DNA of 64,000 nucleotides. Source: a bacterium. GTDB lineage: Bacteria; Patescibacteriota; Microgenomatia; UBA10105; UBA927. The notes below the pieces were generated by a model. It worked only from the letters and a program-made list of their open reading frames with translations. It had not been told where the DNA came from and did not search any database. Position numbers and translations under genes: made by a program. The stretch's first letter is position 1; each line of letters begins with the position of its first letter. The stretch spans positions 26,446 to 90,445 of the forward strand of contig JAKAFY010000001.1 of NCBI GenBank assembly GCA_021817785.1. The letters are read 5' to 3'. Shown here piece after piece: positions 1-64,000 of the stretch.

Positions 1-2209
1 TGATGACGGTATGCGTGCCTTGGGGCACTGCTACTGCGCGAAAATCAAAATCAGCACGCAGAAGTGTGACGGGCTTGCCGTCTACCGTTGCATGCCAGCC
101 GGGTGCGAACACGTCCGAAAGGAACAGGAGTTTAGGAGTCGTCGCGTCCGTCCGGATCGTTACGGCATTGGGAAAATATGCGCTGATCGTCGCTTCCCCT
201 GCCCCGGCGCGAGGCTCAATATCCGGCTTCTGCTCTAATACAAGCGTCTCCCTGCGGTCGAATCCCGGGGAAAATAATGTGTTCAGTATCTGCTGATCCC
301 CCGTGACGACCCGGTAATCGGAGGCCAAAAACGCCCGCGGGAACGCAGCGGTGTTTTCAAACACTTCATACGTATTGTCTTTCCATATCGACCGGTACGA
401 GGGGAAATTCCAAAACGGGTATGCCCACGGGAACCGTCCGTCGCTTAGTTTATGGACAAGATAGCGCACCCCAAGCAGCCTGTTGATATCTTCCGCATAC
501 ACACCGTGTTTATTGAGCGTCACGACGGAGTGTTCCAAATTGCCGATCGTGCCGTTGGTCGCGGCCGAAATAAACTGACCATACCGCTTCTGGAATACGG
601 CATCGTATCCTTCCAGATTCGGTATGCCGAACGCGGATGTCACTTCATTGCCGAGATTTCCTGCTATCCGGGCATACGTAGGTTTCACCGTTGCCGTCAA
701 AAACGATAGAACCGGAGCCTCCGGATAGACGTATTCTTTGGGGTCAAACGGCATCCATTTAGCAGCATACCGGTACATGTCAAACGCTGTAACCAGTATG
801 AGGATAAACAGAAGAAACGGTCGCAGACGTTTCGGAGTAAAAAATCCGATGAGTACCACTCCTGCCGATCCCGCAACCAATACCACCGGCAGATAGGAAT
901 TCCGTACGGCCACGATAAGTTTTACGGCGGGCAACGGATGTCCGACGCGCAGCCAAGCCAACAAACCCACGCCGAACACCGCTATACATCCCGCCCAGAA
1001 AAACACCGAACGGCGGATGGGCTTTTGCCATGCTGCGCGCACTTCGTCCGTTCCTATTGCGGAAAGCACCGCCAGACAGAAGCTTACCAGTATGATGATC
1101 CGGGAAGCGGAACTCGTGGAAAGCACCGGAATACGGAGCGCGTACATAAGGTCGTTTAAAGGGGTGGGTACCGCCAGCATAAGAAACAGCAGTGCGGCTC
1201 CCGCAAAAAACAGGACGTGCCGGCTCCGGCGTTTGTATACGATGGCAAAAAAGGCAAGGAGCAACGGGGCGACCCCGATAAAACTCGCCCATTCTGCATA
1301 GTGGCCGAACCAATCATTCCGGGTTACCGGATTGCCGAAAAAATCAGGAGCGAACAGCGTGACAAGATACGACCAAGGGATGATCTCCCCTTTCCCGAAC
1401 GAACTGCTCCTTCCGGACGCTTCGTAGGAAGATAACGCCGGAAATATCTGTGGTGCCGCAATACTTACCCCGGCAAAAATGAACACAAAAAGCAAACCGG
1501 CGGATGTGTTCCGGGGCGATATCCGCCAGAGATAGGTCACATAGAAAAGCGCACACAGCAACACATACACGCTTATCTGAAAATGACCGGACAAGAGAGA
1601 AAGGGCAACGCCCAGAGACACAAGCGGTCCCGCCCACCGTTTCCCCTCCGTGTATCGGTTTGCCGCATAGAGGATAAGCGGCAGATACAGCGCCGCATAC
1701 CCCAGTGTGCCGTATGCCATCCATACCGTCATGAAGCCGCAAAACATAAACGAGACGCTGCCGATTACGCTAGCGGCCCGGGAACGCGCGAGACTGCGCA
1801 AAAACAGATACATAAAAAGTCCTGCGAGTAACGGCTGAAGCAAAATCATCAGGCTCCAGGCATGAATTTCCGGAAGGATGAAAAACAACAGATTCACCGG
1901 AGAGAATACGGCACTCTGGTAATTGCCGGCGTGCGCGGTTCCGGAAAAACTGTACGGATTCCAAAGCGGCACCTCTCCCTGCCGCCACGAGCTGATCGTG
2001 ACCCGTTTCCACGGGTATATTTGCGTAATCACGTCCGGCATGGCATTGTTTTTTACCGGCATGCCATGCGTCGTGCTCCATGGCGCAAAAAACGTCACCA
2101 GGTACGTCGAGGGAAATGGCACACGGTGCTTCACGATATACGGTGAAGCAAAGAGGAGCCAGACGCCGATAATACATCCTACTGCCCAACTGGAACGTAT
2201 ATATTTCAT
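1..2209 (-). CDS. YfhO-like polytopic membrane protein (GT-C-like glycosyltransferase), C-terminally truncated at window edge
   Basis: ATG at 2209 forms an ATGA overlap with the TGA of the upstream GT2 gene. Hand translation of the minus strand gives MKYIRSSWAVGCIIGVWLLFASPYIVKHRVPFPSTYLVTFFAPWSTTHGMPVKNNAMPDVITQIYPWKRVTISSWRQGEVPLWNPYSFSGTAHAGNYQSAVFSPVNLLFF... with no stop down to position 1. The WNPYxFSG/NYQSAVF motif is typical of the YfhO family. The ORF is absent from the supplied track because it has no in-window stop. The three listed minus ORFs 780..1313, 1344..1742 and 1770..2189 are a different, stop-interrupted frame. Confidence 0.7.
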   Translation of the reverse strand, partial: MKYIRSSWAVGCIIGVWLLFASPYIVKHRVPFPSTYLVTFFAPWSTTHGMPVKNNAMPDVITQIYPWKRVTISSWRQGEVPLWNPYSFSGTAHAGNYQSAVFSPVNLLFFILPEIHAWSLMILLQPLLAGLFMYLFLRSLARSRAASVIGSVSFMFCGFMTVWMAYGTLGYAALYLPLILYAANRYTEGKRWAGPLVSLGVALSLLSGHFQISVYVLLCALFYVTYLWRISPRNTSAGLLFVFIFAGVSIAAPQIFPALSSYEASGRSSSFGKGEIIPWSYLVTLFAPDFFGNPVTRNDWFGHYAEWASFIGVAPLLLAFFAIVYKRRSRHVLFFAGAALLFLMLAVPTPLNDLMYALRIPVLSTSSASRIIILVSFCLAVLSAIGTDEVRAAWQKPIRRSVFFWAGCIAVFGVGLLAWLRVGHPLPAVKLIVAVRNSYLPVVLVAGSAGVVLIGFFTPKRLRPFLLFILILVTAFDMYRYAAKWMPFDPKEYVYPEAPVLSFLTATVKPTYARIAGNLGNEVTSAFGIPNLEGYDAVFQKRYGQFISAATNGTIGNLEHSVVTLNKHGVYAEDINRLLGVRYLVHKLSDGRFPWAYPFWNFPSYRSIWKDNTYEVFENTAAFPRAFLASDYRVVTGDQQILNTLFSPGFDRRETLVLEQKPDIEPRAGAGEATISAYFPNAVTIRTDATTPKLLFLSDVFAPGWHATVDGKPVTLLRADFDFRAVAVPQGTHTVI

Positions 2210-3000
2210 ATCAGGGTTTTTTCGTGTTCGTGTGTATCCTCTACTGATTTCCGGTTTTGCAATTCCCAAAGTTTGGCATACGTGATAAACAGACTGAATG
2301 CCTGGTATATGCTCTCCACCCAACCCACCGTACCGGCTCTCCATCCCCCCTGACGGAAATAGGAATTTCCGAAACCGGTTATTGCCACCCGCAAAAGGCG
2401 CCACCAGGATATACTCGGGTGCCCGGCGTGCAACCTGAGAAGCGCTTCGGTTTCCGACCAGTCATTCGTCTTTCTGACCATTTCCTCCAGGCTCCGGTGG
2501 GTATCATGGATCAGTTCCCCGGGCAAATCCCCGATCGCGCCGTCCGTTACCGCAGTTTCATGCAGTTCTCCCTTCCATCCCTTGAGTGCGGTACGCCGGA
2601 ATAGCCGGAGCATCCGTTCGTTTCCCGGCCACCGCTGGCCCAGATAATAATTGGTACGGCACAAACGGTAGCTTGTCGGCTTTTGCTGCGACCATGTGTC
2701 TATGGCCCGGCGTATTTCCCGCGCCAGAGGGGCGCTTACCACCTCATCGGCATCGACATAGAGAAGCCACTCGCCTGTTGCCCGTTTGGCGGCAGCATTC
2801 CGAAGCTCTGCAAAATCCCCCATCGAAAATATGGCGATATGTGCCCCGTGCGCACGGGATACCGCCACGGTTTCATCCGTTGAGCCGTTATCGGCTACCA
2901 GCACCTCATCGCAGAATGCGAGCGCATCGATGCAGGTAGCGATACGCATCGCTTCATTTTTGGCAATGATGATAGCACTAAGCGAATTTTTTCGGTTCAT
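2206..3000 (-). CDS. glycosyltransferase family 2
   Basis: ORF 2206..3033. The likely start is MNRKNSLSAIIIAKNEAMRIATCIDALAFCDEVLVADNGSTDETV (ATG at 3000). GT2 DxD/NGSTD-type N-terminus. Confidence 0.8.
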   Translation of the reverse strand: MNRKNSLSAIIIAKNEAMRIATCIDALAFCDEVLVADNGSTDETVAVSRAHGAHIAIFSMGDFAELRNAAAKRATGEWLLYVDADEVVSAPLAREIRRAIDTWSQQKPTSYRLCRTNYYLGQRWPGNERMLRLFRRTALKGWKGELHETAVTDGAIGDLPGELIHDTHRSLEEMVRKTNDWSETEALLRLHAGHPSISWWRLLRVAITGFGNSYFRQGGWRAGTVGWVESIYQAFSLFITYAKLWELQNRKSVEDTHEHEKTLI

Positions 3001-3898
3001 ATTGTTTTCCCCATTTCCCGAGCATCGCATCACGGATCGCCTGTTTTTTTACCGCGCTCCCGAACCATAAAAACCGCATGCTTTCCCGTATGAGCGCAAT
3101 TTTCGTACGCATCGGCGCGTACCGCATGCCGACCAACAGTCTGTTCCGGGTTATATAGTATTCATGCAGCATATTGCCTGCCCCGCCGGTAGAGCCGGCA
3201 TTGACATGCCAGACAACGGATCGCGGGTAATACACGAGCGTATACCCCCGGGCTTTTGCCCGCAGGCAATAATCCAGATCTTCAAGATAGAGATAAAAAT
3301 GTTCATCCAGAAACCCCACGGATTCCGCAACTGACCGGCGGATCATCATGGAACACCCGGTGATAAACGGTGTTTGTTCCACGGTGTCATACTGTCCGTG
3401 ATCCACTTCATCCACTCCCTTATGACTGGCATACATATTGTCCCAATCCACCAGCCCTCCGGCATACCAGAACACGTTTCCTCGTTCTGACGCACTATAC
3501 CGGTCGTGATGGTACTCGTGACCAGGGGCAAAATATATTTTCGATCCGGCAACTCCCACCGCTTTGTCATCAAATGCGGCCACCAACGACAGCGCATCAG
3601 GGTGTACCAGGGTATCGTTATTCAGTAGCCAAATAAAATCCGCCCCATGCTCCAGTGCATAGTTCATGCCGGCGTTATTGCCTCCCGTAAACCCCAGGTT
3701 GTGTTTCAACGCGATGCAATGGACCCACGGATAGTGGTTTCGTAACACGGAAACCGAGTCGTTGGTGGAACCGTTATCGACAACCACCGTCGTAAGCGTC
3801 ACCCCGCGCTTTTTCAGTTTCATGACGGAATCCAGACATCGGGCGGTGTCCGCTATTCCGTTCCAGTTCACGATGACGATCGCGACATGTTTTGGCAT
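2978..3898 (-). CDS. glycosyltransferase family 2 (rhamnosyl/galactosyl-transferase-like)
   Basis: MPKHVAIVIVNWNGIADTARCLDSVMKLK...VVVDNGSTNDSV, 306 aa. Typical GT2 A-type fold motifs. Confidence 0.8.
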   Translation of the reverse strand: MPKHVAIVIVNWNGIADTARCLDSVMKLKKRGVTLTTVVVDNGSTNDSVSVLRNHYPWVHCIALKHNLGFTGGNNAGMNYALEHGADFIWLLNNDTLVHPDALSLVAAFDDKAVGVAGSKIYFAPGHEYHHDRYSASERGNVFWYAGGLVDWDNMYASHKGVDEVDHGQYDTVEQTPFITGCSMMIRRSVAESVGFLDEHFYLYLEDLDYCLRAKARGYTLVYYPRSVVWHVNAGSTGGAGNMLHEYYITRNRLLVGMRYAPMRTKIALIRESMRFLWFGSAVKKQAIRDAMLGKWGKQYEPKKFA

Positions 3899-3899
3899 A

Positions 3900-4514
3900 T
3901 TAATAGGTAATAATTTTTATCCGTGCGTTGTCTATGTACGCCTCTGCCCGTATGGTGGACTGCGCCATCACGATATACCGCTTATTACCGGGATCCAATG
4001 TTATCACGGCGCTCTGATGGCTGGAGGTATTGGATTCTGTTTGCAGCTGGCTCCCCCATACGTCATGTCCGTCGGTTGCATTAAATAACTTTACGTGCAT
4101 CCACCCAATACCCACAGGAATCCTAAGATAGGATTCAAACGTTACCTGTTTGATTTTGGGATACAGCGACGTATCGATCGTCGCTTCCGCTCCGGGTATT
4201 GCTTCCCATTGGTCATTTTTGGTGGTACCGCTCCCCAACGGGACATAATATTCCTTCGGCGACGTATCGGCCTGCACCGGTGCGACGGACGGCGTCACGG
4301 CAGCAGCCGGATGATCCGTGAGTTTTGCGGTGATCAGACCGGCCATAACCGGCGTGCATGCCGCGGGGCATGCCGAGGGTGCCTCCACCGATATCGGAAC
4401 TGCCGGAGCAGTGTCGGACGCTTTCCCAAAAACGACGATATCGAGAAATACCGTGTTCGTCACGACAAACAACAGCGCTGTCGCTATAAGCAATGTGTTA
4501 AATCGACCGTCCAT
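3900..4514 (-). CDS. hypothetical membrane-anchored/secreted protein
   Basis: 204 aa with an N-terminal hydrophobic helix (LLIATALLFVVTNTVFL), then Ala/Pro/Thr-rich linker and a beta-rich C-terminal domain. No recognizable family. Embedded in the glycosylation operon. Confidence 0.5.
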   Translation of the reverse strand: MDGRFNTLLIATALLFVVTNTVFLDIVVFGKASDTAPAVPISVEAPSACPAACTPVMAGLITAKLTDHPAAAVTPSVAPVQADTSPKEYYVPLGSGTTKNDQWEAIPGAEATIDTSLYPKIKQVTFESYLRIPVGIGWMHVKLFNATDGHDVWGSQLQTESNTSSHQSAVITLDPGNKRYIVMAQSTIRAEAYIDNARIKIITY

Positions 4515-5409
4515 ATCGTCGGAGCAATTTGTACCAGACCTTCAGAACCGGATTTGTCGTATTGGTCATTTTTGACGTTATTTTCCAGTAGGCAACTTCT
4601 CCTCCGGACCGGTCAAACTCTTTCAACACGGAGGACAGCGGCATGTTCTGTTCGGGAAACCGTTCCCGCTCCCAAAGCTTGGCAAATATGATAAACGAAT
4701 AAAACGACTGCAGTATCGAAAGCACCAGACCGTGCAGTCCGTCTTTATACCCGGATTGCGCGAAGTATATTTTCAGAAAATCGGACACGGGAAAACGGAT
4801 TGCGTCCGGCCAGGTTACCCGGTATTTTGCATTGACATACTTTTGCACTTCGTTTTCTATATAGATCACCTGCATTTTTTCCAGATACTGCGCTATGGAA
4901 TCATAATTGTGATGGATATAGGGCGATAGCAGCGTCGCCGTGGGACCGGTGACCGCGATATATTCATGAACGTGTTTTTGCGGGAACGACCCTTTCCCTC
5001 TGCGGAACAGTCGCAATTGCCGATCCGGCCACCACAAACCGTGCTGGATCCAACGCCCGAAAATTATGTTTTTCCGGGGAATCCAAAATCCTGAAATATC
5101 CGAGGATACCGACCGTAACCTGGTGCGAATCTCTTTGGCCAGTTCGTCCGTGACTTCTTCATCGTCATCCAGGTTCAGGATCCATTCCGACGTGGCCTTT
5201 GTGAATCCGAAATTTTTATTGACGTTGAGCATCAGATTATTCGGCTTACTATAGACATGGGGAGTATATTTCTGGGCCACCGTCACCGTATCATCGGTGG
5301 AACCGGAATCCACGACGATAAGCTCATCGGCGAGCGACCGGACCGAAGCCAACGTACGTGCCAGGCTTTTTGACCTGTTATGAGTAGATATGACAACGCT
5401 TAGGCTCAT
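4498..5409 (-). CDS. glycosyltransferase family 2
   Basis: MSLSVVISTHNRSKSLARTLASVRSLADELIVVDSGSTDDT. ATGA overlap with upstream wzx stop. Confidence 0.8.
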   Translation of the reverse strand: MSLSVVISTHNRSKSLARTLASVRSLADELIVVDSGSTDDTVTVAQKYTPHVYSKPNNLMLNVNKNFGFTKATSEWILNLDDDEEVTDELAKEIRTRLRSVSSDISGFWIPRKNIIFGRWIQHGLWWPDRQLRLFRRGKGSFPQKHVHEYIAVTGPTATLLSPYIHHNYDSIAQYLEKMQVIYIENEVQKYVNAKYRVTWPDAIRFPVSDFLKIYFAQSGYKDGLHGLVLSILQSFYSFIIFAKLWERERFPEQNMPLSSVLKEFDRSGGEVAYWKITSKMTNTTNPVLKVWYKLLRRYGRSI

Positions 5410-6854
5410 GGTAATTTACGCAGTGACCGGATAAATCCCTGTATCCGCGCACGGTCAAGCACATATACCGTCACTGCATAAAGTATAACACCCGACGCCC
5501 CCGTAACACCCAACAACGGGATTGTCCGCGGCGTATGGGGAAGAACCAGCAGGTACCACAGGCCCTGTACGACGATCCCTGCTACTGCACTCCATATCTG
5601 TTCCCAAAACGAAAACGGGACGATCTTTTTTACCTCGACCAGCACCCAGATGATCGTCAGCGATATGACGCAGAGGGCTATGGCTACTCCGTTATATCCG
5701 AACAATTTTAGTCCGATCAGGGAAAATACCCAGGTAAGGAGCGTCCACAACACCATAAAAAACAACGTCGTCTTTATCTTCCCTACCGCATTTAATGCGT
5801 TGGTAAGCGGCGTCGTCAGTCCGGCCACTGCCGCCGTGACGACAAAAAAGTAAAACGAGGTCAGCGCCGGATTCCATTTTGCGTATTTGGGGATGATGTC
5901 CACCATCGGATGTACAAAAAACAGCAATCCCATGGAAATTGGGAGCATCGTAAGCGCCAGGCCGTAAATCGTTTTTTCTATCGCTTTGCGCAGGAGATTG
6001 ACGTCATGCTGCAGGCGGGCAAACGCCGGGAATGTCACCCGGATGATGCTGTCCATGATAAGCCGCAGCGGCACCTCTGCCCATTTTTTGGCCCATCCGA
6101 TGTATCCTACCTGGGCAAAAGGCAGGGCTTTCCCCAAAAATATGGTAAATAAGTCATCTTTGAGGAGAGCCAGAAAGGAATTCATCTGGAACGGCACGCC
6201 GAACCGCAACAGGCGGTGCAGCACGTCTTTTGAAAATCCGATGGATATCTTCCACGGACGGATCATATAAATAGTCGTAAGTCCTATGATCCCGCGCGCC
6301 AGCACGCCCCAGGTAAAGCTGGTAATCCCGAATCCCCGCCATGCCAGATAGACCGTTACCACATAGAACCCGAGCGTTTCCGCGATCGTCGGGATCACTA
6401 ATTTATCAAACTGCAATTCCCGCTCCAGAAGGATGGACGGAATAGTTTTCAGCGAGGAAAGGAAAAACGATACGATGAGTGCGCGAAACAGCCAGGTTCC
6501 GGCATCGTTGAGATGGTAGAAATGAGACACAAAACTGGAGCCGATGAACGAAATGATGACCAGGATAACGACCAGAATCTGCTGGATGGTAAATGTCGTC
6601 GTGACTTCGGCATCCGTCAGCGGTTCTTTCTTTTGGACCAACGCCGCTGCCAACCCGATATCAGAAAAATATCCCAAAAACGAAATGACGGCGGACACGA
6701 CATAATACACGCCGAAAATAGACGGAGTTAAAAGAAGCGTCAGCAAAAACGTCGCGGTAAAAGCGATAATCTGCAAAAGAAATGTCCGCGTCGTCAAGGC
6801 GACGATGCCCCGGATCGACCGTTTTTTCAGTGTCGCTATATCAATGTCTTGCAT
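5406..6854 (-). CDS. wzx: Wzx-type oligosaccharide flippase (MOP superfamily polysaccharide biosynthesis protein)
   Basis: 482 aa with about 12-14 predicted TM helices. N-terminus KRSIRGIVALTTRTFLLQIIAFTATFLLTLLLTPSIFGVYYVVSAVISF is typical of the Polysacc_synt/Wzx family. Confidence 0.75.
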   Translation of the reverse strand: MQDIDIATLKKRSIRGIVALTTRTFLLQIIAFTATFLLTLLLTPSIFGVYYVVSAVISFLGYFSDIGLAAALVQKKEPLTDAEVTTTFTIQQILVVILVIISFIGSSFVSHFYHLNDAGTWLFRALIVSFFLSSLKTIPSILLERELQFDKLVIPTIAETLGFYVVTVYLAWRGFGITSFTWGVLARGIIGLTTIYMIRPWKISIGFSKDVLHRLLRFGVPFQMNSFLALLKDDLFTIFLGKALPFAQVGYIGWAKKWAEVPLRLIMDSIIRVTFPAFARLQHDVNLLRKAIEKTIYGLALTMLPISMGLLFFVHPMVDIIPKYAKWNPALTSFYFFVVTAAVAGLTTPLTNALNAVGKIKTTLFFMVLWTLLTWVFSLIGLKLFGYNGVAIALCVISLTIIWVLVEVKKIVPFSFWEQIWSAVAGIVVQGLWYLLVLPHTPRTIPLLGVTGASGVILYAVTVYVLDRARIQGFIRSLRKLP

Positions 6855-7590
6855 AGGATTTATTTCTCCATGGCCGCGTTACAAAAAGCCGCCACAGTCC
6901 TTTGAGATCGCCAATCGCCGTCCGCATGACCCGGACCGTCGATCCGGGATTGTCGATCCATGTCACCGGTTCTTCATAGATCCTCAGTCCCTGCTTTTCC
7001 CCGACGAGCAGCAGTTCGGAATCAAAAAACCATTCGTTATCCACTATATCAGGAATAAGTTCATTCACCACACGCCGGGTTACCGCCTTAAACCCGCACT
7101 GCGCGTCGGTAAAATGGACAAAAAAGAACAGTTTGATAAGCATGATGTATCCTTTTGACGTGATGTTGCGCATCAGCCCCCTGCCGTAGACACGTGAGCC
7201 TTTTGTGTTGCGGCTGCCGATCGCTATATCGAATCCGCGTTCCAGTGCATGGAGAAGCGGCGGAAAATGCTGTAAATCCGTAGAAAGGTCTATGTCCATA
7301 TAGGCGACATACTCATCCCGGCATCTGCTCCATACGTACTTTACCGCCCGACCCCGCCCTTTTTCCGAAAGATGTACGAACGAAACGCCGGTGTGTGCGG
7401 CGGCAATTTTTTTGGCGATGGCGAGTGTGCCATCCGTTGATGCGTTGTCAGCGATCGTCACGTGCCACGAAAAGTCCGTAAGGTGCTTGGACAAAAATCC
7501 CACGAGGGTCGCAACGCTTTGCATAAGTTCGCGTTCTTCGTTATACACCGGCAAAACGATATTAACCCTTGGTTTTTCTTTGTTTGACAT
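6841..7590 (-). CDS. polyprenol-phosphate sugar synthase (DPM1/GtrB-like GT2)
   Basis: Likely start MSNKEKPRVNIVLPVYNEERELMQSV...TIADNASTDGT...DIDLSTD...QCGFKA. This matches the dolichol-phosphate mannosyltransferase-like motif set. Confidence 0.8.
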   Translation of the reverse strand: MSNKEKPRVNIVLPVYNEERELMQSVATLVGFLSKHLTDFSWHVTIADNASTDGTLAIAKKIAAAHTGVSFVHLSEKGRGRAVKYVWSRCRDEYVAYMDIDLSTDLQHFPPLLHALERGFDIAIGSRNTKGSRVYGRGLMRNITSKGYIMLIKLFFFVHFTDAQCGFKAVTRRVVNELIPDIVDNEWFFDSELLLVGEKQGLRIYEEPVTWIDNPGSTVRVMRTAIGDLKGLWRLFVTRPWRNKSYARH

Positions 7591-9229
7591 AGATATACAA
7601 CAGCAATACAAACGAAACTCCAGATATAATATTCCCGAGTATCCGTACGGGAGTATCGGTGAATTTCGCCGTGATCACCGACTGCCCCGGTCCAATTTCG
7701 AGCGTCGGCAAACCGGCGGTAATACCAGGGCGCACTTCCGTGCCGTTTATGTAATATTTCCACCCCGGAAAATACGCGATGTTTATCCGTACAAGCGCCG
7801 ACGACGTAGATTCGACAACAGACTGGTTTTCAACGGCAGTCGCGCTGATCGGCGTTACGGAAATCGGCTGACGTGACTCTATTGTATCAGATACCACGTG
7901 GGACTCGGTTACGGGGCGCACTATGGCTTTCGGCAGGTATTCATCGGATATCTTTGACGCGCGCCAGCGGATGTCCCGGGACGACTCAAACGACCCTGAC
8001 GCCGGCGTATACAGATATTGCGGAACAAACCATTTTGTATTCATGCCGATCACTGCGGCGATGGCGCCAATGGTCACTACGGTCCGCCACAAAGGATGCC
8101 GGATAAGCGTTACGACAACGCCGGAAAGGGCCGCAAGTCCGAACAGGGCAAGCGCCAAAAACCGCCACGGGTACTGCAGATATGCAAACATCGGCAGTAT
8201 CCGCCACACCTCCAGGGAGAATTGGAGCGTGAGAAATATACCGATCACCGTGCTGAGGAACGCGACAAAAAGAAACCTCCGGTTTATTTTCTTTAGCGCA
8301 CCGGTCATCCACGCCAGTATGGCCACGAGCGCGAGTATGATGTGTATCTTTCCTATCATAAATGACAGACCGTCATTCAAACATCCGGGCGCGGATCCGC
8401 CGAATCCCCAGGCAGAACTCCAAAGCTGCACCATGCAGACGAAATGATCCGCATAATTAGCGGTGGCACTGACCTGGGCCGCCACATCGGTAAAACGCAT
8501 TTCCGAAAGTGCGGGCAACCAGAAAAACGAAGCCATGCCCAAACCGAGCAGGATCCACCGGAGATGCGCTGTATATTCTTTCTTGGCCGCATCGCGGCGG
8601 AATACTCGGACCAACCAGTATATGGCAAGTCCTATTCCCAAAAATACCGTCGTGGCATACCCCAAAAGGGTATGGGAAAGGATACTCCCGAAAAGGCCTA
8701 CGGCACCGGCGACCATAGCCCGGCGCTCACGCCCGCGGACGCCGTTCCATACGAGTGCGTACAGAATAAGCGGCCAAAACAGCAACTCCCAGTACTCGCC
8801 GACCGCACCGCGGACATATATCTGTACCGCATGATACGGCGCAAAAAGATACAATACTGCGGAAAGCGCTGCTGCCTGCCAACCGACCAGGGAAAACAAA
8901 ACGGCATATACTGCCGCGGCCGGAAGCACCATGCCGAGTCCGAACATTATTTTGGTCGATGTAAGGGCCGGAACCCCCAGTGCGTAAAAAAGCCCTCCGA
9001 CATAGTACGGCAACGGGCCGTAGAAATTGTAGATGGGGTACCCGTATCCGTATCCCAAATCCGCTACCCACCGCACGGGGAACTGACCTTCCTTGAGCAC
9101 CCTGCCCATCTCCACCACGCGCTCGACCTGCGTATTATCATGCATCGGGAAATATCCCCGGGATACCAGCGGCCGCCAGGCAACATAAGACAAAAGCAGT
9201 ATGCAGACCAATGGCAACAGGCGTTTCAT
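7562..9229 (-). CDS. polytopic membrane protein, YfhO/GT-C-like putative glycosyltransferase (paralog B)
   Basis: 555 aa with many TM helices. N-terminal MHDNTQVERVVEMGRVLKEGQFPVRWVADLGYGYGYPIYNFYGPLPYY loop motif is shared with the adjacent paralog. C-terminal ~130 aa is soluble and beta-rich. Confidence 0.75.
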   Translation of the reverse strand: MKRLLPLVCILLLSYVAWRPLVSRGYFPMHDNTQVERVVEMGRVLKEGQFPVRWVADLGYGYGYPIYNFYGPLPYYVGGLFYALGVPALTSTKIMFGLGMVLPAAAVYAVLFSLVGWQAAALSAVLYLFAPYHAVQIYVRGAVGEYWELLFWPLILYALVWNGVRGRERRAMVAGAVGLFGSILSHTLLGYATTVFLGIGLAIYWLVRVFRRDAAKKEYTAHLRWILLGLGMASFFWLPALSEMRFTDVAAQVSATANYADHFVCMVQLWSSAWGFGGSAPGCLNDGLSFMIGKIHIILALVAILAWMTGALKKINRRFLFVAFLSTVIGIFLTLQFSLEVWRILPMFAYLQYPWRFLALALFGLAALSGVVVTLIRHPLWRTVVTIGAIAAVIGMNTKWFVPQYLYTPASGSFESSRDIRWRASKISDEYLPKAIVRPVTESHVVSDTIESRQPISVTPISATAVENQSVVESTSSALVRINIAYFPGWKYYINGTEVRPGITAGLPTLEIGPGQSVITAKFTDTPVRILGNIISGVSFVLLLYIYVKQRKTKG

Positions 9230-9233
9230 ATCG

Positions 9234-10757
9234 TTATGCGGCTAAACGCTTCAGAACTATTCCGTAGACAATCAGGCTGACGACAGAAACGATATCGGCC
9301 ATAAACCGTTCCGGAGTTTCCCGGAATACCGCCACAATCTGATGAACGCCGGGAGGCACGGTGATCCGCATGAATCCGAATGGATTCTGATGGTCGATGG
9401 GCGTCAATACGCCGTCTATGGTCACCCCCCAACCGGGATAGTACAGTTTGTTGATCTGGAGTACGCTTGTTTCTTTTACCCATGCGGTCGTCTTGATGGC
9501 TTCTTTCGGAAATATGCGCATGCTCAAATTTGCATCGCCGCTGATGACGTCGATGGTGTCCAGAGTACGCTGCTTCGATATTTCCGACACCCACCGGGGC
9601 ATGTATTCATTGGCTACCGTGGTCGTCCCTTCGTTGGTCGTGTAATACCCGAGCGGCTGTTGGACAAACGTTATGGATTTTTCGGCGGACATGACCGGGA
9701 TGATCCACAACGCCGCAAGTATCAGAAGAAAAAGGACCCGTTTCCTCCCCGAAAGCGCCTCCGCCGTCCGCGAAACTACCCACGGTCCCAATAACACCGG
9801 CAGGACGAGAAACCGGTACGGGAACTGGACCAGTTTAGAAAGCACCGGCATCTGCCATAGGACAGCGCTTACCGGAAGCGCTAACGCGTATCCCAGCGCG
9901 ATCAATACGATAAGCGTCATATCAAACATGCGGTGTTTGCTCTTTAATCCCAATGCCAACGCGACGCACAAAAGCGTCGGTATCCCCAACAATACGGCCT
10001 GCGGAAGCGTTATGAAATATTGCGACGGATCGGAAACGGTCACGTTCTGAAATTGCACCAACGACTGTTCAAATATGGCAGGTGCCCAGAAAAATGCGGA
10101 CAGCCCGATACCGAGTGCCATGTGCCAGATATATCGCGCAGGCTTGGGTTGCGTCAGAAGAATCACGCCAAAGGCGGAACCAAACAGCAGCGCGGTCGTA
10201 TTGTGCGAAACGATAAGAAATGCATATGCCAACGGCATCAGCCAATGCAAACCTGTGGATAGGCTGAGCATCAGTACAGCGGCCGGCAGCATGGCCAATA
10301 TCTCTCCTACCGAACCGCGATGATACATGTCATACAGCACGTACGGCGCAAAAAGAAAGCTCATGGCTCCCACAAAGCTGTTTTGCGCGCCAAACCTCCG
10401 GCGCAGTGCAAAAAATATCCCGACCGCACTTCCCGCGACCGACACGCCCAGGATAACTTTTACGGCGTTGGGGAACGAAATACCGGCAAGATGCAGCAAT
10501 GAGCCGATGTACAAAAATCCGGGATACAGAAAATTCGATACCGGATACCCGTAACTGTTATTGAGCCGCCCGATGAACCGGACGGGAAACTGGCCGGAAG
10601 ACAGGCTCTGATAAAATGCGGACAACCGGATAATCATCCATCCGCCGTCATCGGATACAAAAAATCCTGGGTGAAAAAGCGGCCAGAGCACCAACAGCGA
10701 GGCTGCTACGACAGCCACTACCCATCCCCAGGGGACGCCGGTATGTTTTTTACTCAT
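9234..10757 (-). CDS. polytopic membrane protein, YfhO/GT-C-like putative glycosyltransferase (paralog A)
   Basis: Start MSKKHTGVPWGW with ATG at 10757 forming an ATGA overlap with the upstream stop. The motif FYQSLSSGQFPVRFIGRLNNSYGYPVSNFLYPGFLY is paralogous to 7562..9229. Confidence 0.75.
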   Translation of the reverse strand: MSKKHTGVPWGWVVAVVAASLLVLWPLFHPGFFVSDDGGWMIIRLSAFYQSLSSGQFPVRFIGRLNNSYGYPVSNFLYPGFLYIGSLLHLAGISFPNAVKVILGVSVAGSAVGIFFALRRRFGAQNSFVGAMSFLFAPYVLYDMYHRGSVGEILAMLPAAVLMLSLSTGLHWLMPLAYAFLIVSHNTTALLFGSAFGVILLTQPKPARYIWHMALGIGLSAFFWAPAIFEQSLVQFQNVTVSDPSQYFITLPQAVLLGIPTLLCVALALGLKSKHRMFDMTLIVLIALGYALALPVSAVLWQMPVLSKLVQFPYRFLVLPVLLGPWVVSRTAEALSGRKRVLFLLILAALWIIPVMSAEKSITFVQQPLGYYTTNEGTTTVANEYMPRWVSEISKQRTLDTIDVISGDANLSMRIFPKEAIKTTAWVKETSVLQINKLYYPGWGVTIDGVLTPIDHQNPFGFMRITVPPGVHQIVAVFRETPERFMADIVSVVSLIVYGIVLKRLAA

Positions 10758-12277
10758 AACGCTTGAACACGTGGCGCCGTCACACGATAAAACCGAAGCT
10801 TCCGATCCGTACGGTTTCCTTTTTGGTACTCCCCGATGAGTGCCAGAGGCCATCCGGCGGGAGCCACCTGTGATTCATTCAGGATAAGATATGTTGGTCT
10901 GGACAGCGCTTCTTCCTGTATGCTGTCGGGTATCACGTTCGGCAAGGGCCAGATTCCTTTTATTTTTATATTCGGATTATCCACAAGATATATCTCGATG
11001 GAATACGGCATAAGCCCGAATGTCCCTTCCGTGTATACGTTTATCTTTTCGTGACGCACCTGTTCCCGAAGATACGACACTACTTCCGGCACGCCGCCGC
11101 CTGCCGGCCAGTCATTCATATACTGATATTGGTCGGATAACGGGATGGGTGCTGCGATCGGATTGGTGACGATCATATACGAGGTCATGGCAGCGGGACT
11201 AAGGAGGAGCACGACGAGCGCCAACCGGACCAGGGGGCGTTTGATCATATCCCACAGTTCCATGAAACTTTCCGCAGCCACAAGCAGCAGCGGGATAGTC
11301 ATAAACAAGGTAAACCGCGGATACAATATCTTGGCAAAGTTTGCCAGGGCGGCAAACGGCATCGCCCACCAGACATACAGCAGCCACCGCTCCCTCGCTT
11401 TTCCCCACCGGGTAAACAGCGGTACCAGGGTGACGACAAATACCGGCAGGGTGAGATAATTTCTCAGCCAGTCAAACATGCCCTTGAGGTTTCCCGCAAA
11501 AAAACGGAACGGCTGGTTAAGCCATTCCCGCGGGCTGAATATAAAGACGTTGTCTTTCTGCGAAACGATGTGAAAAAACGGGGATAACCGCAATACGCTA
11601 TAAAACACCTGGGACAGCACTGCCGAAACGATGACCAGTCCAGCCCATCGTGCCAGCCGGTTGAATCTGTGTTCTTTGCGCCAGTCAAACAGGATGAGGG
11701 TCAACGGCATCGCGTACAAGCTCAAAAAACCGGAACTTTTGTTGAGCATGCCGCACCCTAACACCATACCGAGGAGAAGCGCTATATCAAGCCGGACTTT
11801 CCGCACCAGAAGCACGGCCAGATACAGGCTCCAGACGGAAAACAGGGAGACCATGGAGTCATAAATCGCCATGCGGTCGTACCAAAGCGTAAACGGAATG
11901 ATCACGTATAATACGCCGGTAAACCATGACACCCGCCTGTCTCGAAAAAGTTCCCACGAAAGCACGCATACGCCGATAAGCGTACCGATCCCGGCCACCA
12001 CGGATGTCAACCGCCCCACGAACAGTGGGTCTACGCCTTTGAGTACTTTGAGTAACACCATCATGACCCAGGTAAACATCGGCTGTTTTCCGTCGGTCAG
12101 CGATATGAAGCGCCAATTGGGATCCCGCATCCCGATTTGCGACCAGCGGATGTAGATGGCTTCATCGGTAAATATAGGTAACTTCGTCAGATTCAGGAGC
12201 CGGGTAACAGCATACAGCGCGATAAGCGCTCCGAAACCAAGCAGTATGCCCCACCAAAACCGCTTTTTGTTTGCCAT
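10754..12277 (-). CDS. ArnT/PMT-family (GT39/GT83-like) membrane glycosyltransferase
   Basis: Likely start MANKKRFWWGILLGFGAL at ATG 12277, with GGAG 5 nt upstream and a TATAAT-like box. The motif LPIFTDEAIYIRWSQ is the conserved DE loop of polyprenol-phosphate-dependent GT-C enzymes. 507 aa with about 12 TM. Confidence 0.8.
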   Translation of the reverse strand: MANKKRFWWGILLGFGALIALYAVTRLLNLTKLPIFTDEAIYIRWSQIGMRDPNWRFISLTDGKQPMFTWVMMVLLKVLKGVDPLFVGRLTSVVAGIGTLIGVCVLSWELFRDRRVSWFTGVLYVIIPFTLWYDRMAIYDSMVSLFSVWSLYLAVLLVRKVRLDIALLLGMVLGCGMLNKSSGFLSLYAMPLTLILFDWRKEHRFNRLARWAGLVIVSAVLSQVFYSVLRLSPFFHIVSQKDNVFIFSPREWLNQPFRFFAGNLKGMFDWLRNYLTLPVFVVTLVPLFTRWGKARERWLLYVWWAMPFAALANFAKILYPRFTLFMTIPLLLVAAESFMELWDMIKRPLVRLALVVLLLSPAAMTSYMIVTNPIAAPIPLSDQYQYMNDWPAGGGVPEVVSYLREQVRHEKINVYTEGTFGLMPYSIEIYLVDNPNIKIKGIWPLPNVIPDSIQEEALSRPTYLILNESQVAPAGWPLALIGEYQKGNRTDRKLRFYRVTAPRVQAL

Positions 12278-12334
12278 ACTCCGATTATATCGAAAAACGT
12301 GAAATCTTGCTCGTGTAAATATGCTACACTGAAA

Positions 12335-12667
12335 ATGATGCAGATCGGATTCCATCATATTTATCACCGGAAAAACTCCCGGCAGCAACCGTACACCGTT
12401 TCCCATACGGGGCTGGCCGGTTTATTTGACAAATCGGCCTTTATCATGGGAGTTGTCTCGGTCGCGGCAAACCTTCCCCAGCTCATCGCCGTCTGGACGC
12501 GCCCGAATATCTCCGGCGTATCCGTCATCTCGTGGATCGGATTTTTTCTGGGGTCGGTATTCTGGCTTGCCTACGGCCTGGTCCACAAGGCCAAACCGAT
12601 TATCGTCATGAACGGCATGCTTATCGTGGTGCAGGGACTTGTCGTCGTGGGGCTGTTGCGGCACTGA
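12335..12667 (+). CDS. SemiSWEET / PQ-loop family small sugar transporter
   Basis: ORF 12299..12667 starts on GTG; the internal ATG at 12335 is more plausible. About 110 aa with 3 TM. FIMGVVSVAANLPQLIAVWTRPNISGVSVISWIGFF contains the PQ motif at the end of TM1. It is the only plus-strand gene in the 22-kb cluster and its 3' end overlaps the convergent gene by 47 nt. Confidence 0.6.
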   Translation: MMQIGFHHIYHRKNSRQQPYTVSHTGLAGLFDKSAFIMGVVSVAANLPQLIAVWTRPNISGVSVISWIGFFLGSVFWLAYGLVHKAKPIIVMNGMLIVVQGLVVVGLLRH

Positions 12668-13790
12668 CGGGCAACAGCGCGGACAGCAATGCGAGCGCGA
12701 CTCCGGCCAAGATACACGGACTTTTCCACCACTGTTCGGTCGCGTTATACTCACCAAAATACAGATACGGGGCATAGCTTACGAGCAAACCGAAAGAAAC
12801 GATGGCGGCAAATCTGGTGAGTTTGGTATGTATCGGAAGTACCGCCACAAACGGCACGATCCATACCCAGTACCAGGGCAAAAATTCTCGCTTCAAAAGG
12901 ACCAGACCCAGGACGACAAACATGGCAATCACCATCCAATGGATGCTTCGCCGAAGAAGCAGTACGGGGATCAGAACGATCGTGACTGTCTTGGCTGCGA
13001 TAGAAAACGCAAGCCACAGCCATGCGGACCAGCGGTCTTTTGACACATACGCCCATACGGCAAGCATCGCAAAAGCGGAAAGTACCACGTCGTTATGTGC
13101 GCTGACTAAAGATTCGGCAAGGATAAGCGGATTTAATGCAAATACAGCAAGCCCGAGTGCGGCGTTTCCGGCATCCGTTTTTTCCACGACCTTTCCTACC
13201 GCCCACGCACACAACAGATACCACCCCGCAACCATGCCTTTCATCGCAAACAGCGTCGGCACAAAATACCCGAATCCCAGAATATACGGCACGAGCGTCA
13301 TGCCGATCCAGAGCGGCGCATATGCGGTGGTCAGATGCGTCCAGCGCATGAAATTCGTCCAGGGATCCACCCCGGAAAACAACAGTGGCGTTACGACATA
13401 GGGGTTTTGGTGATATACCAGCACCGTTTTCGCCGTAAACATATAGTTAAAAAAATCATAGGAAAATGCCGCGGGGTAGGAAAACACGACGATCGCAGCG
13501 ACCAAAAAGACAATACGCCACACATCCCTTTGGTTGAGCGTATTCCGCTTCACGGCGGATAACACCATGCCGTACAGGGCAAACAGCAGGAAAAGTATGC
13601 CGATATACATGCCGGCGGCAAGCGGCCGCTGATAATACCCGACGTGCTGGAATGCTTTTTCTACTGTCTGGACGACGCTCGATCTGGACAGCGTCAAATT
13701 CAGATCGACCTGCGTATAGCTAAATAACAATAACGCAATCGAAGCGGCGATGTATCCGAAAAAAATAATATGCTTCGTCTTCATATTCAT
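12621..13790 (-). CDS. polytopic membrane protein, possible GT-C fold glycosyltransferase (DUF2029-like)
   Basis: Likely start MNMKTKHIIFFGYIAASIALLLF. About 390 aa with about 11 TM helices and aromatic-rich periplasmic loops (YDFFNYMFTAKTVLVYHQNPY). Family assignment is tentative. Confidence 0.55.
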   Translation of the reverse strand: MNMKTKHIIFFGYIAASIALLLFSYTQVDLNLTLSRSSVVQTVEKAFQHVGYYQRPLAAGMYIGILFLLFALYGMVLSAVKRNTLNQRDVWRIVFLVAAIVVFSYPAAFSYDFFNYMFTAKTVLVYHQNPYVVTPLLFSGVDPWTNFMRWTHLTTAYAPLWIGMTLVPYILGFGYFVPTLFAMKGMVAGWYLLCAWAVGKVVEKTDAGNAALGLAVFALNPLILAESLVSAHNDVVLSAFAMLAVWAYVSKDRWSAWLWLAFSIAAKTVTIVLIPVLLLRRSIHWMVIAMFVVLGLVLLKREFLPWYWVWIVPFVAVLPIHTKLTRFAAIVSFGLLVSYAPYLYFGEYNATEQWWKSPCILAGVALALLSALLPVSAATAPRRQVPAPR

Positions 13791-13798
13791 GTACGGGG

Positions 13799-14548
13799 TT
13801 ACCTGTATTTCCCCCGCATCGCGTTCCAACGGATCAGCAGGATATCGCGGAGTCCCTGGAGAGAATCCTTGATCGGATTGACGCGCCGCGTTTCCACATA
13901 GTGCCATTCCACCGGGACCTCTTGAATCGAATACCCCAACTGTTTCGCCAAAAACAGCACCTCGATATCAAATCCCGCGGTCACCATGGCCCCCTGGGTT
14001 TTCTGCGGACGGCCGTATAAGCGGAGTTTGGAGAATATTTTTTTTGCGACGTTTGCTTCAAACGCTTTGAACCCGCACTGCGTGTCCGTAATGCCTTTGA
14101 GTCCCAAAAACAATCCCCTGAGGAACATAAATCCCCGCGCCATGATGATACGCGAGAACGGCGCGCCTTCACGGTTCCCGTTACGGGAGCCTATGACGAT
14201 ATTCTTTCCCCTGGCAAAATACGGCAGGAGTTTCTCCAGTTCCGCCATGGGAGTGGCCTGGTCAAGATCCGAAAACAACACGATCGATCCCTTGGCTGCC
14301 GCTACGCCGGAAACGACGGTGCCTGCTTTTCCCATGTGCGGGTTGTGGATGACGCGGAACCCGGCGTTTGCCCGTGCGAATGCTTCGAGAAGCGCCGGCG
14401 ATGCGTCTTTGGAACCGTCATCCACGATGATGACTTCCCACGTATATGTTTGCTGGGTAAGGTACCGGTTTACCTTCTCGAGCGCGCCCAACCGGATGTT
14501 GGTTTCTTCGTTATACGACGGGATGACGACGGATAGATACGGTTTCAT
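13799..14548 (-). CDS. polyprenol-phosphate mannose/glucose synthase (DPM1-like GT2)
   Basis: Start MKPYLSVVIPSYNEETNIRLGALEKVNRYL...IIVDDGSKDAS...DLDQATP...QCGFKAF. ATGA overlap with the upstream gene. Confidence 0.85.
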   Translation of the reverse strand: MKPYLSVVIPSYNEETNIRLGALEKVNRYLTQQTYTWEVIIVDDGSKDASPALLEAFARANAGFRVIHNPHMGKAGTVVSGVAAAKGSIVLFSDLDQATPMAELEKLLPYFARGKNIVIGSRNGNREGAPFSRIIMARGFMFLRGLFLGLKGITDTQCGFKAFEANVAKKIFSKLRLYGRPQKTQGAMVTAGFDIEVLFLAKQLGYSIQEVPVEWHYVETRRVNPIKDSLQGLRDILLIRWNAMRGKYR

Positions 14549-16113
14549 TTCATGGTTCCTTTGTAGTGAACGAGTTTGAATATCGTGACAAATGACACAT
14601 GCCACTGCCCCGCAATGTCCGCGCGCCCGAATCCCGCTATTTCCCACAACGAATCCCCGAGCGGTTTGCAGTCTGCTTTTTCACAAACGATGATAAGCTG
14701 GTCCGTCACGGTTTTGCGGTCGGGATCGACTGCCGTATTTTCTATCGTGACGGGCGCCCGTTTCCATAATTCAAAAAAGTATCGGTATGCATGGTCGGAA
14801 TTCCCTCCGGTCATCAGCGCGAAATTAAACGGTTTGCCGTCGGTTTTGGAAAGCGCTGCCGCGGCGATCGTACGCATCTGACCGAGCTGGTTATTCGGAG
14901 TGGACAAAAACGGCCTGCCCTGCCAGTTCAGATACAAAAGCCCAGACAAAAGGACGACGGCGATACCCGCGCCGATTTTTTTCGCGGACAGGAACCGCAG
15001 AACCAATGCCGTACACAAAAACGGCACCGCATAAAAGAGGCCGAAATAATAGTCATAAATGCCTTTTTTATAAAATCCGAACAACGTAAGCGGGACAAAG
15101 AACCAGATCAGCACCAACACCAATCCTTTCTGCCACCCGTCCGGATGTTTTTTGCGGATAAGCGACAGCGCAAAAACAAAGAGAGATGCCGCCATGACGG
15201 CAGTGACGGATGCGGGCCAGAGCCATGTCCCTATGCCGTGTATGTTCCCCAGCTGTTCCGGCGGAGGCAGACGGAATACCAGCCTGCCAAACACCCGGAA
15301 GGCAACGTCCGTGACCGTCGTCATAAACGACGACGATGCGCCGGTATCTTTCCCTTCCAGTACGAACCGCACGATAGAAATGGTGTTGGGAAATCCGTGC
15401 CGCACTTCAAACGCCAGAAACGGCGCGTATCCCACCAGAAACCCCGCAATACCCAGCGCGTAGTACCGCACCCAGGTCCATGCGCGTCCGTAGAGTAGGT
15501 ACCACACTCCCACGACCACAAAGAGAAAGAGAAAAAGGTAATGAAGCTGCAGCCCTATCCCCAAAATCACGCCGATCCAAAACAGCAGCCCAGGCTGTGT
15601 ATGAACGACGCTTTTCCACAAAAGATACATGAGAAGTACGGCAAAAAACGGCACGGGGTTGGGATTCCAGGATGACCGGGAATACGCGATGACCAGCGGA
15701 GACAATGCATACAGACCGGCAGCGGCAAGTCCCACCCAGGCATCAAACACATCGTGACCGAACCGGTAGACCAGATAAATCGTCGCTATGCCAAACAGCG
15801 CCACCATGACCGCCGCACCCGAAGGATCCAGCCGGAATAGCCACACAAACGGCAGCATGAAATAGTAGTAGATGGGTCCTAAGAAAAATCCGCCGACGGA
15901 CGCGTTCGGGCCAAGCAGCGTAAATTTGTGATTGACGATCATGTGGAGGATGACCAGCATGTCCCGCCCCTCATCCCCCAAAAACGTCATGTACTCGGAT
16001 ATCCTGTACAGACGAAGATACGACCCCACCGCGAGGATAACGGATAAAAGTGCCGTCGGGACGAACTGGCGCAAACGTTTATACCATTGCATAAAAGAAG
16101 ATGTATCGGACAA
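14545..16113 (-). CDS. ArnT/PMT-family (GT39/GT83-like) membrane glycosyltransferase
   Basis: 522 aa. N-terminal LRLYRISEYMTFLGDEGRDMLV carries the DE-containing first periplasmic loop typical of dolichyl/undecaprenyl-phosphate sugar transferases. Many TM helices. Confidence 0.8.
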   Translation of the reverse strand: MSDTSSFMQWYKRLRQFVPTALLSVILAVGSYLRLYRISEYMTFLGDEGRDMLVILHMIVNHKFTLLGPNASVGGFFLGPIYYYFMLPFVWLFRLDPSGAAVMVALFGIATIYLVYRFGHDVFDAWVGLAAAGLYALSPLVIAYSRSSWNPNPVPFFAVLLMYLLWKSVVHTQPGLLFWIGVILGIGLQLHYLFLFLFVVVGVWYLLYGRAWTWVRYYALGIAGFLVGYAPFLAFEVRHGFPNTISIVRFVLEGKDTGASSSFMTTVTDVAFRVFGRLVFRLPPPEQLGNIHGIGTWLWPASVTAVMAASLFVFALSLIRKKHPDGWQKGLVLVLIWFFVPLTLFGFYKKGIYDYYFGLFYAVPFLCTALVLRFLSAKKIGAGIAVVLLSGLLYLNWQGRPFLSTPNNQLGQMRTIAAAALSKTDGKPFNFALMTGGNSDHAYRYFFELWKRAPVTIENTAVDPDRKTVTDQLIIVCEKADCKPLGDSLWEIAGFGRADIAGQWHVSFVTIFKLVHYKGTMK

Positions 16114-16147
16114 CCGTATCTTTATCGAGTATAGCCCATTGGCCGGG

Positions 16148-17263
16148 TTATTTCTTCCATATTACCTTGGAATATATGACGTAATTCCATACCATGATGA
16201 AGGCGGTGCCGAGAAGAAAAAAGTCGAAATACCACCGGTCCCCGAACAGACGGACGCCGAGCGCTATGGTCCCCGTTTGTATCACAATCACCCCGAACGC
16301 ACTCGTCGCGTAAAAATGCAGCAATTTCGTAACGTATTGTCCGGCTCCGGAAATTTTTTTGTGGCGGAATGTCCAGAGATTATTTAAGTTATAGTTCGAA
16401 AATATGGCGACAGCCGCCCCCACCAGATTCGCGTACGTCGCCGACATATGTGCTTTGTGGAGCAGTACCAGTATGCCTGCGTTGAGGACAAATCCTATGC
16501 CTCCTACGACCAGGAATTTACCGAACGAACCGTGGATAAATTCTTCTATTCTCGCCAGGGCGATATATCTATAAATATTGAAAATATATTCCGCCGGGGC
16601 GATTTTGGAATGCCCGTACAACCGGTCCGTAAAATGAAACGGGATTTCGCGGACGATTGCGCCGTGATGGATCGATTTATGCAAAAACGCGATTTGGAAT
16701 ACGTAGCCGCTGTATTGTTCCATTTCCCGGTGCGTTGTGTCGTAAAAATGCCTGGTGTACGCGCGGTACCCGCCGGTCCAGTCGCGGACGTTGGGGTGCC
16801 AGAGTCCGAAGCGTACGATGTTGTTTCCGACGATGCTGTAAATTTTCCGTATGAGTCCCCAATTTTCCGGAATCGCGCCTCCGGGGATATACCGGCTGCC
16901 CACGGCAAACGTGGCGCCTTTTTCGATTGCTTCGAGCAACCGGGGGGCGACTGAAGGATCGTGGGACAAATCCGCATCGATCTGCAGCACGACGTCGGCA
17001 TGCATGTGCTCAAACGCTTCCGTCATACCCCGGAGGATCGCTTTGCCCAGGCCTTCTTTTTTTCCGGAGATGAGATAGACGTTTTTGTGCGTTTTCTGAT
17101 ACGCCTTGACGACGGTGGCCGTGCCGTCCGGAGAGGTATCGTCGACGACGAGGTAGGAAATGGTGTACGTTTGTTTCGTGCCAAACGCATCCGCTAATTT
17201 TGTCAGAAGGACGCGAATATTTTCTCGTTCGTTATACGTGGGAATGACAACGACAACATTCAT
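16148..17263 (-). CDS. polyprenol-phosphate mannose synthase (Ppm1/DPM1-like GT2) fused to C-terminal GtrA-like membrane domain
   Basis: MNVVVVIPTYNERENIRVLL...VVDDTSPDGT...QIDADLSHDP, followed by a 4-TM C-terminal GtrA-like segment (FLVVGGIGFVLNAGILVLL...WNYVIYSKVIWKK). Confidence 0.85.
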   Translation of the reverse strand: MNVVVVIPTYNERENIRVLLTKLADAFGTKQTYTISYLVVDDTSPDGTATVVKAYQKTHKNVYLISGKKEGLGKAILRGMTEAFEHMHADVVLQIDADLSHDPSVAPRLLEAIEKGATFAVGSRYIPGGAIPENWGLIRKIYSIVGNNIVRFGLWHPNVRDWTGGYRAYTRHFYDTTHREMEQYSGYVFQIAFLHKSIHHGAIVREIPFHFTDRLYGHSKIAPAEYIFNIYRYIALARIEEFIHGSFGKFLVVGGIGFVLNAGILVLLHKAHMSATYANLVGAAVAIFSNYNLNNLWTFRHKKISGAGQYVTKLLHFYATSAFGVIVIQTGTIALGVRLFGDRWYFDFFLLGTAFIMVWNYVIYSKVIWKK

Positions 17264-17277
17264 ACGGCCAATGTATT

Positions 17278-18234
17278 TTAGACCCGTTCTCTCCAGTAAT
17301 TGAGAAGGTCTGCGGCGGTCTTTTCAAACGCGATTTCTGGTGACCAGCCGGTTTTGGCCTTGAACTTGGATGCGTCACCGATCAGAATCGGGACATCCGA
17401 AGGTCGCATGCGCGCCGGATCCTGCTTTATTTCCACTTTTACTTTGCTCATGGCGAGCATCATGTTCAGGACGTCTGCGATTTTTATCGCTTTGCCGGTG
17501 GCAATATTGTACACTTCCCCGGGATCACACTTTTCGACGGCCAGGAGGTACGCGCGTACCATGTCCCGGACATCGGTATAGTCCCGCTGTGCTTCCAGGT
17601 TTCCGACGTAAATGACCGGCTCCTGTTTGCCTTTTTCTATAAGGGCGATCTGTTTGGCAAACGTGGATTCCGCAAACGTGTCTCCGCGGCGCGGCCCGGT
17701 GTGGTTAAATCCGCGGGTCCGGACGATTCGGGTTTTGTAGGATTCGAAATACTGGTATCCCAGATAATCCATCGCGAGTTTGGATACCGCATAGGGCGAT
17801 AACGGACGCAGCGGATTGGTTTCTTTTATCGGCACTTCGTTTTCATAGACCATGCCGTATTCTTCGGACGAACAGGCGATCTGGATGACCGGATCTATGC
17901 CGACCTGCCGCACTGCTTCGAATAAATTCGCGGATCCTACGATGTTGACCTCCAGCGTGACTGCCGGGGATCCCCAGGACGTCGGGACAAACGACTGGGC
18001 TGCCAGGTGGAAAATATAATCCGGCTTTATTTTATTGATCGTCGTATACAAACTGTGGCTATCCAGTAAATCCGCATCCTCTAAATGCAGTTTCCCTTTT
18101 ATGGACTCTATGTGGTCCATTTTGCTCCGCGGCCGGCACAAACCGGACACTTCCACGCCCTGGGAAAGCAGAAGTTCTGCCATATAACTGCCGACAAATC
18201 CGGCTATCCCCGTAATCAATGCTTTTTTTGCCAT
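17278..18234 (-). CDS. NAD-dependent sugar-nucleotide 4,6-dehydratase/reductase (GDP-mannose 4,6-dehydratase Gmd/Rmd-like)
   Basis: Start MAKKALITGIAGFVGSYMAELLLSQGVEVSGL with ATG at 18234 preceded by AGGAGG. Extended SDR motifs GxxGxxG, SSEEYG and YAVSK (YxxxK). Confidence 0.8.
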   Translation of the reverse strand: MAKKALITGIAGFVGSYMAELLLSQGVEVSGLCRPRSKMDHIESIKGKLHLEDADLLDSHSLYTTINKIKPDYIFHLAAQSFVPTSWGSPAVTLEVNIVGSANLFEAVRQVGIDPVIQIACSSEEYGMVYENEVPIKETNPLRPLSPYAVSKLAMDYLGYQYFESYKTRIVRTRGFNHTGPRRGDTFAESTFAKQIALIEKGKQEPVIYVGNLEAQRDYTDVRDMVRAYLLAVEKCDPGEVYNIATGKAIKIADVLNMMLAMSKVKVEIKQDPARMRPSDVPILIGDASKFKAKTGWSPEIAFEKTAADLLNYWRERV

Positions 18235-18306
18235 ATGCGTCCTCCTTAATAAATAATGACAGGGTCCCTCGATTACTCTCGGGATGATCACCAACATACG
18301 CGGTGA

Positions 18307-19602
18307 TCACATTCTTCCTATACCGTAATACATGAATCCCAAATTACGAACCACCGCAGGCTCGTAAATGTTTCTTCCATCAAATAATACCAGATTTTTC
18401 ATCCCTTTGGCTAGACGCACAAGGTCCAGTTGGCGGAATTCATTCCATTCGGTAATGACGGCGACGGCGTCGGCGTCTTTGGCAGCCTCGTATGCGTCTT
18501 TTGCGTAGACGACTGCTTTCGGAAGTTTCAGTTTGGCTTTTTCCGTGGCGATCGGGTCAAATACGGTCACACTGGCGCCTTTATCCAGAAGCGACGCGAT
18601 GATGTCCAAAGACGGCGCTTCGCGCATGTCATCCGTATCCGGCTTGAATGCCAGTCCCAATACCGCGATCCGTTTTCCTTTGAGGGAACCGAAATGCCGC
18701 ACCATTTTGGCCACGAAATTCTCCCGCGCTTCGTTGTTTACCTTATGTACGGCTTTGAGTAACGAAAAATCATATCCGTACTCCCCGGCTATGGCGATAA
18801 GTGCCTTGACGTCTTTAGGAAAACAGCTGCCGCCGTAGCCCACCCCGGGATACAGGAAACTGCGGCCGATCCGCTTGTCCAGACCTACCCCCTCGAGTAC
18901 CCGTTCCACATCCGCTCCCACTTTTTCGGCGAGAAACGAAATGGCGTTGGCAAACGATATTTTGGTAGCCAGCATGGAATTGGACGCATATTTGATCAGT
19001 TCCGCAGTTTCCACATTGCACAATACGTTTTTCCCGTCGATCGGTTTGTGGAGTTCTACCAATATGTCTCTCGCGCGGTCCGAATTGGTTCCGATGACGA
19101 CGCGGTCAGGGTGCATGGTGTCGGAAAGGCCGGTCCCTTCGCGCAAAAACTCAGGACACGACGCGATGGCAAACGACGACCCCTCGGGCTTGAATGTATT
19201 GACGATCTCGGATACTTTTTTCCCGGTCCCCGGGGGCACCGTACTTTTGGTCACCACGACTTTGTATCCCACCAGGGCTTTGCCGATTTCTTCCGCGGCG
19301 GCAAATACGCTGGTCAGATCCGCCTCCCCGTTGGGTTTCGACGGCGTACCCACGGCGATAAATACGACGTTTGAGGGGGCGACGGCTTCTTTATAATCCA
19401 GCGTAAAATGCAGCCTCCCTGCACCGATATTCCGTTGCACGAGTTCGGTAAGTCCCGGCTCGTAGATTAACGGGTCGCCTTTTTTCAATTTTTCAATTTT
19501 TTCTTTGGTGCGTCCTACGACCCATACGGTATTGCCCAAATCCGCAAACACCGCGGCGGTCACAAGTCCCACATATCCGTGTCCGATAAATGCAATAGTC
19601 AT
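18307..19602 (-). CDS. ugd: UDP-glucose 6-dehydrogenase
   Basis: Start MTIAFIGHGYVGLVTAAVFADLGNTVWVVGRTKEKIEKLKKGDPLIYEPGLTELV. Has the catalytic GGSCFPKD motif and a C-terminal UDP-binding domain. Confidence 0.85.
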   Translation of the reverse strand: MTIAFIGHGYVGLVTAAVFADLGNTVWVVGRTKEKIEKLKKGDPLIYEPGLTELVQRNIGAGRLHFTLDYKEAVAPSNVVFIAVGTPSKPNGEADLTSVFAAAEEIGKALVGYKVVVTKSTVPPGTGKKVSEIVNTFKPEGSSFAIASCPEFLREGTGLSDTMHPDRVVIGTNSDRARDILVELHKPIDGKNVLCNVETAELIKYASNSMLATKISFANAISFLAEKVGADVERVLEGVGLDKRIGRSFLYPGVGYGGSCFPKDVKALIAIAGEYGYDFSLLKAVHKVNNEARENFVAKMVRHFGSLKGKRIAVLGLAFKPDTDDMREAPSLDIIASLLDKGASVTVFDPIATEKAKLKLPKAVVYAKDAYEAAKDADAVAVITEWNEFRQLDLVRLAKGMKNLVLFDGRNIYEPAVVRNLGFMYYGIGRM

Positions 19603-19645
19603 AAGAAACTTAGTATACGAAAAAAATACACGCCTGTACAGGAGT

Positions 19646-20521
19646 CTATACCGTTTCCTGCCGGTGCACCTCGGCAACTCCCTCGGCAAAATCGTGCATG
19701 ACAACTCCGAGATCCGTAATTTTCCTGTTTTTCAGCACGGCGTATTGGGGTATGGGAGCGCGCCCCGAGAAATATTCGGAAAATGACGTCTCTTGTACTA
19801 AGGACGCATCGCATCCGTATATATTTGCTATCGTTTTGGCCGCTTCATACGGGGATATCCCGGTACTCGAAACGATGTGATAGATGCCCGATGCCTGCCG
19901 GGTCATAAGGGCGTCTACGGCACGCGCGATGTCATCCACAAACGTCGGAACGAATAATTGGTCGGCGGGGGCCGTCACCTGCTGCCCTGCCTGCAGGCGT
20001 TCCAGTATTTTATGGACGAAATCCTTTTTGCCTACCGGATGTGCGCGGTACGGATTGGCGATACGGATGACCAGCCCGTGGTCTCCCAGGCTTAGCACCC
20101 GTTTGGCTCCTTCGGATTTGGTCGTTGCATACCAGCCCTGCGGATGCGGCGTATCGTCTTCGCTGTATCCATCCTTTTTTGTTCCGTCAAATGCATAATC
20201 CGTATCCACATACAGCAGCCGTTTTCCCGTCTCCCGGCACGCGTCCGCGATATATTGGGTGGCAGTCACGTTTACCTTCCATGCGGCACTTTCTTCCCCA
20301 AGCGCCCGTTCCGCTTCCGCGCCCTGTACGTTGGTGTAGGCCGCAAGGTGCAGCACCCATGGGGCACTGGTTTCCGCCGTGATACGGGCGGTAATATCCG
20401 CTTTGTCGGTTATGTCTACGCCGTTTTCCAGACTGTAGTTTTCAAACGTGTATGAGGAAGACAACAGTTCTGTGACGCGGGATCCGACGAGTCCTGAAAG
20501 GCCAGTTCCCAGTAGTTTCAT
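19646..20521 (-). CDS. rmlD: dTDP-4-dehydrorhamnose reductase
   Basis: Start MKLLGTGLSGLVGSRV with ATG at 20521 forming an ATGA overlap with the rmlB stop. RmlD-like length (291 aa) with a YAxxK motif region. Confidence 0.75.
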   Translation of the reverse strand: MKLLGTGLSGLVGSRVTELLSSSYTFENYSLENGVDITDKADITARITAETSAPWVLHLAAYTNVQGAEAERALGEESAAWKVNVTATQYIADACRETGKRLLYVDTDYAFDGTKKDGYSEDDTPHPQGWYATTKSEGAKRVLSLGDHGLVIRIANPYRAHPVGKKDFVHKILERLQAGQQVTAPADQLFVPTFVDDIARAVDALMTRQASGIYHIVSSTGISPYEAAKTIANIYGCDASLVQETSFSEYFSGRAPIPQYAVLKNRKITDLGVVMHDFAEGVAEVHRQETV

Positions 20522-21534
20522 ACGGTGCCCTGATACTGCGTTGTATAGTAGGTCTGATACGCGCCTGATTTTACATCGCGCCACCACGGCTCGTTTGCCC
20601 GGTACCATTCGACCGTACGGGTGAGCCAGGTATCAAAGTCATGCTGCGGTTTCCATCCGAGGTCATTTTTGATCTTGGACCAGTCGACCGCATATCTTCG
20701 GTCATGGCCCAGGCGGTCTTTCACGAATTCGATGGAAGACTCGTCTTTCCCCATGAGGGAAATGATCTTTTTTACGATCGTTATATTATTGATATCTTCC
20801 GTGGTCCCCCCGACACAATAGGTTTCCCCGACTTTTCCGTCGGACAGTACGGCATCTATGGCGCGGCAGTGGTCCTCGACGTAGAGCCAGTCCCGGACGT
20901 TTAACCCGTCTCCGTACACCGGCACTTTTTTCCCTTCCACCAAATTCGTAATCACCAGCGGAATAAGTTTTTCCGGAAACTGGTACGGGCCGTAGTTGTT
21001 GGAGCAGTTGGTGATCGTCACCGGCAATCCAAAAGTGTGGTAATACGCCCGCACGAGATGATCCGAGCCCGCCTTGCTTGCGGAATACGGACTTCTGGGG
21101 TTATAGAGTGTTCGTTCACTAAATGTATCCGGAGTGCCCAGTTCCAGTGATCCGAACACTTCATCCGTCGATACATGATGAAACCGTCTGACTTTGGCTT
21201 TGAGCGCCGCATCCAACAGAACCTGCGTGCCCACGACATTGGTCATGACAAAAGGCGCCGCTTCCAGTATGGACCGGTCGACATGACTTTCGGCTGCAAA
21301 GTGTACCACGATGTCGATGCCGTCCATCACCGCACCGACTGCCTTCGCATCGCAGATATCCCCCTGCACGAAACGGTACTGCGGATTTTTTTCCACCGAT
21401 GTCAGATTGTTGAGGTTTCCGGCATACGTCAGCTTGTCAAAATTTACGACCGTATCCTCCGGGTGATGGGATAGCCAGTATATGATAAAGTTGGTTCCGA
21501 TAAATCCGGCTCCGCCGGTGACAAGTAATTTCAT
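20518..21534 (-). CDS. rmlB: dTDP-glucose 4,6-dehydratase
   Basis: Start MKLLVTGGAGFIGTNFIIYWLSHHPEDTVVNFDKLTYAGNLNNL, 338 aa. Classic RmlB signature including YSASKAGSDHLVRAY. Confidence 0.9.
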   Translation of the reverse strand: MKLLVTGGAGFIGTNFIIYWLSHHPEDTVVNFDKLTYAGNLNNLTSVEKNPQYRFVQGDICDAKAVGAVMDGIDIVVHFAAESHVDRSILEAAPFVMTNVVGTQVLLDAALKAKVRRFHHVSTDEVFGSLELGTPDTFSERTLYNPRSPYSASKAGSDHLVRAYYHTFGLPVTITNCSNNYGPYQFPEKLIPLVITNLVEGKKVPVYGDGLNVRDWLYVEDHCRAIDAVLSDGKVGETYCVGGTTEDINNITIVKKIISLMGKDESSIEFVKDRLGHDRRYAVDWSKIKNDLGWKPQHDFDTWLTRTVEWYRANEPWWRDVKSGAYQTYYTTQYQGTV

Positions 21535-21640
21535 AATGCATTCTGTTTGCGTTGTCCTGATGATGCGCGTCACTGCCAACCGTTACGTGTTGTCTGTGAA
21601 CTGTTATCTGTGAACTGTTGTATGTGAACTGTGAACTTCT

Positions 21641-22390
21641 TCACAGCAGTCCCTGCTTCACCCGCTCCGCCACCTGCATATTGGCAGCCAGTAACTCGTC
21701 ATGCGACGTCCCCGCGTCCACCCACCAGTCGATGACTTCGCACATCAGGGACTTTTCCTTAAGATACATGTTGTTTAAATCCGTGACTTCCAGCTGTCCC
21801 CGTGCGGACGGCGTAAGCGTGCGGACAAAGTCAAACACCCGGTGGTCATACAGATACACGCCGGTTTGGGCGATATCGCTTTTGGGTTTTTCCGGTTTTT
21901 CTTCTATGCTCAGCACTTTTCCTTCGCCATCCATTTCGATGACGCCGTATTGCCGGGCCTCGGTATCCCGCCGCACGCCAAAGACCATTGCGCCGCGCGT
22001 TTCCTTTTCAAGCTGCGCAGTAAACCGCTCGACGGATTTTTTGAGGTCGAATTTAAAGATGTTATCCCCCAATATCACCAGAAGCGGTTCATGGTGGGAA
22101 AATTCTTCCGCAAGCTTCATGGCGTCCGCAATGCCTCCGGTCGGATTATGCTGGATGGCATAATACAGACGCATATCGAATTCGTCTCCGGACTTTAACA
22201 GGTTCGCGAAATCCCCGACGTGGTCGCCGCTGGTAATAAGCAACGCTTCTTTCATCCCGGCCTGGCGCATCATCTCCAGGGGGTAGTAAATCATCGGCTT
22301 GTTATACACCGGCAACAGATGTTTATTCGTCACCCACGTCAGCGGGCGAAGTCTGGTGGCCAATCCTCCTGCAAGTACGACACCTTTCAT
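21641..22390 (-). CDS. rmlA: glucose-1-phosphate thymidylyltransferase (short form)
   Basis: Start MKGVVLAGGLATRLRPLTWVTNKHLLPVYNKPMIYYPLEMM with ATG at 22390 preceded by AAGGAG. 249 aa nucleotidyltransferase fold. Confidence 0.8.
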   Translation of the reverse strand: MKGVVLAGGLATRLRPLTWVTNKHLLPVYNKPMIYYPLEMMRQAGMKEALLITSGDHVGDFANLLKSGDEFDMRLYYAIQHNPTGGIADAMKLAEEFSHHEPLLVILGDNIFKFDLKKSVERFTAQLEKETRGAMVFGVRRDTEARQYGVIEMDGEGKVLSIEEKPEKPKSDIAQTGVYLYDHRVFDFVRTLTPSARGQLEVTDLNNMYLKEKSLMCEVIDWWVDAGTSHDELLAANMQVAERVKQGLL

Positions 22391-22410
22391 AGGTAGTAGC
22401 TCCTTTCTCT

Positions 22411-22659
22411 TTATACCGCCAGCGTCAACAGTAAAACGATGGCAATTGATCCAATGAGGACATATTCTATCACAACGTTTCGATGCAGGTCTCCCTGCAG
22501 GGCATGATGGATGATACCCCATGCGACATAAGCGATCGTCGTCACCAGTCCGGCCACCAGCTGCAATTGCGTGTTCCCTTTGGCATACCAAAAGGTCAAC
22601 GCTCCTCCGGCCAGGATACAAAGCAGGACGAATCCGTGAATCAGTTTATGGAATTTCAT
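22411..22659 (-). CDS. small membrane protein (2 TM), unknown function
   Basis: Start MKFHKLIHGFVLLCILAGGALTFWYAKG with ATG at 22659 forming an ATGA overlap with the upstream stop. Two hydrophobic helices. Confidence 0.4.
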   Translation of the reverse strand: MKFHKLIHGFVLLCILAGGALTFWYAKGNTQLQLVAGLVTTIAYVAWGIIHHALQGDLHRNVVIEYVLIGSIAIVLLLTLAV

Positions 22660-23594
22660 ATGAGTGACCCCCGCACCAGCGTCAATCCGCATACGAGTAT
22701 CGTGACCAAAAATAAGATATGGGCTATGTTATGCCCGACCAACCGCACGATCCGCCGCCGGGATACGACATACGCGTCGACTGCCAGCACACCGATAAGC
22801 AGCCCGATAAAGATATATCCTACCTGATGGGTGAGTCCCGAAATATTGACGAGCGGCGACATTTTCACACCCTGTACCAGGGCGGAAGGAGCAGTATCCA
22901 CAGGCTTTTGCTGTGACACGGCCATAGCAGGCGCCGAGGCCTGAGCCGTCGGCTCGTTGGGGACGACGGTCTTAGCCGGGAGGGGGGCGGCAGCCTGCAC
23001 CTTTGGGATTGCTGCAACAGGTGCTGCATTGGACGCACCGAACATCTGGACCACGAGCGTCGTTTCTTCCCCGTTTAACACGCCGTTTACCACGGCAAAT
23101 CCTATATCCCGGTATCCGGCTTTTACGATATTGGCTTTATGGGACGGCGATGCCATCCAGGCAGACACCACGCCGTCGCTTGTCTGGAAATTTTTGGCGA
23201 GGTTTTCCCCTGCGAGCGTATAGTGGTACCCCGCCCCGAGGATGAAATCCCACGGTGTTTTGCCCTGCGGGCTGTTATGCGCCCAATACCCGTTGGCAAA
23301 CATATCGGCCGCTTTTGCCGCCGCAGCCTGGGACAGGGTGCTGTTTAACGTAAGCGGCGACAGTCCCAGCTTTTCCCGTTCGGCATTCGTATCGGAAAGC
23401 AGCTGTTCGACCCGGATATCGGTGGCGTATCCTAATACGTCGGGCGCTTTATGGTTTAACACTTTGATACTCAGGTTAAAAATCCCGAGGATCAGGATAT
23501 AGGCCAGCAACGCTTCGTGATGCAGCGCTTTTGCCCGATGGTTATTGCCTTCATGGGGCACCAGATAATGATGGAGTATCCGAAATATATTCAT
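22656..23594 (-). CDS. CAP/SCP (PR-1-like) domain protein with N- and C-terminal TM segments
   Basis: Central region GYWAHNSPQGKTPWDFILGAGYHYTLAGENLAKNF...AWMASPSHKANIVKAGYRDIGFAV is a CAP-domain signature. Hydrophobic helices at both ends. An Ala/Pro-rich linker follows the CAP domain. Confidence 0.65.
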   Translation of the reverse strand: MNIFRILHHYLVPHEGNNHRAKALHHEALLAYILILGIFNLSIKVLNHKAPDVLGYATDIRVEQLLSDTNAEREKLGLSPLTLNSTLSQAAAAKAADMFANGYWAHNSPQGKTPWDFILGAGYHYTLAGENLAKNFQTSDGVVSAWMASPSHKANIVKAGYRDIGFAVVNGVLNGEETTLVVQMFGASNAAPVAAIPKVQAAAPLPAKTVVPNEPTAQASAPAMAVSQQKPVDTAPSALVQGVKMSPLVNISGLTHQVGYIFIGLLIGVLAVDAYVVSRRRIVRLVGHNIAHILFLVTILVCGLTLVRGSLI

Positions 23595-23649
23595 ATTCCA
23601 GCCTATATATCCATCATAGCCTACCGAAGGCGAAAAATGCCAGGCCCTA

Positions 23650-24252
23650 TTATGGGGTCGGCGTGGCTTCCTCGGAACCTAAGACGATGACGATCTGCGT
23701 CTCTTTGTCGGAGGAGCTCTTCGTGATGGAAAGAGAGCCCGTCCATGCGCCTTTCGTCACGGTTTCCGTGGTCGTATCTCCTGTGGTGAACGTCTGCTGG
23801 ACCGTCCACGTATTGGCAGCAAGCTGCGCTTTGTAATAGGAGGTGACGGCATCCGTCGCGTCAGGCGTGGACAGCGTCAGCCAAAATCCGTTGGACTTCC
23901 CTGCCTGGGCGCCGCTTAGGGAACTCGTGACTTTCGCACCGGGATACAGCGGAAATTCCTTCGGGAACGTATCCGGCACTTTGTTACTGCCGATATCGAC
24001 TTTGGATCCCGTCTTGGGATCGGTAAACGTCATTTTCCCGTTTTCCAGATCCTGCAGATTGGTCTTGACGCCGGTCCTGTTTTCGATCACTCCCTGGAGC
24101 ATTCCAAGCCCCACGCGTTTCGCAAAAAACCGCACGACAAGCGATATGGCAAGTCCTGCTACGACGATAAGGACCAGGCATCCGACGCCTACGAATACGA
24201 GGGGATTTGTTTTCTTTTTCTCTGCCTTTTGGGCAACTTTTGTGCTAGCCAT
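23650..24252 (-). CDS. hypothetical membrane-anchored protein
   Basis: 200 aa with Lys-rich N-terminus and one TM (LVFVGVGCLVLIVVAGLAISLVV), then a Thr/Ser-rich beta domain. No family recognized. Confidence 0.5.
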   Translation of the reverse strand: MASTKVAQKAEKKKTNPLVFVGVGCLVLIVVAGLAISLVVRFFAKRVGLGMLQGVIENRTGVKTNLQDLENGKMTFTDPKTGSKVDIGSNKVPDTFPKEFPLYPGAKVTSSLSGAQAGKSNGFWLTLSTPDATDAVTSYYKAQLAANTWTVQQTFTTGDTTTETVTKGAWTGSLSITKSSSDKETQIVIVLGSEEATPTP

Positions 24253-24409
24253 ATAAGTACTCCTTTTCTTAGTGACACTTAACGAATATATGAGTTTAGT
24301 GTCACTTAGACCCGCCGCTCAACCGTTCTTTGTGACGTGTACGAATAGTACTGAAAAGTCGCAAAGCAAAGTTAGGCGGACAGATATTTTTATACCTTTT
24401 ATAGTGGTA

Positions 24410-24730
24410 TCACGAATATATGGGCGTCGCAAGATCCCGTTTTCCGTTCACGGGGATATCCAGAAGCATGCCCAACGCGTTGGCGACCGTGCACCCCACT
24501 CGCAGCCCGGTAAACGAGCCGGGACCCAAAAACACGGAGATATCGGTAATATCCGAAAGCGCACGCGAGTGCTCGTGCAACAGTTCCCCGATAAGGGGCA
24601 GCAGCGTCTGGGACTTTAACATCCTGGACTCTTTCTTTTTTTCAAATGTCCCGCCGTCCACGGTGAGTGATACCCGTGCGGTATCTACGGCAGAAGTATC
24701 GATAAACAGTATGACCGGTGTATGGTTCAT
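24410..24730 (-). CDS. tsaB: tRNA threonylcarbamoyladenosine biosynthesis protein TsaB (short form)
   Basis: MNHTPVILFIDTSAVDTARVSLTVDGG...LLPLIGELLHEHSRALSDITDISVFLGPGSFTGLRVGCTVANALG, the YeaZ/TsaB N-terminal lobe. Only 106 aa. Confidence 0.7.
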   Translation of the reverse strand: MNHTPVILFIDTSAVDTARVSLTVDGGTFEKKKESRMLKSQTLLPLIGELLHEHSRALSDITDISVFLGPGSFTGLRVGCTVANALGMLLDIPVNGKRDLATPIYS

Positions 24731-24735
24731 GGCGA

Positions 24736-25329
24736 TTATCCGCTGTCTGAGCCGTCCAGCATCTGGCGGCTGTAGGTGAGTTCCAGCAATTTCTCCAGTA
24801 AATAAAACCGTGTGTACGATTGTTTTGCTGCATCCGATCCCATATGCCCTTCATTCTCGCGCAGTATCAGCGTTCCACCAAGGCGTTTCCATAAATACAG
24901 CCCCTGCTTTTCATCGCACCTCCACGGATCCGCACTTGAATTGATGATGATAATATCCCGCGCGTTTTGACCCATACGCTTCCAGTTATAGCGCTTTTTG
25001 AGCATCGGCTCAGTCGATTCCTTTTTGAGCCACCTGGAGTTGCCGAAAGCTGCGACAAAAATCGCTTTGTATACCGGAGACCTCAATTGTTCTAATACGC
25101 TGAGAAGCAACGCACCCCCGAGGGAGTGGCCGATAAGGATAGTTGATTCGGAAAATTTTCCGTGTTCGACCACATAGGGCAGCCAATTTGTAAGATCCGG
25201 TTTTTCCGGCACGGGCAACTGCGGCACCCATACACTATATCCGCGACCTTCCAGAAACCGCTGTATCGACGGATACCAAAACGATTTCGGCGTACTGTAC
25301 CCTCCGTGGAGAATAATGGCGTTTTTCAT
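24736..25329 (-). CDS. RBBP9/YdeN-family alpha/beta serine hydrolase
   Basis: MKNAIILHGGYSTPKSFWYPSIQRFLEGRGYSVWVPQLP...LIGHSLGGALLL (GHSxG nucleophile elbow)...DPW. Paralog of 40043..40585. Confidence 0.75.
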   Translation of the reverse strand: MKNAIILHGGYSTPKSFWYPSIQRFLEGRGYSVWVPQLPVPEKPDLTNWLPYVVEHGKFSESTILIGHSLGGALLLSVLEQLRSPVYKAIFVAAFGNSRWLKKESTEPMLKKRYNWKRMGQNARDIIIINSSADPWRCDEKQGLYLWKRLGGTLILRENEGHMGSDAAKQSYTRFYLLEKLLELTYSRQMLDGSDSG

Positions 25330-25907
25330 ACTACGATGGCCCCCTGCCGCACAATGGTATACGGCGTCACGCTACAATCAACGACGGTTGATGCTTGTTT
25401 GACGCTGCATGCTCCGGGGACGACGTAATCTACCAACTTCATAAGCTCGGGATCCAACTGTTCGAACGTATACGGTGTCGGGCTTCCGTGAAAGTTTGCC
25501 GACGGCCCCAGTACCGGTACACCCACCCCGCGGATAAGGGCCAGTGCCGTTTCGTGGTTTGGCTGGCGGACGCCGATCGTGTCTCCGCCGCCGCGGATAG
25601 GGGAGTGGATCAACTCTTTTTTACACCGGGCGATGATCGTGAGCGCTCCCGGCCAATATGTTTTCATAAAACGTCGCACAATATCATCAGGGGAGTCGAG
25701 GTAGGAGAGTGCCATGGGTTCCGAGTCAACCAGTACCGGCGTGGCCTGCGTCAGCGGCCGCTTGCGCAGTGCAAACAACCGATCGACGGATGCGGGGCGG
25801 TCTATCCGGCACCCTATGCCAAATGCGGTATCGGTGGGATATATGACAATTCCTCCGGACATAAGCACCCGGATTGCTTCGTTGATCTGTTCAGACGTAG
25901 CCTTCAT
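25326..25907 (-). CDS. tsaC: L-threonylcarbamoyladenylate synthase (YrdC/Sua5 domain)
   Basis: AIRVLMSGGIVIYPTDTAFGIGCRIDRPASVDRLFALRKRP...ALTIIARC...SANFHGSPTP, the YrdC-domain signature. Confidence 0.85.
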   Translation of the reverse strand: MKATSEQINEAIRVLMSGGIVIYPTDTAFGIGCRIDRPASVDRLFALRKRPLTQATPVLVDSEPMALSYLDSPDDIVRRFMKTYWPGALTIIARCKKELIHSPIRGGGDTIGVRQPNHETALALIRGVGVPVLGPSANFHGSPTPYTFEQLDPELMKLVDYVVPGACSVKQASTVVDCSVTPYTIVRQGAIVV

Positions 25908-25930
25908 ATAGTATGTATCTTATACGACGT

Positions 25931-26085
25931 TCGTTACTTTGTTACTTCGTTACTTTGTTACTTCGTTACTTTGTTACTTCGTTACTTTGTTACTTCGTTA
26001 CTTTGTTACTTCGTTACTTTGTTACTTCGTTACTTTGTTACTTCGTTACTTTGTTACTTTGTCAATTTGTCACTTTGTTAATTCC
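25931..26085. repeat. tandem repeat array, 16-bp unit TCGTTACTTTGTTACT (itself two 8-mers TYGTTACT), about 8 perfect 16-bp copies plus degenerate 8-mers
   Basis: Read directly: ...tcgttactttgttacttcgttactttgttact... x8, then ttgtcaatttgtcactttgttaatt. Lies between the tsaE stop (26070) and tsaC start (25907). The degenerate end overlaps the last tsaE codons. The period is not a multiple of 3. Confidence 0.85.
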
Positions 26086-26528
26086 ATCTCTATCGTATGA
26101 CTCCCATCGGGCAGCGCCGCAAATCGTATATCCACCCGTGTATCCGGCAACAGCATGCCTAACCGCTCCGGCCATTCGATCACGACATATGCGGCGGGAT
26201 CCGTACGCATTTCGTCAAACCCCAACGCTTCGATGTCTGATGTGCCCTGCACGCGGTACAAATCCATGTGATAGAGCATGCGCGTCGTTTTCGGAATACT
26301 ATAACGTCGCACAATAATAAAGGTAGGCGAGGGCAGGCGACTGGTTATGCCAAGTCCCCTGGCCAGGCCCTGGGTAAACGTCGTTTTTCCGCTGCCTAGT
26401 TCTCCCCACAGGCACAGGACCCGGGGCGCCTCTCCCCTCTTGTCTGCTAAAAGGGTATGTCCAAGCGTCTCGCCCAGCTTCTGAGTAGCTTCGGCGCTTT
26501 TTGTAATTGTGTGCAAAGGTAATACCAT
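26070..26528 (-). CDS. tsaE: tRNA threonylcarbamoyladenosine biosynthesis ATPase TsaE
   Basis: TITKSAEATQKLGETLGHTLLADKRGEAPRVLCLWGELGSGKTTFTQGLARGLG. Walker A in the YjeE/TsaE context. Confidence 0.85.
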   Translation of the reverse strand: MVLPLHTITKSAEATQKLGETLGHTLLADKRGEAPRVLCLWGELGSGKTTFTQGLARGLGITSRLPSPTFIIVRRYSIPKTTRMLYHMDLYRVQGTSDIEALGFDEMRTDPAAYVVIEWPERLGMLLPDTRVDIRFAALPDGSHTIEMELTK

Positions 26529-26860
26529 ATAAGTGCGGCTCCCGTGGCGTCAATTATAACATCGCGGACGGTCGGTTCGCGGCTTGGCGTAAATATCTGG
26601 TGTATTTCGTCGCTAGCCCCATAGCCAAATGCGATAAGAAACGCGATGATCCCCCACCACCGTTTGCGCTTGGGATATGTGGCGGCCATAGCGCGGTACG
26701 ACAGCGTAAACAGCGTCATATATTCTATAAGGTGCAGCATTTTGAAAAATGCGAAGTTGAGCCAGTATTCCGGGGCTACCCGTACGCTGTGTTGGCTCGA
26801 CAGCACGAAAATCGTCGTCATCCACAACAGAACCGGCAACCAGTATCCAAAAAATAGCAT
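26447..26860 (-). CDS. VanZ-like family membrane protein
   Basis: Likely start MLFFGYWLPVLLWMTTIFVLSS. DEIHQIFTPSREPTVRDVIIDATGAAL is a VanZ signature. ORF 26447..27019 has a non-protein-like N-terminal extension. The 3' end overlaps tsaE by 82 nt. Confidence 0.6.
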   Translation of the reverse strand: MLFFGYWLPVLLWMTTIFVLSSQHSVRVAPEYWLNFAFFKMLHLIEYMTLFTLSYRAMAATYPKRKRWWGIIAFLIAFGYGASDEIHQIFTPSREPTVRDVIIDATGAALIWYYLCTQLQKAPKLLRSWARRLDIPF

Positions 26861-26931
26861 TCTTTTTGATCTTGCTCCTTCGCCGTGCCCCGCGAAGCCT
26901 TGGCGGAGTAGGGGTGTTTTCGTTGTTTTCG

Positions 26932-27756
26932 TCATTCTCGTTTTATAATTTTTTTCCATACGTCTGTTTTCTGCCACGCGGTCGCAAACGAAAGCAATGC
27001 GAGTCCGCTGCCGATACACAAAAACGAAAAGACAAACGGCGATTGGCTGACCCGCGCGCCGCTTATGGTCGCCTCGTCGCTTGTCTCCGGTATCGCATCC
27101 GAGGTTTCCACACTCTCCGATGCGATTGCACTTCCCAGTATATCAGGATTTATTTGTTCCGTGGGTGACGGCGCGCCCGTCGATGACGGTGTCGCCGTGG
27201 GAGTGACGGATGGAGATGGTGTATGGGTAGCGGTGGGATTGGGCGTATTAGTAGGAGCAGTTGTAGTAGTCGGAACTGGCGTAGGCGTATGGGTAGGGCC
27301 GGTGATGGCAATAGTTACTTCCCCGCTCCACACCGAGGCGGAACTGCAGCTAGGCGTATACCGGCCTACCTTAAACAGATATTCTCCCGGGCCGTTGTAG
27401 TACGGGCTTGCCGTATCCGGCTTCACCTTCAATACCCCGCTCCAGGTCCCCTCTTTCGAAAGATCGGTTTGCAGGATTTTATAGTACTGGGTGCAGCTTC
27501 CTCCCGGCGCATTGGTCCACGTGCCGTCGTTACTCTGCGTATAGCCAAAGTAGCTTGATCCGCTGGGATAAAACGCCCCGCGCAGATAGGAGTCGGTGCT
27601 GCAGCTGGGGCAGGAAAACTGTACGGTGATTTCCGATTCCGCGTTTTCATCCAAAGTCGTAGGAACCGCGGAAAGCGAGAGCGTCTGCGTGCTCGCAGCA
27701 AGGACAAGCGGAACAAATAATTTCCCAATGACGCTGAACCATGGCAGATGGTTCAT
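26932..27756 (-). CDS. secreted surface protein with Pro/Thr-rich linker and C-terminal hydrophobic anchor
   Basis: Signal-peptide-like N-terminus (MNHLPWFSVIGKLFVPLVLAAS). Cys-containing beta domain. The linker ITGPTHTPTPVPTTTTAPTNTPNPTATHTPSPSVTPTATPSSTGAPSPT is low complexity. C-terminal FVFSFLCIGSGLALLSFATAW helix plus basic tail. Confidence 0.6.
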   Translation of the reverse strand: MNHLPWFSVIGKLFVPLVLAASTQTLSLSAVPTTLDENAESEITVQFSCPSCSTDSYLRGAFYPSGSSYFGYTQSNDGTWTNAPGGSCTQYYKILQTDLSKEGTWSGVLKVKPDTASPYYNGPGEYLFKVGRYTPSCSSASVWSGEVTIAITGPTHTPTPVPTTTTAPTNTPNPTATHTPSPSVTPTATPSSTGAPSPTEQINPDILGSAIASESVETSDAIPETSDEATISGARVSQSPFVFSFLCIGSGLALLSFATAWQKTDVWKKIIKRE

Positions 27757-27866
27757 TTGATATACCAGTGTACGGGATGTTTATGGAAAATTCTGTACGA
27801 TGGATTGCAGTACAGGTGTTGGGACGAAATCGGAACAACAATTAACGCTATCTTAAATTTTTGATT

Positions 27867-28508
27867 TTAGCCCTTAATTTGTTTCCTGAATTCATTCTTA
27901 ATATCAAGTATTAGCTTTTCATACTTATCTTTTACGGCTTTGTTTGTTTTAATAGTTGATTCTGCATCCTTTTTTGTGAATCCCAATTGCTGTGAGCTTT
28001 GAGGCGATGTGCTTCTGATATCAATAAGTTTCAGTTTTCCAAATCTAAATTGCTCAAATTGACTAAATAATTCCATTAATTTTTTGTAATGCGATTGTTC
28101 TATAAGTAGTGTATTCTCTTCAACAGCATTTTTCGTTAATCTTATCTGCTCAGAAAATGATGGGATTTTTTCAGGAGATGGGTTGTTCCAAAGCGCATCT
28201 GCCAGCTGTTTGGTTACCATTAAAATTTTCCAAAGATTATTATAGAGTTCAAATTGTTTTTCTGAGTATCTTAAAAAGAGTACTTTTGTTTTTTCCAATT
28301 CAGTTTTTGTTTTTTCTAGTTCGGTTTGATACTTATTTTTCAAATCTTCTAATCCTCGTTCATGTGAATTTTTATACTTTTCAAGTATCCCCTGAGAGAT
28401 AATTTCACCTAACCATTTTGCAATCGCAATAATTATTGCTCCAGCCCCAAAAGTGGAGATAAAAAATGCTGCCACGATATTAAATGCGCTTTGGAATGAT
28501 ACATTCAT
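27867..28508 (-). CDS. hypothetical protein, N-terminal TM plus coiled-coil (low-GC island gene A)
   Basis: ORF 27867..28541. Start at MNVSFQSAFNIVAAFFISTFGAGAIIIAIAKWLG (28508) avoids overlap with gene B. Lys/Glu-rich coiled-coil (ELEKTKTELEKTK). AT-rich codon usage unlike flanking genes. Confidence 0.5.
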   Translation of the reverse strand: MNVSFQSAFNIVAAFFISTFGAGAIIIAIAKWLGEIISQGILEKYKNSHERGLEDLKNKYQTELEKTKTELEKTKVLFLRYSEKQFELYNNLWKILMVTKQLADALWNNPSPEKIPSFSEQIRLTKNAVEENTLLIEQSHYKKLMELFSQFEQFRFGKLKLIDIRSTSPQSSQQLGFTKKDAESTIKTNKAVKDKYEKLILDIKNEFRKQIKG

Positions 28509-28510
28509 AA

Positions 28511-28867
28511 TTAATAATTTAGATTGTTTGCCCTTAACCAATCGTGTAGTTGATCGGGATCAACATTGTTAAACCCTAAATATCTGTTCTTAGTTAAATA
28601 TCCAATATGCTGCCCATTTAAATAAATTGCTGGGGGAGTACTTGTATAAGGGTTAAACGGACTTAATGAGGAATACTGACTTCCGTAGGTTCCATATTTG
28701 TTAAAAATTGATGTTGCGGAGTATTGATTCCCATAATATCCATAAGGGTTGGAAATTGATTCAGCATCAAAATTATTAAGCGAAAGTTTTCCAAGATATT
28801 GACCGTCATTAGCAAGTAAAAACGATTCATGGTTTTGAGCTTTTGCAAGGATTTGCTGAAATTCCAT
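28511..28867 (-). CDS. hypothetical protein with NPYG/Tyr-Gly-rich repeats (island gene B)
   Basis: 118 aa with SNPYGYYGNQYSATSIFNKYGTYGSQYSSLSPFNPYTSTPP repeat-like region. No family recognized. Confidence 0.45.
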   Translation of the reverse strand: MEFQQILAKAQNHESFLLANDGQYLGKLSLNNFDAESISNPYGYYGNQYSATSIFNKYGTYGSQYSSLSPFNPYTSTPPAIYLNGQHIGYLTKNRYLGFNNVDPDQLHDWLRANNLNY

Positions 28868-28885
28868 ATAATAATTTTTAAAACG

Positions 28886-29578
28886 CTAAGCCATCTCTTT
28901 ATCGTATTTTTGGGTTAATAATTCAGCTTCTATCCAGTGAGTTGTTAATTTTATCAATTCTTTTAGATTACTTATGTCTTTATCTGTCCAAGTTCGATAG
29001 TAATGAACCTCATCGTTTCCTAGCCACGCCGCTCTCTCAGTACATTTTTTAATATTTGTATCATCTATCAGAGCTAAGACAGGTGCGAGTGTCTTATATT
29101 TTTTAATTTCCTCTGCTCGTTCAGGGTATTTTACAGATAGGTAATCTTTAACTAAGTACTCCAGACTCTTCCTATAGCCTCCACCACAAACCTCATCTAA
29201 ACCCATTGATTCTGCTATATAAGCTTGATTATATATTCTTCGAAATTTAGGCGACGTCATGTTAATTTCATTAGGAAATTCAATTGGTTTAAAATACTCA
29301 GGGACTCCAACCTGGGCCAATGTAAAATAATCGCCATGACGTCCCACCTTGGAATAATATGCAATAAAATATCTCTTACATTCGTTGCGAGAACACTTAA
29401 AAACAACTTCAACTATTTCGTCATAGTCCCATAACGCACCCAAATTTTGAGAATTCTTAAATATTGGACTTGTTGGTTTTCCACACCTCCCGCAGATATC
29501 AGGAAAGTCGTTTATCGTAATTGAACCACGACTTCCTTCATTAATCTCTAACGATATCAAAGATGTATCTCTAGCCAT
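28886..29578 (-). CDS. zinc-ribbon plus DUF4145-like domain protein (island gene C)
   Basis: 230 aa. N-terminal Cys4 (CGRCGKPTSP...CSRNECKRY). C-terminal ERAAWLGNDEVHYYRTW resembles the DUF4145 R-x-GN-x-x-H core. The assignment is tentative. Confidence 0.5.
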   Translation of the reverse strand: MARDTSLISLEINEGSRGSITINDFPDICGRCGKPTSPIFKNSQNLGALWDYDEIVEVVFKCSRNECKRYFIAYYSKVGRHGDYFTLAQVGVPEYFKPIEFPNEINMTSPKFRRIYNQAYIAESMGLDEVCGGGYRKSLEYLVKDYLSVKYPERAEEIKKYKTLAPVLALIDDTNIKKCTERAAWLGNDEVHYYRTWTDKDISNLKELIKLTTHWIEAELLTQKYDKEMA

Positions 29579-29777
29579 ATAATTAGCAACATCGTACCAC
29601 TACTTAACCTAAAGTCAATTGTTTTTAAGTAATGGTTTCGCGCCGCCGCGTTAATGCGAGTCAAGGGAGCGTTCGCGCACTCGTTCAATCCTTCACATCC
29701 GTGAAAGACATCAACCCGCCACGCTGATTAGTTTTACACCTCGTCCCATAGGCTACCTCGTCCAAGTTTATTAGTTC

Positions 29778-29798
29778 GCACCCCCGGTGTGTGGGCAG
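29778..29798. repeat. GC-rich palindromic element copy 1 (variant CGCACCCCCGGTGTGTGGGCA)
   Basis: Read in the divergent C/D intergenic region. Shares the GCAC..CC..GG..GGTGTG..GGG core with copies 2-4 but has the central CCGGGGG inverted to CCCCCGG. Confidence 0.5.
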
Positions 29799-29869
29799 AT
29801 AACTCCCATAGAGGTCATATTGTTAGCAGATGAAAAGATGTAATTTAGAGCGTATAATTGCCCTTTACT

Positions 29870-30502
29870 ATGAATTACGAACGTATTTTGCCTCATACAA
29901 CCGAACGGGAGATTGTTCGTGAAGCTGCTTCCAAGAGTCCATTACATTTGGTTTTCGCGGGCGCATCAAGTACAGGAAAAACAACAATGATGGAGATATT
30001 GAGTACGCAGATTGGAGTACCAACCATACCGGAAACGGCACGCTCAATCATAAAAGAACAGGGTTGGAAACGTGAAGACTTAGACAATGCCGCCACACTG
30101 TATGATCTTCAGCAGCGGATTGTAACCAAACAGTACGAACAAGAAATTGTGCTCGCACACGTACCACATTGTTCTGATCGAAGTATCTTTGATCCCCTAG
30201 TGTACGCAGAAATGTATCTCGGGCTGGAAGCGATGGAAAAACTCAAACAGATGCCGGAATATTCCGGGATAGATACCATATATAAAAATGCGCTATTTAT
30301 CGTTATCGAACCAAACGAACGCACATTTCGTAATGATGGGGTTCGGATTTTACCGGATATTCAATTCGCACGGGAATTTAATAACCGCATTAAACGGATT
30401 TTAGAGGACTATAAATTGCCCTACATAGAAATACACTCGGCCTCTATACACGAGCGCGAGGAGGAAATCTATAGAAAGCTGGCACAAAAACTTCTTTTGT
30501 GA
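29870..30502 (+). CDS. P-loop NTPase (AAA_28/NadR-like ATPase or kinase) (island gene D)
   Basis: ORF 29858..30502 starts on TTG inside a TATAAT box; ATG at 29870 (MNYERIL) is more likely. Walker A LVFAGASSTGKTTMMEIL and a Walker B-like LFIVIEPNE. Confidence 0.6.
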   Translation: MNYERILPHTTEREIVREAASKSPLHLVFAGASSTGKTTMMEILSTQIGVPTIPETARSIIKEQGWKREDLDNAATLYDLQQRIVTKQYEQEIVLAHVPHCSDRSIFDPLVYAEMYLGLEAMEKLKQMPEYSGIDTIYKNALFIVIEPNERTFRNDGVRILPDIQFAREFNNRIKRILEDYKLPYIEIHSASIHEREEEIYRKLAQKLLL

Positions 30503-30510
30503 GCTTGTTT

Positions 30511-30532
30511 CGTACACCGGGGGTGTGGGTGA
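30511..30532. repeat. GC-rich palindromic element copy 2 (CGTACACCGGGGGTGTGGGTGA)
   Basis: Nine nt after the stop of island gene D. Stem CACACC / GGTGTG around GGG. Confidence 0.7.
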
Positions 30533-30547
30533 ATAGTTTCTTCATTT

Positions 30548-30964
30548 TTGACTTATAATAATTTCCGGTGTACTATTTGTCCGATGGCACGCGTATATCA
30601 CACCGGCGGAAAAGAAGATACTATAATCGGATTTACAGCTGTCGAGTTTAACGCTAATAATCACACCCTCCGAATAACAACTGACTCACCCAAATCCCTC
30701 GCCAACTGGATACGGAGAGACCTCCGTAGAGGTGATATATCTCTTTGGCTCGCATCCGAAGACAAAGCTGATTTAGCGTACACATCAGATATATTAAAAC
30801 GGCGGGTTATTACTCGTGATCGAGGTTCATTGGCATTTCGCCTACGGGAATCAGGGACGGCAAAAGTCACAATATACCCTTCACGAATGAGCCGGAAACA
30901 AATTAAACCCATTGAGTTACCTGTATTCGCAGAGTTATTTTTTAGACCGTCGCACGACGCCTGA
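30548..30964 (+). CDS. hypothetical protein (island gene E)
   Basis: 138 aa ORF with no recognizable motifs. Alternative start at MARVYHTGG (30584). Confidence 0.4.
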   Translation: MTYNNFRCTICPMARVYHTGGKEDTIIGFTAVEFNANNHTLRITTDSPKSLANWIRRDLRRGDISLWLASEDKADLAYTSDILKRRVITRDRGSLAFRLRESGTAKVTIYPSRMSRKQIKPIELPVFAELFFRPSHDA

Positions 30965-31016
30965 AGTTAGATACGTACAATCTTTATTACGCGTTCTCGA
31001 AAATGAACATCCACTA

Positions 31017-31424
31017 TTAGGCGGTGGTGCGTACCATTTTTTGGGGGAAATTTATCCCAAGAAAATAATCAGTAGGTTTATGTGACGCTAGGAGTGCTTT
31101 GATTTGATCCACAACCGGCAGTTTTAATGACTTAATATCAAATGGCGTTCTCATGTCTAAGTGGATGCTGGCAAACGACATCGGGTGAAGCAGATCCGCA
31201 GCATCAGCGGTTAATGTTTCTAACAGCGGGCGTTCTTGAGACTTGGCCATCAATGTAACGTTAACGTATTTATGTACTTGATACGGCTTTACTACTTTCC
31301 AGCCTTTTGAGTGCGCTACGCGATCTTCGGTGGTTCTAAACAGTAAATCTCCCTTCTGGTTCATTTCAAGAGAGGCTTCTTTAATCATGGAAGAAATTAT
31401 ACCTATTTTTGAAGAAAATGTCAA
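31017..31424 (-). CDS. hypothetical protein (island gene F)
   Basis: 135 aa ORF. Possible internal start MIKEASLEMNQ. No recognizable motifs. Confidence 0.4.
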   Translation of the reverse strand: MTFSSKIGIISSMIKEASLEMNQKGDLLFRTTEDRVAHSKGWKVVKPYQVHKYVNVTLMAKSQERPLLETLTADAADLLHPMSFASIHLDMRTPFDIKSLKLPVVDQIKALLASHKPTDYFLGINFPQKMVRTTA

Positions 31425-31442
31425 CTATAGGCTATATATTTT

Positions 31443-31497
31443 ACGCACACCGGGGGTGTGGGTGAGTAGGCATTACATCGACAGCCGGTCGACTTCG
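31443..31497. repeat. direct repeat copy 3: palindromic element ACGCACACCGGGGGTGTGGGTGA plus a duplicated gene 3' end (..ACATCGACAGCCGGTCGACTTCG)
   Basis: About 52-bp repeat nearly identical to 31813..31864. Its minus-strand reading gives ..HEVDRLSM-stop, a remnant of the C-terminal codons (..FEVDRLSI-stop) of the gene at 31840..33042. Confidence 0.75.
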
Positions 31498-31557
31498 TGA
31501 AAATTTCATTCTTACAAAAGCCCAGCGTGTGAGGTTGATCATTTCGAACAGGAACTA

Positions 31558-31770
31558 TTAATGACCTCCAAACGGCCAATGTAATCCCTTTTTTCTAGTT
31601 TTCTGTTCATTCTTCTTCCAATCTTCGCCCGTTTCACCAAATGGATGACATGGCATAGGACACACAACACTTCCACCAGGAATTTTATCCAGATTTGGTT
31701 TTTTGACCTTTAATTTAGTTCCGTCACCCCAATCTACTTCTTTTACTTTAGTTTCGTTTTTACCACCCAT
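31558..31770 (-). CDS. hypothetical small protein (island gene G)
   Basis: ORF 31558..31818. Likely start MGGKNETKVKEVDWG (31770). Lys-rich with a CPMPCHPFG motif. Flanked by the ~52-bp direct repeats. Confidence 0.35.
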   Translation of the reverse strand: MGGKNETKVKEVDWGDGTKLKVKKPNLDKIPGGSVVCPMPCHPFGETGEDWKKNEQKTRKKGLHWPFGGH

Positions 31771-31812
31771 AAGAAGAGAGATTATAACAGAATTAGTTAT
31801 TAAACAAAAATA

Positions 31813-31864
31813 ACGCACACCGGGGGCATGGGTGAAAAATTATATTGACAGCCGGTCGACTTCG
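31813..31864. repeat. direct repeat copy 4: palindromic element ACGCACACCGGGGGCATGGGTGA plus the authentic 3' end of the C39-like peptidase gene
   Basis: Overlaps the stop codon (31840) of the PcsB-like gene. Same ~52-bp unit as copy 3. Confidence 0.75.
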
Positions 31865-33042
31865 AAGACGCTTCCCAGGGAATAGCTATCCGTAAACACT
31901 TTGTCGTGTCCCCCGTCCTGATAGGGATCGTTCATGATGTACTGGCCGTTGGAGTAGGATTTTATGACGACAAAGTGCGTATCAAATGGTCCATAATTAA
32001 TTCCAACAATAACTGGACCATCTTTAACCAAATCAGGACTTAATTTATATCCGACACTAAATCTATTAATAGTTACTCCCTTTACGCTTATAAAGCCTTT
32101 AAGTAACATTGCTGTTCCAACGGAAAAATTACTTGGATCAGATACGGCGATATCTAGTGGCTTAATATCGGTGCGTCCTAAATGACTTGCTACCATGGCA
32201 ACAGATGTAACAAGACATCCGACACGAGCAATACTACATGACCCATTACAATCGTTTCTCCCGTTTATTAATACATTCCCCCACTGGCTGTCCCGCTGGT
32301 TGTAATAGCATCCCCAACTATCGCAGTGCGTTTGTCCCGACAGCAATCCGCCGCCCTGGCTGGTCGCAAAGCTTGCAAATCCTGCCAGCTGCGCCCGCGC
32401 GGCAGCCAGTAAGCTCTGGTATTTGCTCTCGTCATTTTGGGTTTGGGACAGAAGCGACTGTTTCTCGCTTTTTTGCTGGGCCAGCAAATTGGTGCGCTGC
32501 ACGAGCTGTTTATTGAGCGCTTCCTGCTCTATGCGCTTTTTCTCCCGCATGTCTTTCCGGTCGTTATAGTCGTTTTGGGTAAGCTGCAGCTGTTTATACA
32601 GCTGGGTGTCTTCTTCCTGCAGTTGCATCAGGTACTTTGCCCTGGTAATCATCTCGGTAAAGTCGGAACTAAACAGCAGCCACCCGAACTGCGACGCGGT
32701 CGACCGTTTGTACGACTGCGGTATGCGGTACAGCACCATCTGCAGCCGTTGGGTTTTCAGATCCTCCAGCTTGCCGATTTCGCCGTCCAGCTGGTTTATC
32801 TCTCCGTCCAGCGCCGTAATTTTCCGTTTGGTATCGTCTATCTGCAGACTCGTCAGCGTAATCTGGGAATTGAGAAGCGTGATTTGTTTGGACAGGGTGT
32901 CTTTCTGTGTCTGCAGTCCCGCAATGGTTTGCTCCAGTGTTGCGATCGTCGTCTGCAAATCCGTCTGGGAATCCGCAAAAACCCTCACGGACACAAGCGT
33001 GAGTATAAAGACGATGACGCCGATCTGAAGAATTTTTTTCAT
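31840..33042 (-). CDS. secreted coiled-coil protein with C-terminal C39-like (papain-fold) cysteine peptidase domain; PcsB/EnvC-like FtsEX-associated hydrolase candidate
   Basis: 400 aa with signal peptide (MKKILQIGVIVFILTLVSVRVFA), a long Q/L-rich coiled-coil (aa 25-230), and a C-terminal domain. That domain carries HCDSWGCYYNQ...CSIARVGCLVTSVAMVASHLG...GINYGPFDTHFVVIKSY...NDPY, matching the Peptidase_C39_2 Cys/His arrangement. Sits immediately downstream of ftsX. Confidence 0.7.
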   Translation of the reverse strand: MKKILQIGVIVFILTLVSVRVFADSQTDLQTTIATLEQTIAGLQTQKDTLSKQITLLNSQITLTSLQIDDTKRKITALDGEINQLDGEIGKLEDLKTQRLQMVLYRIPQSYKRSTASQFGWLLFSSDFTEMITRAKYLMQLQEEDTQLYKQLQLTQNDYNDRKDMREKKRIEQEALNKQLVQRTNLLAQQKSEKQSLLSQTQNDESKYQSLLAAARAQLAGFASFATSQGGGLLSGQTHCDSWGCYYNQRDSQWGNVLINGRNDCNGSCSIARVGCLVTSVAMVASHLGRTDIKPLDIAVSDPSNFSVGTAMLLKGFISVKGVTINRFSVGYKLSPDLVKDGPVIVGINYGPFDTHFVVIKSYSNGQYIMNDPYQDGGHDKVFTDSYSLGSVFEVDRLSI

Positions 33043-33064
33043 ACGGGCGCGTACGTAGATATGG

Positions 33065-33958
33065 TTACTTTAAGTAACGGATAAGTGCGGTCCAGCTCCC
33101 CACGGCGCCGAGAATAAATCCCAATACCACGGTGCTCACAAAAAATCCGAATGCGGACAGCAAGAACACGGGGCTTACGAGACTGGCAAACAGCAGGTGA
33201 AGCATGGGAATCATGCCCAAAAATCCGTACAACAACGGCCGCATCCACGCGATAACGCCGATCAAAATGAGAGACGCGATAGCCGCGCCCACGGCGCCAT
33301 AGGTGCCGCCCTCTACGATAAACGGCGCGCGTATGGTCCACGGCGACGCACCGACGAGTGTCAGAATTTCTATCTCATCGCGTTTGAGCGCTACCTTCAT
33401 CGCGATTACCGTCCCGATGATAAGCAGCGAATCTATGGCCAGAAGCAGTGCCAATGTGCCGCCCACCAGGCGGATAGCATTGGTCCAGTTGAGTAGCGAC
33501 TCTACCACATCGCGCTGGTAGACCACTTCATCCACTCCCTCGCTTCCCTGGATAAGCGGCGTCAACTGCGAAAGATACTGCGGGTCGGTCGCAGACACTT
33601 CGAGGGAGGCGGGCAATATGTCCGCCGTCACCATCTCGAGAAGCAGCGGATCGTTTTTGTTTTGCTGCTGGTAGATGGACAGTGCCTCGTCTTTGGAAAT
33701 AAATTTCGTGGAGGCGACTTTGCCGGTGGCTTCCAGTTTCTTTTTCAGCGCATCCGCTTCCACCTGCCCTGCTTTCGGCGTAAAAAAGACGGTAATCTGG
33801 GGCTTTCCTTCAAAAAATCCCAGGATGGAGACCGAGGCCATGCTTGCCAGGAAAAATACGCCGCCGACCAGAAACGTCAGGAACATAGTAAGCGTCGCTG
33901 CCAAGGCCTGGTTGGGAGATCTGCGGATATGGGTGCGTACTTCTCTAATGAGCGGCAT
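33065..33958 (-). CDS. ftsX: cell division ABC transporter permease FtsX
   Basis: 297 aa with N-terminal TM, a large extracytoplasmic loop and 3 C-terminal TM helices. Position after ftsE. Confidence 0.85.
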   Translation of the reverse strand: MPLIREVRTHIRRSPNQALAATLTMFLTFLVGGVFFLASMASVSILGFFEGKPQITVFFTPKAGQVEADALKKKLEATGKVASTKFISKDEALSIYQQQNKNDPLLLEMVTADILPASLEVSATDPQYLSQLTPLIQGSEGVDEVVYQRDVVESLLNWTNAIRLVGGTLALLLAIDSLLIIGTVIAMKVALKRDEIEILTLVGASPWTIRAPFIVEGGTYGAVGAAIASLILIGVIAWMRPLLYGFLGMIPMLHLLFASLVSPVFLLSAFGFFVSTVVLGFILGAVGSWTALIRYLK

Positions 33959-34676
33959 CGTGTTTCCCTCCTTTGGGTTCTTTTTTCTCGTGTTTGGTCA
34001 GATGATAATGTCCTTTTTCCTCGTCGCGGACGACATGTCCGTGTTCTATGGTGATCGTACGGCGTTTCAGCCGGTTGACGACGTCCGCATTATGGCTGGC
34101 GACGATGACGGTCGTGCCCAGGCGGTTTATTTCTTCCAGTATGTCGATGATGCCCCAGGACGTTTCCGGGTCCAGGTTGCCCGTCGGTTCGTCGGCAAGC
34201 AGCATTTTCGGACCGCCCACGATTGCGCGTGCGATACTCACCCGTTGCATCTCCCCGGCAGAAAGCTGTATGGGGAACACGTCTTTTTTATCCAAAAGGC
34301 CGACCAGTTCCAGGACGTTTTTCACGCCGTCCGGTATGTCTTTGACGGGTTTGCCCAGAATTTCCAGCACCATCGCCACATTTTCGTAGACGGTGCGGTC
34401 CATAAGCAGTTTGAAATCCTGAAATACGATACCCACTTTGCGCCGCAGCAGATGGATGTTTTTGGGCGTTAACTTTTTCAGGTCGTATTCATCGATCACG
34501 ATATTACCCGAGGTAGGCAAAAGGTCGCGGATGAGCAGACGCAGGATAGTCGTTTTGCCGGAGCCGGATGGGCCGATAAGGAACACAAATTCACCATCCG
34601 GTATTTCTACGGACAGGTCAACGATTCCCGGAATTTTCCCCGGATAAAATTTGGAGACGTCAGTAAAGCGAATCAT
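33945..34676 (-). CDS. ftsE: cell division ATP-binding protein FtsE
   Basis: GPSGSGKTT Walker A, LSAGEMQRVSIARA signature and [11 protein letters not shown] Walker B. MIRFTDVSKFYPG N-terminus typical of FtsE. Confidence 0.9.
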   Translation of the reverse strand: MIRFTDVSKFYPGKIPGIVDLSVEIPDGEFVFLIGPSGSGKTTILRLLIRDLLPTSGNIVIDEYDLKKLTPKNIHLLRRKVGIVFQDFKLLMDRTVYENVAMVLEILGKPVKDIPDGVKNVLELVGLLDKKDVFPIQLSAGEMQRVSIARAIVGGPKMLLADEPTGNLDPETSWGIIDILEEINRLGTTVIVASHNADVVNRLKRRTITIEHGHVVRDEEKGHYHLTKHEKKEPKGGKHDAAH

Positions 34677-34700
34677 CCCAGATACCAGATACCAATACCG

Positions 34701-35228
34701 TTACTGTACTTCCAGCCGCTCGACATCCATAAGCCATGGAGCCTTGAGGGCCTGTAACGTAGCGCCGCACACTTTTACTTTCAGGCCGACGTATTGATCG
34801 AGGTCGATGATGGAAGAGATAAGGTACGCCGTCTGCGACGGGCCGCCCGGACGGGTGAGATGGTGTGTCCCCTCTCCGTCTATGCCGCCTTTGTCGAGCG
34901 TGCCGACCGGACAGTTGGTAAACTTGGATGCATCCTGCACTCCGGCTACCTTTGCCGGATTGCCCGCCGTGCCGGTGGTGACGACCATGGCAGCGCCGGA
35001 CGTGCTTTTATGCGACAGGATATAGCCGGTCCCCAACCCGAAAAGTATAAGGACGACATATACTGCCAAAATGACCATGGAATTCTGTTTCATCTGCTGT
35101 ACGGGATGTTTGGCGTCGCGCGCATCGATCGGACGGACAAGCTCGCTGGGTTGTGTATTCATAGATAGTTCGGCGGGGTCCGTTGTGGGACGCACCGGTT
35201 TCGGTTTCATATCTTTTCTCATTATCAC
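34701..35228 (-). CDS. hypothetical membrane-anchored protein
   Basis: 175 aa with basic N-terminus and one TM (MVILAVYVVLILFGLGTGYIL), then a soluble domain. Located between prfB and ftsE. Confidence 0.5.
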   Translation of the reverse strand: MIMRKDMKPKPVRPTTDPAELSMNTQPSELVRPIDARDAKHPVQQMKQNSMVILAVYVVLILFGLGTGYILSHKSTSGAAMVVTTGTAGNPAKVAGVQDASKFTNCPVGTLDKGGIDGEGTHHLTRPGGPSQTAYLISSIIDLDQYVGLKVKVCGATLQALKAPWLMDVERLEVQ

Positions 35229-35231
35229 GGC

Positions 35232-36242
35232 TTACGAATATTTTTTCAAGTATGCGAGTATAAAGTCTTCGAGATTCCCGTCCAGCACGCTTTCGGTGTC
35301 GGATGTTTCGTATTCCGTACGCAGGTCTTTGACCATGTGGTACGGGTGCAGCACGTAGGAGCGGATCTGGTTACCCCAGCCCGGCGTTTTGTATACGCCG
35401 CGCAAATCTTTCTGCTGCGCGATACGCTTCTGATTTTCCATTTCCCATAGTTTGGCCCGCAGCATTTTCAGCGCGAACTCGCGGTTCTGCCCCTGGTACC
35501 GCTGCGCCTGGCTGGCGACGATGATGCCGGTAGGCTTATGCTTCAAGCGCACGGCGGTAGAAACCTTGTTGACGTTTTGGCCGCCTTTGCCGCCGCTCCG
35601 ATAAAATTCCCATTCCAGGTCTTCTTCGCGTATGTCCGATCCTGCGTCTTCTTCGATGATCGGCAGCACTTCCACCATGGCAAACGACGTCTGACGCAGT
35701 TTGTCCGCATTAAACGGAGACTGGCGCACGAGGCGGTGCACCCCGGCTTCTGCTTTGAGGAATCCGAATGCGTACCGGCCCGTCACTTCAAACGTAATGC
35801 TTTTTATGCCTGCTTCGTCTCCCGGCGTATAGTCCATTTCTTCCGCTTTCCAGCCTTTGATTTCTATATAGCGCGTGTACATGCGATAGAGCATCTGCGT
35901 CCAGTCCATGGCTTCCGTCCCACCCTGGCCGGCGTGGAGTGCGATGATGGCGTTTCCTTTGTCATACGGCCCCGAAAGATAGAGTGCAAATTCCAGCCGG
36001 GTGATTTCTTTGGCAAGTGCCGCTTCATCGCCAAGCTCGACCATGAGCTCAAACTCTTCCCCTTCGGCAAGTTCCTTTTGCAGGGAAGAAAGTTCCTGCA
36101 TCTTTTTGGCGGCGCGTTCGGGCTCTTTCCAAAAATCCTCATGCATGGTTTCGGCTTCCAGTTCGCGGATGTCGTGGCGCATGCCGTCCAGGTTCAGTTT
36201 CGCAAGCAATTCTGCTGCACGTGCTTTCAGTGCTTCATCCAT
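35232..36242 (-). CDS. prfB: peptide chain release factor 2
   Basis: SPF tripeptide (RQSPFNAD) and GGQ ([11 protein letters not shown]). Uninterrupted ORF, with no programmed +1 frameshift site (no CTTTGAC) upstream. Confidence 0.9.
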
Positions 36243-36261
36243 GGAAGTATTGTACCATGCG

Positions 36262-37011
36262 TCACGCTTTCCCGAGGAAATGCTGGACGATTGGGATAAG
36301 AAGCGTCCCTAAAATGAGTAACGTGATCTGCATCAGGGACGTGGTTCCTTTGCGTTTGGTGAGAAGTTCCGGGATCAGGTCGCTGGACGCAATATAGATA
36401 AAGTTTCCGGCCGCAAACGGCAGCATGTATTGCTCGACCACGCGGTATTGGGTGGCGGCATACAGAAGAAGCAGCGTCCCGGCTACCGCAGTCAGTGCGG
36501 AATAAAAATTATACGTGAGCGCTTTTTTGTGGGAAAATCCTCCGTGAATAAGTACCAGAAAATCACTTAATTCGTGCGGAATTTCGTGGGCGATGATGGC
36601 AAGCGTCGTCGTAATCCCGATCGGAATGGACGCGATATATGCGGCGCCTATGACCGCTCCGTCGGTAAAGTTATGGATCCCGTCGCCGATGAGGGTAAGG
36701 TATGCCACCGGTTTCTCTTCTTCGTGTTCATGATCGCCGTCGATATGGTGGTGCCAGGAAATCAGCTTTTCCAGACAAAAAAACGACACGATACCGACCA
36801 AAATCCAGGTGTACGTCGCCCCTCCCAGCCGGTCTATGCTTTCGGGTATGAGGTCCAAAAACGCGCCCCCCAGCAATACCCCGGAAGAAAACGCCAATGA
36901 ATACGTGATAATTTCTTCCAGTACCTGTTTTTTAAACCGCACGAGCGACGCGCCCAGCAGGGAGAGCAAACTGACGATCGTCACGGATAACAGGGCCAAC
37001 CAAACGTTCAT
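36262..37011 (-). CDS. ZIP-family zinc/metal transporter (ZupT-like)
   Basis: Likely start [15 protein letters not shown]. His-rich loop [18 protein letters not shown] and HEIPHE motifs of ZIP transporters. ORF 36262..37200 has a non-protein-like N-terminal extension. Confidence 0.8.
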
Positions 37012-37025
37012 GTGCGTGTATTGTA

Positions 37026-37412
37026 TCACTGTTTTGTAGCACTCGGTGTCGCGCAAAGGATTTGCTGCAGTTCCGCTTTCTGACTGTCCGGCAGGGTGTT
37101 CACCTGTCCCACGATCTGTTTGACCACCTGGGAGACGACTGCCTGGGAAGCGGACTGGGCGATACTGGAAACGATTGCGTTCCCCTGGGCCACTGCCCAA
37201 TCCTGTACGTTTATGGGTGTGGTCGGTTGATTATCGGTAACGCCCAGTACGTCTGCTGCCTGTTTCCCGAGCGGCGTTTGCTCTACCGCCTGGCGCACCT
37301 GAGAAAGTGCCGCAGGGCTTGGCTTGCTGGTGAGTTTGGGCCACAACAGACTGGCGACGGAAATCGCCACAGCAGCTCCCACGGCGGCAAACAAAAACTG
37401 AAGTGCGGACAT
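37026..37412 (-). CDS. hypothetical small secreted/membrane protein
   Basis: Start MSALQFLFAAVGAAVAISVASLLWPKL with ATG at 37412 and TATAAT-like plus AGGGG upstream. Gln/Ala/Val-rich. ORF 37026..37772 extends spuriously antisense to ruvC. Confidence 0.45.
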   Translation of the reverse strand: MSALQFLFAAVGAAVAISVASLLWPKLTSKPSPAALSQVRQAVEQTPLGKQAADVLGVTDNQPTTPINVQDWAVAQGNAIVSSIAQSASQAVVSQVVKQIVGQVNTLPDSQKAELQQILCATPSATKQ

Positions 37413-37473
37413 ACCCCTATTATAGCGGCATATATAGAATTGCGCATCGCGCTCATGGTATAACAGGTACGGT

Positions 37474-37974
37474 ATGATTCGTATATTAGGCATAGATCCG
37501 GGGACGGCACGGGTGGGCTGGGGCATGATCGAAGAAAACTTCGGCAGAATCACCACATTACAATACGGCTGTATTACCACGGAAAAAGACGAACTGGCAG
37601 AACGGCGGCTTTCCGTCATTTTCCACTCGCTTACGAAATTGCTTACGGTACTTCGTCCCGACTGCGTCAGTGTCGAGGATTTGTTTTTTGCCACCAATGC
37701 CAAGACGGCGATCGCGGTAGGCCAGGCCCGCGGCGTCATACTGTTGGCTGCATCCGAGCGGCATATTCCCATAGCCTCCTATAGCCCCGTTGCCGTCAAA
37801 AAAGCCATCTGCGGCACGGGTACCGCCCCCAAAGAACAGGTAGGGAAAATGATTACGAAACTGTTGCGCTTAAAAGAAATTCCCAAGCCGGACGACACGG
37901 CCGACGCGCTCGCTATAGCCGCTACCCATGCGTATTCGTATAAACTAAAAGCAGAGATGCAAAAACCCCGCTAA
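37474..37974 (+). CDS. ruvC: Holliday junction resolvase RuvC
   Basis: MIRILGIDPGTARVGWGMIEE...VEDLFF...DALAIAATHA, RuvC catalytic motifs. Confidence 0.9.
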   Translation: MIRILGIDPGTARVGWGMIEENFGRITTLQYGCITTEKDELAERRLSVIFHSLTKLLTVLRPDCVSVEDLFFATNAKTAIAVGQARGVILLAASERHIPIASYSPVAVKKAICGTGTAPKEQVGKMITKLLRLKEIPKPDDTADALAIAATHAYSYKLKAEMQKPR

Positions 37975-37997
37975 TCTGCTACGCTCTAGGGCACTAT

Positions 37998-38567
37998 ATG
38001 ATCGCGCAGTTAACCGGCACCATCGCAAGCGAGCATGGATATAACCCCATCATTATCGACGTCCATGGCGTAGGCTACAGTGTGCATGTCCCCGGCCGCA
38101 TCGCGCACCAGGTACAAAAAGGACAATCCGTCGTCATGCACATCCATACCCACGTCCGGGAAGATGCGCTGGACCTTTTCGGCTTTGTATCCCGCGATGA
38201 GCTTTCGATGTTTAACCTGCTCCTGACCGTATCCGGGGTAGGACCTAAAACCGCGCTCGGCGTCATGGACCACGAAGCGTCCCATATACGCCGCGCTATA
38301 GAAAAAGGAGACGTGGACTTTTTTACGTCGGTGCCCCGTCTTGGGAAAAAGAACGCGCAAAAAATCATTATCGAGCTCCGCTCCAAACTGACCGGAGTCA
38401 CCGGCGATCTGCCGGATGACGGGGAGGGAGAAACCAAGGAGTTGGCCGACGCATTGCTTTCCATGGGATTTGACCGCACGGAAATACGCAACGTCATGAA
38501 AAAATTGCCGGACGGCACGCTGGAAGTAAAACTCCGCCACGCGCTCAAATATTTGGGAAAAACATAA
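37998..38567 (+). CDS. ruvA: Holliday junction branch migration protein RuvA
   Basis: MIAQLTGTI...LFGF...ELSMFNLLLTVSGVGPKTALGV, RuvA HhH domain. Confidence 0.9.
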   Translation: MIAQLTGTIASEHGYNPIIIDVHGVGYSVHVPGRIAHQVQKGQSVVMHIHTHVREDALDLFGFVSRDELSMFNLLLTVSGVGPKTALGVMDHEASHIRRAIEKGDVDFFTSVPRLGKKNAQKIIIELRSKLTGVTGDLPDDGEGETKELADALLSMGFDRTEIRNVMKKLPDGTLEVKLRHALKYLGKT

Positions 38568-38570
38568 TGT

Positions 38571-39605
38571 ATGGCCAAAAAAAATGATTTCATAGACCCG
38601 CTCGTAAACGCCGTCACTCCCGAGGAACAAAATCTCCTGGTGTCGCTTCGCGCCGGCGACTGGTCGGAATTCGCCGGACAGATCGGCGTCAAAAAGGCGC
38701 TGCACATCGCCATCGCGGCGGCCAAAAAACGCAAAGAACCCATGGAACATATCCTGCTCTATGGCCCGCCGGGACTTGGCAAAACCACACTTGCACACAT
38801 CATCGGCAAAGAACTGGGAGTCAATGTCCGGGTCACGAGCGGCCCTGCCATCGAGCGAAGCGGCGACCTGGCTGCCATCCTGACGAATTTGGAACCCAAC
38901 GATATTTTATTTATTGATGAAATCCACAGGCTGAATAAAGTCGTCGAAGAAACCCTGTATCCTGCGATGGAAGACTATGCGCTGGATATCGTCATCGGCA
39001 AAGGCCCGTCGGCACGGTCCGTGCGGCTGGACCTTCCCCCGTTTACGATCATCGGCGCCACCACCCGGGCGGGTTTGCTTTCCAGCCCCATGCGGGACCG
39101 GTTCGGGCTTATCTCCCGGCTGGAATTTTACTCCCCTGTTGAAGTCGAAGAGATACTGGAACGGGCAGCCAAAAAGTTGCAGGTAAAAATGGATGCGGTC
39201 GCCAAAAAAGAACTGGCAAAGCGAAGCAGGGGTACCCCGCGTATCGCGCTCCGGCTTTTAAAGCGCGTCCGGGATGTGGCCCAGGTAGAAGGAGAAGGAG
39301 TGATCACCGTGCCGATTCTCGACCGGTCGCTTTCGCTCTTTGAAGTAGACGGTATGGGGCTAGACCGCTCGGACCGGAGACTGCTTACCCTCATGATCGA
39401 CAAATTTGACGGCGGACCCGTGGGTATCGAGACATTGGCGGCGGCTCTTGCCGAAGATATGGGCACGGTAGAAGAGGTATTGGAGCCGTATCTTATGCAG
39501 ATCGGGTTTCTGAAACGCACACCCCGCGGCCGGCAGGTCACCCAGGCGGCATTTACCCACATGGGCAAAGTTCCGACCAAAAAACAGCAGGAAGAATTGT
39601 TCTGA
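38571..39605 (+). CDS. ruvB: Holliday junction branch migration ATPase RuvB
   Basis: [23 protein letters not shown]...[12 protein letters not shown]...[18 protein letters not shown]. Confidence 0.95.
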
Positions 39606-39659
39606 TATACTATACGCATGGTTGAATTGGGAAATTCGCACGAACACGCGCCGTTTAAG

Positions 39660-40037
39660 ATGGCATATATCGGCATCAAATTTCATCCCGACGGCAGCAA
39701 CTCCGAAAAGATCCGATCCATCAAACAAGCCGTACAGGATGCCGGCATCACTCCCTACGCGTTTGTAGAAGAAACCAATACCCACGCATCGCCACAGGAA
39801 ATGATGGCAAAGGATATGCAAAAAATGGACGAGTGCGATGTGCTTGTGCTCGATGCGTCAGAGCCGTCTATAGGGCTAGGCATAGAAGCTCAATATGCGT
39901 TCGGCAAAAAACCTATTATCACGATCGCAGAGGAAGGGTCTACCGTATCGGATTCCATAAAAGGAATATCCGACCGCTTTTTGGAATACAAAAACGAGAA
40001 TGATCTGAAAGAAAAATTGAAAGAGGCATTACAGTAA
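39660..40037 (+). CDS. nucleoside 2-deoxyribosyltransferase-like protein
   Basis: Start MAYIGIKFHPDGSN. CDVLVLDASEPSIGLGIEAQYAFGKKPIITIAE matches the PF05014 core (D-x-G-T/S-x-x-E-x-G-y-A-x-x-x-g-K-p). Confidence 0.55.
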   Translation: MAYIGIKFHPDGSNSEKIRSIKQAVQDAGITPYAFVEETNTHASPQEMMAKDMQKMDECDVLVLDASEPSIGLGIEAQYAFGKKPIITIAEEGSTVSDSIKGISDRFLEYKNENDLKEKLKEALQ

Positions 40038-40042
40038 CCTCT

Positions 40043-40585
40043 TTATTCTATCAACTTCAGTAAAAGAGGAAATTCTTTATATGGCTGATGCATGGCGTTA
40101 GAACCCATATGCCCTTCGCCGTGACGGATGATGAGCGTTCCGCCAAATGTGTCAAACAACTTTCTTCCCTGTGTATCGTCACACCCCCATGGGTCGTTGT
40201 CGGAATTTATGAAGATCAAATCTTCGCAATGTGACGTAATTTTTTCCGCATCATATGCCTCTTTTAGGATAGGCTGCTGGTCCGATTTGAGCGGTGTCAT
40301 AAATCCCGCTATGAATATGGCCCGTTTTATCCTGACATGTATGGATTCCAACACGGATAATATGATCGCCGCGCCACTGGAATGACCAACGATTACCGTT
40401 TCGTCCGTAAACACTCCGTGTTGCAAAATAAAGGGAAGCTGAATCTTCAAATCCGGCGTATCCGCTCCGGGCAGTTGCGGCGTCCACACGTCCCACTGTT
40501 TTGTCCGCAACGTATTTGTAATCCAGGGATACCACAATTGATCAGGAGTAGCACTTTGCCCGTGGAGGATGATCGCGTTCTTCAT
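40043..40585 (-). CDS. RBBP9/YdeN-family alpha/beta serine hydrolase (paralog)
   Basis: MKNAIILHGQSATPDQLWYPWITNTLRTKQWDVWTPQLP...VGHSSGAAIIL...DPWGCDD. Same architecture as 24736..25329. Confidence 0.75.
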   Translation of the reverse strand: MKNAIILHGQSATPDQLWYPWITNTLRTKQWDVWTPQLPGADTPDLKIQLPFILQHGVFTDETVIVGHSSGAAIILSVLESIHVRIKRAIFIAGFMTPLKSDQQPILKEAYDAEKITSHCEDLIFINSDNDPWGCDDTQGRKLFDTFGGTLIIRHGEGHMGSNAMHQPYKEFPLLLKLIE

Positions 40586-40651
40586 GTTGCCATTATATAG
40601 AGAGATTACCTGAAGTTCAAAAGAATACGGATCTTATCGGAGAAATCATGT

Positions 40652-41518
40652 TTACAGCGAAGACCAATCGGACTGGTGCTCGAAGAGGGCGTCATGCATT
40701 TCCCAGAATTTTCCCTGGTCGGATGCGCATGCCGCTGCTTCCGCGGATTTCTGTGCGCGCGGGTGGATACTTACCAGCGGAAAATATTTGTACGCTAACA
40801 CTACTTTGTCCCCGTATTCTTTTTCCACCTGCTTGATCGTGGGATACGCCTGTTCGCAGTATGGGCACTGGAAATCCGAAAATTCCACGATCGTTACCGG
40901 AGCTCCCGCTTTCCCCCGTATATGCGCATCCCCGATGGATACGGCACGCGGCTTCGGGTCAAAGGCTCCCTGTTTGGCAGCGGCCTGCAGGTTCTGGGAA
41001 TAATCCGCCGGGTTGTCAGAACCCGTACCGGCTAATTCCTTATCGATAATTTCCTTAAAACTTTCAAACGGAAATGCGCCGCCCAACAGTCGGCCGTTGA
41101 TGAAAAACGCCGGCGTACCGTTTACTCCGGCTGCGTTTCCTTCGGCGACATCTTTAGCAATCACTGGCGCTTTGGACCCGCTGTTCATGCACGTTATCAG
41201 TTTGTTGCTGTCTGCTTTTGCAAATTTGGCCATCGCTGCCATGGCATCTTCAAATGATTTGTATTTGGCAGCAGGAGCTCCCGGAGCTGCTGCCGTTGGC
41301 GCGGAACCGTTTTTCTCCAGGTATTGCACTTTGGTATACAAAGTCCCCAGCAAAAACGATGCGATACACAGTAATACGACGAGGATAATGATGCTTACCG
41401 GCATTTTATACGGGGTAGCCATCGTTTGGACCGGAGCATATGAAACCGGCGCTGCTGCCGGAGGCGGCATCATCGGCGCGGATAGCTCTGCGGTTTTTGT
41501 TTTCTTTGCTCTCGGCAT
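40652..41518 (-). CDS. membrane-anchored DsbA-like thiol-disulfide oxidoreductase with apparently permuted domain order
   Basis: ORF 40652..41602; likely start MPRAKKTK (41518). One TM (VSIIILVVLLCIASFLLGTL). GVNGTPAFFINGRLLGGAFPFESF (cis-Pro strand, normally C-terminal) comes before VTIVEFSDFQCPYCEQAYPTIK (CxxC, normally N-terminal) and QGKFWEMHDALFEHQ. The protein then ends. Confidence 0.6.
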   Translation of the reverse strand: MPRAKKTKTAELSAPMMPPPAAAPVSYAPVQTMATPYKMPVSIIILVVLLCIASFLLGTLYTKVQYLEKNGSAPTAAAPGAPAAKYKSFEDAMAAMAKFAKADSNKLITCMNSGSKAPVIAKDVAEGNAAGVNGTPAFFINGRLLGGAFPFESFKEIIDKELAGTGSDNPADYSQNLQAAAKQGAFDPKPRAVSIGDAHIRGKAGAPVTIVEFSDFQCPYCEQAYPTIKQVEKEYGDKVVLAYKYFPLVSIHPRAQKSAEAAACASDQGKFWEMHDALFEHQSDWSSL

Positions 41519-41633
41519 ACACCATATAATAAAGGACTGTTTTCCCACATGCAATATCTCAAAATGTTTCCGGCATGCCGGAATTGTAATGTAATCGATC
41601 ACGGACGCGTGATAACCGTGTTATACTTTGGCT

Positions 41634-42665
41634 ATGAAGTCGTTTCTTTTCCGGTTTTGGAAATGGATTGCAGTCGGAACTATTTTCGTCATCGCGCTTT
41701 TCGGATGGACGCGCTACAACAGTGCCAAACAAACCGCATCGCTTATCGGCACGGCGAAAGTGGCGCGAATGGATTTTGTCAAAGCCATATCCTCGTCCGG
41801 AAAAACTGCTGATGATACGTCGGTAGACCTGAAATTCCAGACCTCCGGCAAACTCGCGTGGGTCGGGGTCAAAGAAGGAGACGCCGTCCGCAAAGGCCAG
41901 GTCATCGCGTCGCTGGACCAGCGGGAAGTCCAGAAAACGCTTCAGAAAGACCTCAATACGTATATGACCCAGCGCTGGACATTTGACCAGACGCATCAGG
42001 ATAACCAGGGACAGATCGTCACGGATGCGCTGAAGCGAATACTTGATAAATCGCAATTTGCGCTGGACAACACCGTGCTGGACGTCGAACTTCAAAACCT
42101 TGCGATAGAATTTTCCAACCTCACCTCCCCCATAGACGGCATCGTCACTCATATCGATACGCCGGTCGCGGGCGTAAACATAACACCCGCTGCCGCGGTA
42201 TTTACCGTCGCCGACCCCAAAAGCCTGGTGTTTACCGCCAATGTGGATGAAACGGATGTCGGCAGCCTGTCCCTGGGACAGCCGGCCACCATCACGCTGG
42301 ACGCGTTTCCCGAAGCCACGTTTTCCGGAAAAGTATCGTATATCTCGTATTCTTCCGAACTTTCCAGCGGAGGGGCTACCGTATTTCCCGTCAAAGTACT
42401 TTTCGACGCGCCCGCAAACCTCCGTATCGGACTAAACGGCGATATATCGATCATCGTGGACCGCCAGACGGATGTACTTACCATCCCTACGTCTGCCATA
42501 CGCGAAGATACCAGCGCCACGTACGTCTATCGGAAAACAAAAACGGGATATCAGAAAACCGCGGTGACATTGGGCGCACGAAACGATACGGACGCCGTCG
42601 TTACCTCGGGACTTTCCAACGGAGACAGCGTCGTAATCAAAGGGTTCAGCAGTATTCCAAAATGA
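41634..42665 (+). CDS. efflux transporter periplasmic adaptor subunit (HlyD/MacA family)
   Basis: ORF 41628..42665 starts on TTG; ATG at 41634 (MKSFLF). N-terminal TM. Lipoyl/beta-barrel motifs (GKLAWVGVKEGDAVRKGQVIASLD). Confidence 0.8.
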   Translation: MKSFLFRFWKWIAVGTIFVIALFGWTRYNSAKQTASLIGTAKVARMDFVKAISSSGKTADDTSVDLKFQTSGKLAWVGVKEGDAVRKGQVIASLDQREVQKTLQKDLNTYMTQRWTFDQTHQDNQGQIVTDALKRILDKSQFALDNTVLDVELQNLAIEFSNLTSPIDGIVTHIDTPVAGVNITPAAAVFTVADPKSLVFTANVDETDVGSLSLGQPATITLDAFPEATFSGKVSYISYSSELSSGGATVFPVKVLFDAPANLRIGLNGDISIIVDRQTDVLTIPTSAIREDTSATYVYRKTKTGYQKTAVTLGARNDTDAVVTSGLSNGDSVVIKGFSSIPK

Positions 42666-43357
42666 CAGACCTGCTCCGGCTTTCCGGTATTTCCAAAGCA
42701 TACGAAATGGATGGGGTGACGTTCCAGGCTCTGGATAACGTCTCGCTGTCTATCCAGAAAGGGGAATTTGTCGCTATCATGGGTCCGTCCGGCAGCGGTA
42801 AATCGACGCTCATGCATATCGTGGGCTGTCTGGACCGGCCCACATCAGGCCACGTCATCATCGAAGACCGCGATATCTCTACCGCCAGCGACCGCGAACT
42901 TGCCGCTATCCGCAACACCCATATAGGATTTGTATTCCAGCAGTTCAATCTTCTCCGCAAAACGAGTGCGCTGACCAATGTGGAACTTCCCATGGTCTAT
43001 GCCAATGTGGCCCCGAAAGTCCGTCATGACCGCGCGGTTGCCATGCTTGCTGAGGTGGGATTGTCGGAAAAAATGAACAATTATCCTTCCCAACTCTCCG
43101 GAGGGCAGCAGCAGCGCGTGGCTATAGCGCGTGCTCTGGTCACCAATCCCAGTATTATTTTGGCGGATGAGCCGACCGGCAATCTGGACAGCAAATCCGG
43201 CAAAGACATCATGGCAATTTTCGAGCATCTCCATGCGGCGGGCGGCACCATCGTACTCGTCACGCATGACGAGTCGGTTGCCCGGCATGCGAAACGGATC
43301 GTACGGATAGCTGACGGTAAAATTTTATCGGATAGCGGAAAACGGAAACGGATATGA
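42662..43357 (+). CDS. ABC transporter ATP-binding protein (MacB/LolD type)
   Basis: [27 protein letters not shown] and [11 protein letters not shown]. Confidence 0.9.
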
Positions 43358-44547
43358 ATTTTTTGGAATACATCACATTAGCGCTTACGTCGCTTCGGAC
43401 GAACAAAGTCCGGTCGCTTCTTACCATGCTCGGTATCATCATCGGCGTAGCTTCCGTCATCCTGCTGGTGTCCATTGGTTCCGGACTACAAGCATTTATC
43501 ACCCAGCAATTTGCGAGTTTAGGAGCCAACACGCTTTTCGTACTCCCCGGCAAAGTGGATTTGCGGAGCGGCGGCCCTGCGACCCCGGTATCCAAATTCG
43601 AAATATCGGATATCTACGACATCCTCCACGAAAGCGAATACGTGCGACTGGCAGTTCCCGGCGTCATCCAACAGGCGACCCTGACGGCCAAAGGCAATAC
43701 CGCGTCCGAGCAGATCGCGGGGATATGGGAGGATTATTTTAAAATCGCATCCTATGAGGCAAATTACGGCGACATCATCCGTCAGACCGACGTCGAGCGC
43801 ACGCGCAAAGTCATCGTATTGGGCGCTACCGCGGCTAAAGACCTGTTCGGCGATACCGATCCGGTGGGACAAACGGTGACGCTGGGAGACGTGCGGTATA
43901 TCGTCAAAGGGGTACTGGTAGCCAAAGGCGGCGGGGGCGGACTGGGGTCGGACATCGACCAGCGCGCGTTTATCCCCTACACGACGGCGCTCCGGCAGTT
44001 TAACCTGACCCGGCCGTACGCCATATTTATACAGACGACGGATGCCAAAACCGTGGCCCAGGCCGCGGAAGACGTGAAGCGTATCCTGCTTAAACGCTTG
44101 AAACCCGATGACTTCACCGTCCTGCAACAAACCGAACTGTTAAATACCATAACCCAATTTCTGAGTGTGATTACCGTCGCCCTCGGGGGGATCGCCGCCA
44201 TATCGCTGCTTGTCGGAGGCATCGGCATTATGAATATCATGCTGGTATCGGTCACCGAGCGCACCCGCGAAATAGGACTACGGAAAGCGGTAGGCGGAAC
44301 ATCGCAGGATATCTTGATCCAGTTTCTTATCGAAGCGATTATTCTAAGTCTCGTCGGCGGACTGTTAGGCATAGCCATCGGCTCCCTGGGGGCATACGCC
44401 ATGCATTCGTTTATTCAGACCCAGGTGACGGCCTGGTCCGTGGGACTTGCCGCGGGATTTTCCACACTGATCGGCGTCATTTTCGGAGTAGCCCCTGCCA
44501 TACGGGCGGCAAAACTCGATCCTATCGAAGCATTGCGGTACGAATAA
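43354..44547 (+). CDS. ABC transporter permease (MacB/FtsX-like fold)
   Basis: [36 protein letters not shown], a large periplasmic domain and 3 C-terminal TM. Confidence 0.85.
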
Positions 44548-44559
44548 TGGGATGACAGG

Positions 44560-47097
44560 TCACTGCACGATTTTCAAAGACTTCACGATTTCAAACCACG
44601 CCACGCTGACGACGGATGCCACGGCCACCAGTCCGATGTCGCCGATAGGCAATGCGCCGAAGTGAAAAAGTCCCCGTAAAAACGGCTGGTATAAAATACC
44701 GAACACCGCTACAATTGCTCCGACCATCACGGACCACAATGCGGTATTTCTGCGTGTGAGAATGGTAAAAAAGTTCTCCCGCCAGGATAAATTGATGACG
44801 ATAAGCAGCAGATCCGCCAGCACGAGTGCCAGAAAAGCCACAGCGCGTGTTTCCGTTTCGCTGGCTCCTGAATGCATGACGTAGAGGATGAGTGCTACCA
44901 CCGCACCCAAAATCCCGATTCCCTGCAGTGCGGAGACGCCCACCATACGCATATCAAACAGCCGTTGCCGGAGCGGCCTGGGCGGCCGTTTCATGATCTG
45001 TTCGTCTTCGGGCTCCGCTTCGAATACCGTAGAACAGGACGGGTCGATGATAAGTTCCAAAAAGGCGATGTGGGCGGGAAGCAATATGATCGGCAAACGG
45101 AAAAGCGGCATAAGCAGCGACAATCCGGCGATGGGCAAATGCACGGCGATCGTATACCCCATGGCGCGTTTGAGATTGTCGTAGATCCGCCGCCCTAACC
45201 GCACTGCCGACACGATCGACGAAAAATCGTCATTTAACAGTACCAATGCCGACGCCTCGCGGGCCACATCGGTACCCCGCTCCCCCATGGCTATGCCGAT
45301 GTGTGCGGATTTCAGCGCCGGCGCATCGTTTACCCCGTCGCCTGTCATGGCGACGATGTCCCCGTTTGCCTTGAGCGCATTAACGATGGCCAGTTTTTGT
45401 TCCGGCATGATGCGGGCGAATACATTGGTCACCCGTATGCGTTCGCGGAGCGTTTCCTCCGTCATGTGCGCCAGTTCCGTGCCGGTAATGACGGCGTTGG
45501 GATTGGCAAATCCCGCTTCTCCGGCTATCCACGATGCGGTACCCGGATAATCTCCGGTTATCATGATGACCCGCATCCCGGCATCATACGTTTCCCGGAT
45601 TGCCGCGGGGACGCTACTTCTTACCGGATCCAAAAATCCTAACAATCCCATAAACTCGAAACGGAACCGGTGCTGGTTTTCCGGAAGAATTTTTTTGGTA
45701 AATGATGCTTTGGCTACCCCAAGCACCCGCAGACCCCGTTTGGATAATTCTTCGATGCGGGACAGCAATATATCGCGGTCATGTTTGGACATGTGGCATA
45801 GTTCCGCGATCGCTTCCGGAGCTCCTTTTGCAGCCACGACATACGACGAGGAATCCGGGGATTTCCAGACATGGGAAAGCGCCAATAATTTTTCCGATAA
45901 CGGATATTCCCGGACAATCGTCCATTTGTCGTGCAGATGCTCCGTACCGGACAGATATTCCACTCCCACCCGACGGATATCTTTTTCGATCGGGTCATAG
46001 GGATCCCGCTGGCTTGCCAGCACCGCATATTCCAATAACCGGTGATACGACTCGGACAACGGCGCGGATGCGGATGTCGTGACTTCCCGGTACGACGTGC
46101 GGTCGGCTAGGGTAACAAGCGTCATTTTATTTTGCGTCAGCGTCCCGGTTTTATCGACGCACAAAACGGTAGCCGCACCCAGCGTCTCTATGGCTGCGGC
46201 CCTGCGGGTCAGCACTTTCCGTTTGGAAATCCGCCATGCGCCCAGGGTAAGAAACACCAGCAATACGACCGGAAACTCTTCGGGAAGCAATGCCATGGAA
46301 AGCGTGAGTCCGGCGAGAAGACCCTGCAACAGCGTGCCGCGCATGACGCTATATACGACGGCCACCAGCACGCAGAGCGCCAGTCCTCCGATGGTTGCGA
46401 TACGCACGATATGTGCCGTTTCTTTATGGAGCAGGGTGTCTTCTTCGTGGACGGCGCTTAATGCTTTGCCGATTTTTCCCATCTCCGTACGTATCCCGGT
46501 ATGGATGACCCGGGCGACCCCGCGGCCTGCCACCACCATGGTGCCCGAGTAGATGTACGGCAATCCGTCTCCACCCGGGCGGGCGGATTTGTCTTCTTTG
46601 CGCCACACCGTCTTCCTCACCGGAACGGATTCTCCCGTCAGGAGCGACTCGTCTACCGACAAATTTTCCTGCTCCAGTAATACGGCATCCGCAGGCACCC
46701 TGTCCCCTTCGCGCAAAACGATAATGTCGTCGCATACTACCTCGCGGCCGGATATCCGCAGTCTGATGCCGCCCCGTATGACGAGCGCCCTGGGGCTTGC
46801 CAGATTCCGAAGTGCTTCAAGTGTGCGCTCTGTCTTGTGTTCCTGATACAGGGTTATGCCGATGACGACGAACACAAACGAAAGCAGCATAAGCGCGTCT
46901 TTCGGTTCGCCCAATATAAAATACAATCCGCCGGTACCCAAAAGGAGAAGCAGCATCGGCTCCGACAAGACGCGCAAAAAGATTGCGAAGACGCTTTGTT
47001 TCCGCTGGGACGGAAGTTCATTGGGGCCGTCCCGAAGGAGACGCTTCTCAACTTCTTCGTTTGTGAGTCCTTGTATGACGGGTAAATGTGTTGTCAT
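44560..47097 (-). CDS. cation-transporting P-type ATPase (P2/P3-type, Ca2+/Mg2+-ATPase-like)
   Basis: 845 aa. CVDKTGTLTQNKM phosphorylation motif, TGDGVNDAPALK hinge and about 10 TM. Confidence 0.9.
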   Translation of the reverse strand: MTTHLPVIQGLTNEEVEKRLLRDGPNELPSQRKQSVFAIFLRVLSEPMLLLLLGTGGLYFILGEPKDALMLLSFVFVVIGITLYQEHKTERTLEALRNLASPRALVIRGGIRLRISGREVVCDDIIVLREGDRVPADAVLLEQENLSVDESLLTGESVPVRKTVWRKEDKSARPGGDGLPYIYSGTMVVAGRGVARVIHTGIRTEMGKIGKALSAVHEEDTLLHKETAHIVRIATIGGLALCVLVAVVYSVMRGTLLQGLLAGLTLSMALLPEEFPVVLLVFLTLGAWRISKRKVLTRRAAAIETLGAATVLCVDKTGTLTQNKMTLVTLADRTSYREVTTSASAPLSESYHRLLEYAVLASQRDPYDPIEKDIRRVGVEYLSGTEHLHDKWTIVREYPLSEKLLALSHVWKSPDSSSYVVAAKGAPEAIAELCHMSKHDRDILLSRIEELSKRGLRVLGVAKASFTKKILPENQHRFRFEFMGLLGFLDPVRSSVPAAIRETYDAGMRVIMITGDYPGTASWIAGEAGFANPNAVITGTELAHMTEETLRERIRVTNVFARIMPEQKLAIVNALKANGDIVAMTGDGVNDAPALKSAHIGIAMGERGTDVAREASALVLLNDDFSSIVSAVRLGRRIYDNLKRAMGYTIAVHLPIAGLSLLMPLFRLPIILLPAHIAFLELIIDPSCSTVFEAEPEDEQIMKRPPRPLRQRLFDMRMVGVSALQGIGILGAVVALILYVMHSGASETETRAVAFLALVLADLLLIVINLSWRENFFTILTRRNTALWSVMVGAIVAVFGILYQPFLRGLFHFGALPIGDIGLVAVASVVSVAWFEIVKSLKIVQ

Positions 47098-47204
47098 GGC
47101 GAAGTACCAGTATACGAAATATCCGGCGCGACAATCTGTACACTTTCGTACACATTTTCATAGTACCGCATTTCCTGCGTAGACGCTCTGTATATGACGG
47201 AGGT

Positions 47205-48557
47205 TCAGACGGATGCCAATACGCGGGTAAGAACATCGATAACCCGTACCATTTCTTCGGGTGACTCCAGCCCCGGGGATATACGGAGAAATATGTTTTC
47301 AAAGGGACTGCGCGGAGACCATGTGTATACACGCGTTACCGGAGTGCCGAATGTGCTCCCGGCAAGAAGCGGGACATGGCTCTTTTTGGCTTCACGGACC
47401 ACAGATTGCATTACTGCTCTATACGTGCGGTATGACGCTCCGGGGAATTCTATGGCGACAAACGCACCGGTATACCCTATCCGTTTGGCCGTACGAAATC
47501 CCGCATGCGACGCCAAACCGGGATAGCTTGCGCGGACATGCGGCAGGGAGGAAATTGCGCGAGCGATTTCTGCCGCATTTGTTGCTAACCTCTGAAGATA
47601 ACCCGCATGAACTTTTTTGTTCGGGGAAGGCATGGTAGCCGCCGCTGCTTCCGATATATTTACTCCGGCATGGTCGCGCACGCGATAGATCGTATCTGCC
47701 GGTATGCCGTGTGCCCACAGTATGCCCCCTGTCGTCCGATCCAACCCGAACTGATGAAATTTATTGAGACTCTCATATGCCATCAGCGATACGTTCCGCG
47801 CAAGATATGCGTGGGCCGGCATCCGGAAATGTTCCATAGATACGCATGTCGTATCGATCACCATATCGACATGATGCCTAAGTTTCCCCGCAAACGCATA
47901 AATGCGCGAAACATCCGCAACAGTCATGGAGGGGTCGTTTGCCAGAAGATCAAAAAATATGGCATGGGGCGCGATATCTGCGAGTGCGGCCGGCGATGCT
48001 TCATCAAATATGGTTATACGGTCATCAGGAAACATCATGTGCAAAAGTTCCTGATTTTCGAAATAGCTGTGCCGGCCCACGGCAATGCGATAGGTATCCG
48101 GCAACCGCTGCCGGACGACAAGCGCTGCAACCGTAAGCGCCGCCATGCCGCTCGTCGTAGCAAACGCGGTGGGAGCACCGAACAAACGGGGTATGTATTC
48201 GCGTACATATGCTTTTTCATATGCGATTCCTACGGGGTGCTGGTCCCGTTTATAGTCATTTATATTTGCGAGAATTTTTCCCTGTTCGTCTCCGACTTCG
48301 TTTGCGTACGATGCATCAAACGCGGGCGACTGCCAATGATCCGCGGTAAGTGTTCCCCCGAGCTGACCATATAAAACATGACAGTGCTGGAATACCCCGT
48401 GCCATGCGCCGATATCGGCCGGTTCGTTCCGCTGTACACATTCCCGAAGCGTTTGAAATTCGCGTACTAGCTGCGATGCATTCCGTTTTTTCCGGAGCTT
48501 TTGCGCGGCATCGTCGACAAGATACAGAAGGATTTGATTTTGCACATCCATACGCAC
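47205..48557 (-). CDS. PLP-dependent enzyme, Cys/Met-metabolism family (cystathionine gamma-synthase/lyase-like)
   Basis: AFATTSGMAALTVA and ESLNKFHQFGLDRTTGGIL resemble the SGMAA and SxTKYxGGHSD PLP-lysine region. The N-terminal ~60 aa extension is atypical. Confidence 0.6.
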   Translation of the reverse strand: MRMDVQNQILLYLVDDAAQKLRKKRNASQLVREFQTLRECVQRNEPADIGAWHGVFQHCHVLYGQLGGTLTADHWQSPAFDASYANEVGDEQGKILANINDYKRDQHPVGIAYEKAYVREYIPRLFGAPTAFATTSGMAALTVAALVVRQRLPDTYRIAVGRHSYFENQELLHMMFPDDRITIFDEASPAALADIAPHAIFFDLLANDPSMTVADVSRIYAFAGKLRHHVDMVIDTTCVSMEHFRMPAHAYLARNVSLMAYESLNKFHQFGLDRTTGGILWAHGIPADTIYRVRDHAGVNISEAAAATMPSPNKKVHAGYLQRLATNAAEIARAISSLPHVRASYPGLASHAGFRTAKRIGYTGAFVAIEFPGASYRTYRAVMQSVVREAKKSHVPLLAGSTFGTPVTRVYTWSPRSPFENIFLRISPGLESPEEMVRVIDVLTRVLASV

Positions 48558-48577
48558 ACCATTATATAATATGTCTC

Positions 48578-49285
48578 ATGGAAAACCCCGTACGCATCAC
48601 CATTACCGCCGGCATGGACGGAGATGAATATACAGGGATCGAAGCCGCACGCGTGGTAGAGAAAAAGTACCGGACCCAAAAAAATATCGTCGTCCTCCCG
48701 CTCATAAACGAAGCAGGATACAAACATCACACCAGCTGGTCGCCAATTGATAACAAATATCCCAAATTTGTTTTTCCCGGCTCACATCGCGGCACCCACA
48801 CAGCACAACGTATGTATGAGTTGTTTGAAACATATATCAAACACACGGACCTTTGGATAGATCTGCACGGCGGAGCGACCAATGAAATACTTACCCCGTT
48901 TCTCTGGCTCTACCGGAGCAGGCATCGGGATATCCGGGCTATACACCAACGGGTGATCGAAACCACGAGTGCGCCCATCGTCGTCTATGACCGGCATCCG
49001 TTTATGAATTATTCTGCGCTGTTAGACAAGCTGCATATCGCCCATATCCTGATGGAATGCGGGGATCAGGGGACAGCGCGGAAAGAGGATGTGCGTGCGC
49101 TGATTACCTGGGTAGATGAAATCATACACCCCACTGCGACTACACACCGAAATCCTCTGGTCTACACATCAGTACGCTATGTGTTTGATGTAAACAAACG
49201 AATCGAAAACGGTCAGCTTTTGTGGAAACGCACGGATACGGATATACCCAGAGGTGAGGTAGCGGCGGCGTATGCGCTGCGGTAA
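48578..49285 (+). CDS. succinylglutamate desuccinylase/aspartoacylase (AstE/AspA) family zinc hydrolase
   Basis: Start MENPVRITITAGMDGDEYTGIEAARVV with ATG at 48578 after TATAAT...DLHGG. Divergent from the PLP-enzyme gene. Confidence 0.65.
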   Translation: MENPVRITITAGMDGDEYTGIEAARVVEKKYRTQKNIVVLPLINEAGYKHHTSWSPIDNKYPKFVFPGSHRGTHTAQRMYELFETYIKHTDLWIDLHGGATNEILTPFLWLYRSRHRDIRAIHQRVIETTSAPIVVYDRHPFMNYSALLDKLHIAHILMECGDQGTARKEDVRALITWVDEIIHPTATTHRNPLVYTSVRYVFDVNKRIENGQLLWKRTDTDIPRGEVAAAYALR

Positions 49286-49286
49286 C

Positions 49287-50396
49287 TTACTCTTTACACC
49301 CGGTCCCAAGTCCTCCGACGCAATCTTCTGCGGGCGGCTTCCCCCGCTCCGGACACTTGAGCGAATAGATACACGCATCATCGGCGACACTCTGGATTTC
49401 CTGTGCTACCGGGGTTTGGTCGCTGCCGACGATGACCAGCAGACGGTCCAAATCTTTGGGTTCGTATGAATCATACGGCGTCACTTCTTTCCCGTTTACA
49501 TAGAGTGTCACCTTTTTTCCGGAAAAGCTTAGCTTCAAGGAATCAAATAAGTCTTTTAACGTGACGCCCTGTTTGTGGATATGGATAAGGTCTCCTTTTC
49601 CGTCATGGAAATGGATAAACTCGTTCAGGTCCTTCCCGTCTTTGGACTGGTATATGGCCTGGGTGAAGTCTATGGGTTTGCCGTCCAGGACGACCTTTAT
49701 GTTGGCATGCGCATGATAGGACTCTGCAGGAGTAATGTTCGGAGTTGGCGCCTTTGCTATGGCGGCTTTCACCAATGCCTCAAAGTCTGCAAGACTTCCG
49801 GGATTTTCCAGCTTTATGCCATCAAGATAAAATGTCGGGGTCGCATTCACGCCCAGGGAATTGCCGTCCTGCGTATCCCGGTCCACGATGTTTTTGATTT
49901 CCGCGCTGTCCAGATCTTTGGTAAATGTAGGGACATCCAACCCGATATCTTTGGCGTAGCCCAAAATGTATTTTCGCGCATCAGTCCCTTCCGACCACTC
50001 CGCTTGCTTCTCGTACAGCATGTTGTGCATTTCCCAGTATTTGCCCTGTTTGCCCGCAGCCTGCGCGGCATCCGCGGCAATGGGTGCGTTGGGATGCATG
50101 GGAAGCGGAAATTCGCGGAACACATACGTTAACGAACTTTTGAAATCCGACAGCACCTGCTTCACCAGCGGGTGATACGCGCCGCAGGCCGGACACTGAT
50201 AGTCCCCGAACTCGACGAGCGTGACCGTCGCGGACGTCGTGGATATTTTATAACTATCGGGACGGATAAGCAGGGACATATCGGCTTTTTGGGGAGTTCC
50301 GGCGGATGAATTCCCGCTCAGAAAAAACAATGCGCCGCCGATGATGGCGACGGTAGCTACGATGATACCGACGAACAGCTTGGTTTCATCACTCAT
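49287..50396 (-). CDS. membrane-anchored DsbA-like thiol-disulfide oxidoreductase with ~170-aa C-terminal extension
   Basis: TM (LFVGIIVATVAIIGGALFF), VTLVEFGDYQCPACG (CxxC), GKYWEMHNMLYEKQ and GVNATPTFYLDG in canonical order. The extra C-terminal domain ends in a Cys-rich tail (CIYSLKCPERGKPPAEDCVGGLGTGC). Confidence 0.75.
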   Translation of the reverse strand: MSDETKLFVGIIVATVAIIGGALFFLSGNSSAGTPQKADMSLLIRPDSYKISTTSATVTLVEFGDYQCPACGAYHPLVKQVLSDFKSSLTYVFREFPLPMHPNAPIAADAAQAAGKQGKYWEMHNMLYEKQAEWSEGTDARKYILGYAKDIGLDVPTFTKDLDSAEIKNIVDRDTQDGNSLGVNATPTFYLDGIKLENPGSLADFEALVKAAIAKAPTPNITPAESYHAHANIKVVLDGKPIDFTQAIYQSKDGKDLNEFIHFHDGKGDLIHIHKQGVTLKDLFDSLKLSFSGKKVTLYVNGKEVTPYDSYEPKDLDRLLVIVGSDQTPVAQEIQSVADDACIYSLKCPERGKPPAEDCVGGLGTGCKE

Positions 50397-50440
50397 ATAT
50401 GTCAGCGATTATAGTACACCTTCCCGGTCTCACCAAGGGA

Positions 50441-50923
50441 TCAATATAATTTCGCTTTTTCCGGTTTTCCGATCTTTACATAATACTGCTTCCACAGCGA
50501 CGCGGATTGTTCCTTAAGGTCGGCGTATGGCGCTTCGGTGACCGTCATGGCACCAAAAAATCCATCAAACTCCGGCGTATGCTTTAAATCGGCCATGCCG
50601 GCTTTCTGCGGATCGATCATGGCAAAGTGCACGTCGGATATATTCGTCCGTGCGATAAAGAAACTGCACGCGCAGCAGGGCTCAGCGGAACTGATAAGCA
50701 TAAATTTCCTATGCGGATCTAGAAGCGTATTGATATCCATCTTCCGGAGACACTGTATTTCGGCATGGGCGCTGATATCGCGGGTGGAAAAATTTTCGTT
50801 TTGTCCTTCGGCGACAACGGTGCCGGATTCGTCAATGATGAGCGACCCGATCGGATAGTTCCCGGAGTCGAGTGCCTGCCGCGCTAATACAATTGTTTTT
50901 TCCAGATAATCCCGTGTATTCAT
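50441..50923 (-). CDS. CMP/dCMP-type zinc deaminase (tRNA adenosine deaminase TadA-like)
   Basis: ORF 50441..50971 begins on GTG overlapping secA. ATG at 50923 (MNTRDYLEK) forms an ATGA overlap with the secA stop. HAEIQCLRK and PCCACS zinc-binding motifs. Confidence 0.7.
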   Translation of the reverse strand: MNTRDYLEKTIVLARQALDSGNYPIGSLIIDESGTVVAEGQNENFSTRDISAHAEIQCLRKMDINTLLDPHRKFMLISSAEPCCACSFFIARTNISDVHFAMIDPQKAGMADLKHTPEFDGFFGAMTVTEAPYADLKEQSASLWKQYYVKIGKPEKAKLY

Positions 50924-53616
50924 TGCGTCTGCGGATAATGACACTTCTTCCACTTTTTTCCGCTGCCGCACCAGCAGGGGTCATTGCGGCCCAGGGAAGA
51001 ATTTTTGACCACCGGCGTAGGTGTGCCGGATGCTTCTGCGGCATTTGTATGCATATGTTTGGCTGCTTGGGACAACGCCGTTTCCTGGGGGATGACGGGA
51101 GCCGATGCCACCTGCTGTGCCGCCGGATTCTGCTGCACCTGTACTTTAAATATCCGATGGGCGATCTCGCTGTCTATCCCGGCTACTAATTGTTCGAACA
51201 TGGTAAATGCTTCATTTTTATACTCGACGAGCGGATCGCGCTGCCCGTAGCCTCTGAGCCCGATTCCCTCGCGCAGATCATCTATGGCATCCAGGTGGTC
51301 CATCCAGAGATTATCGATGACCTGCAGACTCACCCATCGCTCCACCTGCCGCATGATATCCGGGGTCACCTGCGTTTCCCGCTGGGCGTACACGTCGGCT
51401 ACTATCTTGGCAAGAAAATCGGTGATATCTGCCGGATTATGCAGCTGTTCGACCTGTTTTAACAACTGCTGCTGGGACGCTTCGTCAAACGGGATAATGG
51501 AAACAAACTCCGTCACGATTTTCGCCCTGTCTATGACTTCATTTTCCGGGCTGTAGACTGCGACGATATTTCCCACCTCGCCGGTTATTTTTTTGATAAT
51601 CGCGTCCTTTTGGTTTTCCCCTTCCAGAATTTTTCTTCTGCGGCGGTAGATGATTTCGCGGTGCTTATTGAGGACGTCATCGTATTCCACCAGATGCTTC
51701 CGGCTGTCAAAGTGGAATCCCTCGACTTTCGTCTGCGCCTGCTCCAACGCGCGGCTGACCATAGCGTGTTCGAGCGGCACTTCCTCCGGAAGTTTGAAAA
51801 TCGTCATGAGCTTGGATACCTGGTCTCCGCCGAACAAACGCATGATTTCGTCTTCCAGCGATACGTAGAAACGGCTGGCCCCGGGGTCTCCCTGACGGCC
51901 GCTACGGCCACGCAGCTGATTGTCTATGCGCCGGGATTCGTGCCGCTCCGTGCCGATGACATACAACCCGCCTGCCGCCACCACCTCATCATGGCGCTTC
52001 TGCCATGCGGCCATATCTTTTTTCCACTCGGATTCCGTTTTATACTCCCATTTTTCCTTTTTGGATCCGCCGAGGATAATGTCCACACCTCGGCCCGCCA
52101 TGTTGGTAGCTACCGTAATAGCCCCTTTCTTTCCGGCTTCGGTAATGATCATGGCTTCCTTGAGATGATTTTTGGCGTTTAATACCTGGTGTGGGATGCC
52201 TTTGTGGGTGAGTAAATCGCTTATGATTTCGTTCTTATCTATCGAGGTCGTGCCTACCAGTACCGGCTGCCCTTTTTTGTAGTGCTCGATGATGTCTTCT
52301 GCCACAGCCGTGTATTTGGCGCGGGTGGTTTTGTATACCATATCCGCGTAGTCCGCACGTGCCAGCGGCCGGTGCGTCGGGATGATGAGTACGTCGAGGT
52401 TATAGATTTTTTTGAATTCTTCGGCTTCGGTTGCCGCCGTACCCGTCATGCCGCCGAGTTTCTCGTACATACGGAAATAGTTTTGCAGAGATACGGTGGC
52501 CAAGGTGCGGCTTTCCTGCTGGATTGCGACGCCTTCTTTGGCCTCTATAGCCTGGTGGATGCCTTCGCTGAATCTCCTGCCGGTAAGCAAGCGTCCGGTA
52601 AACTCGTCAACGATGACCACCTGCCCGTCTTTGACGATGTAATCTTTCTCCCGGTGAAACAGCGCCCGGGCTTTCAGCGCTGCTTCTATGTGGTGTACAG
52701 TTTCAAAACTGGTTTCGTAGATATTGCCCAAGCCCAGCATTTTCTCCACTTTGAGTATGCCGTGATCGGTCAGGTGCGCGGTGCGCAGTTTTTCGTCTAT
52801 CATGTAATCCGTTTCGGCGGTAAGTTTTTCCACTATTTTGGCGTAATCATAATATTTGTGCGTGGCCTCTGCCGCAGGCGCGGAAATGATGTGCGGCGTA
52901 CGTGCCTCATCGATGAGAATCGAGTCTACCTCGTCGATGATGGCATAGTGATATTCGCGCTGGACCAGCTGGCTCATGTCGCTTGCCATGTTGTCCCGTA
53001 GATAGTCAAAACCGAATTCGGAGTTTATGCCATAGGTAATATCGGCAAGATATGCCTCCCTGCGGCTTACCGGTTTGAGATGTTCGAGCCTCCAGTCGTT
53101 TGCCGTGGGATTTACATAGTCAGGATCATAGACAAATGACTGTTCTCCGATGATGGCCGATACGGACAAACCCAGCATGTGGTATATGCGTCCCATCCAG
53201 CCGGCATCGCGCCGGGCCAGATAATCGTTTACGGTCACCAAATGGGCGCCCCTCCCGGTGAGCGCGTTGAGGTACAGCGCCGGAGTCGCGGACAACGTCT
53301 TTCCTTCTCCGGTTTTTTGCTCGGCCACCTTCCCCTGATGGAGCGCGATAGCAGCGATAAGCTGTACGTCGTAGTGGCGTTCGCCGATGGTACGGAATGC
53401 CGCTTCCCGGACCAATGCGTATGCTTCCGGTAATAGGTCATCGAGCGTTTGCCCGGCGGCTAACCGTTCCTTGAATTCTGCCGTCTTTTTGGCAAAATCC
53501 GTATCTTTCAGGAGCTTGACGTCCGCGTCCTGCGCATTGATACGCTCGACGATAGCGCGCAATCTGGTAATCTCTTTTTCGTTCGTATCCAAAAGCTTCG
53601 AGAGGAATTTAAACAT
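50920..53616 (-). CDS. secA: preprotein translocase ATPase SecA
   Basis: 898 aa with DEAD-motor motifs and a C-terminal zinc finger CWCGSGKKWKKCH. Confidence 0.95.
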   Translation of the reverse strand: MFKFLSKLLDTNEKEITRLRAIVERINAQDADVKLLKDTDFAKKTAEFKERLAAGQTLDDLLPEAYALVREAAFRTIGERHYDVQLIAAIALHQGKVAEQKTGEGKTLSATPALYLNALTGRGAHLVTVNDYLARRDAGWMGRIYHMLGLSVSAIIGEQSFVYDPDYVNPTANDWRLEHLKPVSRREAYLADITYGINSEFGFDYLRDNMASDMSQLVQREYHYAIIDEVDSILIDEARTPHIISAPAAEATHKYYDYAKIVEKLTAETDYMIDEKLRTAHLTDHGILKVEKMLGLGNIYETSFETVHHIEAALKARALFHREKDYIVKDGQVVIVDEFTGRLLTGRRFSEGIHQAIEAKEGVAIQQESRTLATVSLQNYFRMYEKLGGMTGTAATEAEEFKKIYNLDVLIIPTHRPLARADYADMVYKTTRAKYTAVAEDIIEHYKKGQPVLVGTTSIDKNEIISDLLTHKGIPHQVLNAKNHLKEAMIITEAGKKGAITVATNMAGRGVDIILGGSKKEKWEYKTESEWKKDMAAWQKRHDEVVAAGGLYVIGTERHESRRIDNQLRGRSGRQGDPGASRFYVSLEDEIMRLFGGDQVSKLMTIFKLPEEVPLEHAMVSRALEQAQTKVEGFHFDSRKHLVEYDDVLNKHREIIYRRRRKILEGENQKDAIIKKITGEVGNIVAVYSPENEVIDRAKIVTEFVSIIPFDEASQQQLLKQVEQLHNPADITDFLAKIVADVYAQRETQVTPDIMRQVERWVSLQVIDNLWMDHLDAIDDLREGIGLRGYGQRDPLVEYKNEAFTMFEQLVAGIDSEIAHRIFKVQVQQNPAAQQVASAPVIPQETALSQAAKHMHTNAAEASGTPTPVVKNSSLGRNDPCWCGSGKKWKKCHYPQTQ

Positions 53617-53644
53617 GAGACCCTTATTTTATCATACCCAAGTC

Positions 53645-54283
53645 TTATCGGGCGAGGAAAAACCGGTTGTACGGCAGGTCAGCCCGGGAGACACGGGAAA
53701 ATTGTTTTTTCAGTATCGTGTAAAGACCTTCTGATCGTTGTTCAAACGCGCCGTCGTGCAGAAAATTGAAAAGAACCGACCCCCCAGGCGTTATGCGCGC
53801 GCGCAGATGTCGTACAAATTGTTCTGAGGATTCAAACTCTGGGATCATTCGGCCGATATACAAATCAACGATGATGAGATCGTATTTCTTCCTGTCCTTT
53901 TGGACGTATTCCGACGCATCAGAGGTGACAAGCTTCAATGGTGTAATACCCGATAGTCCAAAATATTTCCGACCTATGGCGATGATCCGTTCATCTATAT
54001 CCACTCCCGTAAGCGATGCCCCGGGATACCGCGCGTGAAGCATATGGATGACCGATCCGCCGCCTACGCCCAAGACCAGGATGGTTTGTACCCTGGTCAC
54101 CTCCGGAAGCTCCACGTGCGAAAACGCGTACATCCAGAAGCCTTCGATCATCGGCCCGGATTGCTGGATACCGTTCACCAACAGTTTTTTCCTGCCGTTT
54201 TCCATCACCACGCGGATATCCCTATTATACGGAGACGATGCACGGGTGATCGTCCGGGGAAAAAGATAAGAAAGCCAGTTCAT
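53645..54283 (-). CDS. class I SAM-dependent methyltransferase, spermidine synthase-like
   Basis: ILVLGVGGGSVIHMLHARYPGASLTGVDIDERIIAIGRKYF and DLIIVDLY, a Rossmann MTase/aminopropyltransferase-like fold. Confidence 0.6.
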   Translation of the reverse strand: MNWLSYLFPRTITRASSPYNRDIRVVMENGRKKLLVNGIQQSGPMIEGFWMYAFSHVELPEVTRVQTILVLGVGGGSVIHMLHARYPGASLTGVDIDERIIAIGRKYFGLSGITPLKLVTSDASEYVQKDRKKYDLIIVDLYIGRMIPEFESSEQFVRHLRARITPGGSVLFNFLHDGAFEQRSEGLYTILKKQFSRVSRADLPYNRFFLAR

Positions 54284-55608
54284 CGGCGTATTTCTTTTTT
54301 GCCAACCAGTGGCTGCAAAACCTCCGGAATACGTATGGACCCATCCGCCTGCTGATAATTTTCCAGTATGGCGATGAGAATCCGCGGGGATGCGATCGCC
54401 GTATTATTGAGCGTATGGACGTATTTTGTCGACCCGTCTTTTGCTTTATACCGGATTTTCAGCCGACGTGACTGAAAGTCGCCCATAAATGAATTTGACA
54501 TGGTTTCTCCGTAATTTCCATATCCTGAGCCTGCCGAAGGACGCCCGGGCATCCACGTTTCCACGTCATACTTTTTTACCTGCGGCTCCCCCATATCTCC
54601 GGTGCACATCAAAAGTACCCGGTATGGGAGTCCCAGATCCTGCAATATTTCCTCTGAATTCGCCAACAACTCTTCATGGAGAGTAAGGGAAGTACTCGTT
54701 TCCGCTGGCGCCACAATTACTTGTTCAATTTTGTTAAATTGGTGCACTCTGTAGACCCCTTTGGTATCTTTGCCGTAACTGCCCGCCTCCCTGCGGTAAC
54801 AGGACGAAAACGCGACAAATTTTTTCGGTAAATCTTTTTCAAGAAGCATCTCGTCTGCAAAATATGAGGTCACCGGCACTTCTGCCGTCCCGGCAAGATA
54901 CATATCATCTTTTTCGAGATGATACACTTCATCCCGCCCCCATGGCAGCTGTGCATTCCCAAACAACGTAAACTCTTTGACGATGCTTGGTGCGATCAAC
55001 GGAGTATATCCTTTGGCCACCAGTTTCTGAAACGCATAAAACATCACGGCAAATTCAAGCATGGCTGCTTCATTTTTCAGAAAATAGGCGCGGAATCCGC
55101 CGACTTTCGCACCCCGATCAAAATCGATAAGGTCCAATGACCGTGCAAGCTCTATATGATCTTTTGGAACGAAATCAAACTCAGGAATCTTTCCAACTTT
55201 TTTTACCTCGACGTTATCATGCTCATCTTTTCCGATAGGCACCGACGCGTCCGGCACATTGGGGACGGTAAGCATAAGCAGATTAAACTGCTCTTCCGTC
55301 GCCCGCGTTTCGTCTTCCAGCGCCTTGAGCTCCCCCTCCGGATGACTGAATTGCCGTACCGCTTCATCGACAGCCTTTTGTTTCTTTTCCTTATCCGCAC
55401 GATCCTCCGGAGATAGTTGTTGTATCGCTTGCTTTATGGCGTCGTTTACTTTGTTCTTCTCCGACTTCATGGCATCCCGCTTCTCGATAAGCTCCCGCCG
55501 CTTCTCATCGAGCCGCAGCAGTGCATCCCAATCTACCTCGCGATTTTTGTTTTTCGCAGCGGTTTTGCAAAGTTCCAGATTTTCCCGAATAAATTTTATA
55601 TCCAGCAT
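54280..55608 (-). CDS. serS: seryl-tRNA synthetase
   Basis: Start MLDIKFIRENLE. N-terminal coiled-coil arm and class II motifs (FRREAGSYGKDTKGVYRVHQF, GSGYGNYGE). Confidence 0.9.
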   Translation of the reverse strand: MLDIKFIRENLELCKTAAKNKNREVDWDALLRLDEKRRELIEKRDAMKSEKNKVNDAIKQAIQQLSPEDRADKEKKQKAVDEAVRQFSHPEGELKALEDETRATEEQFNLLMLTVPNVPDASVPIGKDEHDNVEVKKVGKIPEFDFVPKDHIELARSLDLIDFDRGAKVGGFRAYFLKNEAAMLEFAVMFYAFQKLVAKGYTPLIAPSIVKEFTLFGNAQLPWGRDEVYHLEKDDMYLAGTAEVPVTSYFADEMLLEKDLPKKFVAFSSCYRREAGSYGKDTKGVYRVHQFNKIEQVIVAPAETSTSLTLHEELLANSEEILQDLGLPYRVLLMCTGDMGEPQVKKYDVETWMPGRPSAGSGYGNYGETMSNSFMGDFQSRRLKIRYKAKDGSTKYVHTLNNTAIASPRILIAILENYQQADGSIRIPEVLQPLVGKKEIRR

Positions 55609-55768
55609 ACCGAGTAGTGAAATTTCGACCATTGCGTTTTACGCTTTGGGAAATTCCCTCTTCCTTTCTATCGCAATCGCATTCAATATATTTCCGGGTA
55701 ATCAATTTCTTATGCAATGACACCAAAGCGTGTCGAAATTCTACTACCCGGATAGTTGTAGAATACGG

Positions 55769-56416
55769 CTAAAGTGCATGGTTTGCAAGGTTAGACCGTA
55801 AGCCCTCTAAATGTTTTGTATCGTTTACCGCACTCACCTTTACTTCATCGCCTTTAAGATATATCGTTGTGATGGCCGCGGGCTGAAGTTCTATATTCCA
55901 CATCTTATCAGGGTCCATCGCAAGCAAATCTACCAATAGCGACCGGATAATATTATCATGGGTCACTACTACAGTAGTACCGTAAACAGCCGGCAGTAGT
56001 TCGTTCCACCAGTCCATTGTGCGCATCCTGGTCTGTGCAAATGTTTCCCCGCCGGGAAATGCCGCCTGAGACGGAGCACTTTGCCATAACGCATATTCTC
56101 TGGTCCAGCGGTCACGTATCGCTCCAATAGCATTCCCTTCCCAATCACCATGGTTTGTTTCAATAATTTTAGGCTCTACTTCCACCGATACTTCGGCATG
56201 CCACTTTGCTATAGCGTCCGCCGTCTGCCGCGTACGCGTTAAAGGACTCGTAATAAGTCGGTCTATCTGTATATCACGTAACCGATCGCCCAACGCATTG
56301 GCTTGCCTTTGCCCCAACTCCGATAACGGCGTGTCATAGGTTTGTCCCTGATATATGCCCTCGGTATTTGCTACCGATTCGCCATGACGCACCAAATACA
56401 GCATTTTTTCGACCAT
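55769..56416 (-). CDS. histidine phosphatase family protein (phosphoglycerate mutase/CobC-like)
   Basis: LYLVRHGESVANTEGIYQG...SPLTRTRQTA. RHG catalytic motif. Confidence 0.8.
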   Translation of the reverse strand: MVEKMLYLVRHGESVANTEGIYQGQTYDTPLSELGQRQANALGDRLRDIQIDRLITSPLTRTRQTADAIAKWHAEVSVEVEPKIIETNHGDWEGNAIGAIRDRWTREYALWQSAPSQAAFPGGETFAQTRMRTMDWWNELLPAVYGTTVVVTHDNIIRSLLVDLLAMDPDKMWNIELQPAAITTIYLKGDEVKVSAVNDTKHLEGLRSNLANHAL

Positions 56417-56660
56417 AAAAAAACACCTCCTTTTCTTTTTGAAAAGACGAGGTGTTCTCGTGGTGCCACTTTTCTTTGGTATATCGTTGCCGATATACGC
56501 TTCGTCACTTCTCCGCCAGTTGGCGACAAAGCGACTATTCTGTAACGGGAACTCCCGGATTTTCTTCGATACTCCTGTTGTAGTACTTTCGAAAATCGGC
56601 TCTACCGAGGGAATGTTCGGTATATAACGCCTGTATGTACTTGTTAACGTTCATATATTA
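56417..56660 (-). promoter_or_regulatory. structured ~240-nt 5' leader ending in a terminator/anti-SD hairpin directly abutting the start codon (riboswitch- or attenuator-like)
   Basis: The minus-strand RNA ends ...ACACCUCGUCUUUUCAAAAAGAAAAGGAGGUGUUUUUUUAUG. About 13 bp of stem (ACACCUC/GAGGUGU plus CUUUUC/GAAAAG) sequesters GGAGG. A U7 tract follows, then AUG. There is no room for a separate promoter between hairpin and start. Confidence 0.45.
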
Positions 56661-57311
56661 TCACGATTTTCTGCCTTCCACAACATCCCGTACTGCAAAA
56701 TGCGCTTCCGCAAACGGCAACGCCAGACGGAACACCACGAAAAATACCGCGGCGTTTATGTACATAAGTACCGCCCGCTGCAGGCCAAAGAGAGCAAACG
56801 TCAGGATACCGAGTACGGTATCCATAAGCAGAAAAAACTTGGGGGCGGATATGCGGCTGAATTTTCGGACAATCGGCATGATCGAACTGTAGCTGCCGAA
56901 ACTATAGCCGTTCGCCATAACAAGCGCGATAGCCAGCGCCGCCGAAGTGCCTTGGGTGATAGTAAAAAACATGTAGGAAACGAGCGGTTCGTGCGCTACC
57001 TGCTGGATATGGAGGAAATTTTTTGACGAATCGATAAAAAACGAAACCAGCACGTACCCGTACACCCCACGCAACCCGGCAGTTTTTCCCGCGATCACAA
57101 ACGAGAGGAGTAATACTATCGTGTTTGCGATAAGCAGCGTCATACCGACCGGGAAATGAAGGACATAATTGATATCCAGTGCGTATCCCGGAAACCCACC
57201 GCTTACCAGCCGATACCGCCATGAGAGATAGTTTATAGACAGTCCCAACAAGATGATGCCAAAGGATGATATGACCAACCGGTATAGTTCACGTACTATT
57301 TTTTTGTTCAT
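56661..57311 (-). CDS. YitT-family (DUF161) membrane protein
   Basis: 216 aa with 5-6 TM. SFGIILLGLSINYLSWRYRLVSGGFPGYAL is a YitT N-terminal signature. Confidence 0.7.
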   Translation of the reverse strand: MNKKIVRELYRLVISSFGIILLGLSINYLSWRYRLVSGGFPGYALDINYVLHFPVGMTLLIANTIVLLLSFVIAGKTAGLRGVYGYVLVSFFIDSSKNFLHIQQVAHEPLVSYMFFTITQGTSAALAIALVMANGYSFGSYSSIMPIVRKFSRISAPKFFLLMDTVLGILTFALFGLQRAVLMYINAAVFFVVFRLALPFAEAHFAVRDVVEGRKS

Positions 57312-57922
57312 GATTGTAGCGTCTGGAAATAGAGCTTTATCCGCTCGACGGCGTGTTTTCTGTGATTATACCTGTCCGTTTCTTCTGCGGTCATTATGTT
57401 TTGGTCATAGTACTTTCCTATGGTCGGTAAAAAAAGAATCGAGCGGTATGGGAATCCTTCCGACCGAGCGGTCGACGGTGCAAGAGGCACAATGCCGCGC
57501 ACTTTATCTTCGGCCGTAGCCAGTACCTTGCCGTCGGCAGATACGAGCACCAATACGAGCCGGAGTTGCGCCTGGCGTTTCGTAAGCGGTATATCTTTCA
57601 TCCGTTCAAACGCATAGGCGATAAGTTCCGCATCCGTGCTCTCCCGATTTTTGTGTACCCACCTATGGGAATGGATCCCCGGCTCGCCGCCAAGTGCATC
57701 TATCTCAAATCCCCCATCATCGGCCAGCGTCATAAGACCGGATTTTTTTGCGTAATACCTGGCTTTTAAAACCGCGTTTTCTTCAAATGTGTTCCCTGTT
57801 TCTTCTACGCTGTCCGTGATGCAGACATCCTTGAGACTTACCAGATCGAGCGGCACGTCGGAAAGGAATTTCCGTATCTCGGCGAGTTTTCCGGGGTTGG
57901 TAGTAGCGATAAGTAATTTCAT
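57308..57922 (-). CDS. rdgB: non-canonical purine NTP pyrophosphatase (RdgB/HAM1)
   Basis: MKLLIATTNPGKLAEIRKFL...ETGNTFEENAVLKARY. Confidence 0.85.
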   Translation of the reverse strand: MKLLIATTNPGKLAEIRKFLSDVPLDLVSLKDVCITDSVEETGNTFEENAVLKARYYAKKSGLMTLADDGGFEIDALGGEPGIHSHRWVHKNRESTDAELIAYAFERMKDIPLTKRQAQLRLVLVLVSADGKVLATAEDKVRGIVPLAPSTARSEGFPYRSILFLPTIGKYYDQNIMTAEETDRYNHRKHAVERIKLYFQTLQS

Positions 57923-57980
57923 AAAGCTCAAATATCAAAATCCAAATGACAAACCAAATCTAAAATCCAAATCGTCAGAC

Positions 57981-58349
57981 TTATTTATTCAGAATAGCAG
58001 AGAAAATCAAAACCAGCTCATGCACTTCTTTCCATAGTAGCCGACACGTCTCTACGCCCTGCGGTACCGCTTTAGATATCATGCGTAGCCAGTGCATCGT
58101 TTCTTTACTTTCCTTCTTGCACAACGCTATCTTAAATCGAAAATCCTTTTTAGAATCAGCGGCATCAGCTTCCATGTAGTTTGCCCCAATACTTGTCGCT
58201 GACCGGACAAGTTGGTTGATGAGCGGAGAATTTATTGGCGAAGCCGGGACAGTGCTGGCAAATTCGATAACGCGCTCGCCGAATACGGCCGTTCGTTCCT
58301 GTAAATCATACTTTTTTGAGGGCTTTGAACTTTGAGCTTGATTTGTCAT
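57981..58349 (-). CDS. four-helix-bundle protein (23S rRNA intervening-sequence protein family, TIGR02436-like)
   Basis: Start MTNQAQSSKPSKKYDLQERTAVFGERVIEFASTVP...SIGANYMEADAADSKKDFRFKIALCKKESKETMHWLRMI. Confidence 0.7.
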   Translation of the reverse strand: MTNQAQSSKPSKKYDLQERTAVFGERVIEFASTVPASPINSPLINQLVRSATSIGANYMEADAADSKKDFRFKIALCKKESKETMHWLRMISKAVPQGVETCRLLWKEVHELVLIFSAILNK

Positions 58350-58372
58350 TTGAGCGTTGACCTTTGAGCGTA

Positions 58373-58975
58373 TTATAATCCGAGTTCTTCGTGATGGTCC
58401 TGCATGGTCTTCAGCGTGAGGGCAATAAAATCTGCAAGCGGAATGTGCAGCTTTTCTTCGCATTGGGCGATCTGTTCACGTTCTACCGCAGCGGCAAATG
58501 CCTTTTGTTTCCATTTCTTTAACACTGCCTCTACGGTCACCTGTTGTAATCGACTCTTTCCTTGCCCCTCCGAAGCTTCATGCGAAGGGAGGTCGGGACG
58601 AACAAGCGCAACAGCGACGATAAAGCCAGTCAATTCATCGACAGTCTCCAACGCCCATTCCATATCTCCTTCGAGCTCTGCCAGATGCGTGAGTTTTCGG
58701 TTATGCGACATCATGGCATGAACAATAGGCCCATCTGTTTCCCCCGTATCATTAAGCCACGCAAGCGTGTGCTTGGTGTGCATATCCGGCGTGTCTTTGG
58801 TTTCTTCCCAGTCTGCGTCGTGGAGAAGCCCCAATGTCTCCCACATATCGGGGTTTCCCCCCAGCTTTTCTGCCAGCGCCCGCATGGCAAATCCTACCGC
58901 ATACATGTGCCGGCGGAGATTCTGGTTTTGGGTGTGTGCGTGGAGCAAATCGAGTGCCTGATTCTTCGTGATCAT
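58373..58975 (-). CDS. HD-domain phosphohydrolase (YqeK/HDIG-like)
   Basis: Start MITKNQALDLLHAHTQNQNLRRHMYAVGFAMRALAEKLGG...LGLLHDADWE (H...HD...D). Confidence 0.65.
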   Translation of the reverse strand: MITKNQALDLLHAHTQNQNLRRHMYAVGFAMRALAEKLGGNPDMWETLGLLHDADWEETKDTPDMHTKHTLAWLNDTGETDGPIVHAMMSHNRKLTHLAELEGDMEWALETVDELTGFIVAVALVRPDLPSHEASEGQGKSRLQQVTVEAVLKKWKQKAFAAAVEREQIAQCEEKLHIPLADFIALTLKTMQDHHEELGL

Positions 58976-58979
58976 GGAT

Positions 58980-60914
58980 TTATTTAAAAAGTGAAAATTT
59001 CTTGGTAAACTCACGAAGCTCGTCTGTTTTTCCAAACAGACAGATACCGAAATAATCAAGTTCAGCCTCCGGTGTTTCACCGGTTTTGCGGACCTGATCC
59101 GCCGATGTACCGACGGTCATCGTACTCGTAAAGTCGGTGAATATAATACCGCGTTTTTTTGCTTCTTCACGCACTGATCTGATTTGTTTTGCGTTATCTG
59201 CTTTCAATACGATAAACGGGAAGTGGGAAATATTTGGATGCACTCCCCCCTCTTTATCTTTATATTGCAAAAAGCACATATCTTTGGCTTTCTCAAATCC
59301 TCCGGCCAAACCGGCCGTCATGTGACCCAGGGCATTCATCAATCTGCCCGCTTCGACATCGTCTCGCAGAATTGCGATAAACCGCATACTCTTTTCATCC
59401 GGCAACGAAGTGGCCTTGACTGCTACCGGAGCTACGTCAACACCTGTCATTTTCTCCGGTCTAAGTGTGGGAAATGGGATCACTTCTTTAATCGATCGTG
59501 CGTCGGTAAGAAGCATCACGAACCGGTCGATACCTATGGCTATCCCGCACGTCGGAGGAAATCCGTGTTCGATCGCGGTGAGATAATCGTAGTCCGTCTG
59601 ATGCGCTTCATCGAAGCCTGCTTTTTCCCGTTCTTTTTCGTCGATAAACCGTTTGCGTAAATCTATCGGGTCGTTCAACTCCGTATAGTTGTTGCCGAGT
59701 TCGGAGCCAAACGCAAACATTTCGAACCGTTGGGTAAACCGCGGGTCCGCACATTTTTTGGCCAATGGCGAAATTTCTATCGGATAGTCATAGATAATCG
59801 TCGGCTGGATAAGTTTTTCCTCCACTGCTTCTTCAAACAGGAATGCGATACATTCTCCGATATGCTGCATTTTTTTCAATTCCGCGAATTTATGTTCGGC
59901 TATGCCTTCTACTTTTTGTATTGCGGCTTTCGCCTCGGCCAGCGTCTTCCACGATAGTGCATCGACCCCGGTAAATTCTTTGATGGCTTCCACGACTTTG
60001 TACCTGCTCCAGGGGCGTTTTACGTTCATCTCCACACCCTGATACATAAATTTCGTGGTTCCCAATACTTTGAGCGCTGTGTACTCAAAAATTTCTTCGA
60101 TGATATCCATGCCATAGGAATAATCCTCATACGCAATTTGCGCTTCAAACATCGTAAATTCCGGATTATGATCATGATCCACTCCTTCATTCCGGAATAC
60201 TTTTGTGATTTCAAACACTTTATCAAATCCACCGACGATCATCCGTTTCAAATACATTTCATCGGAAATCCTAAGATAAAAATTTGCATCGAGTTCGTTG
60301 TGGTGGGTAGAAAACGGCCTGGCAAATCCGCCGCCATAGACCGGCTGCAATGTCGGGGTTTCCACTTCCAGAAATCCGCGGTCCGTCAGAAAATCCCGCA
60401 CGCTATCTATAATCTTGCTTCGCAGTTGCAACCGATGTTTTACGTCTTCATTGAGTATCGTATCCAGATACCGTTTGCGGTACCGTTCCTCTACATCCTT
60501 CAATCCATGCCATTGATCAGGAAGAGGCAAAAGTGTTTTCGTAAGCAGCTGGAAGTCACTCGCAAAGACAGACACTTCACCCGCCTGCGTTTTGCCAATC
60601 ATGCCCTGCACGGCAATAAAATCAGCAATATCGAGAAGCGGAATAAGGGAAAATGCGGCGGCAGTACACGAGTCGGCTTTGAGCACCACCTGAATGTGCC
60701 CTGATTCGTCCTGCATGTCGACGAAATAGATTTTTCCGTGTCCGCGCATACCGACGATACGTCCGGTGATCGCCACTTCTTTTGCATCCATCTCACGAGC
60801 TTGTCCGATGGTTTGGTCGCGGCGCACGCTAGAGGGATATGGGTCTATCCCCTGCTTTTTTAACGCTTCAAGCTTTTCCAACCGAGCCTTTTTCAGATCA
60901 TCTATGGTTGCCAT
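58980..60914 (-). CDS. lysS: lysyl-tRNA synthetase (class II) with ~150-aa C-terminal DUF2000-like extension
   Basis: Start MATIDDLKKARLEKLE. OB anticodon-binding domain plus class II motifs through GIAIGIDRFVMLLTDARSIKEVIPFPTLRP. An extra domain follows: KSMRFIAILRDDVEAGRLMNALGHMTAGLAGG...FPFIVLKADNAKQIR... Confidence 0.85.
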   Translation of the reverse strand: MATIDDLKKARLEKLEALKKQGIDPYPSSVRRDQTIGQAREMDAKEVAITGRIVGMRGHGKIYFVDMQDESGHIQVVLKADSCTAAAFSLIPLLDIADFIAVQGMIGKTQAGEVSVFASDFQLLTKTLLPLPDQWHGLKDVEERYRKRYLDTILNEDVKHRLQLRSKIIDSVRDFLTDRGFLEVETPTLQPVYGGGFARPFSTHHNELDANFYLRISDEMYLKRMIVGGFDKVFEITKVFRNEGVDHDHNPEFTMFEAQIAYEDYSYGMDIIEEIFEYTALKVLGTTKFMYQGVEMNVKRPWSRYKVVEAIKEFTGVDALSWKTLAEAKAAIQKVEGIAEHKFAELKKMQHIGECIAFLFEEAVEEKLIQPTIIYDYPIEISPLAKKCADPRFTQRFEMFAFGSELGNNYTELNDPIDLRKRFIDEKEREKAGFDEAHQTDYDYLTAIEHGFPPTCGIAIGIDRFVMLLTDARSIKEVIPFPTLRPEKMTGVDVAPVAVKATSLPDEKSMRFIAILRDDVEAGRLMNALGHMTAGLAGGFEKAKDMCFLQYKDKEGGVHPNISHFPFIVLKADNAKQIRSVREEAKKRGIIFTDFTSTMTVGTSADQVRKTGETPEAELDYFGICLFGKTDELREFTKKFSLFK

Positions 60915-60961
60915 ATATGTATTATATACATCCACCTTCGCCAAGGCTACGGTGGACACAG

Positions 60962-60992
60962 AAAACCCCGCTCGTCGGCGGGGTTATTTTTT
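60962..60992. terminator. bidirectional rho-independent terminator (greA 3' end)
   Basis: AACCCCGC-TCGTCG-GCGGGGTT hairpin with T6 on the plus strand and U4C on the minus strand. Confidence 0.55.
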
Positions 60993-61005
60993 ATATCAGC
61001 TGATC

Positions 61006-61470
61006 TTACTCTATGTGTAAGATCTTGTAGAGGATTTTACCCGCCGGGGCTTCTACCTCTACTTTGTCGCCGACCTTCTTGCCAAGCAATGCTTTGCCAA
61101 GTGGCGACTCATGGGAGATTTTTTTACTCATGGGATCCGCTTCCCACTCGCCGACGATGGTAAATTCTTCTTTTTTGCCGTTGATGTGGAGCGTGACTTT
61201 GCATCCCAAATCTATCTGGCCTTTGGAGTGGCTGCTGATGACTTTTACGCCGTGCAATATTTCCTCCAGCTCGAGTATGCGTCCGTCGATGAACGCCAGC
61301 GCCTGTTTGGCGTCGGTGTATTCGCTGTTTTCGGACAGATCTCCCTGCTCGCGGGCGTTGGCAAGGCGTTCCACAGCTACCGGGCGTTTTGTGCTCACCA
61401 GGTCCTCATACTCGGCCTTGAGCGTCGCCAGTCCTTCTTTGGTCAACATGACATTATGATTGGTATCCAT
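61006..61470 (-). CDS. greA: transcription elongation factor GreA
   Basis: Start MDTNHNVMLTKEGLATLKAEYEDLV...NAREQGDLSENSEYTDAKQ. Confidence 0.85.
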   Translation of the reverse strand: MDTNHNVMLTKEGLATLKAEYEDLVSTKRPVAVERLANAREQGDLSENSEYTDAKQALAFIDGRILELEEILHGVKVISSHSKGQIDLGCKVTLHINGKKEEFTIVGEWEADPMSKKISHESPLGKALLGKKVGDKVEVEAPAGKILYKILHIE

Positions 61471-61695
61471 ATATTCAGTAAAAAAAGCCTCCCCAGGAGC
61501 ATATATATTCCGGGGAGACACTACGTTATAAATTCATCGGGTACGCGTTTAGGCGTACCAACCAGCTAGAATTCTCTCAAACTTATATACCCTTGTCAAG
61601 TCCCGATAGCCTCAAAAAATGGCTATCGTGGATGCACGATCCCGGCTTCGCCGAGGATCGGCACGCATATATAATATTTGATAAAATACAATGTA

Positions 61696-61947
61696 ATGTT
61701 CTTTGTTTATATACTTAAATCGATTAAGTCAGGAACTTATTACATAGGATGCACAAACGATATCGAGAGAAGATTAAAAGAGCATAATTCAGGTATTAGC
61801 ATCTACACAAAAACCGATAAACCATGGAAATTATGTTACAATGAAGCGTTCAATTCGTTATCGGAAGCAAGAAAAAGAGAAAATCAAATTAAATCGTGGA
61901 AAAAACGTAAAGCGATTGAGAAATTAATACAGGCCCCCATCGTCTAG
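61696..61947 (+). CDS. GIY-YIG nuclease-family small protein (UPF0213-like)
   Basis: MFFVYILKSIKSGTYYIGCTNDIERRLKEHNSG. AT-rich. The last 5 codons overlap the tRNA-Glu 5' end. Confidence 0.6.
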   Translation: MFFVYILKSIKSGTYYIGCTNDIERRLKEHNSGISIYTKTDKPWKLCYNEAFNSLSEARKRENQIKSWKKRKAIEKLIQAPIV

Positions 61948-62006
61948 CGGCCTAGGACGGTTCCTTCTCAAGGAACAAATCGTCGGTCCGAATCCGACTG
62001 GGGGTA
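61933..62006 (+). tRNA. tRNA-Glu (anticodon CUC)
   Basis: Hand-folded cloverleaf: acceptor GCCCCCA/TGGGGGT, D-stem GTCT/GGAC, anticodon stem GTTCC/GGAAC with loop TTCTCAA (anticodon CTC), T-stem GTCGG/CCGAC with loop TCCGAAT, discriminator A. Confidence 0.8.
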
Positions 62007-62014
62007 CATACAAT

Positions 62015-62046
62015 AAATCGCTTGGCAATGCCGAGCGATTTTTTGT
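62015..62046 (+). terminator. rho-independent terminator after tRNA-Glu
   Basis: AATCGCTTGGC-AAT-GCCGAGCGATT hairpin followed by TTTTTTG. Confidence 0.55.
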
Positions 62047-62405
62047 ATACGCCAGACGGTGAGGAACGACCAACGGTGCGTCGACTGGTTCGTTAGCGAG
62101 CTAATTCTGATTGGCGAGCTTACGAACCATCGATCCTCGAAGGGGAAATCCGACTGGAGGCGAACCGCGTACGGTGCGCGCCGCTTTGAACGAAGTGAAA
62201 AGCAAGTACTCTCGGAGTAAATCCGACATGGCTATCGTGTTGAATCATCAATCTGTCAACACCCGGTGTTGGTAAAGCTAAAATTTGGAGTATGAATTAT
62301 GGCCAACTCAAGGCTAATTCCAAATGTATAAATAGTACGATTTTGTAAAATAGATTACATCGGAATATAACAGTTAATGATATATTATAAGACACTTAAG
62401 TCATC

Positions 62406-62639
62406 ATGGTTATGTGTTTAAAACGGATTGAAAAAAATAATGCAATTGATGCATTGGAAAAGGCCCTTGAAGCTCACGCGGCAGCGTATCAGGCCGGAGG
62501 ATGGGGAGCCTTATCCCCATACGCACAAAAATTGCATGAGCTAGATGAGATAGCATTTCGATCAGCACGCGCTCCAAAAGGTGGTAAGCAAGCTCGACTT
62601 TTGCGTGGATACCAAGAGGTGCGCCGTCGATTCTTCTAA
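62406..62639 (+). CDS. hypothetical small protein
   Basis: 77 aa ORF in the AT-rich region downstream of the tRNA. No motifs. Confidence 0.3.
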   Translation: MVMCLKRIEKNNAIDALEKALEAHAAAYQAGGWGALSPYAQKLHELDEIAFRSARAPKGGKQARLLRGYQEVRRRFF

Positions 62640-62708
62640 TGCCATTTTGGCTTCTACTTCCACGGACATCAGACGAAGATCACACAACATCCAATTCCGT
62701 TGGCATCT

Positions 62709-63347
62709 CTATACGTTTGAATCTTTATTGGATTCCAGAATATAATTTGCTAATTCTTTTCTACTCCATAACTCTACATTTAATTTATTTGATACGTATT
62801 CAGCATTTTTCGTAAAGCTGCTATTTGTTATGACAAGGGCATGGTCACAGTTAAACATCGCCTTTGCAGCAACTAGCTTTTCTACTGCCGTATTGTCTAC
62901 GTGCTCATGTTGTCGATAGCGTTTGGCTTGCACCGCAGTTTTTTGTCCATCCTTAGTAATTATCAAATCTGCACCATACTCGTTACCCGGATGTGACTGA
63001 GAAAAATGATCAACGGAATATCCTAATCTCTGAAACAGAATCACCAAGTATTTCTCAAATTGCTCACCCGTCATTTTGTCAATCTCTGGTAGCCCGGCTC
63101 GAAAGATTTTTAGTTGTTCATATATCTGATAAACAAAACCAATGATTACAAGCTCTGCAAGAAGAACTAGGAGGGCCCAGACCCATGCGGGAACAAACAC
63201 ATCGACATTTGGGATATATGCACCAGTTGTTGTAATACCGTGGTTCTTGGTAATAACAAGGAACCCGATATACCCGGCTAAAAGAGCTCCAAATTGATAC
63301 AATAAATTCTCTAACGAATATTTCGATCTACGCCTATAACTCATCAA
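62709..63347 (-). CDS. membrane-anchored Mrr_cat-type restriction endonuclease-like protein
   Basis: Two N-terminal TM helices, then GEQFEKYLVILFQRLGYSVDHFSQSHPGNEYGADLIITKDGQKTAVQAKRYRQHEHV (PD-(D/E)xK Mrr catalytic core). Confidence 0.65.
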   Translation of the reverse strand: MMSYRRRSKYSLENLLYQFGALLAGYIGFLVITKNHGITTTGAYIPNVDVFVPAWVWALLVLLAELVIIGFVYQIYEQLKIFRAGLPEIDKMTGEQFEKYLVILFQRLGYSVDHFSQSHPGNEYGADLIITKDGQKTAVQAKRYRQHEHVDNTAVEKLVAAKAMFNCDHALVITNSSFTKNAEYVSNKLNVELWSRKELANYILESNKDSNV

Positions 63348-63470
63348 TTACCACTATATACCGCAGTGAAAAAAAGTTCCAATTCGTTCCAAACTGATGT
63401 ACTACATACCATTCGGTCTACGGCTATAACGCAAATTTCACCCATACACTGAAGGCGCAGAGCTCCAGAA

Positions 63471-63812
63471 CTATGAAGATGTATGTACTCCCCTAGCGCC
63501 CATATACACCATGACCAACAACACAATTGCTTCTATATGATACCCATCCGGACGAAGAAGTCTTTGCATAAATGCGGTATTTTGATGAAAGACTACATGA
63601 AATACGACGGAAATGGGCAACGTAAACCACAGCCACGCTGTCCGGGAAACACGTACGGAGAATTTTGCAGCCAGTCGGGACAGGATCGGTGCCAAAATAT
63701 AGATCCCTATATAGGAGACGACGACATCAAAAATCGCATACGGACCAATCCGGAAGTGCCGCAGATATGTTATATCTATCACCCGTATAGTGTACCAGAT
63801 GCTTTCCTCCAC
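63471..63812 (-). CDS. hypothetical membrane protein
   Basis: 113 aa, hydrophobic. No motifs. Confidence 0.3.
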   Translation of the reverse strand: MEESIWYTIRVIDITYLRHFRIGPYAIFDVVVSYIGIYILAPILSRLAAKFSVRVSRTAWLWFTLPISVVFHVVFHQNTAFMQRLLRPDGYHIEAIVLLVMVYMGARGVHTSS

Positions 63813-63937
63813 AAGGGATACTAATCAATGTAAGTCTAAAATATTCTATTCAATCGCTTCCATATCATCGTGTATACAAAAATTTGTATTTTATATCACA
63901 CATTACTACACTGGATAATAGAAAGGGGTACCACGTT

Positions 63938-64000
63938 ATGAAATCATCATCTTCGCTTTCCAGACAAACGTTCGGCATGATGATCGGCCTCGGAGTCCAA
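63938..64000 (+). CDS. partial CDS start (MKSSSSLSRQTFGMMIGLGVQ...), function unknown
   Basis: ATG preceded by AAAGGGG. Runs off the window end. Confidence 0.3.
   Translation, partial: MKSSSSLSRQTFGMMIGLGVQ

Follow-up and report, generated by a model that had tools for sequence, protein, structure and literature searches.

What has happened at a tRNA gene whose 3′ end recurs in pieces just downstream and whose 5′ end is entered by a nuclease gene? The genome in question is that of an uncultured candidate-phyla-radiation (CPR) bacterium of the Patescibacteria (Microgenomates or Gottesmanbacteria-like), which have tiny genomes and few recognised mobile elements. A preliminary description of the window, meaning the whole stretch of 64,000 nucleotides analysed here, had taken its tRNA-Glu gene for an integration hotspot used by a tyrosine-integrase element. 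The hotspot stands: the arrangement recurs in relatives, the displaced copies follow the tRNA of each genome, a covariance model built from other genomes finds the window copies, and the closest relatives differ at this very place. We consider it probable, though far from assured, that mobile DNA has settled at tRNA-Glu again and again, and that events replacing the end of the gene have taken place at both ends and have left only relics here. The tyrosine integrase has fared less well, as described below. The features of the locus are as follows.

61607–61665, + strand: GC-rich hairpin relic 5′ of the promoter (GATAGCC..GGCTATC, ATCGTG..CACGAT, CCCGGCTTCGCCGAGGAT)
61670–61675, + strand: likely −10 box, TATAAT (position homologous to TGcTACAAT of L019)
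61696–61947, + strand: gene for an 83-aa GIY-YIG nuclease (Pfam PF01541 at 2e-18; called as 83 aa on public contigs)
61933–62007, + strand: intact tRNA-Glu(CTC) gene (ARAGORN; Rfam RF00005, 54.6 bits; 100% identity with the L019 tRNA)
62015–62047, + strand: intrinsic, bidirectional-type terminator of the tRNA (12-bp stem, then a T run; inverted repeat I1)
62063–62163, + strand: unit 2, a decayed “type B” split-T-arm unit (match of covariance model R1)
62161–62232, + strand: unit 3, a decayed “type A” split-T-arm unit (match to the L023 unit; direct repeat D5)
62406–62639, + strand: 77-aa ORF with no family match (called as a gene on identical contigs)
62709–63344, − strand: gene for a 211-aa protein with two predicted TM segments and an Mrr_cat domain (Pfam Mrr_cat 2.8e-26, residues 89–202)

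ARAGORN and the Rfam tRNA model both agree with the earlier call of the tRNA gene. The TATAAT box upstream probably drives a single transcript of the GIY-YIG gene and tRNA-Glu; in L019, the closest relative, its counterpart lies 9 nt 5′ of the tRNA, in an allele without the GIY-YIG gene. The intrinsic terminator directly 3′ of the tRNA had been overlooked, and a similar one follows the tRNA and every displaced copy in L020, L023, L051, and L053. The hairpin relic at 61607–61665 may, with low confidence, be a decayed displaced tRNA 5′ fragment with a “type C” insert. It resembles a CNCCGGT-hairpin-ACCGAGWGT element that in L021, L093, and L097 stands 3′ of displaced tRNA 5′ fragments and 5′ of the GIY-YIG gene, and a homologous segment is present in L019. 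A 12-mer, ATGGCTATCGTG, found at 61619 and 62228 was dropped as evidence, as chance alone would produce about 0.2 such repeats in the region.

The degenerate tRNA 3′-end copies reported downstream are real and lie in the same orientation as the gene. Over both strands of the 64 kb, the exact 11-mer AATCCGACTGG is present at 61991 and 62147 only, the match extends to 13 of 14 nt over 62147–62160, and a third copy, AAATCCGACATGG at 62219–62231, agrees at 10 of 11 nt with an indel. The surroundings had been called AT-rich, which does not fit: the GC content is 0.54 over 62000–62199 against 0.33–0.36 over 62200–62499, and only about 62280–62400 is AT-rich. It had also escaped notice that each copy retains the 5′ half of the T-arm, ACGGTGCG (62073–62080 and 62171–62178), separated by an insert from the 3′ half. 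In unit 2, this ACGGTGCG represents the 5′ strand of the T-stem and the first loop bases, and it is followed by an insert of about 66 nt and then by AATCCGACTGGAGG (62147–62160), which comprises the 3′ part of the T-loop, the 3′ strand of the T-stem, and the acceptor 3′ strand. The insert holds a bipartite hairpin (62086–62129) whose apex is almost the same as in L078 and L081. The 12 units behind covariance model R1 all came from other genomes, with the window left out; R1 gave 62063–62163 as its top match in the window, at full length (26.1 bits, E 9e-5), and as its second match the T-arm of the tRNA itself, with the insert skipped. Searches with nhmmer gave unit 2 E-values of 0.011–0.13, and its fold agrees with that of the other units. 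Unit 3 has ACGGTGCG, a 41-nt insert, and AAATCCGACATGG; its AAGTACTCTCGGAGTAAATCC matches AAGTACTCTTGGGGTAAATCC of the L023 unit, whose last 17 nt repeat the 3′ end of the L023 tRNA perfectly. Direct repeat D5 connects the starts of units 2 and 3.

The relatives show what the intact arrangement looks like. At a distance of 100–450 nt behind tRNA-Glu, the tRNA 3′ end of the same genome (G57/A58 to nt 74) is repeated perfectly over 16–18 nt in L022, L023, L053, and, twice, L051; the seven non-Glu tRNAs of the related loci scanned have no such copy. A motif scan of metagenomes yielded nine loci, with the unit directly 3′ of a tRNA in eight (Glu in seven, Cys in one). Every unit has the T-stem 5′ strand and TNCG, then the insert, then AAT with the T-stem 3′ strand and the acceptor 3′ strand, and in the related genomes these copies co-vary with the tRNA of each genome. 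The stems themselves also covary, with 90.6% of cells paired against 76% in shuffles (0 of 500 shuffles) and 31–54% in slid controls, and with double changes at 12 pairs. At L080, at least six unit sites are spread over 7 kb with cargo ORFs between them, and the strains L077, L079, and L085 share the same flanks and differ in their terminator-plus-insert cassettes. The insert has also been found inside a displaced 5′ tRNA fragment, and the fragments on both sides of the tRNA are broken at a like site, ..(A/G/T)TCG | insert. Scans of viral contigs with the type B motif gave no match, and those with the unit-3 motif gave one chance match, inside a phage ORF.

Three other readings of the repeated stretch were tried and not adopted. 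A hammerhead core in CUGGUGAG was rejected, as it has its core A replaced, lacks a GAAA element, and has no Rfam match. Two transposon-like readings, an IS200/IS605-like element that would have gone in 3′ of GTTCG and a miniature element bounded by inverted termini with AATCC as its target duplication, disagree with the position of hairpin 3 and are unproven.

At the other end of the gene, the reported overlap of a GIY-YIG gene with the tRNA 5′ end is confirmed and amounts to 15 nt. The gene starts at the ATG at 61696 and encodes 83 aa, in line with the homologues; the PF01541 match at residues 7–77 of the 89-aa ORF reading submitted corresponds to residues 1–71 of the protein. Codons 80–83 (APIV) and the stop codon are nt 1–15 of the tRNA: GCC CCC ATC GTC TAG. 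The protein has weak matches to the N-termini of homing-endonuclease models (PHROGs, NCBIfam, PADLOC). No DNA-binding domain for site specificity was found in it; the 83 aa are the catalytic domain only, which makes it atypical of a site-specific homing endonuclease.

The preliminary description had passed over this gene as a side matter, whereas its association with tRNA-Glu is family-wide. All seven GIY-YIG genes found in a leader position lie directly 5′ of a tRNA-Glu gene. In L090, L093, L095, L096, and L097 the gene ends 0–12 nt before tRNA-Glu(TTC) or overlaps it by 15 nt, and in L021 it is in the same frame, at the greA locus. The tRNA-Glu-derived C-terminal tetrapeptide [AG][PAL][IVF]V is present in 19 of 51 GIY-YIG homologues, but a tRNA-derived C-terminus is found in only 4 of 147 distant representatives, so the overlap belongs to the close subfamily and does not extend to every small GIY-YIG protein. 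The gene is missing at the syntenic sites of L019 and of L077/L079/L085 and present in the window, L021, and L090–L097. Among the eight sequences compared, the window protein is 60–64% identical to the copies at TTC loci and 46% identical to the orthologous copy at the CTC locus. This occurrence, sporadic, at a fixed position, and incongruent with the locus, is what a mobile endonuclease gene should show. Synteny around the gene is conserved across genera at the TTC locus, and vertical descent combined with loss is compatible with this as well. Displaced tRNA 5′ fragments adjoin the promoter, 5′ of the GIY-YIG gene, in L021, L093, and L097; in L090 and L096 a shorter tRNA-derived fragment is retained just before the ATG, and L020 has such a displaced fragment without any GIY gene. 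In the window, no clear displaced 5′ fragment lies between promoter and ORF.

A comparison with relatives lacking the insertion had been suggested as a check. L019 has an identical tRNA without the units, the terminator hairpin, or the GIY-YIG gene, and its tRNA-to-obg region measures 2.9 kb and holds different genes, against 8 kb in the window genome. Inserted DNA is thus present or absent among close relatives, and L024, L028, and L063 also have no tRNA 3′-end copies. The nearly identical strain L010 equals the window from tRNA nt 1 onward, with two mismatches in 9.4 kb. Upstream of the tRNA, it has genes for RecT, a transglycosylase, and a 76-aa protein, phage-like genes that abut the shared sequence exactly at tRNA nt 1. 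An assembly chimera through the 75-nt tRNA could account for L010. The exact L010 RecT occurs on one contig only; relatives of this RecT are encoded on phage contigs of 33–46 kb together with a tyrosine integrase and a terminase (L071). These contigs have neither a tRNA-Glu match nor a unit, and a scan of viral contigs for the L010 junction gave no match.

Which enzyme acts at these sites is indicated by the relatives. At the sites examined the recombinases are large serine recombinases whose 3′ end runs antisense over the tRNA, and the tyrosine integrase previously proposed was not encountered. In L077 and L079, the displaced copy is crossed in antisense by a truncated gene for a large serine recombinase, and full-length homologues overlap tRNA-Glu(CTC) in L087, tRNA-Gln in L086, and a tRNA 3′ end in L088/L089; in L090, a serine recombinase gene lies just 3′ of the GIY-tRNA pair. 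These proteins, of about 540 aa, have Resolvase, Recombinase, and Zn_ribbon_recom domains and weak NCBIfam matches to XisF and Ccr. Their ORFs close in codons that read the tRNA 3′ half in antisense, and integration is therefore predicted to alter the C-terminal tail of the enzyme. In L087, a 12-nt core, CTGGCGGTACAA, is common to both junctions, with an older type A unit after the distal one; the reconstructed attP reads ..GCGTCTAA CTGGCGGTACAA AACTGG.., and attB is the tRNA-Glu 3′ end. The L087 core is the extreme tRNA 3′ end, whereas the units imply a joint in the T-loop, so the two systems need not be the same.

The serine recombinase genes seen at homologous sites in L077, L079, L087, and L090 are absent from the window. 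ORF domains revealed no recombinase between the tRNA and a distal repeat, tblastn with three serine and one tyrosine recombinase gave no match in the window or L010, and no intact element was found at the window tRNA. An integrase or terminal repeat had been expected beyond position 64000; the following 8.6 kb or so contain neither by exact-type search, HMM, or tblastn, and carry genes for RND efflux, Obg, CspA, and a DEAD helicase. The two ORFs after the units had been read as cargo. The 77-aa ORF has no Pfam, PHROG, PADLOC, or NCBIfam match. The membrane Mrr-like nuclease is as announced, with its Mrr_cat domain preceded by hydrophobic segments at about residues 14–32 and 47–75, which stand in place of the N-terminal winged-helix DNA-binding domain; its PADLOC matches are at domain level only. 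Both genes lie outside the last repeat. As no recombinase or distal repeat occurs in the window and the next 8.6 kb, they are at most candidate cargo, and we regard them simply as the next genes of a variable region.

The history that we propose runs on two sides. On the 3′ side, elements would insert at the T-loop or the 3′ end of the tRNA gene, the incoming element supplying a fresh tRNA 3′ end and terminator while the former end is shifted downstream. Repeated rounds would build a stack of displaced ends, of which the window would keep two, at 62063–62163 and 62161–62232, both mutated. To judge from the relatives, where large serine recombinase genes overlap the tRNA antisense, an enzyme of that family most likely carried out the insertions. 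On the 5′ side, the 83-aa GIY-YIG gene, set between the tRNA promoter and tRNA nt 1, would probably be transcribed as a leader of the tRNA, from which RNase P would part it. The family would be a mobile endonuclease ORF, with putative endonuclease activity and homing, that enters the 5′ part of tRNA-Glu and brings a replacement 5′ part with it. There being no recombinase, distal repeat, or intact element here, this mechanism rests wholly on relatives. We can also imagine, although we hold it to be doubtful, an undescribed two-sided system of gene-end replacement at Microgenomates tRNA-Glu genes, in which a leader GIY-YIG gene borrowing 15 nt would spread by replacing the 5′ part, the split-T-arm sites at the 3′ side would serve, possibly folded in the manner of attC, as substrates for the tRNA-overlapping serine recombinases, and the two sides may be functionally linked. 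The co-varying hairpins are unaccounted for by the att arm of a serine recombinase and hint at a role at the level of RNA or single-stranded DNA.

Other explanations were weighed against the repeatedly used landing site. That the short repeats arose by chance, in intergenic DNA without any recombination history, is extremely improbable. They are just 11–14 nt long, and other repeats of 11–12 nt exist in the same 2.6 kb, but the 11-mer occurs at only two places in 64 kb. The exact tRNA 11-mer would recur within 400 nt and in the same orientation with a probability of about 1e-4, and any 11-mer of the tRNA with one of about 6e-3. Chance matching, raised in the preliminary description itself, is ruled out by the homologous units with perfect own-tRNA copies in many genomes, together with the match of the independent R1 model. 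A classical tyrosine-integrase island from the tRNA, with the 77-aa ORF and the Mrr-like nuclease as cargo and with the integrase and far repeat lost or further downstream, is very unlikely. Partial tRNA 3′ repeats that start in the T-loop are its textbook signature (Islander, PMC4383910). The tRNA-obg region, longer than that of L019 and with different genes, also suits such an island. Mrr-type nucleases are common island cargo, too. However, the tRNA-Glu sites examined gave serine and no tyrosine recombinases, the 8.6 kb past the window end have no repeat, unit, or recombinase, and both copies precede the two genes, which leaves these outside the repeat-bounded segment.

It is unlikely, too, that the units are genes of a structured tRNA-like RNA, a T-stem-closed three-way junction with a free acceptor 3′ strand, that has its own function and resembles an att site only secondarily. 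The junction nucleotides are conserved while the stems vary with compensating changes, G-U pairs fall on the tRNA-sense strand, and, measured against shuffles, a 251-nt stretch folds slightly better on the + than on the − strand (z −1.97 and −1.11). Yet the Rfam scan proposed earlier matched tRNA alone over 61400–62800, and no other Rfam 15 family was found there or in the clean units of L079, L081, and L083 at E up to 1–10. A terminator stands before each unit with no evident promoter, the units form arrays with unrelated cargo between them, cassettes are swapped among strains, a displaced 5′ tRNA fragment holds the insert as well, and the window copies are visibly decayed. Equally unlikely is a history driven by the GIY-YIG nuclease alone, which would cut tRNA-Glu DNA after the TCG motifs of nt 10 and 57. 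Invaded alleles would then serve as repair templates from which the gene and replacement ends are copied, filler-bearing fragments would be left on both sides, and the serine recombinases would simply be co-resident. The like break site of the fragments on both sides, GIY-YIG genes inside the 3′ cassettes of L022 and L051, the fungal mitochondrial endonuclease ORFs that carry replacement ends and displace the native end (PMC3630166), and T4 SegB, a GIY-YIG homing enzyme acting in a tRNA gene cluster (PMC2330249), would all agree with this. Against it, many loci with 3′ units have no GIY-YIG gene (L020, L023, L053, L077–L085), the serine recombinase ORFs physically overlap the copies, and the protein is without a DNA-binding domain.

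The landing site that we favour has known counterparts. Tycheposons of Prochlorococcus and Islander islands insert at a tRNA and restore the gene, a displaced partial tRNA marking the far end; new arrivals shift older ones outward, so that fragmented integrases and extra partial tRNAs build up, and a minority use large serine recombinases (10.1101/2020.12.28.424599; PMC4383910). In contrast to these, the displaced end here always has both T-arm halves with a structured insert of 27–80 nt between them, many units, made up of a terminator and an insert, measure only about 100–150 nt, the recombinase ORF enters the tRNA in antisense, the host is a CPR bacterium with a reduced genome, and the 5′ side of the same tRNA is invaded as well. 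The relatives' enzymes resemble large serine recombinases (phage integrases; CcrA/B and XisF type) in domain set, length, and the short L087 core, and differ from them in targeting tRNA genes, with last codons antisense to the tRNA 3′ half; none is encoded in the window. With the fungal mitochondrial mORFs (PMC3630166) and T4 SegB (PMC2330249), the leader gene shares the GIY-YIG domain, a place within or beside a highly conserved gene, a patchy distribution, a fragment of the native gene displaced to the side of the insertion, and probably expression within the host-gene transcript. It would differ from both in that the target is a bacterial tRNA gene, the 5′ end is replaced, the stop codon is borrowed from the tRNA, and the protein is reduced to an 83-aa catalytic domain. 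SegB is a much larger protein with a DNA-binding part. Like integron attC arrays, the cassettes each end in a recombination-associated element with a conserved hairpin and variable sequence; unlike integrons, they carry the tRNA 3′ end and the array starts in a tRNA gene. No IntI-type tyrosine recombinase was found at any site, and the unit consensus is unlike the attC R/L boxes, so that the likeness is a resemblance only and not membership.

In the literature searched, we found no description of a minimal GIY-YIG family with an ORF ending in tRNA-Glu and displaced tRNA 5′ fragments, of displaced tRNA 3′ ends with a T-arm split by a structured co-varying insert and sometimes stacked in cassette arrays, or of serine recombinase genes antisense into the targeted tRNA. 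Mobile DNA at tRNA genes is textbook matter, and the window holds relics only. If true, the leader GIY-YIG family would be a bacterial, tRNA-directed counterpart of the mitochondrial mobile endonuclease ORFs. If confirmed, tRNA-Glu loci may rank among the main routes by which genes enter and leave Patescibacteria genomes and may supply compact site-specific recombinases whose targets are defined by tRNAs, and they would explain why Patescibacteria assemblies break at tRNA-Glu. At the window tRNA itself, Logan contigs end at 61957 (twice) and 61950 and start at 61929 (twice), 61933, and 61940. An att core derived from the unitig ends was set aside as suggestive only, with an inexact fit to simple de Bruijn expectations; at that strength, the contig ends are compatible with a core spanning tRNA nt 1–25.

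The tRNA-Glu(CTC) gene, the sole tRNA in the 64-kb window, lies between a small GIY-YIG gene and two decayed copies of its own 3′ end. The features around it are as follows:

61006-61470, greA, divergent neighbour of tRNA-Glu
61696-61947, GIY-YIG ORF, from its ATG (Pfam 2e-18)
61933-62007, + strand, tRNA-Glu(CTC), called by ARAGORN and Rfam
62015-62047, 12-bp hairpin and T run, directly 3′ of tRNA-Glu

Further neighbours on the greA side are lysS, fused to DUF2000, and an HD-domain gene. The GIY-YIG ORF fits cleanly between a promoter and tRNA-Glu, and its end codons (GCC CCC ATC GTC TAG) are nucleotides 1-15 of the tRNA; upstream of it there is only a weak relic (61607-61665). The preliminary description had reported the tRNA, the GIY-YIG overlap and the 3′ copies, all of which are real, but it had called the stretch behind the tRNA AT-rich, whereas the ~190 nt beyond the hairpin have a GC content of 0.54. 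Next come a spacer that is AT-rich, an ORF of 77 aa and the gene for a protein of 211 aa with an Mrr_cat domain and two hydrophobic segments. The 77-aa ORF has no family match in Pfam, PHROG, PADLOC or NCBIfam, and its proposed role, with the Mrr-like nuclease, as cargo is unsupported. Apart from one small nuclease gene that is intact, the feature in the window consists of relics.

The tRNA-Glu 11-mer AATCCGACTGG has a single further copy in the window, at 62147; including its flank, 13 of 14 nt agree with the tRNA there, and about 1e-4 copies would be expected at that place by chance. A third, gapped copy of the 3′ end lies at 62219-62231. When 12 units from other genomes were used for a covariance model, the window sequence being excluded, the top match in the whole window was 62063-62163 (full length, 26.1 bits, E ~9e-5), and the second was the T-arm and 3′ end of tRNA-Glu itself, with a 73-nt insert skipped. 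The hairpin apex in the window, GAGCTAATTCTGATTGGCGAG, is nearly equal to those in the related loci L078 and L081. The other unit, 62161-62232, matches one in L023 (AAGTACTCTCGGAGTAAATCC in the window, AAGTACTCTTGGGGTAAATCC in L023). Among 76 loci searched, apart from L023 and the contigs of the window itself, this pattern turned up in a single viral match, by chance. Both window units start with ACGGTGCG, the counterpart of TCGGTCCG in tRNA-Glu (direct repeat D5). Both copies are members of a recurrent, structured family of units.

In related loci, the tRNA-Glu 3′ end, from G57/A58 in the T-loop to nt 74, is copied 100-450 nt downstream on the same strand. Perfect 16-nt copies of the locus's own tRNA were found in L023, L051 (two copies) and L053, and a copy with 2 mismatches in L022; the copies track their own T-stem, which reads CCGAC in the window, CCCAC in L023 and CCGGC in L051 and L053. 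None of the seven non-Glu tRNAs scanned in related loci has a downstream 3′ copy. A search of JGI metagenomes with the unit motif returned nine loci, in eight of which the unit directly follows a tRNA (seven tRNA-Glu, TTC or CTC, and one tRNA-Cys). Each unit opens with the T-stem 5′ strand and first loop bases (..GCCGG TTCG), which an insert 27-80 nt long separates from the remainder of the loop with the T-stem and acceptor 3′ strands (AAT CCGGC ..GGGGTAC); often a new terminator follows. On the 3′ side there are at least two insert classes, type A (short) and type B (long); a type C occurs only within displaced 5′ fragments. The inserts fold into a long bipartite hairpin and a second hairpin, with pairing kept while sequences differ among copies: in a 13-sequence alignment, 90.6% of cells pair, a level that none of 500 shuffles attained (76%), slid controls give 31-54%, and 12 pairs changed on both sides. 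Rfam, which had been proposed as a check for a structured RNA, holds no family for these split-T-arm units.

In L080 at least six units, interspersed with unrelated ORFs, are spread over 7 kb, and in L051 two minimal units precede a segment of 1.75 kb that ends in a degenerate third copy. L077, L079 and L085 have common flanks and differ in the terminator-plus-insert cassette or the DNA that follows. In these arrangements, the units behave as boundaries of inserted DNA.

The L080 array (990-8240) lies behind tRNA-Glu(CTC), and its layout resembles an integron-like cassette array. Judged by sequence, several of the intervening ORFs may be PAS-domain, GNAT acetyltransferase, ArsC/LMWPTP-like and response regulator proteins; three other L080 ORFs, scanned against Pfam, had no match. 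In L078 (6600-7080) a type B unit follows tRNA-Cys(GCA), and the intact gene is preceded, at a short distance, by a displaced 5′ half of tRNA-Cys; the T-stem of the unit (GGG/CCC) is self-complementary but not the same as in the adjacent tRNA.

The recombinases found within or beside unit boundaries are large serine recombinases only, and no tyrosine integrase was found at any tRNA site examined. The hotspot reading was right in substance, but the enzyme class, wherever visible, is serine and not tyrosine. In L077 and L079, a 5′-truncated serine recombinase (Zn_ribbon_recom), whose full-length relatives of ~540 aa are common in Patescibacteria, extends antisense across the displaced copy and has its stop codon in the second hairpin; in L090, a 437-aa serine recombinase directly follows tRNA-Glu. 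In all four loci to which three homologues were traced, the 3′ end of the recombinase ORF overlaps an opposite-strand tRNA or tRNA 3′ end, namely tRNA-Glu(CTC) in L087, tRNA-Gln in L086 and an interrupted tRNA in L088/L089. The two L087 junctions have a common 12-nt core, CTGGCGGTACAA, and an older short unit with its own terminator lies beyond the far junction. This core maps to the tRNA 3′ end; the units imply a joint in the T-loop, and the two may belong to different systems. Successive insertion at the tRNA 3′ region would be the simplest reading, each event bringing a fresh 3′ end with a terminator and pushing the previous end away, and the window would have retained two old, mutated displaced ends. 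Tycheposons are an example of tRNA-targeting elements with successive insertion and displaced ends (10.1101/2020.12.28.424599).

The L087 recombinase (10001-11658) has its stop codon in the tRNA anticodon loop. Its C-terminal tail after ..LYRQ would be LDAIRTALASQ.. in the excised form, taken from a reconstructed attP, versus RESNPRSSR in the integrated form, so integration would switch the C-terminus. In L088 (11560-11900) and L089, an apparent interruption of ~250 nt separates the 3′ part of the overlapped tRNA from its 5′ part, and ARAGORN does not call this tRNA. The interruption could be a group I intron, as reported in Patescibacteria tRNAs (PMC13011429).

Several metagenome contigs and one NCBI MAG carry the window DNA without change, and the nearest genomes by LysRS are Patescibacteria, in many of which the greA/tRNA-Glu(CTC) pairing is kept. 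The closest, a Candidatus Gottesmanbacteria MAG (L019, 86% amino-acid identity), has a tRNA-Glu 100% identical to the window's, preceded at 9 nt by a promoter-like TGcTACAAT, and lacks the GIY-YIG gene, the terminator hairpin and the GC-rich stretch; obg lies at 2.9 kb versus 8 kb in the window strain. Both sides of the tRNA are thus variable between close relatives. Past the window end, where an integrase and a far tRNA repeat had been suggested as possible, the identical contigs carry three small ORFs, an RND efflux pump, an adaptor, MarR, obg, cspA and a DEAD helicase; the ~8.6 kb examined contain no recombinase and no further tRNA 3′ copy or unit by approximate matching, HMM and tblastn.

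One contig of a nearly identical strain, L010 (GCA_021839525.1), equals the window from tRNA nt 1 onward, with 2 mismatches to the identical-strain contigs L011 and L012 over a 9.4-kb overlap. Its positions 1-1811, joining at 61933, replace the GIY-YIG gene and greA by RecT (PHROG 9e-71), a transglycosylase (159 aa) and a 76-aa gene, with 41 nt between the start codon of the latter and tRNA-Glu. RecT relatives occur on phage-sized contigs of 33-46 kb, and short-read unitigs from five samples end or start within tRNA nt 1-25. Together, L010 and the unitig ends fit an element joined at the 5′ part of the tRNA, as at a putative prophage junction. The other junction was not recovered, and L010 may instead be an assembly chimera through the tRNA. 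Four GIY-YIG homologues that we looked up gave five loci with sequence-distinct downstream contexts, and in all five the gene lies directly 5′ of tRNA-Glu(TTC) in the neighbourhood pyrG-rplS-UPF0102-MS-channel. The gap is 2 nt in one locus and 12 nt in two; in the remaining two, gene and tRNA overlap by 15 nt. These TTC-locus genes may owe their distribution to vertical descent with losses. The gene is absent at the syntenic sites of L019 and L077/L079/L085, and the window protein is 60-64% identical to TTC-locus copies of other genera versus 46% to the copy at the orthologous greA/CTC locus of L021, which is in the same frame as in the window.

Among the 51 closest GIY-YIG homologues (39-100% identity), 19 end in [AG][PAL][IVF]V, the tetrapeptide that tRNA-Glu nt 1-12 encodes ahead of the TAG at nt 13-15. 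No copy away from tRNA-Glu was found in 1.1 Mb of loci scanned; L022 and L051 have a more distant copy within a 3′ cassette. A displaced tRNA 5′ fragment, broken after ..TCG (nt 10) by a GC-rich hairpin insert, lies beside the promoter upstream of the gene in L021, L093 and L097, and in L090 and L096 all that is left is a shorter D-arm and anticodon-stem piece, ..TAGGACAT, immediately 5′ of its ATG; L020 has a displaced 5′ fragment with a type B insert and lacks the gene. By analogy, the pattern is that of a mobile endonuclease ORF that would bring a replacement gene end, as such ORFs do on insertion into conserved fungal mitochondrial genes (PMC3630166). Among GIY-YIG homing enzymes, T4 SegB lies within a tRNA cluster (PMC2330249). 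The window protein, a predicted endonuclease, is a catalytic domain alone. In the literature searched, we found no account of a GIY-YIG ORF whose end lies inside tRNA-Glu and which goes with displaced 5′ fragments, of split-T-arm units whose inserts co-vary, or of serine recombinase ORFs that read into their target tRNA.

The L020/L084 fragment lies ~190 nt upstream of tRNA-Glu(CTC) beside a promoter-like box, with no GIY-YIG gene behind it, and consists of GCCCCGTTCG, a type B insert and CTAGCGGCCAGAGGA. The same insert class thus occurs in 5′ and 3′ displaced fragments; in both, the inserts always follow ..TTCG.

In the wider GIY-YIG family (11,789 representative clusters, E up to 0.001), a tRNA-derived ending occurs in 4 of the 147 top representatives. 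N-terminal extensions resemble translated tRNA in 12 of 63 cases versus 3% in shuffles, so tRNA adjacency is possibly more general in the small GIY-YIG family, and in other phyla, too, such genes may often lie immediately 3′ of tRNA genes. Extensions carried by many of the proteins P0292-P0438 (..LAHLVERR.., ..VVGSNP.., ..RFES..) read plainly as translated tRNA genes.

Some minor observations concern the window itself. An exact 12-nt direct repeat, ATGGCTATCGTG, at 61619-61630 and 62228-62239 brackets the block of promoter, GIY-YIG gene, tRNA and units, its second copy beginning exactly where the third tRNA 3′ copy ends; ~0.2 such repeats are expected by chance in the region. The T-loop of tRNA-Glu (61933-62007) reads TCCGAAT, as in L019, with C where the T of TTCGAAT is normal and present in other relatives. 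The lysyl-tRNA synthetase (58980-60959, - strand) has a C-terminal DUF2000 (Pfam 3e-35), a fusion that some relatives have; in others the LysRS match ends near residue 503.
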